DNA of 26,387 nucleotides from Chloroflexia bacterium (GTDB lineage Bacteria; Chloroflexota; Chloroflexia; QHBQ01; JAICKM01). Numbering within the stretch: the first letter of the stretch is position 1; each line of letters opens with the position of its first letter. A program made the translations under genes and the position numbers. The stretch covers positions 1-26,387 of the forward strand of contig JBBSAN010000009.1 in the NCBI GenBank assembly GCA_038252265.1, written 5' to 3'. Below are positions 1 to 26,387 of the stretch, piece after piece. A model generated the notes under the pieces. It did not search any database. It had not been told where the DNA came from and saw only the letters and a list, made by a program, of their open reading frames with translations.

Positions 1-1089
1 CCCCGTGGTATCGCTCCAACTACCCCGGAATTGCTGGGCGTTGTAGCCCTCGATAAAGAACTGGAGGTTCCCGGTGCGCGGTGCGCGCGTCGGCTGCGGC
101 CCCGGCCCCGCCGGGGTGGGCGTGTTGAAGGGGACCACGCTGAAGCCACCCGCCATTTGGGCCGATTGCGGCGACGTGGTGAGGTACTGGACGGTCCCGG
201 AGAAATTACCAGTGGCCGTGGGCAGGGCCGCCACCGCATACCCGCCCTGGACAGTGGTGTCCCTGCGGGTCACATCCATCGTAAACAGGTCCCCATCAAT
301 CGAGGCGTTCCAGTGGCCCGCAAAGCTACAGTCCGGCGGGAAATTCTGCCCCACCTTCGCACCGCACCACTGCTGGATGCCGCTGGGGGTATTGCGTAAT
401 CCGGTGACGGTGTTGCCGCCCGCGCCGAGGGTCATCGTGAGCGGGCCTGACCCATTCGCTGTCCAGGTGCCGTCAAACCTATCGGTCGTTAGATTGCCGG
501 TCAAGTTGCCACCCGTGGGAACCATCGCATCCTGGAACGTGCCGGTGACACTATTGCCGTTCTGCTCCAGGTGCATGGTGCCGAAGTTCAACACCCAGTC
601 TCCCGCAAAGGGCGTATCAGGCTTGCGCAATACGACGAACAAGACGATCCCGATCACCACCACCAGCAAGACCGCAGCCCCGATCCCGATCCAGAGCCAG
701 GGGATGGGCGGCGGGGGTGGCTTTGGCGGCTGCACGGTAAAAGTGACCGTCGGCCCGAGCGTGAACTCCTCATCCGGGTTGACCTCGCCCACTTCGTCGA
801 AGCGGAAGGTGTAGGTCGCCGGAGGATCGGTGGATTTCGTGGGTGGCGCGGTGGGCGGCACCTTCACGTGTACGGTGTATGACTGGCTGCCCGCTAATGG
901 GAAGTTTCGCGTCTTCTCCCCCTCGATGGTAAACCAGGCTTCCTGCGCAGGATCTGTAGGGGTAATCTTAGCATGGGCATCCAGGGCACGACTAAGCACG
1001 TTGTTCACGGTAAAGACGACCGTCGCCTGGCGTTTATCGTCAAGCTGGATCACGCTGGTCGGGGTGTCAATTGTAAACGGTCCAGGCAT
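1..1089 (-). CDS. Bitopic membrane protein, paralog A (partial; C-terminus lies beyond the window start). Cytoplasmic Ig-like N-domain, Pro-rich linker, one TM helix, extracytoplasmic repeat-containing domain.
   Basis: Manual reverse translation from the ATG at 1089 (cat at 1087-1089), preceded by SD GAGGAGGAG at 4-nt spacing. It gives MPGPFTIDTPTSVIQLDDKRQATVVFTVNN...PPPPPIPWLWIGIGAAVLLVVVIGIVLFVVL...FAGDWVLNFGTMHLEQNGNSVTGTFQD...CSFAGHWN..., open to position 1 with no stop. Clear paralog of the 2794..3918 product (same MPGPFTI start, same domain order). Absent from the ORF track only because it runs off the window edge. Confidence 0.6.
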   Translation of the reverse strand, partial: MPGPFTIDTPTSVIQLDDKRQATVVFTVNNVLSRALDAHAKITPTDPAQEAWFTIEGEKTRNFPLAGSQSYTVHVKVPPTAPPTKSTDPPATYTFRFDEVGEVNPDEEFTLGPTVTFTVQPPKPPPPPIPWLWIGIGAAVLLVVVIGIVLFVVLRKPDTPFAGDWVLNFGTMHLEQNGNSVTGTFQDAMVPTGGNLTGNLTTDRFDGTWTANGSGPLTMTLGAGGNTVTGLRNTPSGIQQWCGAKVGQNFPPDCSFAGHWNASIDGDLFTMDVTRRDTTVQGGYAVAALPTATGNFSGTVQYLTTSPQSAQMAGGFSVVPFNTPTPAGPGPQPTRAPRTGNLQFFIEGYNAQQFRGSWSDTTG

Positions 1090-1367
1090 TGTCTCCTCCT
1101 CTTGGCCTATCGTCTCTACCCGTCATCTACGCAAGGATCCAATCGTCCAGCCTGATCCCGGCAGCGGTTCCTGAGCGGCGGCGGATGGCCGTAACCCCCT
1201 TCTCAGACGGCTCGGCGCGGGGGCGAACGATACACCTGCGGCCCGCGCCAGCGACCCTCGCCCGCCATGCACGCTGCCTAAGCTCCCTTTAGCGCGTTTA
1301 CTCTAGCACATTCGGCCCGTTTTCGCAAGACACCGTTGCTCTTGCCACGCTGAGTATTCCCCGGCGA

Positions 1368-2123
1368 TCAGGTGGGCTTGAGTGCTTTGATCACTGCGAA
1401 TATTGAGCCAATGCCCAGGATCAGGAGCCAGATAACCGCCAGGATCGCGACAATAATCGCGCCAACGCCGTCGGTAATGCTGACCAGGAAGCCCGGCACG
1501 AATCCATGCAGGAAGCTGATGATGATGTTGCCGAGCAGCGAGGTCAGCACCAGCAGGATCAGCCCCTTGTTCTGCAAGAACCGTTGCTGGGCGGCAACCA
1601 GGCTGGCGGCAAAGCCCAGCTTGAGCAACATGATCAGACTTAAGACCGCCGCCGCGCCTTCCCGATTGAAGGAGCCATAGAGTGCGAAGTAGACAATGGT
1701 GCCGAAGGGTACGGCCAGCAGCAACGCGATCATCACAATGACCAGCCCCAGCGCAACAAAGATCATAGCCAGCGCCGCCAGGATCAGCACCACGGTAAAA
1801 ATGCAGGAGGCGCAGCCCTGCAACCGCCCCTGGATCGCCTGCGGCACCAGCAGCGGCAGCGCCGTCAGCACGATGGTAAACAGCAGCACGCCATCGAGCA
1901 GCGCCATATAGGGGATCGCCATGCCTGGTGGCGACTCCGTTTGGGCCAGGGCGTTGACCGCACTGAGATTGTTGATACACTCCGCTCGGCTGTCCTCAGT
2001 CACTTCCGCACAGTTGACGGGCTGTGGCGGGTGCGGCAGGGCCAGCCCCCCGATTTCGATGAGGACGGTGATTGCGATCAATGCTAATGCGAGGAGCAAG
2101 AAGGGTTTTCGCAGACTCTCCAT
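1368..2123 (-). CDS. Polytopic integral membrane protein (251 aa, about 6-7 TM helices), function unknown
   Basis: ATG at 2123 with SD GAGGA 6 nt upstream. Extremely hydrophobic product (MESLRKPFLLLALALIAITVLIEIGG...). Co-directional and tightly spaced with neighbouring minus-strand genes. Overlapping ORFs 1303..1980(-) and 1372..1680(+) are treated as shadows. Confidence 0.6.
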   Translation of the reverse strand: MESLRKPFLLLALALIAITVLIEIGGLALPHPPQPVNCAEVTEDSRAECINNLSAVNALAQTESPPGMAIPYMALLDGVLLFTIVLTALPLLVPQAIQGRLQGCASCIFTVVLILAALAMIFVALGLVIVMIALLLAVPFGTIVYFALYGSFNREGAAAVLSLIMLLKLGFAASLVAAQQRFLQNKGLILLVLTSLLGNIIISFLHGFVPGFLVSITDGVGAIIVAILAVIWLLILGIGSIFAVIKALKPT

Positions 2124-2159
2124 AATCAGTCCTCATTCGTTACGAAGCAGGGTAGCACA

Positions 2160-2651
2160 TCATGGCAGGACCTGAATTCGGCACTGTGTTCCCCCGCTGC
2201 AACTAATGACTAATGTTGCACCCTCGCGGAAGATATCCAGGGACAGCATCGCTGCCGGAGTAGGGTGTGCGGTCATCGTGATCGGTGTCGGGGGCGGCGT
2301 GGGGGGGGGCGGCGTGGAGGGTGCGGGAAATCGTAGCGTCAGGGCCACTGCTTGCACATGGCCCTGCACCGTCTGAAGCCGCAGTTGGCGGGCGGCTGCA
2401 TCCGCCGATTGGACCGTGATCGTGCAGGATGCACCGGAGTTCACCACGATGATATCTGCCTGCACGCATGAGCCAGGGCTAGCGCTCAGCTCCTGGGCCT
2501 TTACCGGCTTTTCCAGCAGCCCCCGGAGCGCAGATGCGCTCGGCGTATTCCCTGGCGGCCCCCCGCCAACAGTGAAGCCCGCCCCGACGCCGCAGAAAAA
2601 GAGCAGGCCCACCAGGACTAGTACACCAATCAAGACTTTTGTTCGGTCCAC
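2160..2651 (-). CDS. Small membrane-anchored/secreted protein (163 aa) with N-terminal TM/signal segment and Pro/Thr-rich stretch
   Basis: GTG start at 2651 (cac 2649-2651) with a strong SD GAGGAGG 5 nt upstream. N-terminus is MDRTKVLIGVLVLVGLLFFCGVGAGF. 37 nt upstream of the 1368..2123 gene. Confidence 0.45.
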   Translation of the reverse strand: MDRTKVLIGVLVLVGLLFFCGVGAGFTVGGGPPGNTPSASALRGLLEKPVKAQELSASPGSCVQADIIVVNSGASCTITVQSADAAARQLRLQTVQGHVQAVALTLRFPAPSTPPPPTPPPTPITMTAHPTPAAMLSLDIFREGATLVISCSGGTQCRIQVLP

Positions 2652-2793
2652 CCTGTCCTCCTCGTTTGGCGCGGCGATCGCCTGCTCTATTCAGCGCGTG
2701 ATCCGCCCGTCCTGCCACCCCATGTACGGCGGGTGCTGGTGAAGGCGACGTTCCCGGCCCCGGCACAGGGTGGGGCAACCGCTTTACGCCTGC

Positions 2794-3918
2794 TCAGGGC
2801 GTTGGCGTCGCGACAGGTTGCCCCGGCCCAAGGAAGGGTTGTGCGAGACTGTCAGACGCGGTTGCGCGTAAGCAAGGGCTGGGCATTGATCCGCCCGGGT
2901 GCCAGCCGCACCACGGCCCAGATCCAGGACCGTAGCTTCCCTGAAACTGCAAGGCATTGTAACCCAGTAAGTACCACCGAAACTGCGAAGTGAACGCCCC
3001 CAGCGTATAAGTGCCATCCAACTGCGTGGCACCTGTGCCATTGTACGAAACCGCTCCGGTTATCGCCCCAGTAGCCGAGACAGCATAAGTGAACACCCCG
3101 GTGACGGTGATTCCCGTGCGGGCAAACGTCGCGGGAAATTGATTAATGCCATCTGTGGTTATCCAGTCCCCGGCAAAATTGCAGCCTGCGGGGAATGGGA
3201 CATTAGCCCGGGCACCACACCACTGGTTGAGACTGTTGCGTCGGCCCGTGATGGTGTTGCCCCCCGCGCCGAGGGTCATGGTGAGCGTACCTGAGCCGTT
3301 CCCGGTCCAGGTGCCGGTGAACGCGCCGTTCGTTGCATCGCCCGTCAACGTGCCGGTCGTGCCATCCATCCCGTCCTGGAACGTGCCGCTGACCCGATTG
3401 CCGTTGTCGGTGAGTTGCATGGTGCCAAAGTTCAGCACCCAGCTTCCCGCAAACCCGGTGGAACGCGGCCAGACGAGGAACGCGATGATCCCGACCACCA
3501 CCAGTAGGGCCACCACGCCCGCCGCGATCCAGACCCAACTGGGGATCTTGGGGGCCGGGGGCGGCGGGGGCGGGGGCGGCAGCACGGCGAAGCTGACCGG
3601 GGGGCCAGCGGTGAAGTTCTCATCGGGGTTGATCTCGTCGGCCAGGTCGAGGCGGAAGGAGTAGGTTCCGGGGGGCGTGGTGGGGGGGACTGTCACCAGC
3701 ACCATGTATTGCTGCGTCCCGGCGACTGCAAAATCGCGCACCGCCGCCCCGTCCAGGGCGAACCACGCTTCCGTCGCCGGATCCTGGGGCGTGACATGGC
3801 CTCGCCCGCGCAGGGCACGCCCGCTATCGTTCGAAACGGTGAACACGGCTTGGGTCTGCCCCTTGTTGTCGAGGTGCAGGGTGTTGGTGGCCGTGGTGAT
3901 CGTGAATGGTCCAGGCAT
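2794..3918 (-). CDS. Bitopic membrane protein, paralog B (374 aa). N-terminal Ig-like cytoplasmic domain, poly-Pro linker, TM helix, C-terminal domain with two FAGxW-containing repeats.
   Basis: ATG at 3918 with SD GGAGGA. MPGPFTITTATNTLHLDNKGQ...PPPPPPPPAPKIPSWVWIAAGVVALLVVVGIIAFLVW...FAGSWVLNFGTMQLTDNGNRVSGTFQDG...CNFAGDWITTDG... No signal peptide, one hydrophobic helix. Confidence 0.65.
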   Translation of the reverse strand: MPGPFTITTATNTLHLDNKGQTQAVFTVSNDSGRALRGRGHVTPQDPATEAWFALDGAAVRDFAVAGTQQYMVLVTVPPTTPPGTYSFRLDLADEINPDENFTAGPPVSFAVLPPPPPPPPAPKIPSWVWIAAGVVALLVVVGIIAFLVWPRSTGFAGSWVLNFGTMQLTDNGNRVSGTFQDGMDGTTGTLTGDATNGAFTGTWTGNGSGTLTMTLGAGGNTITGRRNSLNQWCGARANVPFPAGCNFAGDWITTDGINQFPATFARTGITVTGVFTYAVSATGAITGAVSYNGTGATQLDGTYTLGAFTSQFRWYLLGYNALQFQGSYGPGSGPWCGWHPGGSMPSPCLRATASDSLAQPFLGPGQPVATPTP

Positions 3919-4074
3919 TAAGTCCTCCGTAGAACACTACTCAGCAAATCTTTGCAGGCTGAACTCAGGTTAATAGGTCCGGCGACATGCACAGTGGCAC
4001 TAACGCGTATCAACTCATTAGCCATGTCGGGCCGCGTCGCTAGTCGCGGGGTGCGGCCATCGCCGCCCCTGTTC

Positions 4075-4905
4075 TCAAACAGCCCTTTGTGGCGCTGTCT
4101 CTGTACGTAGATAAAGAAATACACAGCCCGCGACAACTGCCGACAGCAGATGCCAGATGGCATGGCCCTGGAGCAGACTATCGGGGTTGCAGAGCGGTCG
4201 GTCGGTTTGGGATAGTGACCAGATCACCAGGGCGACCGCAAACGTGCCCAGGGCTGCGGCCAGCCAGGGCCAGTCGCGTTGTAACCCCTTGGGCTTGCGC
4301 CACAGAATCACTAGTTCGGTCAGGACCCAGGCAACGACCAGCCCGGTAAAGATCGGGGTGCCGGTGCCGTCTACGAACCAGGTGAAGATACCCAGGGCGG
4401 CGTTCACCACCGCATAGAGCAGCCCGAAGAGGGTGCCCGGCCAGCGGAAAATGCGGGTAAGCGCGTAGAGCAACCCGAAGCTGCCGAACAGGATGAGCGA
4501 GAAGGTATCGATCCAGCCGCCCCACTGGGTGAGAGACCCGTGGAAGAACATGCTTCCTGGGCCGAGAAACAGGGCGACCGCTGCGTAGCCGCTGGCAAAA
4601 TGCGTGGCCGTGGTCATCGGGTTGTTCCGTACTGCGGGACTAGACCGGTCGCTGCCGATCCGCCATAGCAGCAGCAGCCCCACGCCGACAAAGCCGAGAT
4701 TGCTCCATGTGTTCGCCGGTTGTTTGATCAGGGCACCGGGTCGCACAAAGTTTTCGCAATAGCATGTGTTAGGTACGTCGCTCACACAAGAATCGGGCGC
4801 ACCCGGCCAACCGCGGGCCGCGAGGGTGAGGAAGATCGCCAAAAATATAGCGAAGGCCGCCAGGCCCCACCACAATTCCTTGTGTTTGTTGAACGTCGCC
4901 ACCAT
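4075..4905 (-). CDS. Alkaline ceramidase / CREST-superfamily 7-TM hydrolase (276 aa)
   Basis: ATG at 4905. Motifs match alkaline ceramidase signatures: PANTWSNLGFVG (NTxSN), MFFHGSLTQ, WIDTF (Asp), and GHAIWHLLSA (HxxWH). Multi-TM hydropathy. Confidence 0.65.
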   Translation of the reverse strand: MVATFNKHKELWWGLAAFAIFLAIFLTLAARGWPGAPDSCVSDVPNTCYCENFVRPGALIKQPANTWSNLGFVGVGLLLLWRIGSDRSSPAVRNNPMTTATHFASGYAAVALFLGPGSMFFHGSLTQWGGWIDTFSLILFGSFGLLYALTRIFRWPGTLFGLLYAVVNAALGIFTWFVDGTGTPIFTGLVVAWVLTELVILWRKPKGLQRDWPWLAAALGTFAVALVIWSLSQTDRPLCNPDSLLQGHAIWHLLSAVVAGCVFLYLRTETAPQRAV

Positions 4906-5015
4906 TCACCGTCGCCTTTGCTCTGTCGCTGTCTGATCCCGGGGCTGCGTCATCCGCCCGGATCGGACAGCAAGATTATGGCCCTGGACTTAACTTATGC
5001 TGAACGCCATACAGA

Positions 5016-5041
5016 GCGCTCACGAAAGACTTCGTGAGCGC
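5016..5041 (-). terminator. Stem-loop (11-bp perfect stem gcgctcacgaa/ttcgtgagcgc, 4-nt loop) in the 355-bp gap after the CIS operon. No clean U-tract.
   Basis: Read directly: 5016-5026 pairs with 5031-5041. Downstream of the gpI-like stop (5261) on the minus strand. Confidence 0.3.
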
Positions 5042-5260
5042 CCGGAGTGCGGAGTGCGGCAGACCAGGACCCGCCTGGCGCGCGTCCAGTCAAGGCAGGA
5101 TCACCCTACACCTCAACTGCGCCGCTTTTAGATTCGATGCTGGCTGGTTCGGCGCTCACGCGTAGGGGCGCGGCCCAGCAGGTGATCCACGCAGGTTCAG
5201 CGCGAAGTGATCGATGAGACCAGTGGCGAAGATCGGTGCGACCGCGTAGCCCCAGGATGC

Positions 5261-5836
5261 TCATCTTTTTCTCCTTCCCCCACCGCTCAATGTGCGCGGG
5301 GCAGCCGCCGCCGGTTCCATTTGTAGCTCATAGGTGGTGTAGGCAGGTTTTTCCAATTCGATGATTCGCCGGATGAGGTCTTGATAGGCGGCGGCGGCAT
5401 CGGGTGCCCGGATGCGCAGGTGAAAGGGGCGACCCGGCACCTGTTCCTCGATCACAAAGCCGGGCACGCCGGTGGCCGTGACCAGGAAGCGCTGGAGGCC
5501 CTTCGTCGTGCCGCGCCATTGCGCCAGGAAGGCGGCAGCCGCGATCACCTCTCGCAGTCGCCCCAGGCCGCTGGGGAACGGCGGCAGGACTGTCCCGGTG
5601 AACTCCTCGGGCACTTCGACCAGCAGGCGGGCCAGGTCCACCCAGCCCGCCAGGTACGGGATGAATTCGTCGGGGGCGCGGTAGGGATCAAAATAGGCAT
5701 CCAGGTGGGCCAGCACGTCCTCGTCCGGAGCGTGCAGTTCTTCCATCAGGGTCAGCAGCGCCCACAGCGGATTGCCCGGCGTCATCGTGCGCTGGAAAAT
5801 TCCGGGCAGCAGGCGCTCGATCTCCACACGCTTCAT
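5261..5836 (-). CDS. Baseplate protein, phage P2 gpI / Afp12-like (phage tail protein I family)
   Basis: ATG at 5836 overlaps the upstream stop (ATGA). N-terminus LLPGIFQ...NPLWALLTLMEEL...IPYLAGWVDL resembles the gpI family (LLP...LLPWLAW..VD). Final gene of the coupled operon. Confidence 0.75.
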   Translation of the reverse strand: MKRVEIERLLPGIFQRTMTPGNPLWALLTLMEELHAPDEDVLAHLDAYFDPYRAPDEFIPYLAGWVDLARLLVEVPEEFTGTVLPPFPSGLGRLREVIAAAAFLAQWRGTTKGLQRFLVTATGVPGFVIEEQVPGRPFHLRIRAPDAAAAYQDLIRRIIELEKPAYTTYELQMEPAAAAPRTLSGGGRRKR

Positions 5837-8508
5837 GATTCCGGCACCACTTCGATCTGGTGTTCCCCCGAGACAAAGAGCCAGGTTTCCGGCAGGGTCA
5901 CAATGTCGTCCGGGGTCGCGTCACCGCTCGGCACGTAGGTGTCCCCCCCATTGGTGCTGAGGAAGATCCCGCGCTGCCCGCCTACCAACACCAGATTGGC
6001 CCCGCGGCCCACCGCAACCGTATCCACCGGCGCGAGGGTGCTCAGGTCCGACCGCAGCGGCAGGCCATCGGTAATCGTGGATGGCTCCCAGGTGGGGGTG
6101 GGCTTGCCAATGTCCAGCCGGGCCACGCCCCCGTGATGGGACGCGGCCAGCACCATCTGGCGGGGATCTTTCCCCGGCTCCCGCAGGACCAGGAAGGCCA
6201 GCCCGCGCACACTCCCTCCGGTCCACCCCTGGTTGAAGGCCGTCCAGCCGCCCGGTGGGTCCTGCTCGCCGCCTTGCAGCAACTCCCAGCGGAAACAGCC
6301 TTTGCCCGGATCGGTCATGCCGCCGGGCGAGAAGGCCCCGGCCCATAACCAGGCGCGAATCCCATCGACTTGCACGGCCAGTTCCCGAATATCCTGCCCC
6401 TGGATGGCCGGTGTGTTAATAGGCCGGAATGTGCGGCCCCCATCGAATGATAGATAGACCCCGCCCGGATCCTGGGGAGTGCCCCCCATCGGGGCCGCGA
6501 CCGCGAGGGTGAGCTTCCCCTGGGGATCGCGGCGGGTGGTGACGGTATAGAAGCCCAGGTCCTGCTTCCGCCGGTCCACCAGGAGCAACTGGGGACTGCC
6601 GGCATGGTCCGCGGGCAAGTCCAGGTCGTAGAGGCCCTTATCGGTCGCCAACAGCAGGTGCGGTATATCCTCGCGCAACGTCCAGGCCACGTCTTGCACC
6701 TGGAGCGCGATCGTATAGGGGGTCGCCTCCCAGCTTTCCCCGGTATCCCGCGAGATGTACAGGTGGGAACCGCCATTGTTCGCCGCGCGGGTCACGACGA
6801 CGAGCAGGCCCGCCACGTCGGGATGGGCGCGCACCAACGTGATCGACTCGCCCGAAAAGCGCCCCACCACTTCCCAGCCCGCTCCGTCGTTCAGGGAGCG
6901 GAAGAGGGTACCGTTATTGGGCGGCGGATTGGGGGTACCGGGATCCATCCCGATACCGGCGTACCAGGTGTGGGGCTGGAAGGGATCGGCAGCGATCGTG
7001 CTGATCGCGCCTGCGGGCACTTCATCGACGAGCAGCCCTACCTCATCGATCCAGCGCACCCCTGGCTCGGCCAGCGCGATGGCGAAGACGTTGGAGGCCC
7101 GCAAGGCCTGGCCGAACGTCCAGCCACCGGGCCAGCGGGCCGTCGGGAGCGGGTTGATCAGTTCATAGAGGCGGTCCAGGACTCGCTGCTTGACGGCGGT
7201 GGGATTTTCTTCGCGGCGTACGACGATCTTGGCTTGCACCCGCACGGTTTTATACTTGGCCCAATCCGCGATGCAGGCGGTACCCAGAGGCCGGCGCTCC
7301 TCCAGGGTGGTTTGCACCTGATCCTGCGCCGTTTGCGTCTGATGCGCCTGGAGCGCCTCCCGCGTCACCCGCTCGCCCACGCGGTCGGCGGGAGGGAGAT
7401 CGGGCACCAGCACCACTTCCACCGTGCCCGGTTCGGCATACGCCCACAATTCTTTCCGGGTAAACGCTTTGGCCCGGCTGATCGCTCCCAGGGCGCTCTC
7501 CACGGCGAGCCGCTCGAAATCGCGGGCGGTCACGGCGCGTTCCAGCGAGCGGAATTGCTGTGGCCCCCGCACCAGCGCATTCGCCAGGGCCTCCCCATCC
7601 CGTCCGCCGCTGGCCGGCTGGGGATTGGTGACCTGCACACCGGGCAGCGGATCTTTGAGCGTCGTCAGGGTATCCGCGGCCACATTGCCTTCCAGCCCCC
7701 CGCCCCGCCGATACCAGAGCCGAATTTCGCGATCTTTGATCGGCACTTCGGCCAGCGCTGCGGACGGCGCATCGGGCGTCATGCGGGCCGCCGGGGCGAA
7801 GCTGATGGTCCCCTCCATGCGGTCGAGCACATAGACAAAGCGGTCCGGCCCCAGATCCGTGAAGTTCTCGGTCTCGTGCCAGATGTGGTAGAGTTTGCCG
7901 TTATATTCCAGGGCCGGGTCGGGGGGGACTTTGTCTTCCGGGCGAACCTCCACGCCGACCATCAGATCGGGGGGGTGGTCGGTCGGCGCGATGATCGGCA
8001 GGCGGCGCACGGTGATGGTCAGCCCGGGCTGGCCGTTGGCCGTGCCGGCTGGCTCTCCGACCACCAGTTCGCACTGGTACGCCAGCACATCAATGCTGGG
8101 CTGGTTCGCGGGCAATGTGGCACTCTCTACGGTCACAAAGACGGGCGGTGCGGCACCACCGGCACTCCGGCCAACGGTCACCCGGGTGCCAAGCGGAATA
8201 TCAATCGCCGTCGTGGGTTGGCCTGCGCCAGCGGCCCGGCTGAAGCGGAGCAGCGTTTGCGCGGCAGCGGGGGGCTGCCGGTGGACACCCAGCAGGTTCA
8301 GCAGTTCGATGTACACCTTCTCCGGGACGCGATTCAGCCGGTAGATCAGCGCCTCGGTCAGATAGGCAAAGAGATCCAGCAGCACGATGCCGGGATCGCT
8401 GGGCGACGTATCGGTCCAGGCGGGGCAGAGTTGGGGAATGCGTTGGCGCTCCTCATCCACCAACTGTTGCCAGGTGCGATCATCCAGGTTGGGCGAAGGG
8501 AGAGGCAT
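5833..8508 (-). CDS. Baseplate J-like protein (gp6/gpJ/Afp11-like), 891 aa, with a C-terminal BNR/Asp-box beta-propeller extension
   Basis: N-terminus DRTWQQLVDE...PAWTDTSPSDPGIVLLDLFAYLTEALIYRLN is typical of the baseplate_J family. The C-terminal ~400 aa carry repeated S-x-D-x-G-x-T-W/Y/F motifs (SLNDGAGWE, SRDTGESWE, SFDGGRTFR, STNGGDTYV). Start overlaps the gp25 stop (TGATG). Confidence 0.85.
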   Translation of the reverse strand: MPLPSPNLDDRTWQQLVDEERQRIPQLCPAWTDTSPSDPGIVLLDLFAYLTEALIYRLNRVPEKVYIELLNLLGVHRQPPAAAQTLLRFSRAAGAGQPTTAIDIPLGTRVTVGRSAGGAAPPVFVTVESATLPANQPSIDVLAYQCELVVGEPAGTANGQPGLTITVRRLPIIAPTDHPPDLMVGVEVRPEDKVPPDPALEYNGKLYHIWHETENFTDLGPDRFVYVLDRMEGTISFAPAARMTPDAPSAALAEVPIKDREIRLWYRRGGGLEGNVAADTLTTLKDPLPGVQVTNPQPASGGRDGEALANALVRGPQQFRSLERAVTARDFERLAVESALGAISRAKAFTRKELWAYAEPGTVEVVLVPDLPPADRVGERVTREALQAHQTQTAQDQVQTTLEERRPLGTACIADWAKYKTVRVQAKIVVRREENPTAVKQRVLDRLYELINPLPTARWPGGWTFGQALRASNVFAIALAEPGVRWIDEVGLLVDEVPAGAISTIAADPFQPHTWYAGIGMDPGTPNPPPNNGTLFRSLNDGAGWEVVGRFSGESITLVRAHPDVAGLLVVVTRAANNGGSHLYISRDTGESWEATPYTIALQVQDVAWTLREDIPHLLLATDKGLYDLDLPADHAGSPQLLLVDRRKQDLGFYTVTTRRDPQGKLTLAVAAPMGGTPQDPGGVYLSFDGGRTFRPINTPAIQGQDIRELAVQVDGIRAWLWAGAFSPGGMTDPGKGCFRWELLQGGEQDPPGGWTAFNQGWTGGSVRGLAFLVLREPGKDPRQMVLAASHHGGVARLDIGKPTPTWEPSTITDGLPLRSDLSTLAPVDTVAVGRGANLVLVGGQRGIFLSTNGGDTYVPSGDATPDDIVTLPETWLFVSGEHQIEVVPES

Positions 8509-9029
8509 CAGATCTTTTCTCCTGCGAGGCTGAATGAGTAAGTCAACAATTGAATGCGCTGTGAGGTCCGTAAGCGATATTCGAGCAGCAGATCCAGGCG
8601 TTCTGGGACCTCGACACTGCGGCGCGCATCCAACCGGACCACTTCGATGCGCGGCTCCCAGCGGGCCAGCGCACTGCGGACGTAGTGAATCGCCAGGCCG
8701 GCGGTGGTGTCATCATTCGGCGCAAATACCAGGCGGTGCAAATGGCAGCCGTACGCCGGGCGCATGACGCGCTCGCCCGGCACCGTGGAGAGGAGCAGAA
8801 AGATGGCCTGCCGGATTGCCTCCTCTCCTTCGACCAGCGCCATGCCCCCGCGCACGTTCACTTGCAGCCCGCTCACCTGATCCGCAGTGGCGGCACCGGT
8901 CTCCGCCTCTGTGACCAGCGCCATGCCCCCGCGCATCTCCACCTGTGACCGGGTTCCCTCTGCCGGGGCACCGGCACTGGCGTGCAGGAATTGCCAGGTG
9001 CGATAACGGGGTCCGTTCGTGCCGTTCAT
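8508..9029 (-). CDS. Baseplate wedge protein gp25 / GPW-like (Afp9-like)
   Basis: IRQAIFLLLSTVPGERVMRPAYGCHLHRLVFAPND...ALARWEPRIEVVRL matches the GPW/gp25 signature. ATG at 9029 overlaps the upstream stop (ATGA). The N-terminal region contains an internal duplication. Confidence 0.85.
   Translation of the reverse strand: MNGTNGPRYRTWQFLHASAGAPAEGTRSQVEMRGGMALVTEAETGAATADQVSGLQVNVRGGMALVEGEEAIRQAIFLLLSTVPGERVMRPAYGCHLHRLVFAPNDDTTAGLAIHYVRSALARWEPRIEVVRLDARRSVEVPERLDLLLEYRLRTSQRIQLLTYSFSLAGEKI
8832..8935. repeat. 23-bp perfect direct repeat (gaccagcgccatgcccccgcgca) at 8832-8854 and 8913-8935, period 81 bp. An in-frame tandem duplication inside the gp25-like gene.
   Basis: Read directly. Encodes the duplicated peptide ...RGGMALV... 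(VEMRGGMALVTEAE / VNVRGGMALVEGEE) in the N-terminal extension. Confidence 0.85.
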
Positions 9030-9376
9030 AGCTTCGTTTCCACCAATGTTTGGCCGGGGCTTCGTACTTTGTACTTAAACGTGCCTGACATCATGCCGTC
9101 GGTCAGGCCGGTGACCGTGTCGAGGCAGATGGGGTGGCCGTTGATCCGCAACAGGCCCGAATAGCCCGCGTCCACGGTCAGGGTATGCTGGCACGGCGGG
9201 CCGCCAGGGACGGGTGGAAAGGGCAGGGGGCAGCCGGAGATGGTGCGGCCTTTGGGATCCGCCTCCACCAGCACCTTCCGTCCGGCCACCCGCACCAGGC
9301 TTTGTGACGGCTGATTCTTCACATGCCCCAGTTCGTGCTCGCAGACCAGCACCGCGTCTTCAGTCAGAATTTTCAT
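9026..9376 (-). CDS. PAAR-like (DUF4280-like) spike-tip protein, 116 aa
   Basis: Cys/His-rich (C12, H14, H18, C49, C62, H64, H82, C85). LLRINGHPICLDTVTG resembles the PAAR 'xINGxPAAR' segment. Sits between the spike and gp25 genes. Stop is adjacent to the VgrG-like stop/start. Confidence 0.55.
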   Translation of the reverse strand: MKILTEDAVLVCEHELGHVKNQPSQSLVRVAGRKVLVEADPKGRTISGCPLPFPPVPGGPPCQHTLTVDAGYSGLLRINGHPICLDTVTGLTDGMMSGTFKYKVRSPGQTLVETKL

Positions 9377-10897
9377 CTAAGCCTGCTCAAAGTTGATCGC
9401 CTTGCCTTGAATCAGGATGCTGTGACCGGGCGCTTCGATCACCAGGTCGGTTTCGGCGTGGATCAGGACCTTGCCAGGCGCTAATTCGACATAACTGCCA
9501 TCAATGGTCGCCATATGGACGATCTTGTGTTCGTCGTCGAATTGCACATATTGGCCGCCGGGGGTGCGCAGGGTGTAACGGCGGATCGCGCCACCCGCGA
9601 CGCCATCGTCGGGCGGCTTCTGGGTGCCGTACAGGCCTCCGAGGATCAACGCTTGGCCGGGATCTTCATGCGCGAAGAGCACCAGGACCTGATCTCCGAC
9701 ATCCGGCAGCGCGACGAGGCCTTTGCCCGGTCCCGCACCCGGCACGACCACCCCCAACCATTCGGTTTCCACATCCTCGTAGGCCGAGAGCTTGACGCGC
9801 ACTCGCCCCAACTCATCGGGATCGTCCACCTGCGTGACCACGCCCGGACTGGCGGTGGCGCGGCGCGTGGGGGTCTGGGCTGGTGGGGCATCGCTGGACA
9901 GTTCGGACACAAACCCTAGCTGCGGGTCAATGGTGTGCGTGACGGTGGTCAGCACATAGCGCCCGGCGACGGCGGTTGCCACACCGTCTATCTCCACCAG
10001 GCTACCCGGTTGGAGGCGCGGGTCGCCGTCGGCCACGCCCCAGAAGGTCACCTCGCGGGCGACACGCCGGTCCAGTTCGGCCTGGGCCAGCCCCTCGGCG
10101 TGCGGATCGTCCGGCGCGATAGCATCCACCAGATCGCGCTTGCCGCTCCCGCCGACCCGGTCGGGCGGCACCGTTGCGGGGGCGGTCCGGCCTACCCGCG
10201 CTGTGCTGGCGTGCCCCGTGTGGGTCTCGATACGCTGCGAATTCCAGCCGATGGTCGTCACTTCGTGGCAGGCCGGATCCCCGTTGACTTCCAGCCGCGC
10301 CTCAAGCAGCGCCTGGCCCAGGGTGAGGGGGAGCGGATCGCCCATTCCGTCGAGGGTGATCAGGTGCAATGTCGTTTCCCGCACGGTGAGGTACAACCCG
10401 CAGCGCTCGGCCACACCGACCAGCAGTTCCAGGTCCGATTGGCCCCACTGGAACAGCCGGGGCCAGTGCGGGCCGTCCACTACCGCTGCAACGGTCAGGC
10501 CGAGATCGCCGGCCAGCTCCTGGGCCAGATCGCGCACGGTCACCTGAACATGGGCGCGTACCGGTTGGCGCTTGCGCAGCCGGTGCAGCATGTCGTAACC
10601 CCGGACACGGACAGCGCGCTCGTGGGCAGGGCCATAGACATGCTCTACCGCCGTGACCTCGCCGACAAAGAGGGGCGGGCCGCTGCCAGGCACACGGACC
10701 CGCAGGCCCGCCCCCGGCTCCAGGCCACTGAACATGGTCAACGGGCCGGGAGGATCGGCGAAGGTCAGTTCGCACAGGGTCGGCATCGACAGGCGTTGCT
10801 GCACGCGCACCGCCGCCAGGTCGCGCGCCTGGTCGGCGGCCAGGGGCGTGCCGTCCACCTCAACCGTGACCTGGGGTAAGCCAAAGATCTGGCTCAT
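9377..10897 (-). CDS. Central spike protein, phage late-control gpD / VgrG-like (Afp8-like), 506 aa, with no C-terminal effector domain
   Basis: GRYVLTTVTHTIDPQLGFVSELS (gpD signature), followed by a gp5-like OB region and a C-terminal beta-helical region (VLVLFAHEDPGQALILGGLY...). ATG overlaps the upstream stop (ATGA). Confidence 0.85.
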   Translation of the reverse strand: MSQIFGLPQVTVEVDGTPLAADQARDLAAVRVQQRLSMPTLCELTFADPPGPLTMFSGLEPGAGLRVRVPGSGPPLFVGEVTAVEHVYGPAHERAVRVRGYDMLHRLRKRQPVRAHVQVTVRDLAQELAGDLGLTVAAVVDGPHWPRLFQWGQSDLELLVGVAERCGLYLTVRETTLHLITLDGMGDPLPLTLGQALLEARLEVNGDPACHEVTTIGWNSQRIETHTGHASTARVGRTAPATVPPDRVGGSGKRDLVDAIAPDDPHAEGLAQAELDRRVAREVTFWGVADGDPRLQPGSLVEIDGVATAVAGRYVLTTVTHTIDPQLGFVSELSSDAPPAQTPTRRATASPGVVTQVDDPDELGRVRVKLSAYEDVETEWLGVVVPGAGPGKGLVALPDVGDQVLVLFAHEDPGQALILGGLYGTQKPPDDGVAGGAIRRYTLRTPGGQYVQFDDEHKIVHMATIDGSYVELAPGKVLIHAETDLVIEAPGHSILIQGKAINFEQA

Positions 10898-11667
10898 GTT
10901 TGCTCCATCTGGCCCGCCACCGGTGGGATACGCAGCACCATCCCGGCGGCCAGCCGAAACGGATCAATAATGTCATTATAGATCGCCAGCAAGCGCCAGG
11001 CATCGGCGCGGCCAAAGTAGGTGTAGGCGAGCAGATCCAGTCGCTCGCCGGTGCCCGGCTCTTCCCCGTCGCCTCCCCCCTGGATCTCGTGGAACAGGTC
11101 GCCGTTTCCCACGTCCGGGGGGAGTTCCGCTGGGTTCTCCGGCACGGGCGGCAGCATCTCCAGAAAATCCGCCGGATCGGGCGGGGGCGTGGTTGTTTCC
11201 GGCGTGCTGGGTTCGCGCACGCGGAGCAGCCGCAGGCGCATCCACGAGCGCTGCGCGGCCCCGGTCGCGCTGAATTGCTCGAGCCGTTCTGCCACCGCCG
11301 TGATCACCCCCGGCACGTTCCAGGCCTTACCCCACACAAAACGCACCACTGGGGGCTGACCATACCCATCTCTGCCGGTCCCGTTCTCGGCCAGATTCCA
11401 GAGCGGGGCGGTGAGATCACGCACATCTTCAGTGGTGATGGAGGCACCGCCCAGGTTGATATCGAAGAGCAAGTCCATTTCGAGTTCCGTCCGCCCGCCC
11501 CCGGTGTAGAGCAGCGGATCATCGGCCAGCCCGGTCCCGGTCAGTTGCCCGCCCGCCGACCGGCGGGGCCGCACGCCCGCCAGCCGGCGCATCACCAGTG
11601 TATCGGGGTTCAGCAAACAGGTCAGTGTTTCGTTGCGCTCTTCGAGAAGAAAGGCTACGCGCTCCAT
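10894..11667 (-). CDS. Tube-initiator / baseplate hub protein with C-terminal LysM-like domain (Afp7/Pvc7/gpX-like)
   Basis: C-terminus ERLDLLAYTYFGRADAWRLLAIYNDIIDPFRLAAGMVLRIP fits the LysM consensus. Position immediately 5' of the gpD-like gene is as in P2 (X-D) and eCIS (afp7-afp8). Confidence 0.7.
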   Translation of the reverse strand: MERVAFLLEERNETLTCLLNPDTLVMRRLAGVRPRRSAGGQLTGTGLADDPLLYTGGGRTELEMDLLFDINLGGASITTEDVRDLTAPLWNLAENGTGRDGYGQPPVVRFVWGKAWNVPGVITAVAERLEQFSATGAAQRSWMRLRLLRVREPSTPETTTPPPDPADFLEMLPPVPENPAELPPDVGNGDLFHEIQGGGDGEEPGTGERLDLLAYTYFGRADAWRLLAIYNDIIDPFRLAAGMVLRIPPVAGQMEQT

Positions 11668-13016
11668 TCGAGGCCTCGCTGTTCACGGTCTAGCCGCTGG
11701 AGCCGTTCCCAGGCGCGCAGGGCCACGGCCAGATCGTCGCCGGGCAGCGGGTCCTCGTCCGGCAGGGTGGGCCAGGGAGAACGCAGCCCTGCCTGCTCAA
11801 TCGCAGCCATGCCCGCAGGCGGGGAGGGAGTTGTCTGGGGGGCCATGCGGGGCCGCCGCGCCGGGCCAGGCGGTGATACCCTGGACACCCACTCTTCCTG
11901 GTTGACCTCCGGCCAGACCAACATCTCCAGGGGCGGAGCGGCGGTGACCGGCCCTCGTCTCGCCGCAGAAAAAGGAGAACGCCCGGCTTCCGCAGTCGTG
12001 GCGAACCGGGTCCACCCCGGCGCGCTCTCAGCTGGTCGGGCCGGGTGTACGGCCTCATGCCCTCCCGACTCGGCCTGCGGCCCTACCGGGACCACGCCCC
12101 TACCGGCAAGGGGAGGCGGTTTTGTCCGCCCGCCCGCTCTATCTCGCGGGGGCGGCAGGCGTTGCCCGGTTGGGGCGGGTCTGCCTCGCTCCGGCGGTCG
12201 TTCCGGCGTTTCTGCCAACCCTGGATCGAGCGCGGGCGGCTGGCCTTCTGCGGTCACCCGATCGGCCCTGGTGACGGCGCGGGGCGCTGCCTGCTGCGGC
12301 GGGATCGCCGCTCCCCTTTCCAGCGCCCCGCCGGCGCGGCCTGTGGCTCTGGCCCACGCCCCCTGTTCGAACGAGATCCCTCGTTCGGACTCGGGCCTGT
12401 GGGGCGGCTCCGTCCCCCTGACCCCGGCCCATCGGGTCGCTGGCGTTGGCCGTGGTGCCGCCGGGACCCCAGAACCTGTTGCGCCTGCGCGCCGGGCGGC
12501 AGGAGCAGGCGTGGCCTGCGGCTGTGCCAGTTCCGGCGGAGTTCCTGTCCGCCAGGGCGCCAGGATATCGGGCATCCGGAAGTTCCACAAGTTCCGCCCG
12601 GTTCCCGCTACGGGCCGAGCCGATACCCGCCGGCCCGGATGGCGGCGTCCCGCCGCTGGCCGGCCGGTGCGCCCCGCGTCCCCGGTCAGGGTGGGGGGAC
12701 GCACGCGGGCGGCTGGTCTGCTCGCGCCACCCCCGCTGGCCGGGCGGATGGCCGCGCCGGGCGGTGACCCGGTCGTGCTTCCCGAAGTAATCAGGGAGCC
12801 ATCGTCGGTGAGCAGTTCGGGTGCCCTGGCCCGGATGTCGGCCAGCCAATGGGCCGGGGGACCCGCCGAAGCAGGACGGGAGTCCCCCGAGGCTCCCTCC
12901 GGGCGGCGGGTCGTTGGCCGGTCGCTGTTCGCTTGCTGTAGCGCAAAGATCGTCAAGCGCCGCAGCGGGCGGGCCAGCACGCGCCAGCAAAAGGTCCAGA
13001 AAGCATGGGTAGCCAT
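11655..13016 (-). CDS. Pro/Ala/Arg-rich hypothetical protein (453 aa) in the tape-measure position. Reading frame uncertain in this stretch.
   Basis: ATG at 13016 lies 4 nt after the tube stop. The ORF exactly fills the tube-to-LysM gap and overlaps the LysM gene start by 13 nt. N-terminus (MATHAFWTFCWRVLARPL...) and C-terminus (...DDLAVALRAWERLQRLDREQRGLEWSA) look protein-like; the middle is low complexity. Several alternative frames are also open here (12139..12990-, 12045..12767+). Confidence 0.35.
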   Translation of the reverse strand: MATHAFWTFCWRVLARPLRRLTIFALQQANSDRPTTRRPEGASGDSRPASAGPPAHWLADIRARAPELLTDDGSLITSGSTTGSPPGAAIRPASGGGASRPAARVRPPTLTGDAGRTGRPAAGRRHPGRRVSARPVAGTGRNLWNFRMPDILAPWRTGTPPELAQPQATPAPAARRAGATGSGVPAAPRPTPATRWAGVRGTEPPHRPESERGISFEQGAWARATGRAGGALERGAAIPPQQAAPRAVTRADRVTAEGQPPALDPGLAETPERPPERGRPAPTGQRLPPPRDRAGGRTKPPPLAGRGVVPVGPQAESGGHEAVHPARPAESAPGWTRFATTAEAGRSPFSAARRGPVTAAPPLEMLVWPEVNQEEWVSRVSPPGPARRPRMAPQTTPSPPAGMAAIEQAGLRSPWPTLPDEDPLPGDDLAVALRAWERLQRLDREQRGLEWSA

Positions 13017-13020
13017 GCGC

Positions 13021-13461
13021 TCAGGCTCGCTCTAGCGTCTCGAACACCAGGGTCAACTGCTCAATCGCGGCCTCATGGGTGAGCGCGTTAAGCACGGCAC
13101 CCCGCCACTCGGCGGGCCAGGCGTTCACCAGATCCCAGCGGGTCAGCTCGGCCACCCCGTCGCTGTCGAGCATCAGGATCGACACATTCTTGCGATCCAC
13201 CTTGCCCTTCACGGCGGTCATAAACCAGTCCCACAGTTCGTGGGAGGCCGTCAGGCCATAGCTGAGGGTGACATCGCCATACTCGACCGGGCCGGGCAGC
13301 ACATGGGTGACCTGGCTTTGCCCCCCCTCCCGATATTTGATGGCGTGTACTTTGATGCCGATGCCGGTGCATTCGGTGAAATGCCCTTCGGTCACGCCCG
13401 CGATGACGAGCTTGAAGTTGTAACCCCGATAGGGTTCTGTGTACGTCCCAGGATTAGGCAT
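13021..13461 (-). CDS. Contractile tail tube protein (T4 gp19 / Afp1-Afp5 / Hcp-like family), 146 aa
   Basis: YRGYNFKLVIAGV...FTECTGIGIKVHAIKYREGG... has a typical tube-protein length and pattern. ATG at 13461 with SD GGAGGG. Overlaps the sheath stop by 8 nt. Confidence 0.9.
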   Translation of the reverse strand: MPNPGTYTEPYRGYNFKLVIAGVTEGHFTECTGIGIKVHAIKYREGGQSQVTHVLPGPVEYGDVTLSYGLTASHELWDWFMTAVKGKVDRKNVSILMLDSDGVAELTRWDLVNAWPAEWRGAVLNALTHEAAIEQLTLVFETLERA

Positions 13462-14743
13462 TGTTCCCTCCTGCTGGCGCGGTCTGGGTGCTCACGGCAC
13501 CGGCCCACTGGCTGATGCGGAAGATGATAAACTCGGCGGGTTTAACCGGCGCGATCCCGATCAGAATCACAACCATCCCAGCGTCGATGATATCCGGGGT
13601 ATTGGTCTCTTCATCGCATTTGACAAAGAAGGCCTGCTCGGGGGTTTGGCCCAGCAAGGCTCCATCCCGCCAGATCCGGGTGAGGAAGGCGCTGACATCG
13701 CGGCGAATGGATTTCCAGAGGGTCCGATCATTCGGCTCGAACACGATCCAGCGGGTGTTGTCCGCAATCGACTCCTCAATCATATTGAAGAGGCGGCGCA
13801 CGTTCAGATAGCGCCATTCGCTGGCGCTGGCGGCCAGCGTGCGCGCCCCCCAGACGCGGATGCCCTCGCGGACGAAGAAGCGGATGCAGTTGACGCCCGC
13901 CTGGTTTAGCTCGCCCTGCTCGTCGCGGGTCAGCCGGTAGGTGACATCCAGTGCGCCCCGCACGGTCTCATTGGCCGGGGCCTTATGCACCCCGCGGGTT
14001 GCATCGCTCCGCGCCCAGATCCCGGCCATATGCCCGGATGGGGGCACCGACACCAGATCGTTGGTGGTTGCCAGCGGATCCCGCACCAGGATATTGGGGA
14101 AATAGTAGGCACCATAGCCGCCGTCTGACTGGCGGGCGCGCAACCCGGTCTGATCTCCGCCTGCCGCCGGGGCTGCCGGGGGCGATCCGGCCCCGCCGTC
14201 TGCGGGGGTGCCGCCGCCCGCCGGTGGGGTGCCCCCACCCCCGCTTTTCTTCGCCTTTGGCGTGGCAACCTGGGTTAAGTCGTCAATATTCGTGACATCC
14301 GGCGGCGCGTCGAGGATCGCCACCCGATCTTTGAGCCGTTCACAATGGGTGAGCAGGGCATCATAGCTCGCGGCATCCGTATAGCCGGGCGCAGCGACGA
14401 TGGCGATCTCGTCGATGGCCTCGAAGAGATCTAACCCGCTGCGGGTGCGCCCGCCGCCGGTGATCGCGCCCCCCGCCCCGACATTGCAAACGTAGCAACG
14501 GCTGCCGCCATTCTGAAAGAAGCCATACACCGCGTGGGCGAGCGGGGTGCTGGCCGTACTGCCGACGGCGAACGTGTTGACAAATTGCGTCCAATTATTG
14601 ATCGCCATAGCGACATTCACCGGCGCATTGGGGTCCGGGGCCACGCCAATAAAGCCTGCGGTACTGGTGCCTACCGCCTCAATAGGTCGCCCGCCACCAG
14701 GGACCTCTTCGACATAAATATCCGGTGCTAAGTAGGTCGGCAT
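13454..14743 (-). CDS. Contractile tail sheath protein (429 aa) with a Gly/Pro-rich surface insertion
   Basis: MPTYLAPDIYVEEVPGG... is the canonical sheath N-terminus (xYxAPGVYVEE). The ATG at 14743 has a perfect SD AAGGAGG 6 nt upstream. The ORF-track start at 14761 is a TTG. Confidence 0.9.
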   Translation of the reverse strand: MPTYLAPDIYVEEVPGGGRPIEAVGTSTAGFIGVAPDPNAPVNVAMAINNWTQFVNTFAVGSTASTPLAHAVYGFFQNGGSRCYVCNVGAGGAITGGGRTRSGLDLFEAIDEIAIVAAPGYTDAASYDALLTHCERLKDRVAILDAPPDVTNIDDLTQVATPKAKKSGGGGTPPAGGGTPADGGAGSPPAAPAAGGDQTGLRARQSDGGYGAYYFPNILVRDPLATTNDLVSVPPSGHMAGIWARSDATRGVHKAPANETVRGALDVTYRLTRDEQGELNQAGVNCIRFFVREGIRVWGARTLAASASEWRYLNVRRLFNMIEESIADNTRWIVFEPNDRTLWKSIRRDVSAFLTRIWRDGALLGQTPEQAFFVKCDEETNTPDIIDAGMVVILIGIAPVKPAEFIIFRISQWAGAVSTQTAPAGGNNA

Positions 14744-14757
14744 ACTATCCCTCCTTA

Positions 14758-15438
14758 TCAATCGAACAGGTTAAAGTGGATCACCAGCGGCTCACCCCCG
14801 CCAGGGAGTGCAGTCGGCTGTACGCTCAGTTCGCGTCCTTTCGCCCCCACCAGCAAGTGCAGCTTCTGTGGCTCGTCCGGCACCAGTGCAAAGCGAAAAC
14901 GGCCACGCCTATCGGTTCGGGTGGTTCGGCCCAGCCCGACCAGTTCCACTCGCGCATCGGCCAGGGGGATATCATTCGGCCCCAGCACCAGCCCGATCAG
15001 GGTGGTCAGCGGGGTCGTCTGCACGCTGGGCAAGCTCCGCACGAGCTTGACGTCCGGCTCCGGTCGCTCCATCCGTAGCGGAACTCGGATCACAAAGGCG
15101 GGCCGAGGGGCCGTGCCGAGACCCGCCCAGGTCGTGGCCGGTAGCGGGTCCGGATCGACCTCGAACTCCGGCTTCTCCAATGCCGCGAACACGAGTTGTC
15201 CCAGCAGGCGATGGGCTTCCTCCGGCGAGTCGGCCCAGGTGGTCACGAGATACCGCAGCATCACTTGCAACGGCGCGCGGGTTGCCGTCCGGGCCAGGGG
15301 GGTAGGGATCATCTCCAGTAAGTAGACATTGACCATACTGCCACTCTGCGCCGGGGCAGGCACCCCGAATGACACCGCGATCCCCGAGATAACCCCTGCG
15401 ACCCAATCCTTGAGGCTCTGGTCTGTCTGATCGATCAT
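14758..15438 (-). CDS. Tail terminator/cap protein, DUF4255 (Pvc16/Afp16 N-domain) plus carboxypeptidase-regulatory-like C-domain
   Basis: MIDQTDQSLKDWVAG...VSFGVP...VNVYLLEM...LRYLVTTWA matches the DUF4255 pattern (MI.D.D..L...L, YLITAW). C-terminus LIGLVLGPNDIPLADARVELVGLGRTTRTDRRGRFRF fits a CarboxypepD_reg fold. ATG at 15438 is preferred; the track start at 15507 is a GTG. Confidence 0.75.
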   Translation of the reverse strand: MIDQTDQSLKDWVAGVISGIAVSFGVPAPAQSGSMVNVYLLEMIPTPLARTATRAPLQVMLRYLVTTWADSPEEAHRLLGQLVFAALEKPEFEVDPDPLPATTWAGLGTAPRPAFVIRVPLRMERPEPDVKLVRSLPSVQTTPLTTLIGLVLGPNDIPLADARVELVGLGRTTRTDRRGRFRFALVPDEPQKLHLLVGAKGRELSVQPTALPGGGEPLVIHFNLFD

Positions 15439-16192
15439 CGTCTGCTCACCGGGTAGTGTGTCTACGGAGCCTTGAAGAACGTGCGGCCAACGACGATCTT
15501 CAACCACTTTGTTCGCCAGCCTATCCTGACCGGCGACGCGCCGCTGTCAGCACTGACGCTCCAACACCGAGAGTTCGTTGGCAAACTGCCGCAACACTTC
15601 GACAAAGTCACGTTTGGTGTTCGGCGTGGCGGCTTCGACCCGTTGTTGGCTGACTGGTGGGTTCGACCCCGATGAAGCGATCAGCAGGTGTCGTGGTGGT
15701 CCTACTCGTCGTCGGTACAGGTTACACGCCGTGGTTGTGGTGGGAAGCAGTGGGCGGGCAACAGAGGCGGCATGGAGTTCTTTGCTCTTTTCAGTGCCCC
15801 AGCCAACAACCTGCGCTGGCGCATCGGGGCGAGCATAGCGAGCGAGCACATCTTACACCTTGGTTGTGAGGCCCGTCTTGGCCTTGAGGATGCACAATCT
15901 GAAAAGGTGAAGCGGTCTCCATGTCGAGTAGTGTGGTCATCCCGTCAATGGTTAGGGGGTAAAAACAGGAACTCTAAGTGAGATTATATTCCAAAGGGAT
16001 CGTCTAGTCAATAGGATCAGCGGGCGCTTTCGGTCAATTGCACCTAAATTAGGCATAGGCCCGCGCCATGAGGCCCGAAATGGCCTGATTGGTGGTTGGT
16101 GCTCGTGCCTGGTCGCAACGGGAGCCAGGACAAGACGTATCTCTGCGTACCCACTTTAGCTGCACTCGCCCTGGGTACCGCCAACCAGGGGC

Positions 16193-16229
16193 TAGACTTC
16201 CGCACAAATGTTCGCTATAATGGAGGTAT
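16193..16229 (+). promoter_or_regulatory. Sigma70-like promoter: TAGACT (-35, 16193-16198), 17-bp spacer, TATAAT (-10, 16216-16221). It would give a leaderless or very short-leader transcript starting at the ATG at 16228.
   Basis: Read directly. The GGAGG at 16222-16226 is only 1 nt from the ATG, so it cannot act as an SD. Confidence 0.35.
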
Positions 16230-17412
16230 GCTCATCCAATCGGCACCGGATACTCTGGATAAACTGGCCCAGATGGGGAACGCCACGGCGTTTGAGCCGG
16301 CAGGCGATGCGCCCACGCGCGAAACCATCGCTGCGCCGGGGCCGCCAGGCCGGTATCAGTCGCATAGCCTGGCCGACTGCATCACGCATGTCGCCACGCC
16401 GACCGGGCAGAAGCCGATCCTCAAGACGATGCTGACCACCGCCTGCGAGCGCAATTGCTTCTATTGCCCCTTCCGCGCCGGGCGAACCAAAACCGTCCGC
16501 GTCACCTTCGGCCCCGATGAGTTGGCGCGCGGCTTCTCCACCCTTCAGCAGGCCGGGCAGGTGGACGGCTTGTTCCTCACCTCGGGCATTATCCAGGGCA
16601 GCGTCGCCACCGAGGACCGGCTGCTGGCGACGACCGATCTGATCCGCAATCGCTATGGCTACCGGGGCTACGTCCACCTCAAGATCATGCCCGGTATCGA
16701 ATACGCCCAGTTGTACCGGGCGATGCAACTGGCCGACCGCGTGTCGGTCAACCTCGAAGCCCCGACCCAGGAGCGGCTGAACGCCCTCGCGCCGAAGAAG
16801 GATTTTGCCCGCGAACTGTTGCAGATGCTGCACTGGGCCGAGACGATCCGGCGGGAACACCCGGAGGAGAAGCTGGCCCGCACGGTGACGCAGTTTGTGG
16901 TCGGGGCGGCGGGCGAGACCGACCGGGAGTTGATGGCGCTCAGCGCCCGGCTCTATCGCCAGTGGGGGCTGACCCGTGCCTACTACTCGGCCTTCCACCC
17001 CATCGTGCAAACCCCGTTTGAGCACCTGCCCGCCACCGACCCGGTGCGCGAGCGGCGGCTCTATCAGGCCAGTTTCCTGCTGCGCGACTTCGGCTGGGGG
17101 GTGGACGAGTTGGCGTTCGAGCCGGATGGCAACCTGCGCACCGACGTAGACCCGAAGCGGGCCTGGGGCGAGGCCCACCTGCGTCACGCGCCGCTGGAAC
17201 TGATGACCGCCTCGCGTGAGCAGTTGCTGCGGGTGCCCGGCATCGGCCCGGTGGCTGCCGACGCGATCCTGCGGGGCCGCCGCGCCGCACACCTGACCGA
17301 TCTGAGCCAGTTGCGGCGGCTGGGCCTGCGGGCACCCGAGCAGGCCGCCCCCTACATTCTGCTCAATGGGCACCGCCCGCCCATGCAGCTATCCCTCTTC
17401 GACCGGCCCTGA
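16228..17412 (+). CDS. Radical SAM protein with C-terminal helix-hairpin-helix (putative DNA modification/repair radical SAM family)
   Basis: CERNCFYCPF (CxxxCxxC) and C-terminal LLRVPGIGPVAADAILRGRR (HhH). Start at the ATG at 16228; the track start at 16096 lies in AT-richer intergenic DNA. Confidence 0.7.
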   Translation: MLIQSAPDTLDKLAQMGNATAFEPAGDAPTRETIAAPGPPGRYQSHSLADCITHVATPTGQKPILKTMLTTACERNCFYCPFRAGRTKTVRVTFGPDELARGFSTLQQAGQVDGLFLTSGIIQGSVATEDRLLATTDLIRNRYGYRGYVHLKIMPGIEYAQLYRAMQLADRVSVNLEAPTQERLNALAPKKDFARELLQMLHWAETIRREHPEEKLARTVTQFVVGAAGETDRELMALSARLYRQWGLTRAYYSAFHPIVQTPFEHLPATDPVRERRLYQASFLLRDFGWGVDELAFEPDGNLRTDVDPKRAWGEAHLRHAPLELMTASREQLLRVPGIGPVAADAILRGRRAAHLTDLSQLRRLGLRAPEQAAPYILLNGHRPPMQLSLFDRP

Positions 17413-17441
17413 CCCGTATCCGACCACTGCCGAGCACATTC

Positions 17442-18446
17442 CTAGCTGCGCCCGATTAAATGGGCGTGCCGGTCGGCCAGCCCGATCCGGGCAATGGCCC
17501 CCGCGTTGAAGGCCAGGTAATCGCTCTCGATCCCATCGCTGAAAATAACCCCAACGTCCGGCATCTGCGAGGTGATCACCAACTCCTGGCCCGGGCCAAG
17601 CTGCCCGATGACTAAACCCGCCTGCGAGCTTTTCGAGGGGAACGGCTCGCGCACCGCGAACCACAGCCGGGCGGCGGCCCATCCCAGCGCGAGCGCCTCT
17701 GGCCCCGGCGGGGCGGCAGGGCTGGCCCCGAAGTGCTGCGCGATCTGCCACGCGCCGGTGGTGATCGCCCGCAGCCAGCCGGTGCAGCCCGCGCCCGTCG
17801 CCACAATCAAGCCGCTGGAACTCTGCTGCTCGCGCTGCCCCTCGAACTCCAGGGCATAGCGGGCCGAGACATGGGTGCGCGCCCCGATGAACAGGTCGTT
17901 GACCGCATACAACACCTGGCCGTCATTGAGCGTCGCCTGGGCCATGGTGATCGGGGTCACCGCTACCCGGCCCTCTATGGCGCGGGGCAGCCAGGTCGCC
18001 AGATCGCGTACCCCAAACGGGATCAGGATCCCGTCGATCCGATCGGGATCGGGGTTAATCGCCAGGATCGGCTGGGTAGTCAGATACTTGGCCGTATTGA
18101 TCACCAGGCCATCCGGGCCGAGCGTGATCACCAGGTCACGCTCGCCAAACTGGAAGGTCGGCAGGAACTCCCGGTCGATGAACTGGTGCTTGATCGTTCG
18201 CGGCAACTGCTGCTGGATGGCGACCAGCGCCTGCTGGTACTGCCCCGCGGCGCGCTCGTATTCGGCAAAGGAGACGCCATTTTGCTCCAGGTAAAAGCGG
18301 GCCTGGCCGGGGGAGTTCAGCCGGGCCACCAGTTCCGCCAGCGGCGTTTTCTTGGTCACCACGACGATCTTCTCGATCTCCGGCCCGGCGGGGGGTGGGC
18401 GGGGCGCAGCATTCGGCTGCGCCCCGATCCGGCGGGACAGGCCCAT
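17442..18446 (-). CDS. ATP-NAD kinase / diacylglycerol-kinase-like superfamily protein (putative)
   Basis: DLVITLGPDGLVINTAKYL (degenerate GGDG motif) and NDLFIG (NE/D motif). ATG at 18446 with SD GAAGG. The track start at 18497 is a GTG. Confidence 0.45.
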   Translation of the reverse strand: MGLSRRIGAQPNAAPRPPPAGPEIEKIVVVTKKTPLAELVARLNSPGQARFYLEQNGVSFAEYERAAGQYQQALVAIQQQLPRTIKHQFIDREFLPTFQFGERDLVITLGPDGLVINTAKYLTTQPILAINPDPDRIDGILIPFGVRDLATWLPRAIEGRVAVTPITMAQATLNDGQVLYAVNDLFIGARTHVSARYALEFEGQREQQSSSGLIVATGAGCTGWLRAITTGAWQIAQHFGASPAAPPGPEALALGWAAARLWFAVREPFPSKSSQAGLVIGQLGPGQELVITSQMPDVGVIFSDGIESDYLAFNAGAIARIGLADRHAHLIGRS

Positions 18447-18501
18447 TGTATACCTTCTTTCTGCGGTGGGGGCCGTGCGGTGGCCCCGGATCGCCACCGC
18501 G

Positions 18502-19365
18502 CTAGCGGTTCAGCAATTGTTCGAGGATCTCGGTCGTGATGGTCAGATTGCCGATTTTGGCGGCGTTGGCCGCGAAATCGCGGAAGGCGATCCCCAGCAC
18601 CAGCCGGGCATCCAGCGCCTGATAGGGGGTCAACTGGATGCGCAGGGCTTCCGCCTCAAACGCCGCTAGGGCCTGGGTGTTGGCCCCCTGCAAGGCGACC
18701 AACTCCTGGCGGCGCTGCTCCAGGTCCACCGCGGTCGATAGCTCGTTCTGCTTGATCGCGCGTTCCTGCTCGACCGCAGCGGCGCGGCGCGCATAGATGG
18801 CCTGGTCGGCCCGCTGTTGCACTGCCTCCCGCGACTCGGCCTCCAGGGCTTTGGCGAGTTCGGGGGTGGCTTTGAGCGCGGTAAAGAAGAGGCTGACGAT
18901 TTCGACCCCCAGTTCGCCCAGGCTCGGCTCGGCCTGCATCCGGGCCAGCACTGTCTGCGCCAGCGCTGCTGTGCTGTGCAGGGCGGCTTCCAGCCCCAAC
19001 TGCTGGAGTTCGGCGCGCGTATGCATCTGCACGACATTGATGATCCGCTGGTCCAGTTTCTGGGGATCGTCGGCGCGATATTGCCGGGTCCGCGGCTGAA
19101 TGGTGAAGTTCAGCAAGCGGGCCAGGGTTTCGGGGGCGGTAATGTGATAGGTCAACTGGCCTTGCACGGTGACGGGCTGGAACGTGCGGGTCGTTTCGTT
19201 GAAGACGAACAGGGCATCCACCGTCGCCACGGGCATCAGGACGATCGAGGTGGAAGGGGACCAATACCAGAACGCTCGCCCGGCCCCCTGGCAGAAGATC
19301 CGGCCATTGTTGTAAGCCAGGACATATTCTGTCGGCTCGGCCTTAAAAAATCCCAGCAGGGCCAT
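18502..19365 (-). CDS. SPFH / band-7 (stomatin-prohibitin-flotillin-like) domain protein
   Basis: MALLGFFKAEPTEYVLAYNNGRI...IVLMPVATVDALFVFNETTRTFQPV... followed by a long Ala/Glu/Gln-rich coiled-coil tail. ATG at 19365 with SD AAAGGAGG at 6-nt spacing. Confidence 0.65.
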   Translation of the reverse strand: MALLGFFKAEPTEYVLAYNNGRIFCQGAGRAFWYWSPSTSIVLMPVATVDALFVFNETTRTFQPVTVQGQLTYHITAPETLARLLNFTIQPRTRQYRADDPQKLDQRIINVVQMHTRAELQQLGLEAALHSTAALAQTVLARMQAEPSLGELGVEIVSLFFTALKATPELAKALEAESREAVQQRADQAIYARRAAAVEQERAIKQNELSTAVDLEQRRQELVALQGANTQALAAFEAEALRIQLTPYQALDARLVLGIAFRDFAANAAKIGNLTITTEILEQLLNR

Positions 19366-19631
19366 CAGTGCCTCCTTTGGTGGTCCGCCCGGAAACGCCG
19401 CGCGTACGATGCGAGGCCGGTCGGTAACGGATAATAATTGTCTAATAGACACTAACTAACAGGACTAAAAATGAGCTGCCCGGACCTGAACGATCTAGCA
19501 GTATTCATGTACCAACTACACTAAGTATAGCACGCGAAGGGGGATCTGTCAATAGCTGCGCGTGGACGTTAGCGCATCCATCTCCCGGCGGGGGAGCCGG
19601 GCTGATGCAACGTCGGTGTGGCCCAACCCCA

Positions 19632-19754
19632 GGCAGTCATCCTGCGCGCCGCGCAGGATCTTGTTGGGGCGACCACATCGTTAGGGAAGATCGGGAGCGT
19701 CGCCTCCACACCTTTGCTTGCCAACAAGATCCTGCGCGGCGCGCAGGATGACTG
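19632..19754. repeat. Perfect 35-bp inverted repeat (arms 19632-19666 and 19720-19754) flanking a 53-bp spacer. Each arm contains an internal 21-nt palindrome atcctgcgcgccgcgcaggat.
   Basis: Read directly: gcagtcatcctgcgcgccgcgcaggatcttgttgg and its exact reverse complement ccaacaagatcctgcgcggcgcgcaggatgactgc. Lies in the 640-bp divergent intergenic region between the SPFH and MCP genes. Confidence 0.9.
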
Positions 19755-19929
19755 CGGAGATGGGATCGCACCGACCGATGGTGTATCAGCCGTGGGCAGG
19801 GGACCCTGCACAAGCCCGCCCTTATCAGCGAGAATTATGGGTTTCTTTGTGTTCGACCTCGCCTCGTGGGTCTGCCGATCCCGCAGCCTACCGTCCGTTC
19901 TGTTACCAGGGTGGTATACGTGTGTTACC

Positions 19930-19948
19930 CCATAATAGTGTATTATGG
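19930..19948. promoter_or_regulatory. Palindrome CCATAATA-gtg-TATTATGG, 59-77 nt upstream of the MCP start. Candidate operator and/or -10 element.
   Basis: Read directly. Arms are TATAAT-like. Confidence 0.3.
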
Positions 19949-20006
19949 AATGGAGAATGCCGGAGGATGGCTCCATGGGGTATCGGGGTATTCAGAGGAG
20001 ACACAC

Positions 20007-21458
20007 ATGCTTAACTGGTTCCTGACTTGCCGCGCGATCGACCTCGATCAGAGCCAGCGCGGGCGCTTATTAAACTGGTTCTTGTTGATCTTCACCGCGT
20101 TCGCTCTGATCAATGTGAGTTGGACCTTGACCCTGGGCCTGGGCGATGTGGGCTTGCTGCTGCTCCTCGTGGTGGGCCTGCTGCTCGGCATCCATGCCCT
20201 GAATCGCCGGGGCGCGGTGGATGGGGCCGCAGCCAGTCTGGTGGGGCTGCTCTTTGTGGCGATCCATATCCTGTGTATCTCACCGGCGGGTGGCCTGGTC
20301 GCCGCCGGGATGGCTCCGACTCTCCTGGCGATTCCCATCGTCCTGGCCGGCGTCACGCTCCCCTGGCGCGCCACCCCGCTCGTCGGCGGCCTGGCCGCCG
20401 TTGATACCCTCTGGCTCTATACGACGGGCCTCTCGTCGCTGACGGGCTACTGGCAGACCAATTTCGTGGACATGTTGGCCCTGGTGTTTTCGACGCTGAC
20501 GCTGCTCGCCACCCTTGGCCTGCTCGCCGCGCTGTCCGGTCGCCAGATCCAAACCAGCCTGACCCACTTGCGCCAGCGGAATGGGGATCTGGAAGCGGCC
20601 AACCTGGCGCTGGCGCAGCAACACCAGGGCGAGCAGGCGCTGGGGGCCGGGATCAGCGATCTGGCGGCCCGCTTAGCCGCCGTGAGCCAGCACGAGGTCC
20701 GGGGGGTGGCGACCCAGGCCCAGGCGATCCGCCAGGTGGTCGGCGTGGTCGATCAGCTTAATACTGCCGCCCAACGGATCGCGGCGCTCGCCGCCGAGGT
20801 GAGCGCCGCGGGGGCGACTGCCCTGGGGCGCGTCCAGCAGGCCCAGGAGCTGGTCCGGCAGAACCATACTGCGGTGCAGCAAAACCGCGCGCAGATCGAA
20901 GAGGTGATCGCCAGTATGCAGACGCTGGAACAAGGAACGGACCACCTGATCAGGTTTATGAACCGGATGCAGGATCTATCGGATGAGACCCAATTGCTGG
21001 CCTTGAACGCGACGATTGAGGCCGCCGGGGCGGAGGGGCGGGGGCACCGGTTTGGGGTCGTGGCCGTTGAGGTGCAGCACCTGGCCCTGCGCGCCAATGA
21101 GACGGTGACCCAGATGCGCGCCCTGATCCGCTCCTTACAGGCGGCAGGCCAGCAAACCCAGGGGGCGACGCGGCGGAGTATCGCGGTGGCCGACGATGTG
21201 GACCACCTGACCGAGGAACTGCGCGGTGCCCAGGCGCAGGTGGAGGCGACGGTGCAGCGGACCAGCGACCTGGGGCAGTTGATCCGGACGGCCACCGGCC
21301 AGCAGACCGCTGACGCCGCCCAGATGACCCAGACCATTCAGCAGATCGCCCAGGTTGCCCAGGAGACCAGGGAGAATACCACGGCCCTGGAGCAGGTGGT
21401 CGGTGAGATGACCCAGGCGGCGGGCGTGCTCACCCGCGCTATGGCCGCCCGCCTCTAG
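20007..21458 (+). CDS. Methyl-accepting chemotaxis protein (multi-TM N-terminal region plus MCP signalling domain)
   Basis: LLALNATIEAAGAEGRGHRFGVVAVEVQHLALRANETV is the canonical MCP highly-conserved-domain motif. ATG at 20007 with SD AGAGGAG 6 nt upstream. N-terminal 250 aa are hydrophobic. Confidence 0.85.
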   Translation: MLNWFLTCRAIDLDQSQRGRLLNWFLLIFTAFALINVSWTLTLGLGDVGLLLLLVVGLLLGIHALNRRGAVDGAAASLVGLLFVAIHILCISPAGGLVAAGMAPTLLAIPIVLAGVTLPWRATPLVGGLAAVDTLWLYTTGLSSLTGYWQTNFVDMLALVFSTLTLLATLGLLAALSGRQIQTSLTHLRQRNGDLEAANLALAQQHQGEQALGAGISDLAARLAAVSQHEVRGVATQAQAIRQVVGVVDQLNTAAQRIAALAAEVSAAGATALGRVQQAQELVRQNHTAVQQNRAQIEEVIASMQTLEQGTDHLIRFMNRMQDLSDETQLLALNATIEAAGAEGRGHRFGVVAVEVQHLALRANETVTQMRALIRSLQAAGQQTQGATRRSIAVADDVDHLTEELRGAQAQVEATVQRTSDLGQLIRTATGQQTADAAQMTQTIQQIAQVAQETRENTTALEQVVGEMTQAAGVLTRAMAARL

Positions 21459-21806
21459 AGTGCCCCGGCGCGGACAGCGGCGTCCTGGGCCAAGTCCCGC
21501 GCTTCTTCGCACTCGCCGGCGGGGCGCTAGGCCACGCGGCTCAGCGCGGCCAGGCGTCGGACGAGTCGGTGGCGGACTCTGCCTCGCTCCCCACAAGTAG
21601 GCAACGATCCCCCCGTAATTGTACCTCCCTTTGCCCCACCCAACCCGATCTCGCCCCGGTTCTCGGTCCCTGCGCCGCCGGTGGACGATGTTTGTAAGTA
21701 GGCATCCTTTTCTCTGGCTGCCGGGCTGCTATACTGGCAAGCAACCGCATCATAAGGAGATAAGCGATCTATGTCTGTTGAACTGACTCCCCAAGGGATG
21801 ATTATG

Positions 21807-22778
21807 TCACCGGCTGGGGACACCGGTCTGCCCATTCGGCGGCGGGGCGGGGCGGCCCGGCGCGGTGCAGCCGGTGATGCGGTAGGTATCTACCAGGAGG
21901 TTGCCCCGCGTGATGGTCTGGAAAGTCAGGGTATTGGTGGCGGGGTTGGCATCCACGCGCATGGCCCCATAGTCGCCAGAGAAGCGCGCCGCACTGCCGG
22001 GGAGCGTGAAGATCGTGGGGTAGAGGCTGGTGCCGCCGATGCCGTTCACAAAATAGGGTAGCTTGGTCGCCGGGTCGATAATGCGCTCATAGTCGTGATC
22101 ATGCCCGGCCAGGACCGCCGTCGCGCCCCACCGGGCGTAGGGCCACTGGAGCGCCGGGGTCGAGCTATGCACTCCGGACGAGTAGGGCGGGTGGTGCATT
22201 GTGACGATTCGCCAGCACGCGGTAGAGGCGGCTAACTCCTTGCGTAGCCACTGGCCCTGCGTTGAGGTGCTGCTGACGCTGCTCGATTCGCCGGTGCCGC
22301 TGTCCAGGACGAAGACCTGAACGGGTCCCTGCGTGAATGTATAGTAGCGTTCGTTGTTGGGCAGGGTGAAGTAGTCGCGGTGTGGCTGGCCGCCCGCGGT
22401 GGCCCCGTCGTGGTTGCCCAGGGTAGGGAAGAATTTGTTGACCGGCGCGCCCGCCCTGTAGCGGCCCGTATAAGGATAAATGAAATCGTGGTAATACTGG
22501 CCGATGTTCTTGTCAATCGTGCTGGCGGCCCCGCTGGGATAGTTATTATCGCCCGTGGTGACGATGAAATCGGGGTTCCAGGAGTGGACGCGGTTCGACA
22601 CATCCAGCTCAGCCTGGCCCGCCGTGCCATAGTCGCCAATAACGGCGAAGCGGATCGCGGGAGTGGCCGGCTGTTGCTGGGGTTCCGCCCAGACGGTAGC
22701 GACGGCGGCCCCCATCCCCAGCAGCGCCAGTATGGTTAATGCGCCTGCTATAAGGGATCGTCTACCCCGCTTGATCAT
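21807..22778 (-). CDS. Secreted metallophosphoesterase (purple acid phosphatase-like, calcineurin-like fold)
   Basis: Signal peptide MIKRGRRSLIAGALTILALLGMGAAVA. Motifs VIGDYG, TTGDNNY, LGNHD, GHDHDYER. ATG at 22778 with SD TAGGAGG. Confidence 0.8.
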   Translation of the reverse strand: MIKRGRRSLIAGALTILALLGMGAAVATVWAEPQQQPATPAIRFAVIGDYGTAGQAELDVSNRVHSWNPDFIVTTGDNNYPSGAASTIDKNIGQYYHDFIYPYTGRYRAGAPVNKFFPTLGNHDGATAGGQPHRDYFTLPNNERYYTFTQGPVQVFVLDSGTGESSSVSSTSTQGQWLRKELAASTACWRIVTMHHPPYSSGVHSSTPALQWPYARWGATAVLAGHDHDYERIIDPATKLPYFVNGIGGTSLYPTIFTLPGSAARFSGDYGAMRVDANPATNTLTFQTITRGNLLVDTYRITGCTAPGRPAPPPNGQTGVPSR

Positions 22779-23282
22779 GGATGCCTCCTAAGTTCGACGG
22801 CCTTGAAGTACCGGCAGTTGGCTCTGGGCGCGCTCCCGTTCGCGGGTCTTGCCGGGCCAGCGCGCCAGGTTCGGTACCAACAAGGCATAGGGAGTGTCAG
22901 GCGCAAGTCGTATGCTACAGGCTGCCGGGCGCACCGGCCCATGCGGTGACCCCCTATCCGGTGCCCGTAGGGTCCCTGGTCCCTGTTTGTTTGGTATAGA
23001 ACGCGGGTCGCTACGGCGGTGAGGATAATCGTGCTAGCCAGGTTACATACGCATTGTAGGAGGAGAAGGTGAACAGCGTATGAACAAGTAGCCGGAAGGA
23101 GATGACAAGCTGAATGCCGATAAGCAGCGGCGTTGCCGCAGGAGATCCCGGTGGGTTGCGGCGTCGGCGGGGTTCAGCCGGCTGAACTCCCGCCTCGTCC
23201 AGCATCCTCGGTGATTTCTCCGGGCTGAACTGTAGGGGAATATATCTGCCCCTTACCGGACTACAGGGCGGGTGGCGCGATG

Positions 23283-23320
23283 TCAAACGACCGAGAGCTA
23301 CCTAGCTCTCGGTCGTTTGA
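23283..23320 (-). terminator. 38-bp near-perfect palindrome (18-bp stem caaacgaccgagagcta / tagctctcggtcgtttg) about 25 nt downstream of the tRNA-Gln 3' end. Likely a tRNA transcription terminator or bidirectional terminator.
   Basis: Read directly. No long U-tract on either strand. Confidence 0.45.
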
Positions 23321-23344
23321 TCCCGCTTGTATTAGCTACTGTTT

Positions 23345-23418
23345 TGGCTGGGGTGCAAGGATTCGAACCTCAATTGACTGATCCAGAATCAGCTGTCCTA
23401 CCTTTAGACGACACCCCA
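23345..23418 (-). tRNA. tRNA-Gln (anticodon CUG), 74 nt, CCA encoded
   Basis: Manual fold of UGGGGUG-UC-GUCU-AAAGGUA-GGAC-A-GCUGA-UUCUGGA-UCAGU-CAAU-UGAGG-UUCGAAU-CCUUG-CACCCCA-G-CCA. It has a U1-A72 pair and G73 discriminator (bacterial tRNA-Gln identity features), a GG in the D-loop and a TΨC loop UUCGAAU. Anticodon CTG sits at 23386-23384. Confidence 0.85.
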
Positions 23419-23489
23419 ATGCGTTATGCATTATAGCAAACCTGGCCCGCTTTGTCAACCAAAGTTGCGCCTGAAATTGGGCGGGGCCG

Positions 23490-23858
23490 TCAGTCTCCGC
23501 GCAGGTGGACCGGATCGTCGGCATAGAACTCGGTGTAGCCGCAGGTACCGCAGACCCAGGCGCTGACTTTGCTGTTCCGCCAGTTGAACAGGCCCAAATA
23601 GCGTTGAAGCCTGACACCGCCCTGCGTCAGCAGGCGCGCTCCAACCGCGCTGCCGCCGCATTTGGGACAGGGGAAGGCCGCCGGGTCGCCCACCGGATCG
23701 TCGCCTGGCTCCGGGTCTGCAGATTGATCGGCTCCGGGTTGCTCCGGGGCCGGGGGGCGGCGGATCCGGCGACGGCTGCCGGTCGGATCGAGCCGCCGAG
23801 TCGGATGTTCGGGTGCCTGATCCTCGTGCGGATCAAGGCGTCGGGTGGGGTGGTCCAT
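23490..23858 (-). CDS. Small zinc-ribbon protein, array paralog 1 (122 aa). N-terminal duplicated PTRRLD motif plus CPxCG...CxxCGYTEFY.
   Basis: ATG at 23858 with SD AGGAGA. MDHPTRRLDPHEDQAPEHPTRRLDP...CPKCGG...CGTCGYTEFYADDP. Confidence 0.6.
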   Translation of the reverse strand: MDHPTRRLDPHEDQAPEHPTRRLDPTGSRRRIRRPPAPEQPGADQSADPEPGDDPVGDPAAFPCPKCGGSAVGARLLTQGGVRLQRYLGLFNWRNSKVSAWVCGTCGYTEFYADDPVHLRGD

Positions 23859-23867
23859 CAGTATCTC

Positions 23868-24137
23868 CTATAGCTCCAGCAGCTTCTTCGGCTCGTTGGC
23901 ATACAACTCGGTGTAGCCACAGACAATACACATGAAGGCCACCACCGAGGTTTCGGGTGCTCTCCGCAAAAGGCGTAGCGGGAGGTTGAGCGGTTGCAGG
24001 CACAGGTTGCGGGCGGCATTGCCGTGTCCCCGGTCAATGGCGCGCACCCAGATCATCTTGCCGTGGCACTTGGGACAGGGGTCGTCCGTCTTCGGTGCCA
24101 CTGCGGGGGCATTGAGACGCCGTGTTGGTTGATCCAT
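23868..24137 (-). CDS. Small zinc-ribbon protein, array paralog 2 (89 aa)
   Basis: ATG at 24137 with SD AGGAGAAG. MDQPTRRLNAPAVAPKTDDPCPKCHG...CIVCGYTELYANEP. The longer track ORF (start 24203) adds a non-conserved leader. Confidence 0.6.
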   Translation of the reverse strand: MDQPTRRLNAPAVAPKTDDPCPKCHGKMIWVRAIDRGHGNAARNLCLQPLNLPLRLLRRAPETSVVAFMCIVCGYTELYANEPKKLLEL

Positions 24138-24151
24138 CTGTGCTTCTCCTG

Positions 24152-24484
24152 CTAGCTCTTCAGCCGGTCCAAATCGTTGACGTACAAGTCGAGATAGCCA
24201 CAAGCGGGGCAGGCCAGTGCCCGGACCGAACTGCTACCGCCCAGCCAACCCATCAGCACATCGGCCCGCCGGGCGGTGAGTGCCCGTTCTGCCAGCAGGT
24301 CTACGTCTATGGGCGGGTCTGCACTACCGCACTTGCCGCAGGTGGGCGGGGGCGGGCTGACGGGGCGAACCCGGCGGCGGCGGGCGGGCGGCGGCGTAGA
24401 CACCGGGCCTACGTTCTCTCACTGGATCGAGTCGCGGTCGGGCAGGTCAGCGGGATTTAACCGCTGTGTTGGACGATCTTCCAT
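24152..24484 (-). pseudogene. Zinc-ribbon array paralog 3 with an in-frame TGA (codon 22, plus coordinates 24419-24421). Pseudogene, sequencing error, or stop-codon read-through.
   Basis: ATG at 24484 (SD GGAGTG) gives MEDRPTQRLNPADLPDRDSIQ-TGA-ENVGPVSTPPPARRRR...CGKCG...CPACGYLDLYVNDL in one frame. The track ORF 24152..24403 is the portion after the stop, starting at a GTG. Confidence 0.5.
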
Positions 24485-24490
24485 CCGGCA

Positions 24491-24811
24491 TCACTCCATC
24501 AGTTGGGATAGGTTGGCCGCGTAGAGCTTGGTGAAGCCACAGTCGGTGCAGACGCGGGCCTCCAGCGGGCTGCGACCCTTCGCCTTCGCGGCCTGGCGGA
24601 TCAGCAGCTCGCGCATCGACACCCCCAGGCGCTCGACCACGATATCGCCGGTGCCAAAGCGCAGGCGCGCCGCGATCAACGGGCCGCCGCATTCGGGGCA
24701 GATAGCGGGCGGCGGGGCCGCGCCCGAGGGTGGGGCCGCATCGGTCAGGCGGCGGGTTGGGTGTTCCGGCGGCGCGTCGGCCTCGTCCAGGCGGCGCGTT
24801 GGTTCATCCAT
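24491..24811 (-). CDS. Small zinc-ribbon protein, array paralog 4 (106 aa), duplicated PTRRL motif
   Basis: ATG at 24811 with SD GAGGAGG. MDEPTRRLDEADAPPEHPTRRLTDA...CPECGG...CTDCGFTKLYAANL. Confidence 0.6.
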   Translation of the reverse strand: MDEPTRRLDEADAPPEHPTRRLTDAAPPSGAAPPPAICPECGGPLIAARLRFGTGDIVVERLGVSMRELLIRQAAKAKGRSPLEARVCTDCGFTKLYAANLSQLME

Positions 24812-24888
24812 TGGTTCCTCCTCAAAAGCCAATTCGATTCAGCCTTATATACGTGGCCGGGCCGCCCGGTGTTGCGCGAGCACACAAA

Positions 24889-24930
24889 ACAAACACCCGC
24901 GAAATCTAGCCTGATCTCCCGGGTGTTTGT
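24889..24930 (-). terminator. Rho-independent-like terminator inside the zinc-ribbon array. 11-bp stem (acaaacacccg/cgggtgtttgt) with a 20-nt loop, followed on the minus strand by UUUUGUGUG.
   Basis: Read directly, in the 142-bp gap between paralog 5 (stop 24954) and paralog 4 (start 24811). Confidence 0.4.
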
Positions 24931-24953
24931 ACTGGATAGGCGGCGAGGTGGCC

Positions 24954-25178
24954 TTATTCCTGGAAGAAGCCGTCGATATCGGCAATATAGAAATCCACCC
25001 AGCCGCACTCGCTGCAAACCCAGGCGATCATGGTGCTGCCTGCGGCCATCGGGCCTTCGGTGCGGTGGAGCCAGTTGCGGTCGGCTCCCTGGGCGATCAG
25101 TTCGCCCCCTTCCATATCGGCCCCACAGCGGGCGCACGTCGGGGGCGCGTCGTCGGGGTCGTCAATCCGTTGGTTCAT
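24954..25178 (-). CDS. Small zinc-ribbon protein, array paralog 5 (74 aa, divergent, lacks the PTRRL motif)
   Basis: ATG at 25178 with SD AAGGAGG at about 11-nt spacing. MNQRIDDPDDAPPTCARCG...CSECGWVDFYIADI. Confidence 0.5.
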   Translation of the reverse strand: MNQRIDDPDDAPPTCARCGADMEGGELIAQGADRNWLHRTEGPMAAGSTMIAWVCSECGWVDFYIADIDGFFQE

Positions 25179-25197
25179 GCGGATCTGTTCCTCCTTA

Positions 25198-26385
25198 TTA
25201 TTGGTTGCCGCCGGACGGGCCGGTTGGCATGAGCTGTTTGTATTGCTGCCAGTTGCGATTATAATCCTGAATGCTCTGCTCTGCATAGGTGCGGGCGCGG
25301 TCTGCCGTACCGCTCGCGTTGTCGAACGCCTGCTGGGTGGTGATCACCGCGTTGCAGTCGGCGCGGGCCTTGGTCTGATCACAGGCGGTCTGGGCCAGTT
25401 TCAGGTCATCCTGGGCCTGTTGCGCCTTGTAGATCGCATAAGCCATCGCCCCCAGGTCCTCGATGTATTGCTGGGCAGCGATGACGCCCTGACCACGGGC
25501 CGCCAGGGCATTGGTCATCTGCTGGTGATGCTGCCGCTGCTCGGACGGGACCGCCAGTTGGGCCAGTTGGCTCTTCACGCTGGAGCTATCATCCACGAAC
25601 TTCTCGAACTGGGTGGCCGCGATATCATAGCCCAGGGAGCCGTTTTGCACCCCTTCCATCGTATGCTCGATGTCGGCGTCCTGCGCGGTCACCTGCTGGA
25701 GGATGGTGGCGAGCTGCCCGAAATAGTGTTCGGCGCGGGCCTGGGCGGTGACGGTAGGGGCGGCGGCCTGGGTCGCCTCGCGCCGAGCGGTGGCCTGGGC
25801 GACCGCTCCCTGGGTGACGGTGGCGACCACGGTCGCCGTCGCATTGCTACTGGCGGCGGCAGCCTGAGCCGTGGCCTCGGCGCTGGACTGCTGGGCCGGG
25901 CGGATGGCAAAGGCGTAGACGCCGACCAGCGCCAGCAACAGCACGACCCCTACTGTGATCAGCCCCCCCATCAGCAAGCGGCGAGCCGCGCCCGGCTGGG
26001 CCGTCCTGGGCCGTTTGGGAGCCAGCACCGTCTGGGGGGGCGGCAGTTCGTGGGGGATAGCCGGGGCGGGCGGCTCGGCAAGCTCGGCGGCATTCAGAGG
26101 CCGGGAGATCAGACTTCGCGGTTGCGGCGCGATACTCAGGTCCAGCGGGGTGCTGCTCAGGAGCGGCCCCTGGCCGAGCGCCTGGGCGGTCAGCACGCCG
26201 GTTGCGGGCGGATTGGCCGAGGTGGACGTGGCCGGGGCGGTGGCACCCGCTGCGGGCAACGGTCGCCCGCAACGCAAACAAAAGCGGTCGCCCGGATTCG
26301 CCCGCATCCCACAATTCGCACAGGCCAGGCTGTCTCCGGCCCCACGCGCGTCCGGCCCTGGTGTGTCGAGGGGCCGGGCCGCCAT
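25198..26385 (-). CDS. Membrane protein with N-terminal zinc-ribbon (CxxC-x14-CxxC), Pro/Ala-rich linker, one TM helix and a Q/A-rich extracytoplasmic domain. Anti-sigma / signal-transducer-like architecture. The start may lie beyond the window.
   Basis: ATG at 26385, 2 nt from the window end. CANCGMRANPGDRFCLRCG, then TM LLMGGLITVGVVLLLALVGVYAFAI. Confidence 0.5.
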   Translation of the reverse strand: MAARPLDTPGPDARGAGDSLACANCGMRANPGDRFCLRCGRPLPAAGATAPATSTSANPPATGVLTAQALGQGPLLSSTPLDLSIAPQPRSLISRPLNAAELAEPPAPAIPHELPPPQTVLAPKRPRTAQPGAARRLLMGGLITVGVVLLLALVGVYAFAIRPAQQSSAEATAQAAAASSNATATVVATVTQGAVAQATARREATQAAAPTVTAQARAEHYFGQLATILQQVTAQDADIEHTMEGVQNGSLGYDIAATQFEKFVDDSSSVKSQLAQLAVPSEQRQHHQQMTNALAARGQGVIAAQQYIEDLGAMAYAIYKAQQAQDDLKLAQTACDQTKARADCNAVITTQQAFDNASGTADRARTYAEQSIQDYNRNWQQYKQLMPTGPSGGNQ

Positions 26386-26387
26386 AC

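Follow-up and report, generated by a model that had tools for sequence, protein, structure and literature searches.

A 26,387-nucleotide stretch of a Chloroflexia bacterium genome (GCA_038252265.1, JBBSAN010000009.1:1-26387), here called the window, contains a CIS structural operon on the minus strand at positions 5261-15507. Pfam matches established the operon as genuine, as the preliminary description of this DNA had assumed. It encodes a Pvc16-like cap, sheath, tube, a 453-aa unknown protein, a CIS_tube/LysM-like protein, VgrG, a 116-aa protein, gp25, a Baseplate_J protein with a C-terminal BNR/sortilin propeller (BaseJ, 5833-8508, minus strand) and, as the last baseplate gene, Tail_P2_I (5261-5836, minus strand). 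The sheath and BaseJ were 65% and 46% identical, respectively, to their Deinococcus metalli counterparts, and the N-terminus of BaseJ was 44% identical to residues 1-117 of S. coelicolor Cis11.

The five genes previously grouped as a CIS-adjacent membrane module were all present on the minus strand. They encode a multi-pass ceramidase/CREST-family hydrolase of 276 aa (4075-4905), the bitopic paralog 1 of 374 aa (2794-3918), the single-pass S163 of 163 aa (2160-2651), the six-TM M251 of 251 aa (1368-2123) and paralog 2 (1-1089), of which 363 aa are encoded before the contig end cuts off the C-terminus. The module had been placed immediately downstream of the CIS operon. The shared strand agreed with this, but a gap of 355 bp containing a stable hairpin separates Tail_P2_I from the ceramidase gene. 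The hairpin is perfect over 13 bp (5014-5043, minus strand; inverted repeat arms 5016-5026 and 5031-5041) and has a centroid energy of -23.6 kcal/mol (z = -3.7), which none of 200 shuffled sequences equalled. No T-run was found after it, and the element may act as an attenuator or in RNA stability.

The two paralogs were 46% identical over 367 aa (E = 6e-88). The common MPGPFTI start, the beta-rich N-domain, the poly-Pro linker and the single TM segment reported earlier were seen in both, and the topology scan gave one strong TM segment after the linker in each (peak Kyte-Doolittle 19-residue mean 3.1-3.35). An AlphaFold model of paralog 1 (pLDDT 83.9) consisted of a beta-sandwich at residues 1-112 (nt 3583-3918; pLDDT blocks 85-95), a TM helix at residues 128-149 (nt 3472-3537) and, outside, two 8-stranded barrels at residues 158-236 (nt 3211-3447) and 250-339 (nt 2902-3171), all encoded on the minus strand. 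A poly-Pro/FPWW linker joins the N-domain to the TM helix, and a disordered tail follows barrel 2. The barrels correspond to the two FAG(D/S)W...GTFQD repeats of the preliminary description, although the literal GTFQD is absent from the second; their sequence similarity is weak (35% over 68 aa, pairwise E = 1e-6). Each was modelled as an eight-stranded up-and-down beta-barrel of the avidin/streptavidin type, with 10-18% identity to avidin-family chains and no match to the Pfam avidin family. The ectodomain is predicted to be two disulfide-bearing, avidin-like beta-barrels.

Paralog 2 has the same N-domain/TM/twin-barrel architecture, and its full-length form, 386 aa, was found in a near-identical locus (P0005 in L001). 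Convergent lanthipeptide genes come next in that locus, and the module therefore ends after paralog 2. When the near-identical loci L001 and L002 were set aside, the nearest relative of paralog 2 was paralog 1, which indicates a lineage-specific duplication.

The Ig-like, Cys-free N-domain of about 115 aa appears from profile searches to be a new N-terminal domain that defines a large, unannotated family. An exhaustive search returned 2,205 clusters at 50% identity (E<=1e-3), and 1,641 at E<=1e-10. The domain begins within residues 1-6 in 144 of the 150 best matches among the 2,205 clusters. It is directly followed by a TM segment in 235 of 254 members, and a conserved FPWW motif closes the Pro-rich linker before the membrane. 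Sixty of the 254 are tail-anchored and consist of N-domain and TM only. Across phyla the N-domains are 45-55% identical, whereas the C-domains are 24-31% identical or exchanged. The ectodomain is swappable: PASTA domains were the commonest type, found in 54 of 130 members, the remainder carrying PG_binding, Laminin_G, PD40, CARDB, PKD or CBM domains, that is, PG-binding, lectin, propeller or Ig types. Family members reach 910-988 aa. In some proteins a lipoprotein signal peptide precedes the twin-barrel domain.

The predicted topology of the family, N-in/TM/C-out, is well supported by the extracytoplasmic domain types behind the TM, by the tail-anchored variants and by a skewed distribution of cysteines. 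The N-domain lacks Cys in 129 of 139 members, and the mean Cys number is 0.09 in the N-domain versus 2.84 after the TM, where 91 proteins have an even number and 15 an odd one. Positive charge favours the inside by a modest margin, the mean K+R being 1.99 ahead of the TM and 1.41 behind it.

The module had been described as having two small membrane proteins, a description that suits the single-pass S163 but not M251, which has six TM segments and is not small. S163 is predicted to start with a signal-anchor (TM at residues 1-31) followed by an extracytoplasmic domain. Its family was recovered by an iterated HMM in 32 of 85 loci, always behind the last N-domain gene, with R88 invariant and C151/C157 kept in 26 of 30; no match was found in Pfam, NCBIfam or PHROGs. 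M251 has a cation-diffusion-facilitator (CDF)-like fold with D77, H206 and D218 as its invariant set. Its likeness to the transmembrane domain of CDF proteins (ZnT/SLC30, YiiP) is one of fold alone, at 12-13% identity and with no match to Pfam Cation_efflux. The protein stops after TM6 and so lacks the cytoplasmic C-terminal domain of CDF proteins, and the canonical HxxxD/DxxxD pairs are not seen among its invariant polar residues.

The ceramidase matched PF05875 above threshold (residues 59-267, E = 1.4e-12, 48.0 bits versus a gathering threshold of 32.5), and the reported motifs NTWSN (65), FFHGS (120) and HAIWH (248) were all in place. Members of this superfamily have seven TM helices; hydropathy scanning of the window protein flagged six segments, the NTWSN helix falling under threshold. 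Eight CIS-linked homologues, just 19-25% identical, share the invariant residues C50, E51, N65, W67, S68, N69, S118, H122, D133, H248 and H252. The Zn site and catalytic motifs of CREST proteins and ACER3 are S-x-x-x-H, D and H-x-x-x-H. A direct phmmer search of the PDB chains gave no match, and the profile of the CIS-linked ceramidases retrieved SID-1 (8e-6) and ACER3 (0.036); S118, H122, D133, H248 and H252 align with the same motifs in SID-1. The window protein thus shares N-x-W-S-N, S-x-x-x-H, D and H-x-x-W-H with the alkaline ceramidase/CREST proteins (ACER3, PAQR, SID-1 TMD), and differs from that set in being bacterial and CIS-linked. Judged by these motifs it is predicted to be a catalytically intact Zn-hydrolase of this family. 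The central place it held in the preliminary description was not borne out, as the gene was found in just 11 of 85 loci: S163 and M251 form the conserved core of the module, and the ceramidase is optional and appears to be an addition of the window's lineage.

The N-domain was present in all 77 metagenomic loci gathered by a DNA pattern. Of 16 metagenomic loci that extend 2.5 kb or more upstream, 14 have Tail_P2_I directly upstream of the module, so the case that would have spoken against a CIS connection, a family spread broadly through CIS-free genomes and never located beside CIS genes, does not hold. The median gap between Tail_P2_I and the N-domain gene was 99 bp (35 loci). The recurring order in 85 loci was BaseJ, Tail_P2_I, one to five N-domain genes, S163 and M251, and each long contig examined had identical synteny. 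The same order was seen in D. metalli, on plasmid p96k of Deinococcus sp. AJ005 and in Actinobacteria, Ardenticatenales, Anaerolineales and Bryobacterales MAGs. The window is an exception in that the ceramidase gene lies between Tail_P2_I and the first N-domain gene. In Paracoccus sp. MC1862 about 550 bp lie between BaseJ and an N-domain PASTA gene downstream of it. Among the carriers are Chloroflexota, Deinococcus, Actinomycetota, Acidobacteriota and Paracoccus, and the N-domain genes fill the slot of tail-fibre genes, coming after the gpJ/gpI homologues (Cis11/Cis12). The module is tied to the CIS by this gene linkage. In two loci, L007 and L052, no CIS genes were found within 3-3.5 kb upstream of the N-domain-PASTA gene, nor in all 11 kb of L052. 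Caspase/CHAT neighbours were noticed in loci L052 and L085, and peptidoglycan hydrolases near the module in D. metalli (M23 peptidase) and L052 (Amidase_2/SLT); the latter enzymes are inconsistently present across loci.

The window CIS belongs with type IId, the lineage of Streptomyces, Chloroflexota and Deinococcota, whose imaged members are cytoplasmic and not released. Region 1-4905 may best be explained as a membrane accessory module of such a CIS, docking or triggering the machine at the envelope, a reading to which we give a probability of about 50%. The N-domain proteins would be inserted as ordinary signal-anchored membrane proteins, and their cytoplasmic N-domains would bind the baseplate periphery (the Cis11 propeller or Cis12), tethering the cytoplasmic CIS to the membrane. 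The ectodomains would fix the complex at the cell wall or else signal what state the wall is in. Docking would permit firing into the envelope, and S163, M251 and the lipid hydrolase might form, or act on, the breached membrane site. Several points weigh against this reading: BaseJ, through its C-terminal BNR propeller, could supply the receptor-binding part of an extracellular particle; the Streptomyces relatives of the N-domain proteins, Sco4256-4258, have been interpreted as cargo effectors, and the homology to them is remote; loci L007 and L052 lack CIS genes nearby; and the positive-inside bias is modest.

A more specific and rather speculative version, for which we would give clearly lower odds, makes the N-domain proteins outside-in triggers: the ectodomain would read wall damage or a ligand, the FPWW-TM segment would relay the signal and the Ig domain would engage the baseplate at the Cis11 propeller or Cis12. 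If so, firing of a contractile machine in the cytoplasm would be set off by a sensor in the envelope, comparable to the way PknB links PASTA domains with a kinase. In that case the breached site would consist of S163 and the CDF-like M251, the paralogs would supply several inputs per machine, and the Sco4256-like superfamily as a whole would be wrongly named as effectors.

The main rival takes the paralogs as CIS cargo effectors, with the N-domain serving for loading and the TM and C-terminal domain delivered on firing, harming the membrane or wall of the producer; S163, M251 and the ceramidase would then serve as co-effectors or provide immunity. It draws on the same architecture and remote homology to Sco4256, Sco4257 and Sco4258, termed CIS-associated effectors of S. 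coelicolor (Casu et al. 2023, PMC10066040) and also putative toxin (Vladimirov et al. 2023, PMC10020575). The alternative raised in the preliminary description, effector/immunity or lysis-associated factors, comes close to this published label. Sco4256 co-purifies with CIS particles. The triple deletion of sco4256-4258 phenocopies a CIS deletion and leaves 85% of tube lumens empty versus 3% in the wild type, and toxicity of the proteins in E. coli was reported (PMC10066040). The minimal N-domain and TM members could be small membrane-active toxins, and a lipid hydrolase with intact motifs and the caspase/CHAT neighbours suit a cell-death setting. Toxicity in E. coli does not discriminate, however, because CisA has been reported to be toxic there too (PMC12237407). 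PASTA, PG-binding and lectin ectodomains with paired Cys, preceded by a signal-anchor of very high hydrophobicity, suggest proteins that are inserted co-translationally and then stay in the membrane for good, which fits storage in a tube lumen poorly, as do members of up to 988 aa, and the genes sit in the tail-fibre slot and not among cargo genes. We therefore regard cargo effectors as possible and a good deal less probable than an accessory module.

The remaining explanations fared worse. The module could be a lysis/release cassette of an extracellular CIS that opens the producer envelope with no docking of particles, as the peptidoglycan hydrolases nearby in two loci, the PG-binding ectodomains common in the family and the transporter/channel-like fold of M251 might suggest. 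This is improbable, since searches of the window's module gave no signature of a holin, endolysin or spanin, lysis cassettes do not feature a conserved cytoplasmic Ig domain of 115 aa shared by as many as five paralogs, imaged IId members stay unreleased and the hydrolases recur inconsistently. Gene position behind gpJ/gpI homologues, a conserved N-terminus with a variable C-terminus and carbohydrate-binding domains would also suit paralogs that serve a released particle as tail fibres or in receptor binding, with the hydrophobic segment fibre-internal or membrane-inserting and not an anchor in the producer membrane, and Sco4242 was read as a fibre by Vladimirov et al. 2023 (PMC10020575). Yet the strong TM is preceded by lysines/arginines, tail-anchored variants have no distal domain, the model has no trimeric fibre fold and consists of a globular Ig domain, the TM helix and the barrels, and BFVD returned generic Ig matches alone (E>=3e-4, TM-score about 0.2) and no specific phage fibre match; we consider fibres very unlikely. 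Least probable, and close to refuted, is that the paralogs are ordinary envelope proteins beside a CIS by chance: loci L007 and L052 would be consistent with this, but the Tail_P2_I synteny spans at least five phyla and essentially all contigs long enough to judge.

Among known systems, the PASTA-domain envelope sensors (PknB/StkP-type kinases, PBP2x) are likewise single-pass and tie extracellular PASTA domains to a cytoplasmic output domain, a layout shared by the PASTA-bearing members of the N-domain family. The output domain is a kinase or transpeptidase in the sensors and an Ig-like module here, and both window paralogs bear barrels and no PASTA.

The preliminary description had likened the paralogs to CisA (Sco4242). 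This bitopic membrane protein, whose gene follows those of the baseplate, is needed for CIS-Sc to fire, and binding of its cytoplasmic part to Cis11 has been proposed (Casu et al. 2025, PMC12237407); it is the functional precedent for an adaptor between a cytoplasmic CIS and the membrane. The likeness held for topology (N-in/C-out, by prediction for the paralogs) and for the gene slot that adjoins the baseplate genes in a IId CIS, but not for homology. CisA residues 1-310 (cytoplasmic region and TM, leaving out the C-terminal domain 311-468; sequence from eLife supplement 14) gave a BLASTP E-value of 3.5 against paralog 1 and an hhalign probability of 0.1% against the N-domain profile, and homology was rejected. 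The cytoplasmic part of CisA, about 285 aa, is disordered with two zinc ribbons, whereas the paralogs have there an Ig domain of about 115 aa that is folded and contains no Cys. The C-terminal domain of CisA is substrate-binding/carbohydrate-degrading-like and predicted to be pentameric, as against twin 8-stranded barrels. CisA is a single gene, as opposed to one to five paralogs with two conserved partners, and close cisA homologues are missing from the CIS of Chloroflexota and Deinococcota. Within the accessory-module reading, and with the same even odds, the paralogs would be functional counterparts of CisA without homology to it.

The Sco4256-4258 family, rare outside CIS loci and reported in Chloroflexi and Deinococcus, is a better precedent. 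An N-domain profile of 123 sequences matched the Sco4256-4258 profile with an hhalign probability of 73% (E = 3e-5; 99 columns, covering the whole first Ig domain). This fell to 15% with a 13-sequence profile and to 6.5% with a single sequence, and hmmsearch between the two families found nothing in either direction. The window proteins are thus probably remote relatives of Sco4256-4258, their sole described relatives. Both sets have similar N-termini, one TM, a variable C-terminal (carbohydrate-binding/lectin) domain and several paralogs per IId cluster, and both N-regions have a PapD-like Ig fold with the shared PDB neighbours 5GHU, 2QSV, 5DFK, 7PTB and 2CO7. The Streptomyces N-region contains two Ig domains with the TM at about residue 245, whereas the window paralogs have one domain and the TM at about 130, and PASTA ectodomains are unreported for the Sco4256-4258 family. 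While sco4256-4258 lie furthest upstream in the Streptomyces cluster, the window paralogs occupy the tail-fibre slot, and the Streptomyces cluster, without S163, M251 or the ceramidase, has CisA instead.

Confirmed by Pfam, the compact CIS operon of the window runs on the minus strand from 15507 to 5261. It encodes a Pvc16-like cap, sheath and tube, a CIS_tube/LysM-like protein, VgrG, a 116-aa protein and gp25, followed by an 891-aa Baseplate_J protein (BaseJ, 5833-8508) carrying a C-terminal BNR/sortilin-type propeller at aa ~500-890, and by Tail_P2_I (5261-5836). Between tube and CIS_tube a stretch of ~75% GC holds a 453-aa ORF (11655-13016, minus strand) without any family match, which by its position may be a tape-measure or tube-lumen protein. 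With 65% identity to Deinococcus metalli in the sheath and 44% to Sc Cis11 in the BaseJ N-terminus, this CIS is close kin of the Streptomyces and Deinococcus systems.

The preliminary description placed a five-gene membrane module beside this operon on the same strand, and its genes were confirmed on the minus strand. These are a ceramidase-family protein of 276 aa (4075-4905; PF05875, E 1.4e-12, above threshold), paralog 1 of 374 aa (2794-3918), the 163-aa S163 with one N-terminal TM segment (2160-2651), the 251-aa, six-TM M251 (1368-2123), and paralog 2 (1-1089), which runs past the contig end. In a near-identical locus paralog 2 is 386 aa long and is followed by convergent lanthipeptide genes; the module therefore ends with paralog 2. 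The two paralogs, noted earlier for their identical MPGPFTI start, share 46% identity over 367 aa (E 6e-88), and each has one strong TM segment after the poly-Pro stretch, as proposed. The AlphaFold model of paralog 1 (mean pLDDT 83.9, from a 12-sequence alignment) consists of a beta-sandwich at residues 1-112, a TM helix at 128-149 and eight-stranded up-and-down barrels at 158-236 and 250-339. The FAGxW repeats described for the outside domain correspond to these two predicted barrels, which resemble each other weakly (pairwise E 1e-6).

A gap of 355 bp separates Tail_P2_I from the ceramidase gene. It contains a hairpin at 5014-5043 with a perfect 13-bp stem and a 4-nt loop (-23.6 kcal/mol, z -3.7) and no T-run after it; the hairpin may uncouple the membrane module's transcription or attenuate it. 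Promoter and terminator scans of 1-5900 gave no excess over shuffled expectation. The gap also holds a 52-aa ORF (5106-5264, minus strand), a coding candidate only, whose ATG overlaps the Tail_P2_I stop codon (ATGA); at the same place in an 80%-identical JGI contig the gene caller puts an 85-aa ORF.

A degenerate DNA pattern, made by hand for the motif Y-x-F-R-L-D...N-P-D-E, was used in a metagenome search and yielded 77 loci, all of which (77/77) encode the Ig-like N-terminal domain of the paralogs (N-domain). Tail_P2_I lies directly upstream, at a median gap of 99 bp, in 14 of the 16 loci with at least 2.5 kb of upstream sequence. A scan of genome contigs gave only two loci. Locus order was obtained with iterated local HMMs for 85 loci, and the canonical order is BaseJ, Tail_P2_I, one to five copies of N-domain genes, S163 and M251, the last on either strand; ceramidase is present in only 11 of the 85. 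Contigs picked on other grounds have this order too: it was found in D. metalli, on plasmid p96k of Deinococcus sp. AJ005, which is annotated in full, at the locus of a 910-aa DUF11-type member and, reached via M251, in an Actinobacteria MAG, an Ardenticatenales MAG and a 5.6-Mb contig. In Paracoccus sp. MC1862, judged by coordinates alone, an N-domain PASTA gene lies ~550 bp downstream of BaseJ. The family is thus found beside CIS genes, as had been supposed, which counters the refuting case of a broad distribution in CIS-less genomes without any co-localisation. This establishes the region as a dedicated membrane accessory module of the IId CIS, the type of the Streptomyces/Chloroflexota/Deinococcota lineage, and the module is real and general beyond the window.

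Two loci, L007 and L052, are exceptions to the CIS linkage. In L052 an N-domain-PASTA gene and a ceramidase gene stand beside caspase, WD40, CHAT-TPR and amidase/SLT genes, and no CIS gene was found within its 11 kb. We noticed that caspase (Peptidase_C14) and CHAT domains, with TPR or WD40, adjoin N-domain/M251 genes in two unrelated loci (L052 417-1301 and 5672-8641; L085 5425-8621), which fits a regulated cell-death setting; L052 also encodes an Amidase_2/SLT wall hydrolase. A multi-TM protein of ~300 aa with an HExxH motif (HEFVH), absent from the window, was detected in 13 loci, among them the Deinococcus loci L084 (8908-9822) and L089 (12849-13766) and 11 further ones. In these two Deinococcus loci its gene sits after Tail_P2_I and before the N-domain gene, where the window has ceramidase, another membrane Zn-hydrolase. 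At 10001-10944 of L084 (D. metalli), a 126-aa N-domain gene and a 188-aa PASTA ORF overlap by 4 bp, and Deinococcus sp. AJ005 has one 319-aa gene in place of this pair; the split is probably a frameshift or sequencing error.

The full-length form with twin barrels is rare, with 37 matches only. One group of these shares the N-domain and TM segment and continues with PASTA and Laminin_G, PG_binding_1, other domains or nothing, and the other consists of secreted lipoproteins sharing the barrel domain only. An exhaustive profile search with the N-domain gave 2,205 clusters (50% identity) at E<=1e-3 and 1,641 at E<=1e-10, in proteins of 118-988 aa; in 144 of the 150 best matches the domain begins no later than residue six. 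Among the 130 top representatives 54 carry PASTA, and others carry PD40 propellers, Laminin_G_3, CARDB, PKD, Big or CBM domains. The TM segment directly follows the N-domain in 235 of 254 members, and 60 are tail-anchored. The N-domain is essentially free of Cys, the post-TM part averages 2.84 Cys with an even count in 91 proteins versus an odd one in 15, and K+R residues are enriched before the TM segment. Taken together, the ectodomain types, TM placement, Cys skew and K+R bias support a predicted N-in/C-out topology.

In S163, which is anchored at its N-terminus, one Arg is invariant and a pair of Cys is conserved; M251 homologues number at least 675. Among ceramidase copies only 19-25% identical, all CREST/ACER motifs are kept (C-E, N-x-W-S-N, S-x-x-x-H, D, H-A-x-W-H), which argues for retained enzymatic activity. 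A phmmer search of the ceramidase against PDB gave no match, and a profile was needed. For S163, M251 and the ceramidase, a role is suggested only by gene linkage, fold and conserved motifs. No model in Pfam, NCBIfam or PHROG covers the N-domain, NCBIfam and PHROGs matched none of the module proteins, and three protein families are hereby defined outside the coverage of these three collections. A literature search found no paper linking a CIS with ceramidase or with PASTA; a ceramidase-type lipid hydrolase is now linked to one.

Upstream of the CIS operon lie a radical-SAM/HhH protein (16096-17412, plus strand), a 351-aa protein without assignment (17442-18497), an SPFH/Band-7 protein (18502-19452) and an MCP-signal protein (19866-21458, plus strand). 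Farther on are four tandem small paralogs of 110-122 aa on the minus strand (23490-23858, 23868-24203, 24491-24832 and 24954-25286), three of which share a repeated PTRRL(D/N) N-terminal motif missing from the fourth; the one at 23490-23858 matches Zn_ribbon_13/DUF2082. They adjoin a tRNA (23348-23418, minus strand), and the sole Rfam match was a distant tRNA.

The preliminary description likened the paralogs to CisA (Sco4242), the Streptomyces CIS membrane protein. Gene position and topology are indeed alike, but CisA residues 1-310 (sequence from the eLife supplement), laid out as zinc ribbon, long disordered region, zinc ribbon and TM segment, show no sequence similarity to them (BLASTP E 3.5 against paralog 1; hhalign probability 0.1% against the N-domain profile), and the likeness is thus confined to position and topology. 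A 395-aa protein of the window (25198-26385, minus strand), with an N-terminal zinc ribbon, Pro/Ala-rich linker, one TM segment and helical C-terminal domain, shares its layout with the cytoplasmic half of CisA. It was rejected as a homologue, as the zinc ribbon alone aligns (11/19 residues, E 8e-5) and the gene lies ~10 kb upstream of the CIS operon.

CisA explains for Streptomyces only how a cytoplasmic CIS locates the membrane and when it fires; in lineages without CisA the module is a widespread candidate for this role. We favour that the N-domain proteins would reside in the membrane and dock or trigger the CIS. The hydrophobic signal-anchor, the PASTA, PG-binding and lectin ectodomains and the paired Cys imply stable C-out insertion, and proteins in the tail-fibre slot that keep the N-terminus and vary the C-terminus mirror the way fibres attach to baseplates. 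A Foldseek search of viral structures for a fibre-attachment domain gave generic Ig matches only. CisA is evidence that a cytoplasmic CIS depends on a membrane partner (Casu et al. 2025, PMC12237407), and according to the literature the Chloroflexota and Deinococcota systems are without close cisA homologues, as is Roseiflexus (2026 hot-spring study). The BaseJ propeller (aa ~500-890) is a candidate docking surface.

The main rival reading is that the proteins are cargo effectors, as published for Sco4256-4258 of S. coelicolor, and the experimental support from these Streptomyces relatives means that it is not to be set aside. Sco4256-4258 are reported to be toxic in E. coli, and when all three are deleted 85% of tubes are empty and the phenotype is that of a CIS deletion (Casu et al. 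2023, PMC10066040); Sco4256 is present in purified particles (Vladimirov et al. 2023, PMC10020575). The prevalence of PASTA and other wall-binding ectodomains suggests that N-domain proteins live in the membrane, which bears on whether Sco4256-4258 are truly injected cargo. For deletion mutants, docking and cargo predict opposite outcomes in lumen filling and in contraction state, and cultured carriers exist in Deinococcus sp. AJ005 (p96k), D. metalli and Paracoccus sp. MC1862.

Sco4256-4258 fit the paralogs better than CisA does. They were described as having a pilus-chaperone-like domain 1, a TM domain 2 and a lectin- or toxin-like domain 3, with homologues in IId clusters of Actinobacteria, Cyanobacteria, Chloroflexi and Deinococcus deserti (Vladimirov et al., PMC10020575); two of the three carry a ricin lectin as their C-terminal domain (PMC10066040). 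With seven Streptomyces/Kitasatospora homologues from plasmid-borne clusters, profile-profile comparison matched the N-domain to the Sco4256 type over the whole first Ig domain (73% probability, E 3e-5), whereas sequence against profile gave no match in either direction and HMMs found no close Sco4256 homologues in window-type loci. In the Streptomyces cluster, CisA and a Sco4256 homologue are encoded, and N-domain, S163, M251 and ceramidase are absent. The CIS of D. grandis was imaged as cytoplasmic; this species carries the Sco4256 type and lacks the N-domain type. Window-type modules go with the long BaseJ carrying the propeller: the window BaseJ is matched along its whole length in Deinococcus sp. 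AJ005, Paracoccus, Rhodovulum (where single-sequence tblastn showed no N-domain) and metagenomic loci, whereas the match to BaseJ of Streptomyces and D. grandis ends at ~aa 493. The module is not a new CisA; it is probably a remote offshoot of the Sco4256-like superfamily that had gone unrecognised and has conserved partners of its own.

Follow-up and report, generated by a model that had tools for sequence, protein, structure and literature searches.

A putative compact, fiber-less contractile injection system of IId-like type in a Chloroflexia bacterium

Introduction

The solved contractile machine closest to the locus described here is CIS-Sc of Streptomyces coelicolor (SCO4242-4260; PDB 8bky, 9gtp and 9gtr), a member of eCIS subtype IId, which is defined by a single Cis11 and a contiguous VgrG (PMC6899500). 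Particles of S. coelicolor can assemble without the ATPase, which is nevertheless required for biological activity (PMC10020575). Sco4256-4258 are the proposed CIS-Sc effectors (PMC10066040, PMC10020575). They have a common N-terminus, one TM helix and a Ricin C-terminus, and in the triple mutant the tube lumen is empty and cell death is lost (Casu et al., PMC10066040). The first domain of Sco4256 is PapD/ASH/MSP-like; after it come a TM helix and a third domain, which is variable (Vladimirov et al., PMC10020575).

More recently, Gaisin et al. 2026 (PMC12998442) reported on systems from Roseiflexus castenholzii, Thermogemmatispora carboxidivorans, Calidithermus, Deinococcus aquatilis and D. 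grandis. In Chloroflexota and Deinococcota that carry IId-type clusters, imaging showed particles inside the cells that were not attached, and no close cisA homolog was found in this cytoplasmic CIS clade (PMC12998442).

Results

The window, i.e., the whole stretch of DNA that was analyzed, is an entire deposited contig of 26.4 kb. Ten translationally coupled minus-strand ORFs are present within 5261-15438, in agreement with the first-pass annotation of ten tightly coupled contractile-machine genes. The Pfam searches that it called for on each product, together with NCBIfam, assign most of the core parts to CIS or tail families:

15983..16011, minus strand: candidate sigma-70-like promoter, TTGACT-17-TATAAT
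14758..15438, minus strand: cap or tail terminator (Cis16/Afp16-like), 226 aa, Pvc16_N fused to a CarboxypepD_reg beta-sandwich
13454..14743, minus strand: contractile sheath (Cis2), 429 aa, Phage_sheath_1 and Phage_sheath_1C, E 1.7e-21 (Pfam)
13021..13461, minus strand: inner tube (Cis1), 146 aa, Phage_T4_gp19, E 8.8e-35 (Pfam)
11655..13016, minus strand: protein X, 453 aa, 75% GC, from alignment A1 and gene position
10894..11667, minus strand: tube initiator or hub (Cis7/Afp7-like), 257 aa, CIS_tube, E 8.9e-9 (Pfam)
9377..10897, minus strand: VgrG-like spike (Cis8), 506 aa, Phage_GPD and Phage_base_V (Pfam)
9026..9376, minus strand: protein at the spike-tip (Afp10/PAAR) position, 116 aa, from position and alignment A5, putatively PAAR
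8508..9029, minus strand: gp25-like sheath initiator (Cis9), 173 aa, GPW_gp25, E 5.6e-25 (Pfam)
5833..8508, minus strand: baseplate wedge Cis11 (baseplate J), 891 aa, E 4.6e-19 (Pfam) and TIGR02243, E 6e-81
5261..5836, minus strand: baseplate wedge Cis12 (gpI), 191 aa, Tail_P2_I (Pfam) and TIGR02242, E 9e-13

The start/stop overlaps described earlier (ATGA, TGATG, 8 nt and 13 nt) are all seen from the coordinates. Sheath and tube overlap by 8 nt and X and LysM by 13 nt; three junctions (LysM/VgrG, PAAR-like/gp25 and J/I) are 4-nt ATGA overlaps, and gp25 and J share 1 nt (TGATG). The VgrG and PAAR-like genes abut with no gap, and tube and X are separated by 4 nt. The cap/sheath spacer is 14 nt, provided that the sheath begins with the ATG at 14743, the start used for the 429-aa protein on deposit (P0001). 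The candidate promoter, which precedes the cap start by about 545 nt, matches 11 of 12 consensus positions, against 0.4 such matches expected by chance in the region, and is a consensus match only. The leader upstream of the cap is not conserved in the related loci.

The cap matches Pvc16_N at 27.4 bits (cut-off 27) and CarboxypepD_reg with E 8e-8 (Pfam); orthologs, 34-51% identical, are present in every related locus that reaches the cap gene. The sheath matches PDB 8bky and 9gtp with E 1e-110, aligned as two stretches, and shares 48% identity with a sheath from a Streptomyces IId locus and 63% with the one encoded on a Deinococcus sp. AJ005 plasmid. A Gly/Pro/Ala-rich loop stands in place of about 105 extra residues of the Streptomyces sheath. 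The inner tube, which also matches CIS tube chains in the PDB, is the sole free-standing tube gene at the locus, without a Cis1b/Afp5 paralog.

Although the gene count given by the first-pass annotation was right, the tenth gene was left unnamed there and the tape-measure position of its product, protein X, went unnoticed. Its gene occupies the phage tape-measure slot (sheath, tube, TMP, hub). Alignment A1 reveals a conserved N-terminus, a GPPAHWL motif, a variable low-complexity middle rich in Pro/Ala/Arg/Gly, and a conserved C-terminal RWPxLP...LRAWERxQRLDxEQRG motif. The A1 HMM matches the same position in 12 loci (L001-L010, L014 and L016) as well as an overlapping ORF in L012, and searches of Pfam, NCBIfam, PHROG and PDB returned no match. 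Protein X is therefore a candidate for a protein of the tube lumen or of tape-measure type. That it acts as a ruler is uncertain: the protein is disordered, it has 437 aa in a 96%-identical sister genome compared with 453 aa here (a 16-aa difference), and tape-measure chaperones are lacking.

In the hub, residues 206-251 of the tube initiator, a C-terminal LysM-like motif, match phage LysM-type tail proteins. The spike is a contiguous gpD/gp27 plus gp5 OB-fold protein whose closest spike match is that of CIS-Sc (PDB 9gtr_q); as noted before, the 506-aa product ends without a C-terminal effector domain. The ORF previously called PAAR-like is real, whereas its family assignment is weaker than was implied. 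The 116-aa product has invariant Cys12, His14, Cys49 and Cys62 (alignment A5). Searches of Pfam, NCBIfam, PHROG and PDB gave no match for it, and a single ortholog matches PAAR_motif below threshold (E 0.007).

In the baseplate, gp25 is closest to PDB chain 9gtp_V (E 4e-21), and Cis11 aligns with 9gtp_1K (E 4.8e-55) within residues 146-492 only. Residues 495-891 (5836-7026) are predicted to form a 7-bladed beta-propeller (AlphaFold2, pLDDT 89.8), an extension of about 400 aa that the first-pass annotation overlooked. Its Foldseek neighbors are propellers of the GH74, sortilin and LGI1 types, and it is kept in all orthologs.

Downstream of the baseplate genes lie five ORFs for predicted membrane proteins:

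4075..4905, minus strand: Ceramidase-family polytopic membrane protein, 276 aa, 48 bits (cut-off 32.5)
2794..3918, minus strand: Ig-TM accessory protein 1, 374 aa, from AlphaFold2 model and Foldseek
2160..2651, minus strand: bitopic accessory protein, 163 aa, N-terminal TM helix, with orthologs
1368..2123, minus strand: 6-TM accessory membrane protein, 251 aa, from TM prediction and orthologs
1..1089, minus strand: Ig-TM accessory protein 2, paralog of 2794-3918, cut by the contig end (363 of 386 aa visible)

Ig-TM protein 1 consists of an Ig domain (residues 1-115), a Pro-rich linker, a TM helix (131-149) and a Gly/Thr-rich C-terminal domain that contains Cys. The Ig domain is modeled with pLDDT 92.5 (AlphaFold2) and is PapD/ASH/MSP-like by Foldseek. 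The N-domain of Ig-TM protein 2 is 56% identical to that of its paralog, and a complete 386-aa copy is found in the sister contig L021. With L003 and its duplicate L004 counted once, genes of this family follow gpI in 12 related loci and in all three independently sampled contigs, and they co-occur with the Cis11 propeller in every locus compared. The family has 2,671 representatives at 50% clustering, with lengths of 136-988 aa and the Ig domain always N-terminal. Among 92 long members, 48 end in PASTA and others carry propellers, lectin/Ig modules or a solute-binding domain; no enzymatic toxin domain was found in these 92. Modules of these kinds bind outside the cytoplasm, so the Ig domain should face the cytoplasm, where the CIS assembles.

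Orthologs of the 163-aa bitopic protein (32-34% identity) directly follow gpI in Ktedonobacter (L002 and L008) and in the metagenome contigs L003/L004, with a weak match in Deinococcus. The 6-TM protein, for which family searches gave no match, has orthologs (39-61% identity) a few kb from the module in 10 distinct loci (11 rows with the duplicate L004). The first-pass annotation saw no effector and left the payload open, which is wrong for the window: in other phyla, too, the module is accompanied by conserved relatives of the ORFs at 2794-3918, <1-1089, 2160-2651 and 1368-2123, and two of these have the Ig-TM-variable architecture of Sco4256-4258. The Ig-TM, 163-aa and 6-TM proteins are likely membrane partners of the injection machine. 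Because conserved companion genes occupy 1-3918, the functional unit runs from about 16011 to beyond position 1 instead of 5261-15438. The Ceramidase-family gene lies between the baseplate and accessory genes, also in the 96%-identical sister contig, and is absent from all other related loci; its product may have no part in the system.

At least 13 further loci carry the same module, which is conserved along with its accessory genes: in Chloroflexota (Ktedonobacter genomes, Limnocylindrales), on Deinococcus and Paracoccus plasmids, and in MAGs of Myxococcota (Archangiaceae), Acidobacteriota (Terriglobia) and Alphaproteobacteria (Stellaceae). The ten-gene set is 42-81% identical across phyla, and the flanks are unrelated housekeeping genes, different in each genome. 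No AAA+ ATPase, fiber, or capsid/terminase gene is found in the whole 26.4-kb window, and no Afp15-type (Cis15) ATPase, fiber, DUF4157 or CisA gene near the module in any related locus examined. The earlier view that an Afp13-type fiber and an Afp15 ATPase are missing thus extends to the related loci. It also holds for the sister contig, which continues about 7 kb past the left end of the window, where such genes might have lain just out of view. The absence of an ATPase at the locus could mean that one is encoded in trans.

Discussion

CIS-Sc is the best PDB match for the sheath (1e-110), Cis11 (5e-55), gp25 and spike. The first-pass annotation described the order of the genes, with the cap first and PAAR-like before gp25, as non-canonical; it is not unusual, as a Streptomyces IId locus (L018) is ordered alike (cap, sheath, tube, LysM, VgrG, gp25, J, I). 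Both systems have a single Cis11 and a contiguous VgrG, and both lack a fiber and a canonical tape-measure gene. Both have bitopic companions in which an N-terminal Ig-like region, which is conserved, precedes a TM helix and a binding domain that varies (Sco4256-4258 in CIS-Sc). Sequence comparison by hhalign (probability <1%) and by HMM (no match) detected no homology of the Ig domain to the Streptomyces Ricin-type protein, and the tie to Sco4256-4258 is therefore architectural only.

The two also differ. The window lacks the Cis15 AAA+ ATPase, the second tube gene Cis1b, the DUF4157 protein, CisA and the LuxR regulator of CIS-Sc, and its sheath lacks about 105 residues. Conversely, Streptomyces lacks protein X, the PAAR-position gene, the 6-TM protein and the 400-aa propeller of Cis11. 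Core proteins with a BLAST match are only 25-49% identical; the cap, LysM protein and gpI give short local matches only and are blank in the locus comparison.

Afp/PVC (subtype Ia) has the sheath, tube, LysM hub, VgrG, gp25, baseplate J and Pvc16_N cap families in common with the window. However, it has three sheath genes instead of one, its cap is not encoded first, and its Afp5/6, Afp13 fiber, Afp14, Afp15 and toxin genes have no counterpart here. The window sheath matches that of Afp/PVC only with E 1e-43 to 1e-49, and that of AlgoCIS with 1e-48 or weaker. The resemblance previously proposed to fiber-less Streptomyces and cyanobacterial CIS holds well for Streptomyces (sheath 1e-110) and is much weaker for the cyanobacterial system (5e-51). 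Like the window, the Anabaena tCIS (PDB 7b5h) and T6SS subtype iv are fiber-less and associated with membrane proteins; their hosts are multicellular, and they provide a precedent for anchoring by a TM helix. Nevertheless, they form a different lineage (tCIS sheath E 5e-51) with another baseplate composition and without the Ig-TM family.

We consider it reasonably probable that the locus encodes a compact fiber-less, ATPase-less, lineage II/IId-like cytoplasmic CIS that is recruited to the membrane and kills its own cell; the parts list rests on homology, and the mechanism is proposed by analogy. By homology, the LysM tube initiator, VgrG spike and small tip protein make up the hub, and gp25, Cis11 and Cis12 the wedges of a baseplate on which tube and sheath polymerize until terminated by the Pvc16_N cap. 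Protein X may lie inside the tube and serve there as tape measure or scaffold, with its conserved C-terminus at the hub, and the propeller of each Cis11 would take the place of fibers at the baseplate rim. The membrane side would comprise the two bitopic Ig proteins, with the PapD-like Ig domain cytosolic and the variable domain outward, together with the small bitopic and 6-TM proteins. By analogy with CIS-Sc, CisA and Sco4256-4258, particles would assemble free in the cytoplasm and be recruited to the cytoplasmic membrane by the Ig-TM proteins, plausibly through contact between Ig domain and Cis11 propeller, which is a guess. Firing, in response to envelope state, would then harm the membrane of the producer itself, leading to regulated cell death. 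We propose that an unfoldase is unnecessary because the cargo or partners are membrane proteins rather than lumen-loaded soluble toxins. The localization, firing direction and cell-death role of this subtype are all assigned by analogy.

A classical extracellular CIS, freed by producer lysis and bound to foreign cells through the Cis11 propeller as receptor-binding domain, with the Ig-TM proteins or X injected, is unlikely. The propeller does resemble the glycan-binding GH74, BNR and sortilin propellers, catalogued eCIS fibers include beta-propeller lectins (PMC12923769), and Sco4256-4258 were read as lumen-loaded effectors (Casu et al., PMC10066040). The module is also mobile (Deinococcus and Paracoccus plasmids) and spans at least five phyla, as for an inter-organism weapon. 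However, an Afp15-type loader, a signal-peptide toxin, a DUF4157 protein and a module-conserved lysis cassette are all lacking, and the closest characterized relatives remain cytoplasmic (PMC10066040, PMC12998442). Moreover, the Ig-TM C-termini are binding domains (PASTA, lectin, Ig) rather than toxins, and their TM-helix tether suits a resident membrane protein better than cargo.

Quite unlikely, in our view, is an outward-firing device in the style of T6SS subtype iv or tCIS, in which a permanent anchor made of the Ig-TM, 163-aa and 6-TM proteins keeps the baseplate at the cytoplasmic membrane and the spike is pushed across the envelope into neighbors. Three conserved membrane-protein families accompany the module, PASTA and lectin ectodomains could tie a complex to the cell wall, and Ktedonobacteria are filamentous. 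[quoted passage not shown] On the other hand, each machine would be single-use without a recycling ATPase, genes for a TssJLM-like or another large trans-envelope complex are missing, related Chloroflexota/Deinococcota particles are unattached in the cytoplasm (PMC12998442), and the sheath is far nearer CIS-Sc than tCIS or AlgoCIS. A defective-prophage tail module or R-type tailocin is very improbable and largely refuted, even though the core proteins all come from phage-tail families and their genes run sheath, tube, X, LysM protein, gpD, much as in P2-like tail operons. Neither the window nor the sister contig nor any of the related loci has capsid, portal, terminase, integrase, holin/lysin or fiber genes, which bears out the earlier call of a stand-alone CIS. 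Furthermore, the housekeeping flanks differ genome by genome, the ten genes stay together across phyla, and a Pvc16_N-type cap marks eCIS-class loci, not phage tails (PMC10020575).

The window shares phyla and IId affiliation with the Chloroflexota/Deinococcota cytoplasmic CIS. The Roseiflexus reference cluster has an ATPase gene (PMC12998442), unlike the window subtype, and the main text of that study makes no mention of the Cis11 propeller, protein X, or the Ig-TM, 163-aa and 6-TM companions. Nonetheless, the imaged mesophilic Deinococcus systems (PMC12998442) may belong to the window subtype, because the AJ005 plasmid locus, with its 63%-identical sheath, has a gene content identical to that of the window's module.

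Composition of the Operon

The window carries what is, for annotation purposes, an ordinary member of an ATPase-less subtype of contractile injection systems (CISs); we document its parts list, the conservation of that list and its relationship to CIS-Sc, the cytoplasmic IId system of Streptomyces coelicolor. IId and cytoplasmic CISs are already known, and members from Chloroflexota and Deinococcota were published in 2026. The present subtype is set apart by the lack of an ATPase, a ten-gene minimum, a propeller on the baseplate J protein (Cis11), a protein X, and a conserved set of Ig-TM, 163-aa and 6-TM membrane proteins. Ten minus-strand ORFs make up the operon, in a window of ~64% GC:

5261–15438, minus strand: CIS operon, in the order cap, sheath, tube, X, LysM protein, VgrG, PAAR-position gene, gp25, baseplate J (Cis11) and gpI (Cis12)
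13454–14743, minus strand: sheath gene
11655–13016, minus strand: gene of the 453-aa protein X

Eight of the ten ORFs match Pfam families above the gathering thresholds: a Pvc16_N plus CarboxypepD_reg cap, the sheath, a gp19-type tube, a CIS_tube/LysM initiator, a GPD plus Base_V spike, gp25, baseplate J and Tail_P2_I. These include all six parts of the contractile tail core of the eCIS superfamily, namely sheath, tube, LysM hub (Afp7), VgrG (Afp8), gp25 (Afp9) and baseplate J (Afp11). In NCBIfam, baseplate J also matches TIGR02243 and gpI matches TIGR02242. The cap (Pvc16_N/DUF4255 tail terminator, Afp16) passes by a narrow margin, scoring 27.4 bits where 27 are required, and the ortholog caps match as well. 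The ORF coordinates and Pfam results agree with the first-pass annotation, which had described a ten-gene minus-strand CIS operon with overlapping gene junctions. Eight of the parts it named are borne out by Pfam; its PAAR-like gene has no family match, and the tenth gene it had counted without naming. The two genes lacking a family match are thus the 116-aa PAAR-position gene and the 75%-GC gene of X, located between the tube and LysM genes.

Relationship to Streptomyces Systems

The sheath, to which a deposited 429-aa protein (P0001) is 100% identical, has its closest relatives in Chloroflexia and Ktedonobacteraceae MAGs, at 69–74% identity, which makes a member of the Chloroflexota the probable source. 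Among all PDB chains its best match is CIS-Sc, with E values of 1e-110 (8bky/9gtp) and 6.5e-108 (8bl4/9gts); the Anabaena tCIS follows at 5e-51, and Afp, PVC and AlgoCIS at 1e-48 or weaker. CIS-Sc is likewise the best PDB match for gp25 and the spike, and baseplate J matches CIS-Sc Cis11 with an E value of 4.8e-55, limited to residues 146–492. Sheath residues ~165–205 form a Gly/Pro/Ala-rich loop (KKSGGGGTPPAGGGTPADGGAGSPPAAPAAGG) at the site where the Streptomyces sheath has ~105 additional residues, and this replacement suggests that the present sheath does not have the extra surface domain.

In the definition of Chen et al. (PMC6899500), a subtype IId locus has only one Afp11, and its VgrG is contiguous. 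Both traits occur in the window, as one Baseplate_J gene and one 506-aa protein with Phage_GPD plus Phage_base_V. A Streptomyces IId plasmid locus shares the order cap, sheath, tube, LysM, VgrG, gp25, J and I, so a leading cap gene, which the first-pass annotation had listed among the differences from canonical Afp/PVC loci, is normal for the IId lineage. Compared with Streptomyces, the window is without a second tube gene (Cis1b/Afp5), DUF6760 or the assembly-chaperone pair, and a LuxR regulator. The parts of a type VI secretion system (a two-part TssB/TssC sheath, TssJLM, ClpV and TssA/F/G/K) are not among the window ORFs, where the single sheath is of the phage type.

Absence of the ATPase

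The Afp15 AAA+ ATPase is one of eight core subunit types jointly present in >85% of loci (PMC6899500), and eCIS regions have been said to encode an ATPase "invariably" (PMC10020575). Among window ORFs of 150 aa or more, none contains a Walker A motif, and tblastn with the Cis15 protein of the Streptomyces plasmid locus finds nothing in the window or in 18 other loci. The same approach (tblastn with Streptomyces proteins plus a Walker A scan) revealed no Cis15-type ATPase, DUF4157 protein or CisA homolog in the related loci. The ATPase is also absent from the annotated Deinococcus and Paracoccus loci and from a sister contig. In S. coelicolor, particles form independently of the ATPase, but function needs it (PMC10020575); an ATPase-free system would therefore be either mechanistically different or served in trans. 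[quoted passage not shown] An "invariable" ATPase and an at-least-ten-core-gene rule may hide a widespread subtype from catalogues, one pared down to ten structural genes, in which both the ATPase and the second tube protein are missing.

Protein X, the Spike Tip and the Cis11 Propeller

In the alignment of its orthologs (327–475 aa), X begins with a conserved helix, contains the GPPAHWL motif once or twice, has a middle of low complexity and ends in a C-terminal motif rich in invariant residues, RWPxLP...RAWERxQRLDxEQRG. Its reading frame is supported by an independent gene call and by the fact that a single ORF holds the conserved motifs of both ends; codon-position GC, tried as a frame test, was not discriminating. 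NCBIfam and PHROGs hold no match to X, and a PDB search with its profile found nothing meaningful. Its gene occupies the location of the tape-measure gene in P2-like phages, and with low-to-moderate confidence we regard X as a tube-lumen scaffold or tape-measure analogue. Between the window and the sister contig (positions 956–2269), a 48-bp indel gives 453 versus 437 aa in genomes that are otherwise 96% identical; the low-complexity middle evolves very quickly, through changes in length.

The 116-aa PAAR-position protein has no match in Pfam, NCBIfam or PHROGs, and PDB searches with its sequence or profile found nothing meaningful. Cys12, His14, Cys49 and Cys62 are invariant among the orthologs, one of which matches PAAR_motif below threshold (E 0.007). 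The protein fits a metal-stabilised tip, an assignment that is positional.

Residues 495–891 of Cis11 are predicted to form a 7-bladed β-propeller (pLDDT 89.8, pTM 0.88), whose closest folds by Foldseek are GH74 xyloglucanases, sortilin/Vps10 and LGI1; matches at the sequence level (BNR, sortilin, F510_1955) are faint. The extension is present in all Cis11 orthologs (843–890 aa), whereas the 652-aa Streptomyces Cis11 does not have it. All 40 sequence matches to the propeller either are without Pfam annotation or carry a faint Sortilin-Vps10 match; three of the 40 are named baseplate proteins by their source, and one of the 40 has no Cis11 name.

Membrane-Protein Companions

The first-pass annotation saw no effector or toxin-like cargo in view. 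This does not hold: a decisive BLAST comparison of the downstream genes with the related loci revealed conserved companions that adjoin the module there:

2794–3918: Ig-TM protein, 374 aa
<1–1089: paralog of the Ig-TM protein
2160–2651: 163-aa bitopic protein
1368–2123: 6-TM protein

The first ~115–125 residues of the two Ig-TM proteins are conserved (34–56% identity), and 1–4 genes matching this N-domain directly follow gpI in every related locus that reaches that far. Beyond it lie a linker rich in Pro, a single TM helix or in some cases four, and a wholly variable C-terminus, which among the related loci is a Kelch propeller, PASTA, Cys-rich repeats, a CARDB-like domain or small β domains. 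The AlphaFold2 model of the N-domain (pLDDT 92.5) has as Foldseek neighbours Ig sandwiches of the PapD-like, ASH and MSP kinds, pilus chaperones among them. Three further members chosen by sequence alone all adjoin the same CIS module. An exhaustive profile search yielded 2,671 cluster representatives of 136–988 aa in total length, with the domain always N-terminal. PASTA domains occur in 48 of the 92 long members, the remainder having propellers, lectin, Ig or PKD modules, or a solute-binding domain; an enzymatic toxin domain was found in none of the 92. PASTA and disulfide-rich modules are extracytoplasmic and the Ig-TM proteins lack a signal peptide, which would place the Ig domain on the cytoplasmic side.

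Orthologs of the 6-TM protein (39–61% identical) are present in 10 distinct related loci, or 11 if a duplicate contig is counted. Those of the 163-aa protein occur in the Ktedonobacter loci, in two metagenome contigs and, weakly, in the Deinococcus locus. NCBIfam and PHROGs contain no match to the Ig-TM, 163-aa or 6-TM proteins; in permissive Pfam scans the 6-TM protein matched nothing, and the 163-aa protein matched only at noise level (E 0.41). One further gene lies between gpI and these accessory genes:

4075–4905, minus strand: ceramidase-family (PF05875, 48 bits) polytopic membrane protein, on the same strand as the operon

Outside the window it occurs only in the 96%-identical sister genome, and it may be either an insertion without relation to the system or an addition specific to this lineage, for example a lipid-acting effector or an immunity protein.

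The Ig-TM proteins resemble Sco4256–4258 of S. coelicolor in architecture, fold class and strict CIS association. In the latter, a pilus-chaperone-like first domain is followed by a TM region and then by a third domain that varies, and their homologs occur in IId loci of Chloroflexi and rarely outside CIS loci (Vladimirov et al., PMC10020575). They have also been described as alike at the N-terminus, with a single TM helix and a C-terminal Ricin domain, and as toxic in E. coli; in the triple mutant the tube lumen is empty and cell death is lost (Casu et al., PMC10066040). Family HMM and hhalign comparisons of the Ig-TM proteins with one Streptomyces Ricin-type Sco4257/8-like protein gave no significant similarity.

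Distribution and Genomic Setting

The ten-gene set was found in Ktedonobacter sp. SOSP1-52, K. robiniae, several Chloroflexota MAGs and Limnocylindrales, in Archangiaceae, Stellaceae and Terriglobia MAGs, and on plasmids of Deinococcus sp. AJ005 (sheath identity 63%) and Paracoccus sp. MC1862 (55%). A genome-contig scan with a VgrG query gave 6 loci, the window's own genome not among them, and the sole exact-sequence match to the tube protein was a 2-kb Logan contig. Plasmid carriage in two cultivated bacteria of different phyla points to horizontal mobility, and the strains are tractable experimental hosts. Both plasmids (p96k in Deinococcus) carry the entire module with Ig-TM(PASTA) and 6-TM companions.

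Genes beyond the module vary in each genome. Here the flanks encode a radical-SAM/HhH protein, an SPFH protein, an MCP, a phosphoesterase, tRNA-Gln and zinc-ribbon proteins. The 72.9-kb sister contig is 96.4% identical over aligned window positions 1–13971 and runs ~7 kb past the left end of the window, through the last accessory gene and into convergent lanthipeptide-synthesis genes. The first-pass annotation had named fibre and ATPase genes just outside the window as fatal to its reading; the ~7 kb of sister contig past the left end contains neither.

Death- or lysis-type genes stand near the module in four of the compared loci: Trypsin_2+Endonuclease_NS and Amidase_3 (L006, 5728–8995); a Peptidase_C14 caspase-like protein, CHAP and phage lysozyme (L014, 13857–19396); CHAT (L015, 8028–9281); and serine proteases with a peptidoglycan-binding protein (the Paracoccus plasmid, 24470–28902). 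These genes do not recur together from locus to locus, and the window has none of them. Large HTH_3 + NB-ARC/STAND + TPR regulators, also without a counterpart in the window, lie near the module in L002 (597–2897) and L015 (16549 to the end).

Mode of Action

In the CIS-Sc structure, Cis7/Cis8 form the hub, Cis9 is the sheath initiator, Cis11/Cis12 are the wedges and a Cis16 hexamer is the cap (PMC12237407). Modelled on CIS-Sc, the present particle would be assembled from the same hub, initiator, wedges and cap. The best-supported mode of action would be assembly of free particles in the cytoplasm, their recruitment to the membrane and firing upon envelope stress. Chloroflexota and Deinococcota strains with IId-type clusters have unattached intracellular particles and no cisA (PMC12998442).

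In Streptomyces, the targeting and triggering of cytoplasmic CISs rest on CisA and Sco4256–4258, whose roles are debated. A tblastn search with the CisA-position protein of Streptomyces sp. NBC_01426 (CisA, SCO4242) returned only a 19-aa zinc-ribbon match in an unrelated gene (26266–26322). The protein at that end of the window was weighed as a CisA analogue:

25198–26385, minus strand: 395-aa protein that starts with a zinc ribbon, followed by a disordered linker, a single TM helix and a helical C-terminal domain

We rejected it, as 10 kb with unrelated genes separate it from the CIS and none of the related loci has a counterpart. The obvious candidates for membrane partners would be the Ig-TM proteins, and for the docking site the Cis11 propeller, given its co-occurrence with the Ig-TM proteins and the baseplate-peripheral position of Cis11 in CIS-Sc. 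Such docking would parallel the CisA–Cis11 contact proposed in Streptomyces (PMC12237407), but the adaptor's conserved end would here be cytosolic and its variable end wall-facing. The candidate trigger interface would thus be a baseplate β-propeller facing an Ig domain, with outer domains that are mostly PASTA.

We tentatively propose, as a reading we consider rather doubtful in its full extent, a distinct, horizontally mobile, ATPase-independent CIS in at least five phyla. Its Cis11 propeller would be coupled to polymorphic bitopic envelope sensors with PASTA, lectin or propeller ectodomains, and the state of the wall would gate intracellular firing, making the system a wall-damage suicide or abortive device. 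A less probable alternative to the cytoplasmic mode is extracellular use, with the propeller as a receptor-binding domain; another is a standing membrane anchor from which the particle fires outward. A prophage remnant or R-type tailocin shares the contractile tail, but is effectively excluded: neither the window nor the related loci have tail fibres with a chaperone or a helical tape measure and its G/GT chaperones, and a lysis cassette and neighbouring head genes are missing as well. Head, packaging and lysis genes are likewise lacking from the sister contig, and the complete prophage tail with nearby capsid or terminase genes that the first-pass annotation had held out as the competing outcome did not appear. 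The trigger hypothesis is testable in cultivable Ktedonobacter, Deinococcus sp. AJ005 and Paracoccus sp. MC1862.

Other Features of the Window

No terminator-like site was found between gpI and the next gene. Upstream of the cap, the leader has no Rfam match, and a 260-nt stretch of it is not conserved across eight loci. The Rfam search found the tRNA alone. The remaining features are:

16011–15983: promoter-like site, the sole one in 15439–16011, which would imply a ~545-nt leader ahead of the cap gene
23345–23418, minus strand: tRNA-Gln(CTG)
23490–23858 and 23868–24203, minus strand: tandem small paralogs with Zn_ribbon_13 (DUF2082) C-termini, directly upstream of the tRNA gene

Follow-up and report, generated by a model that had tools for sequence, protein, structure and literature searches.

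A Perfect Inverted Repeat with Nested Palindromes Upstream of an SPFH Operon in a Ktedonobacteria-like Genome: A Possible Orphan REPIN/MITE-like DNA Element

Gene Environment of the Inverted Repeat

The stretch of DNA that was analysed, called the window below, is contig JBBSAN010000009.1 of assembly GCA_038252265.1 at its full length of 26,387 nt. The host genome is Ktedonobacteria-like, and the homologues of its SPFH protein are labelled Ktedonobacteraceae or Chloroflexia. The inverted repeat described here is located in a divergent intergenic region of 641 nt, and both neighbouring genes are directed away from it. On the left is an SPFH/Band 7 gene followed by a conserved partner gene; on the right is a gene of a methyl-accepting chemotaxis protein (MCP) (Table 1). 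An exact look-up of the MCP and SPFH proteins of the window found no record. The right arm of the repeat is separated from the ATG of the MCP gene (20007) by 251 nt and the left arm from the ATG of the SPFH gene (19365, minus strand) by 267 nt, in good agreement with the 250 and 270 bp given in the first-pass annotation of this DNA.

The partner gene (17442–18446) has no Pfam match. In the relatives, it always follows the SPFH gene and encodes proteins of 314–335 aa, and it contains invariant motifs, for example, IVxTGAGCTGWLR and FSDGIExDYL. Its product can be described as an uncharacterised conserved partner of SPFH.

Table 1. Positions of the inverted repeat, its parts, and the neighbouring features in the window.
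Feature	Position	Strand	Remarks
SPFH-partner gene, conserved	17442..18446	-	334 aa
Segment replaced in the sister genome (L053)	17808..19798		1,991 bp; 89 unrelated nt (9705–9793) in L053
SPFH/Band 7 gene	18502..19365	-	287 aa
SPFH-operon promoter	19524..19552	-	TTGACA-17-TGcTATACT, 11/12 match; conserved in four relatives
Left outer arm of the quasi-palindrome	19600..19632		decayed
Left perfect arm	19633..19667		GCAGTC + 21-nt palindrome + CTTGTTGG; repeat search
Nested palindrome of the left arm	19639..19659		10+1+10, ATCCTGCGCG-C-CGCGCAGGAT (whole: ATCCTGCGCGCCGCGCAGGAT)
Spacer	19668..19720		53 nt
Right perfect arm	19721..19755		exact reverse complement of the left arm; repeat search
Nested palindrome of the right arm	19729..19749		sequence of the left arm but with a central G, which marks the inverted orientation
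Right outer arm of the quasi-palindrome	19756..19791		decayed
Methyl-accepting chemotaxis protein (MCP) gene	20007..21458	+	483 aa

Anatomy, Statistics, and Folding of the Repeat

A repeat search over the whole window revealed a perfect inverted repeat with two 35-nt arms, complementary at 35 of 35 positions, around a 53-nt spacer. The first-pass annotation had described the length of the arms and the gap correctly; the coordinates that it gave (19632–19666 and 19720–19754) are wrong by one position, the true ones being shifted by +1 nt. The 21-nt self-complementary core that it noted in each arm was also found. In both of these nested palindromes, 10-nt arms flank one unpaired base. The 35-nt unit can be described as a 6-nt flank, the 21-nt palindrome, and an 8-nt flank, and its two copies, with their asymmetric flanks, are inverted relative to each other.

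By chance, 1.8e-13 perfect 35-nt inverted repeats with a spacer of at most 400 nt would be expected in the window; in 30 shuffles, perfect inverted repeats reached a length of 15 nt at most. The 21-mer, expected 0.01 times in the window, was observed twice, and a perfect 21-nt palindrome within each arm would arise by chance with a probability of about 3e-5. A chance origin of the repeat is excluded.

The symmetry does not end at the perfect arms. Imperfect outer arms (approximately 19600–19632 and 19756–19791) gave a local alignment score of 13 versus 7.5 ± 1.5–1.8 for the controls; this score was reached by 16 of the 2000 shuffles and by 30 of the 2000 genomic controls (p about 0.01). When the unit was compared with its own reverse complement using blastn, the level of identity was 72.5% over 204 nt. 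Taken together, the perfect core and its outer arms make up a quasi-palindrome of about 190 bp (19600–19791). It also forms a G+C island, with a G+C content of 64% versus 54–55% in the flanking intergenic DNA.

The folding of the repeat is highly non-random, and the very stable stem proposed earlier is borne out for both RNA (z −10.9) and single-stranded DNA (z −11.7). The predicted RNA fold of 201 nt has an energy of −134 kcal/mol, with a similar result for the opposite strand, and the single-stranded DNA fold of the 123-nt core has an energy of −55.8 kcal/mol. In the latter fold, the stem is extended inward by 6 bp (GGCGAC at 19668–19673 pairs with GTCGCC at 19699–19704), and the 16 nt at 19705–19720 are left unpaired as a one-sided asymmetric bulge. 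The spacer taken alone folds no more stably than shuffled sequences (z about 0.2). As single-stranded DNA, either arm by itself folds into a 9-bp hairpin at about −10 kcal/mol (−10.2 kcal/mol for the left palindrome). The 35-bp stem does not contain any G–T pair, which points to DNA-level constraint or to recent copying.

Promoter and Putative Operator of the SPFH Operon

The lone strong promoter-like site of the 641-nt intergenic region, TTGACA-17-TGcTATACT, is directed toward the SPFH gene and is conserved in the related loci L025, L056, L057, and L058. The left repeat arm begins 81 nt upstream of its −35 element. In the relatives, an operator-like palindrome TATACTTAGTGTA...TACACTAAGTATA overlaps the −10 element of this promoter and the transcription start. 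The L057 version (region 3946–3976) is a perfect 14-nt inverted repeat; the window version (19446–19552, minus strand) has a degenerate right half and, in the SPFH leader of about 150 nt, a second copy resembling a half-site, TAGTTAGTGTCTATTAGACA. The promoter and the operator-like palindrome are located approximately 80–130 bp from the large repeat. The palindrome overlapping the −10 element, and not the large repeat, is probably the operator of the SPFH operon.

As a fallback, the large repeat itself had been put forward as a candidate operator. This proposal is weak: the relatives do not conserve the repeat upstream of SPFH, and the conserved promoter with its palindrome is situated elsewhere. 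A more specific version of the same idea would have a dimeric protein bind the two 21-bp palindromes, the centres of which are 90 bp apart, as a pair of identical operators and regulate SPFH and/or MCP, possibly with looping. Two perfect 10+1+10 palindromes in a divergent promoter region are what such a pair would look like. However, the arms remain identical, in inverted orientation, for 6 and 8 nt past the palindromes, and an operator has no need of this extra identity. Relative to the inferred start of SPFH transcription, the centres are approximately 132 and 222 nt upstream, and their spacing of 90 bp, or about 8.6 helical turns, does not put them in phase for looping. Moreover, the relatives carry a different conserved palindrome on the SPFH −10 element and have no such repeat upstream, while the sister genome, described below, keeps an intact MCP gene without the repeat. 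None of the window ORFs scanned matches a known family of DNA-binding regulators, and the 21-mer was found in no other promoter of the collections searched. We consider a pair of operators quite unlikely.

Perfect inverted repeats around a short segment between diverging genes could also suggest an inverton, in which a site-specific recombinase would flip the 53-bp spacer between the 35-bp arms. No promoter-like site was found within the spacer, however, and no window ORF scanned matches a recombinase family. In addition, 53 bp is very short for recombinase synapsis. This explanation is scarcely credible here.

On the MCP side of the intergenic region, a direct repeat TGTTACC (19901–19907 and 19923–19929, 22 nt apart) can be noted approximately 80–100 nt upstream of the MCP start. 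It belongs to the DNA common to the window and the sister genome and could be a site of the response-regulator type or a part of the MCP promoter.

The RNA Reading

The repeat had also been compared with a structured sRNA. If transcribed, it might act as an independent sRNA or as a long leader hairpin, with a 35-bp duplex that serves as a stabiliser or is targeted by RNase III. In favour of this reading, exceptional RNA folds are predicted for both strands. An unrelated 136-nt hairpin of L056 (7680–7815) is preceded, 78 nt upstream, by a good promoter-like site, so leader hairpins may occur in the group. The surroundings of the repeat speak against it. On neither strand did the promoter scan reveal a promoter-like site directed into the repeat, and inspection by eye turned up no convincing weaker one; no terminator-like site, and nothing with the features of an intrinsic terminator, was found after it, and the lone strong promoter nearby fires away from the unit.

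Known RNA families do not help this reading either. At gathering thresholds, no Rfam family covers the repeat, and tRNA-Gln (23345–23418) is the sole match in the window. At E ≤ 10, the repeat matched the MIR1151 model with 41 bits, the best score, versus a gathering threshold of 90, and the MIR6297 model with 33.6 bits versus 114. These models of plant and animal miRNA precursors were rejected as generic matches to long hairpins, their scores being below half of the gathering score. The covariance-model check that had been suggested therefore gave no known family near threshold, and the sRNA proposal is weakened by the lack of both an Rfam family and a flanking promoter or terminator. The stem is perfectly Watson–Crick paired with zero G–U pairs, which suggests constraint at the DNA rather than at the RNA level, and there are zero homologues in which covariation could appear. 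From these fold predictions and searches, a structured RNA seems improbable.

In another part of the window, a stem of 18 perfect base pairs around a 2-nt centre (23283–23320, minus strand) occurs 24 nt after the tRNA-Gln gene, which has a TTGACA-17-TATAAT promoter. This stem is not followed by a T-run, and terminators in this organism may therefore lack U-tracts.

Copy Number

A BLAST search for further copies had been recommended as the test of a MITE or REP element, and its outcome is negative for the window, for related loci of about 42 kb in total, and for the GTDB, metagenome, IMG/VR, plasmid, and phage collections. Within the 26.4-kb window, no further copy was found with the 21-mer at up to 3 mismatches, nor when the search was relaxed to 5 mismatches in 21 nt and 10 in 35 nt; about 42 kb of related Ktedonobacterial loci contain none. 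The 21-mer gave 24 matches in 185,579 GTDB species genomes and 27 matches in 241 million metagenome records (JGI/ENA), all of them singletons. Judged by their taxa and flanks, which are unrelated, all 51 singletons are chance matches. The 21-mer has no match in IMG/VR, and the plasmid and phage collections gave none with blastn. The six-frame translation of the element has no match at E ≤ 1 among 5.8 billion proteins, so no called ORF in this set lies over another copy.

Since the window genome and its sister are two MAGs with 96% identity, they should belong to one GTDB species, and an abundant family should show in the GTDB representative if this species is represented. A low-copy mobile family in the source genome, of which the 26.4-kb window is the part searched, is possible.

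Comparison with the Sister Genome

The sister MAG GCA_038246015.1 (locus L053) is collinear with the window. The level of identity is 96.05% for window positions 8059–17807 and 96.4% for positions 19799–21726. Between these two blocks, the segment of 1,991 bp listed in Table 1 is replaced in the sister by 89 unrelated nucleotides. Missing from the sister are the SPFH gene and its promoter, two thirds of the partner gene on its N-terminal side, and the entire palindrome.

The direction of this change can be read from the partner gene. In the window, the 334-aa gene is full length by comparison with distant relatives, whose partner proteins have 314 aa; its product is 88% identical to the L025 partner over the N-terminal part; in the sister, a 131-aa ORF is the C-terminal remnant of the gene. 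Because the gene is full length in the window and only its C-terminal remnant is present in the sister, the deletion occurred in the sister. Homology resumes at 19799, so that the right end of the deletion is 3–7 nt outside the base of the hairpin. If the ends were random in the intergenic region, a coincidence of this kind would have a probability of about 5%. The hairpin may have caused the deletion.

The sister MCP gene is intact and has 208 nt of shared upstream DNA but no palindrome; the MCP gene is therefore probably independent of the repeat.

The same comparison bears on an artefact of assembly or a chimeric join, a concern that arises from the window being an entire metagenome-assembled contig. 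Both flanks of the repeat are collinear with the sister at 96%, the gene across the left boundary of the indel is intact and full length, and an independent JGI contig matches the SPFH side. From a false join at a shared k-mer, one would expect a single arm, not two arms with a unique spacer and decayed outer arms. The 123-nt unit is also shorter than a typical read. An artefact is highly improbable.

The filler of 89 nt in the sister begins with A-TGGGCAG, and the 7-mer TGGGCAG is also present in the window at 19793–19799, just inside the right boundary.

Other Relatives and Unrelated Hairpins

The palindromes of the repeat are absent from the sister genome and from the regions upstream of SPFH in L056 and L057; the 393 nt upstream of SPFH in L056 contain no inverted repeat of at least 10 nt. 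The contigs L025, L054, and L055 stop short of the corresponding position. Each relative has a different neighbour upstream of SPFH: Pro_racemase, PIG-L, small unannotated ORFs, or cytidylate kinase. Given the deletion in the sister, the differing neighbours, and the lack of a repeat in L056, the repeat is lineage-specific and is located in a spot prone to rearrangement.

Long intergenic hairpins as such are not restricted to the window. Unrelated ones of 121–179 nt (z from −6.6 to −9.8) were found in L056 (7680–7815), L057 (2782–2960), and L053 (15617–15737). Like the window element, they have perfect or near-perfect arms, in their case of 16–25 nt, are located in long intergenic regions, and fold in a strongly non-random manner; unlike it, they have largely self-complementary interiors, one consists of heptamer tandem repeats, and none shows sequence similarity to the window element. 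Features of this kind are common in the Ktedonobacterial group, which lowers the surprise at finding one here. Two of these three hairpins are located between diverging genes, and one is made of GTGAAAC heptamer arrays.

Similarity to REPIN and MITE Elements

The first-pass annotation had called the repeat MITE-like or REP-like. In its build, the element matches a REP doublet or a MITE; second copies, which both would lead one to expect, were not found. In REPINs, two inverted copies of a flank–palindrome–flank unit surround a spacer, and the central base marks the orientation (PMC3337134). The window element has this architecture: two inverted units with a spacer between them form one long hairpin. 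Like the RAYT-mobilised REPINs and BIMEs of Pseudomonas and Enterobacteria, it is an inverted doublet of a palindrome with asymmetric flanks and an orientation-marking central base. It is likewise extragenic and about 100 bp in size, has a spacer of tens of base pairs, and forms a long hairpin as single-stranded DNA. Spacings of approximately 34–110 bp have been reported for REPs (PMC3337134).

Several differences can be noted. REPINs occur in tens to hundreds of copies per genome, whereas the window element is single copy in all data searched. REPIN spacers are self-complementary, while the window spacer is not and forms no hairpin; REP palindromes are described as imperfect, and that of the window is perfect. 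Unlike REPINs, the window element is situated in a divergent promoter region. REPs are usually found at the 3′ ends of genes, and the window element is between diverging genes. No RAYT or other transposase was detected among the window ORFs scanned against Pfam. We know of no REPIN population described for the host phylum (Chloroflexota, Ktedonobacteria-like). RAYT transposases have been reported in Caldilineae, another class of Chloroflexota (PMC5581495).

With bacterial MITEs (Correia/NEMIS, RUP, and foldback elements of the ERIC type), the element shares a size of 123–190 bp, the absence of coding, long terminal inverted repeats, an intergenic position, and a lineage-specific distribution; a small non-coding unit bounded by inverted repeats is one mark of such elements. 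In contrast to MITEs, no target-site duplication, other copies, or known parent IS sharing its ends was found, and its perfect part is internal to a weaker outer symmetry and not strictly terminal. The flanks ...CCCCAG / GCAGTC...GACTGC / GGAGAT share no direct repeat. One weak candidate duplication near the outer boundary, in G+C-rich DNA, is non-adjacent and matches at 7 of 8 positions (GGGGAGCC at 19589–19596 versus GGGGACCC at 19799–19806). The element is built like a REPIN or a MITE and looks like one, yet it is not classed as a member of either group.

Three further candidates were compared with the repeat and rejected. The GTTRRRY / RYYYAAC cores known from attC sites do not fit, the motifs being at the inner and not the outer ends of the arms. 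A 38-bp end of the Tn3 type is not supported because the GGGG terminus is lacking. In a PATE of the IS200/IS605 type, the end hairpins are in direct orientation, while the window arms are inverted.

The element also resembles the quasi-palindromes and long inverted repeats known as replication-dependent fragile sites: a perfect core is embedded in imperfect symmetry, the hairpin of single-stranded DNA is stable, and the sister deletion ends at the base of the stem. The likeness differs in kind from the two above, since fragile-site quasi-palindromes stand for mechanisms (template switching and hairpin-stimulated deletion) and not for a sequence family, and the causal part of the deletion here is a conjecture drawn from position.

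Origin and Possible Role of the Element

The repeat is probably ordinary structural or selfish DNA. Among the specific explanations, we tentatively prefer an orphan, hairpin-forming DNA element of the REPIN/MITE kind without a dedicated host function, the hairpin of which may have seeded the deletion in the sister. Such an element would have been inserted, or would have arisen, upstream of the SPFH-operon promoter in the window lineage and would now persist, alone or in very few copies, as the relic of a non-autonomous mobile element. It would be neither a dedicated regulatory site of the flanking genes nor an RNA gene. Its main effect would be exerted at the DNA level: when single-stranded in replication, it could form a stable hairpin, or it could extrude as a cruciform, and in either case it might behave as a fragile site.

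The absence of mobility is the core of another explanation, in which an older imperfect inverted repeat existed locally and, during replication, gene conversion or intramolecular template switching removed the mismatches from its central 35 bp; the resulting palindrome would be functionless and would persist until deleted. Template switching at quasi-palindromes is an established route from imperfect to perfect repeats (PMC7202029). The sharp step from a core with 35 of 35 matches to outer arms with about 72% identity and indels would follow naturally from such an event, and the single copy in everything searched, the missing target-site duplication, and the deletion in the sister agree with it. 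This course of events would be unlikely to yield a perfect 21-nt palindrome within each arm as a by-product, however, and so leaves that feature (about 3e-5 by chance) unexplained; the G+C island is not accounted for either, and the outer symmetry from which it starts is only moderately significant (p about 0.01). We regard a purely local origin as unlikely.

A broader version of the preferred REPIN/MITE-like reading is more doubtful. It would make the element a member of an undescribed Ktedonobacterial population of REPIN-like sequences, with further copies and a RAYT-type transposase in parts of the genome outside the window, and its doublets would be fragile sites that drive gene loss at the strain level, such as the 2-kb deletion of the SPFH operon in the sister. 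Were a genome-wide family with its own transposase to exist, systems of the REPIN–RAYT type would be extended to Ktedonobacteria. If the hairpin triggered the loss of the SPFH operon in the sister, the pair of genomes would illustrate palindrome-driven gene loss in nature. Under the orphan-element reading taken by itself, the consequences are minor: the locus should be annotated as a repeat region, neither a gene nor an operator, and marks a spot that varies between two genomes with 96% identity.

Other Features of the Window and the Sister Genome

To the left of the SPFH genes, positions 1–15507 of the window (1–7332 of L053 in the sister) contain a complete-looking cluster of a contractile injection system or phage-tail-like particle. 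Its genes include Tail_P2_I, baseplate J, gp25, VgrG/GPD, CIS_tube, gp19 tube, sheath, and Pvc16_N. Beside this cluster are a ceramidase-like gene and a gene with weak similarity to phospholipase C.

Synteny with the sister stops at 21726, which is a second breakpoint at the strain level. Past this position, the window encodes a metallophosphoesterase, tRNA-Gln, and zinc-ribbon proteins, and the sister encodes a branched-chain ABC transporter.

Follow-up and report, generated by a model that had tools for sequence, protein, structure and literature searches.

Next to a tRNA-Gln gene, a Chloroflexia bacterium carries a row of small paralogous genes whose products share a zinc ribbon and, in most cases, a short peptide at the N-terminus. 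The locus raises the question of what these proteins are and what the peptide is for. We addressed it in the window, that is, the whole stretch of 26,387 nucleotides of DNA that was analysed, and in relatives of this genome.

The gene array and its surroundings

The minus strand carries five adjacent small genes, P1 to P5, which encode proteins of 74-122 aa, each with a C4 zinc ribbon; analysis of open reading frames confirmed their placement in the initial annotation. P1 (23490-23858, 122 aa) has two copies of the motif at aa 4-8 and 19-23, a long Pro/acidic linker after the second copy and ribbon cysteines at positions 64, 67, 103 and 106. P2 (23868-24137, 89 aa) has a single copy. P3 (24152-24484) spans 110 codons, and P4 (24491-24811, 106 aa) again has two copies, at aa 4-8 and 18-22. 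The last gene, P5 (24954-25178, 74 aa), encodes an acidic ribbon paralogue (net charge -10) without the motif. Intergenic gaps are short, and a GGAG-type Shine-Dalgarno sequence precedes all five starts, in agreement with the earlier claim that each gene has its own. The in-frame stop previously noticed in one copy was found in P3 (TGA, 24419-24421), where it divides the motif tail from the ribbon. An independent Logan assembly, from run SRR19962010, shows the same TGA, and in the P3 orthologues P0003 and L002 the codon is TGG (Trp). Translation could still begin at a GTG at 24403 and give an 83-aa ribbon without the motif, and this GTG form is the one called by the annotation.

An intrinsic terminator supported by RNA folding (24880-24930, minus strand) separates P5 from the other genes, as had been proposed: a hairpin (24889-24930) followed by a U-rich tract stands before P4-P1. 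Its folding energy was -36.5 kcal/mol (z -3.9), only one of 200 shuffled sequences folding as well, and a simple pattern scan missed it because the loop is long. Downstream of P1 lie the sigma-70 promoter of the tRNA gene (23430-23458, minus strand; TTGACA-17-TATAAT, 12/12 match) and the tRNA-Gln(CTG) gene itself (23345-23418, minus strand; ARAGORN, Rfam 56 bits), a neighbour outside the array. On the other side, P5 starts 19 nt after a membrane-protein gene (25198-26385, minus strand). As P5 lies so close to this gene and upstream of the terminator, the two are probably co-transcribed.

The membrane protein had been described as a 395-aa product with a zinc ribbon, a TM helix and an outside domain. 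These three elements were found again, but 395 aa is not its full length. Only 2 nt separate the start of the open reading frame from the end of the window, and homologues of 491-555 aa have about 110-160 extra N-terminal residues, which include a conserved TPR-like domain of about 85 aa; the contig end therefore cuts off the 5' part of the gene. In what remains, a CxxC...CxxC ribbon (aa 22-43) is followed by a Pro-rich linker, then by a TM helix (about aa 147-171) and a helical outside domain containing two Cys; a match to PF13240 (22.2 bits) falls under the cut-off of 25.

The array is syntenic in two relatives, L002 (92% nucleotide identity) and L058 (83-86%). With L002 as reference, dN/dS was 0.13 for P2, 0.28 for P3, 0.35 for P4, 0.05 for P5 and 0.15 for the membrane protein, and P5 is 99% identical to its L002 counterpart at the amino-acid level. 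Identity between orthologues reaches 56-91% for P2 and 53-73% for P4. Paralogues within the array share only 25-40% identity, compared with 45-91% between each of them and its own orthologues, indicating paralogues of old origin, each conserved in its own right. P1 is missing in L002, where a remnant of about 25 nt of its 3' end is left, and present in L058. The number of tandem copies is five in the window, four in L002, six in L058, five in L056, two in L004 and three in L059. Tandem arrays of two to six old, diverged paralogues thus recur, copies being gained or lost between close relatives. Judging from sequence, the array consists of real chromosomal genes for small cytoplasmic proteins, with every appearance of being expressed.

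The zinc ribbon and its family

In all five paralogues two CxxC knuckles lie 35-46 residues apart and a C-terminal CG[YFW]-x-x-[LF]-Y strand is present. The consensus first given for the ribbon, CPxCG followed by CxxCG[YF]TE[FL]Y, was right as to a C4 ribbon in every paralogue but too tight in its letters: CPxCG is restricted to P1 and P4, and CxxCG[YF]TE[FL]Y to P1 and P2, the remaining ribbons ending in GYLDLY, GFTKLY or GWVDFY. In AlphaFold2 models the ribbon of P1 (aa 61-120) is a beta-sheet with a pLDDT of about 90, and its tail (55-70) has no secondary structure; the corresponding values for P4 are 81-89 for the ribbon strands and about 57 for the tail. The P4 ribbon also holds a helical insert. 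Overall, the folded domain measures about 60-70 aa, is strongly divergent between paralogues and is mildly basic (median charge +1; P2 +5).

The initial annotation had suggested DUF2082 as a candidate family, to be checked by profile comparison, and this placement proved correct. Scores against PF09855 (Zn_ribbon_13/DUF2082) were 31.5 bits for P1, 19.8 for P2, 13.1 for P3, 13.6 for P4 and 12.3 for P5, only P1 exceeding the Pfam gathering cut-off of 23 bits; the P2 ribbon is the nearest to plain DUF2082 and retains the DRGHGN segment. PF09855 was matched by 18 of 34 motif-bearing homologues (E <= 0.01), and no other family recurred. When the alignment of motif-bearing proteins (A3) was compared by hhalign with that of plain DUF2082 members (A7, which includes the PF09855-annotated P0045), the probability was 99.5% (E 6.6e-23, 74 aligned columns). 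The match is confined to the ribbon; in plain DUF2082 nothing corresponds to the first 34 profile columns. These results indicate that the ribbon is a divergent branch of PF09855 and that the array proteins form a Chloroflexota-specific DUF2082 subfamily.

The subfamily and plain DUF2082 members share the same domain, with two CxxC knuckles, a beta-sheet insert and a C-terminal C-x-x-C-G-Y-T-E-L-Y-A strand. In plain members 3-6 residues precede the first Cys and a tail is lacking; what sets the subfamily apart is the PTRRL tail, with its multiplicity, and the confinement to Chloroflexota. P2-P5 score under the Pfam cut-off. Membership explains nothing of the mechanism. DUF2082 is widespread (1348 cluster representatives at E <= 0.001), yet a literature search returned no study of it; the family matched is thus an uncharacterised one, which does not refute the initial annotation. 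Other small zinc-ribbon families (DUF6487, DUF7479, the YgiT/MqsA finger, Lar and TFIIS-type ribbons) belong to the same general fold class. They gave generic Foldseek similarity and weak sub-threshold matches for P3 and P5, such as that of P5 to Pfam DUF6487 (19.4 bits); all stayed under their cut-offs, and the tail motif is absent from every one of them.

The tail motif

Four of the five proteins (P1-P4) begin with M-[DE]-x-P-T-[RQ]-R-L-[DN], namely MDHPTRRLD in P1, MDQPTRRLN in P2, MEDRPTQRLN in P3 and MDEPTRRLD in P4, and a second, PEHPTRRL copy follows in P1 and P4, as had been noticed before. A six-frame scan placed P-T-R-R-L on the minus strand at 23835-23849 and 23790-23804 (P1), 24114-24128 (P2), and 24788-24802 and 24746-24760 (P4), and P-T-Q-R-L at 24458-24472 (P3). 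Over the whole window, the pattern P-[TS]-[RQKH]-[RKH]-[LFIMV] gave seven matches in six frames, six of them at the N-termini of the array proteins; by a hand estimate, not by shuffling, well under one match per window is expected by chance. Arg and Leu codons vary among the copies, so conservation acts on the protein and not on the DNA.

Among 34 homologues with a mean column identity of 27%, no columns were invariant except the motif Pro and Thr, the four Cys and a single Gly. The motif is thus conserved as strictly as the zinc ligands, and it is kept in orthologues. In 165 instances of the motif Thr was found 165 times and Ser never, the P-S variant being absent. Position +3 was L in 142 instances, F in 18, M in four and I in one; D or E occupied position -3 in 134 of the 165 and P occupied position -1 in 125. 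A tail has one to four copies of the almost invariant eight-residue consensus [DE]-[HQ]-P-T-[RQ]-R-L-[DN], the first always at the extreme N-terminus, directly after the start Met, and the motif always lies 13-69 residues (median 20) ahead of the ribbon. The tails are disordered, Pro-rich and mostly acidic (median net charge -2, 19% Pro).

We then looked at the company that the motif keeps. In species-representative genomes amounting to 596 Gb, every real open reading frame starting with the motif (six loci, all from Chloroflexota or Chloroflexia) carries the ribbon. A search of 5.8 billion proteins with a profile of the tail only returned 41 full ribbons, the other 11 matches being ribbon fragments or junk; fragments and junk excluded, every labelled match came from Chloroflexota. 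Motif and ribbon are therefore an obligate pair. The initial annotation could not place the motif in any known family, and neither could we: NCBIfam, PADLOC, PHROGs and the literature search were all empty for it.

What the tail may bind

Our leading interpretation, held tentatively and at somewhat less than even probability, is that the tail motif of this Chloroflexota-specific DUF2082 subfamily is a shared docking peptide tying diverged ribbon modules to one partner. The motif would dock, often multivalently, on that common partner, and the ribbons would provide differing specificity, for protein or nucleic acid. The most specific version would be phospho-threonine-dependent docking, in which a site for a Hanks-type kinase is read by an FHA domain; it is the most specific because of the strict Thr, the hydrophobic +3 position and the acidic residues upstream. 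FHA domains show a preference for a hydrophobic residue at pT+3. They also take pThr and refuse pSer (PMC3146460). The 165 instances, with Thr but never Ser and a hydrophobic residue at +3, are compatible with such docking without being specific to it. No Hanks kinase, PP2C phosphatase or FHA gene was found within about 10 kb of motif-bearing genes; a kinase lay only near a single plain, motif-less DUF2082 member.

Phospho-dependent docking would give the array proteins a layout like that of GarA/OdhI, a phospho-acceptor tail paired with a folded binding domain. In the actinobacterial GarA/OdhI, a disordered N-terminal phospho-acceptor tail with an ETTS motif precedes a folded C-terminal binding domain. 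Likewise, the array proteins are small and cytoplasmic, with a Thr motif in a disordered N-terminal tail and a compact binding domain after it, and their Thr is invariant, as expected for an FHA-read site. However, their fold is a zinc ribbon and not an FHA domain, their motif is PTRRL instead of ETTS, and the family has no linked kinase or FHA gene; the analogy is one of layout only. A further extension, which we consider quite doubtful, would see in the PTRRL tail a code that is read out by a Chloroflexota signalling or adaptor system not described so far, ribbons being recruited multivalently and pThr-dependently to one hub. An FHA protein might serve as this hub, as might the TPR-like cytoplasmic head of the upstream membrane protein, and the array would be a panel of interchangeable adaptors or a self-assembling scaffold.

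The partner could also be the ribbon itself. It would read the tail motif of a second copy or of another paralogue (in trans), or that of its own chain as an autoinhibitory strand (in cis), and in this way the array would encode proteins chaining or co-assembling head to tail. The presence of the motif on no other domain, its constant position ahead of the ribbon and the contrast between acidic tails and mildly basic ribbons are in keeping with this idea; multiple copies per tail and multiple paralogues per operon would suit chaining, and distant multi-ribbon fusions have T-x-R-L-like linkers before their later ribbons (ATGATVRLE, QVTIRLD). Nevertheless, we consider it unlikely, as the AlphaFold2 monomer models neither docked the tail on the ribbon nor assigned a strand to it, motif-bearing members have no conserved ribbon residue of their own, and the Trp of the 'IWxR' segment is absent from P1 and P4.

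Nucleic-acid binding, in which the ribbon would bind RNA or DNA and the Arg-containing tail would be an arm ordering on nucleic acid, appears rather improbable. The mildly basic charge of the ribbons, P2 in particular, the Arg-Arg of the motif and a weak fold likeness to Rpb9 and RPA12, RNA polymerase subunits with TFIIS-type ribbons, speak for it. However, this likeness in fold falls short of significance (E at least 0.44), the net acidic, Pro-rich tails are unlike basic RNA-binding arms, and P5 is strongly acidic. The Pfam name is a prediction only, with no study of DUF2082 found in the paper search.

A role of the motif as an address tag for export, packaging or degradation (injection-system loading, a Tat-like signal or an N-terminal degron) is very unlikely. 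Such a tag had been raised in the initial annotation, and the window does contain an injection-system operon (5261-15507), 8 kb away; the first motif copy always stands at the very N-terminus, and the Tat consensus, S/T-R-R-x-F-L-K, opens in a way similar to T-R-R-L. The idea is weakened because a general signal should mark varied cargo and the motif is found on no other protein family. Between the RR and the ribbon the sequence is acidic, Pro-rich and disordered, with no hydrophobic stretch, and the RR is therefore not part of a Tat signal peptide; the internal second to fourth copies speak against a strictly N-terminal signal. Unrelated genes and the tRNA separate the operon from the array, injection-system genes were absent within 10 kb of the arrays and single genes in other contexts, and we found no link of the array to the injection-system genes of the window or to sigma factors.

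Finally, the proposal that the array belongs to a tRNA-adjacent genomic island, or to an anti-phage system, is scarcely credible, and a mobile or defence reading is largely refuted. The array does adjoin tRNA-Gln, its copy number differs between relatives, and an integrase abuts the same tRNA-Gln in a relative. Integrative elements, however, occupy the 3' side of tRNA genes; the integrase is on that side, in the relative only, and the array, which is conserved, stands on the 5' side. The array of the window contains no integrase, its GC content (0.61-0.66) is like that of the rest of the window with no shift in composition, and no att-like repeat or repeat of the tRNA-Gln 3' end was found within the window. 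Phage and plasmid collections held no relatives of the array proteins except one weak ribbon-only match, PADLOC defence models and PHROGs gave no match for P1-P5, and in another clade the arrays stand at a fixed site between housekeeping genes. We conclude from gene order and composition that these are conserved chromosomal genes and not a mobile island.

The motif-bearing subfamily provides a handle on DUF2082, a family for which we found neither function nor literature. A motif as strict as the zinc ligands that sits in a disordered tail, and recurs both inside single proteins and among old paralogues, is usually the sign of a specific binding event, and one that peptide pull-down can capture. 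Should the ribbon turn out to be what the tail binds, the family would offer a simple, naturally occurring case of modular self-assembly. Identifying what reads the motif would provide DUF2082 with a first function and could reveal a Chloroflexota-specific regulatory module, in a phylum with little experimental signalling biology.

The zinc-ribbon gene array

Five consecutive minus-strand zinc-ribbon genes encoding 74-122 aa had been proposed beside tRNA-Gln, and open reading frames found between 23490 and 25178 confirmed them: P1 (23490-23858, 122 aa), P2 (23868-24137, 89 aa), P3 (24152-24484, 110 codons), P4 (24491-24811, 106 aa) and P5 (24954-25178, 74 aa). All five encode two CxxC knuckles spaced by 35-46 residues and a strand of the form CG[YFW]xx[LF]Y at the C-terminus. 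P1-P4 begin with the motif M-[DE]-x-P-T-[RQ]-R-L-[DN], which P5 lacks, and a second copy, PEHPTRRL, is present in P1 and P4, as the initial annotation had described. The shared ribbon and motif are real, but the consensus strings first given for them were tighter than the sequences permit. When the pattern P-[TS]-[RQKH]-[RKH]-[LFIMV] was searched in six frames over the whole 26-kb window, six of the seven matches fell at the N-termini of P1-P4. The Arg and Leu codons vary among the motif copies of the window, indicating that the motif is conserved at the protein level.

A GGAG-type Shine-Dalgarno sequence precedes each of the five starts, in agreement with the annotated one per gene, and the intergenic gaps inside P4-P1 are 6-14 nt. 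The terminator said to separate P5 from the other paralogues was recovered as a minus-strand hairpin at 24889-24930 (-36.5 kcal/mol, z -3.9) with a U-rich tract after it. The tRNA-Gln(CTG) gene (23345-23418, minus strand) has its own perfect sigma-70-type promoter, and an inverted repeat just downstream of it (23263-23320), seen as a reverse self-match, is probably its terminator. A search for riboswitches or regulatory RNAs near the arrays with Rfam gave only the tRNA.

The array genes are real and conserved. In a close relative (L002, GCA_038246015.1), whose sequence is 92% identical to the array region, the order is the same as in the window: membrane protein, P5, P4, P3, P2 and tRNA-Gln. 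The dN/dS ratios against L002 (Nei-Gojobori) were 0.05 for P5, 0.35 for P4, 0.28 for P3, 0.13 for P2 and 0.15 for the membrane protein. P1 is absent from L002, yet about 25 nt resembling its 3' end are retained there, and a more distant locus (L058, 83-86% identity) has P1 and, between P4 and P3, one additional paralogue. This indicates that P1 is ancestral and was lost by deletion in L002. The extra paralogue of L058 (3656-3889) is motif-bearing (MERPTRRLNEE...); the L058 contig carries several frameshifts and some of its gene calls are unreliable. Copy number across the clade of the window is 4, 5 or 6. The paralogues of the window are only 25-40% identical to one another, yet for P1, P2 and P4 the best-scoring sequences are their own orthologues (45-91% identity), clearly ahead of the other paralogues. 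The copies are therefore old and individually maintained rather than products of recent amplification.

The in-frame stop annotated in one copy is a TGA at 24419-24421 in P3. The same position is TGG (Trp) in L002, in a further related locus (L003) and in the orthologue P0003, and the independent assembly of run SRR19962010 by Logan likewise has TGA, indicating a recent TGG to TGA change. Either the gene has been inactivated, or its frame has been divided, leaving a motif peptide of 21 aa and, from a GTG start, a ribbon of 83 aa.

Family placement and sequence rules of the motif

The guess that these proteins are DUF2082-like proved correct. On Pfam PF09855 (Zn_ribbon_13, DUF2082), whose cut-off is 23 bits, P1 scored 31.5, and P2-P5 fell short of the threshold. 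PF09855 was matched by 18 of 34 motif-bearing homologues (E <= 0.01), and no other family recurred. When the profile of the motif-bearing set was aligned with that of plain DUF2082 proteins, which lack the motif-bearing N-terminal tail, the ribbon matched with 99.5% probability, and the first 34 profile columns, corresponding to the tail, were unmatched. The subfamily is a lineage-specific variant of a known, uncharacterised domain family. Searched exhaustively with a profile, 1.84 billion representatives yielded 1348 relatives at E <= 0.001. No match above cut-off was obtained in NCBIfam, nothing significant was obtained in a PDB sequence search (best E 0.076), and nothing relevant was found in the literature on DUF2082, PF09855 or PTRRL. 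The number COG3478 was met in the literature only in a paper on an unrelated urate oxidase family and was dropped. AlphaFold2 modelled P1 and P4 as a confident four- to five-stranded ribbon whose tail is without secondary structure (pLDDT about 57 in P4, 55-70 in P1).

The motif withstood comparison among orthologues. Only seven columns are invariant in the 34 motif-bearing homologues (27% mean column identity): two belong to the motif (Pro and Thr), and the others are the four Cys and a single Gly. We compiled 165 motif instances from 110 proteins. The Thr was never replaced by Ser (0/165); position +1 is R or Q, +2 mostly R, +3 L, F, M or I, and +4 mostly D or N, while 125 instances have P at -1 and 134 have D or E at -3. 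Between one and three strict copies occur per protein, and P0075 has a looser fourth one. Of 96 proteins, 83 have the start of their first copy at residue 4 or 5, and 13-69 residues (median 20) separate the last copy from the first Cys. Most tails are acidic (median -2), and they contain 19% Pro; the ribbon domains are mildly basic. T-x-R-L-like linkers (ATGATVRLE, QVTIRLD) precede the later ribbons of more distant multi-ribbon proteins.

Nearly all of the distant multi-ribbon DUF2082 proteins (2-3 ribbons, 217-414 aa) end in G/A-P-Y-R at the very last residues (noted in P0094, P0103, P0137, P0145, P0158, P0163, P0185 and P0205, with S-P-F-R as the C-terminus of P0137). Judged by these sequences, this end is a second conserved terminal motif of the wider family.

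We then asked where the motif occurs. In one genome per species (596 Gb), 48 sites matched a degenerate DNA pattern for M-D-x-P-T-R-R-L-[DN], about chance level; six were real open reading frames, all with a ribbon and all in MAGs of Chloroflexota or Chloroflexia. Matches that recurred in Clostridia MAGs were an out-of-frame artefact. The same pattern gave 41 matches in a metagenome collection, again about chance level, with one real ribbon gene, so that the ribbon was present in 7/7 real frames. A tail-only profile run against 5.8 billion proteins produced 52 matches, of which 41 were full ribbons; the others were ribbons with a truncation or frameshift, or translated junk repeats (e.g. NPHPTRRLGA). 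P0223 and P0228 consist of repeated FNPHPTRRLGA/DA units that seem to be a translated DNA repeat rather than genes, and could mislead motif searches. Among 208 family sequences examined, P-T-[RQ]-R-[LF] was present in 93. So far, therefore, the motif is found only with a DUF2082-type ribbon and only in Chloroflexota. These searches reject a modular tag common to other cargo and indicate that the tail is a fixed companion of the ribbon domain.

Related loci and the upstream membrane protein

The search for further copies returned tandem arrays as well as single genes. One locus (L042/L056) contains five tandem family genes, one of them a double-ribbon fusion, and related genomes contain two (L004) or three (L059-L061) copies at the same site. 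In this other Chloroflexota clade, the arrays of L004, L056, L057 and L059-L061 (2, 3 or 5 copies) are always flanked by an Aminotran_5 gene on one side and, on the other, by a gene for an ArsA/Get3-like ATPase with an HSP20 domain; a 124-aa open reading frame and an RpoD-like sigma factor come next. These genomes form a single closely related lineage, so this context counts as one observation. Three or four further members lie on single short metagenome contigs, and single family genes adjoin folate, glycine-cleavage, isoprenoid, fatty-acid or sugar-nucleotide genes. No neighbour recurred across the independent contexts examined.

Only 2 nt separate the contig end from the start of the membrane-protein frame upstream of P5 (25198-26385, minus strand). 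Homologues of this protein (P0229, P0232, P0237 and P0238 among those noted) are 491-555 aa long and 42-74% identical to it and align from their own residue 112 or later; their N-terminal surplus comprises a conserved TPR-like domain (about 85 aa) and a Pro-rich linker. In P0229, the opening Met of the window frame corresponds to an internal Met. The window thus contains a truncated gene. The zinc ribbon, transmembrane helix and outside domain originally assigned to it stand, but the length of 395 aa is that of a 5'-truncated frame. The predicted full-length layout is a TPR-like head, linker, zinc ribbon, linker, transmembrane helix and helical outside domain with two Cys. P5, which is nearly invariant (dN/dS 0.05), starts 19 nt past the membrane-protein stop and upstream of the terminator; the two genes probably form a single transcription unit. 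Only 12 membrane-protein homologues were found, far fewer than ribbon-family members, so the protein cannot be a general partner of the family. TPR domains often bind short peptides, and the TPR-like head is a candidate reader of the PTRRL tail in the clade of the window.

Possible roles of the motif

The array proteins are small and have neither signal peptide nor transmembrane segment; they combine a folded C4 ribbon with a disordered tail whose motif matches the zinc ligands in conservation and is often repeated. A conserved motif within a disordered tail may be a binding site. An unvarying motif in front of diverging ribbons is most simply explained by a common docking peptide, which would tie different ribbon modules to one reader, multiple copies adding avidity. 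We hold this model tentatively, at a little less than an even chance.

In a more specific version, to which we give a rather low probability, the motif Thr would be a phospho-threonine site bound by an FHA domain. A Thr that is invariant and never Ser, a hydrophobic residue at +3 and acidic residues ahead of the Thr would suit such a site, given the +3 rule for FHA domains and what bacterial Hanks kinases prefer. FHA domains reject phosphoserine (PMC3146460). The layout would then parallel that of GarA/OdhI. No kinase, phosphatase or FHA gene was present near motif-bearing genes in the contexts examined.

The main rival to a docking peptide with a separate reader is that the ribbon itself reads the motif, giving hetero-oligomers of paralogues. 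The exclusive coupling of motif and ribbon speaks for it, but the AlphaFold2 monomer models of P1 and P4, in which no tail docked on its own ribbon, lend it no support, and we regard it as unlikely. Still less probable is a nucleic-acid arm; a basic RNA-binding arm was rejected on sequence, the tail being acidic. That the motif serves as an address tag is very doubtful; a Tat signal was rejected on sequence, there being no h-region.

The array had also been read as occupying a genomic-island position, a reading that comparison of the tRNA-Gln locus did not bear out. Located 5' of the tRNA, the array is syntenic in L002 and shows no deviation in GC content, and no repeat of the tRNA 3' end was found within the window. 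The homology of L002 to the window stops exactly at the tRNA-Gln 3' end, and a 408-aa tyrosine integrase (L002 2346-3711) starts 66 bp beyond it, indicating that the integration site is on the side away from the array. PADLOC and PHROGs gave no matches, and phage and plasmid collections contained no relatives except one weak ribbon-only match; a defence, phage or plasmid origin was rejected. Island or defence cargo is scarcely credible.

A contractile-injection-system operon (5261-15507, minus strand) encodes a Pvc16_N-like protein, sheath, CIS_tube, gp25, Tail_P2_I, a VgrG-like spike (Phage_GPD plus Phage_base_V) and an 891-aa Baseplate_J protein with BNR/sortilin-like repeats; one 453-aa frame at 11655-13016, without a Pfam match, lies in a 75% GC stretch. 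Unrelated genes and the tRNA separate it from the array, and no injection-system counterpart was found near the other loci of the family. Between operon and tRNA lie genes for a radical-SAM protein with helix-hairpin-helix motifs (16096-17412, plus strand), an SPFH/Band 7 protein (18502-19452, minus), a chemoreceptor-type (MCPsignal) protein (19866-21458, plus) and a calcineurin-like phosphoesterase (21807-22778, minus); no link of these four to the array was seen.

The motif provides a clear experimental handle on an uncharacterised family.
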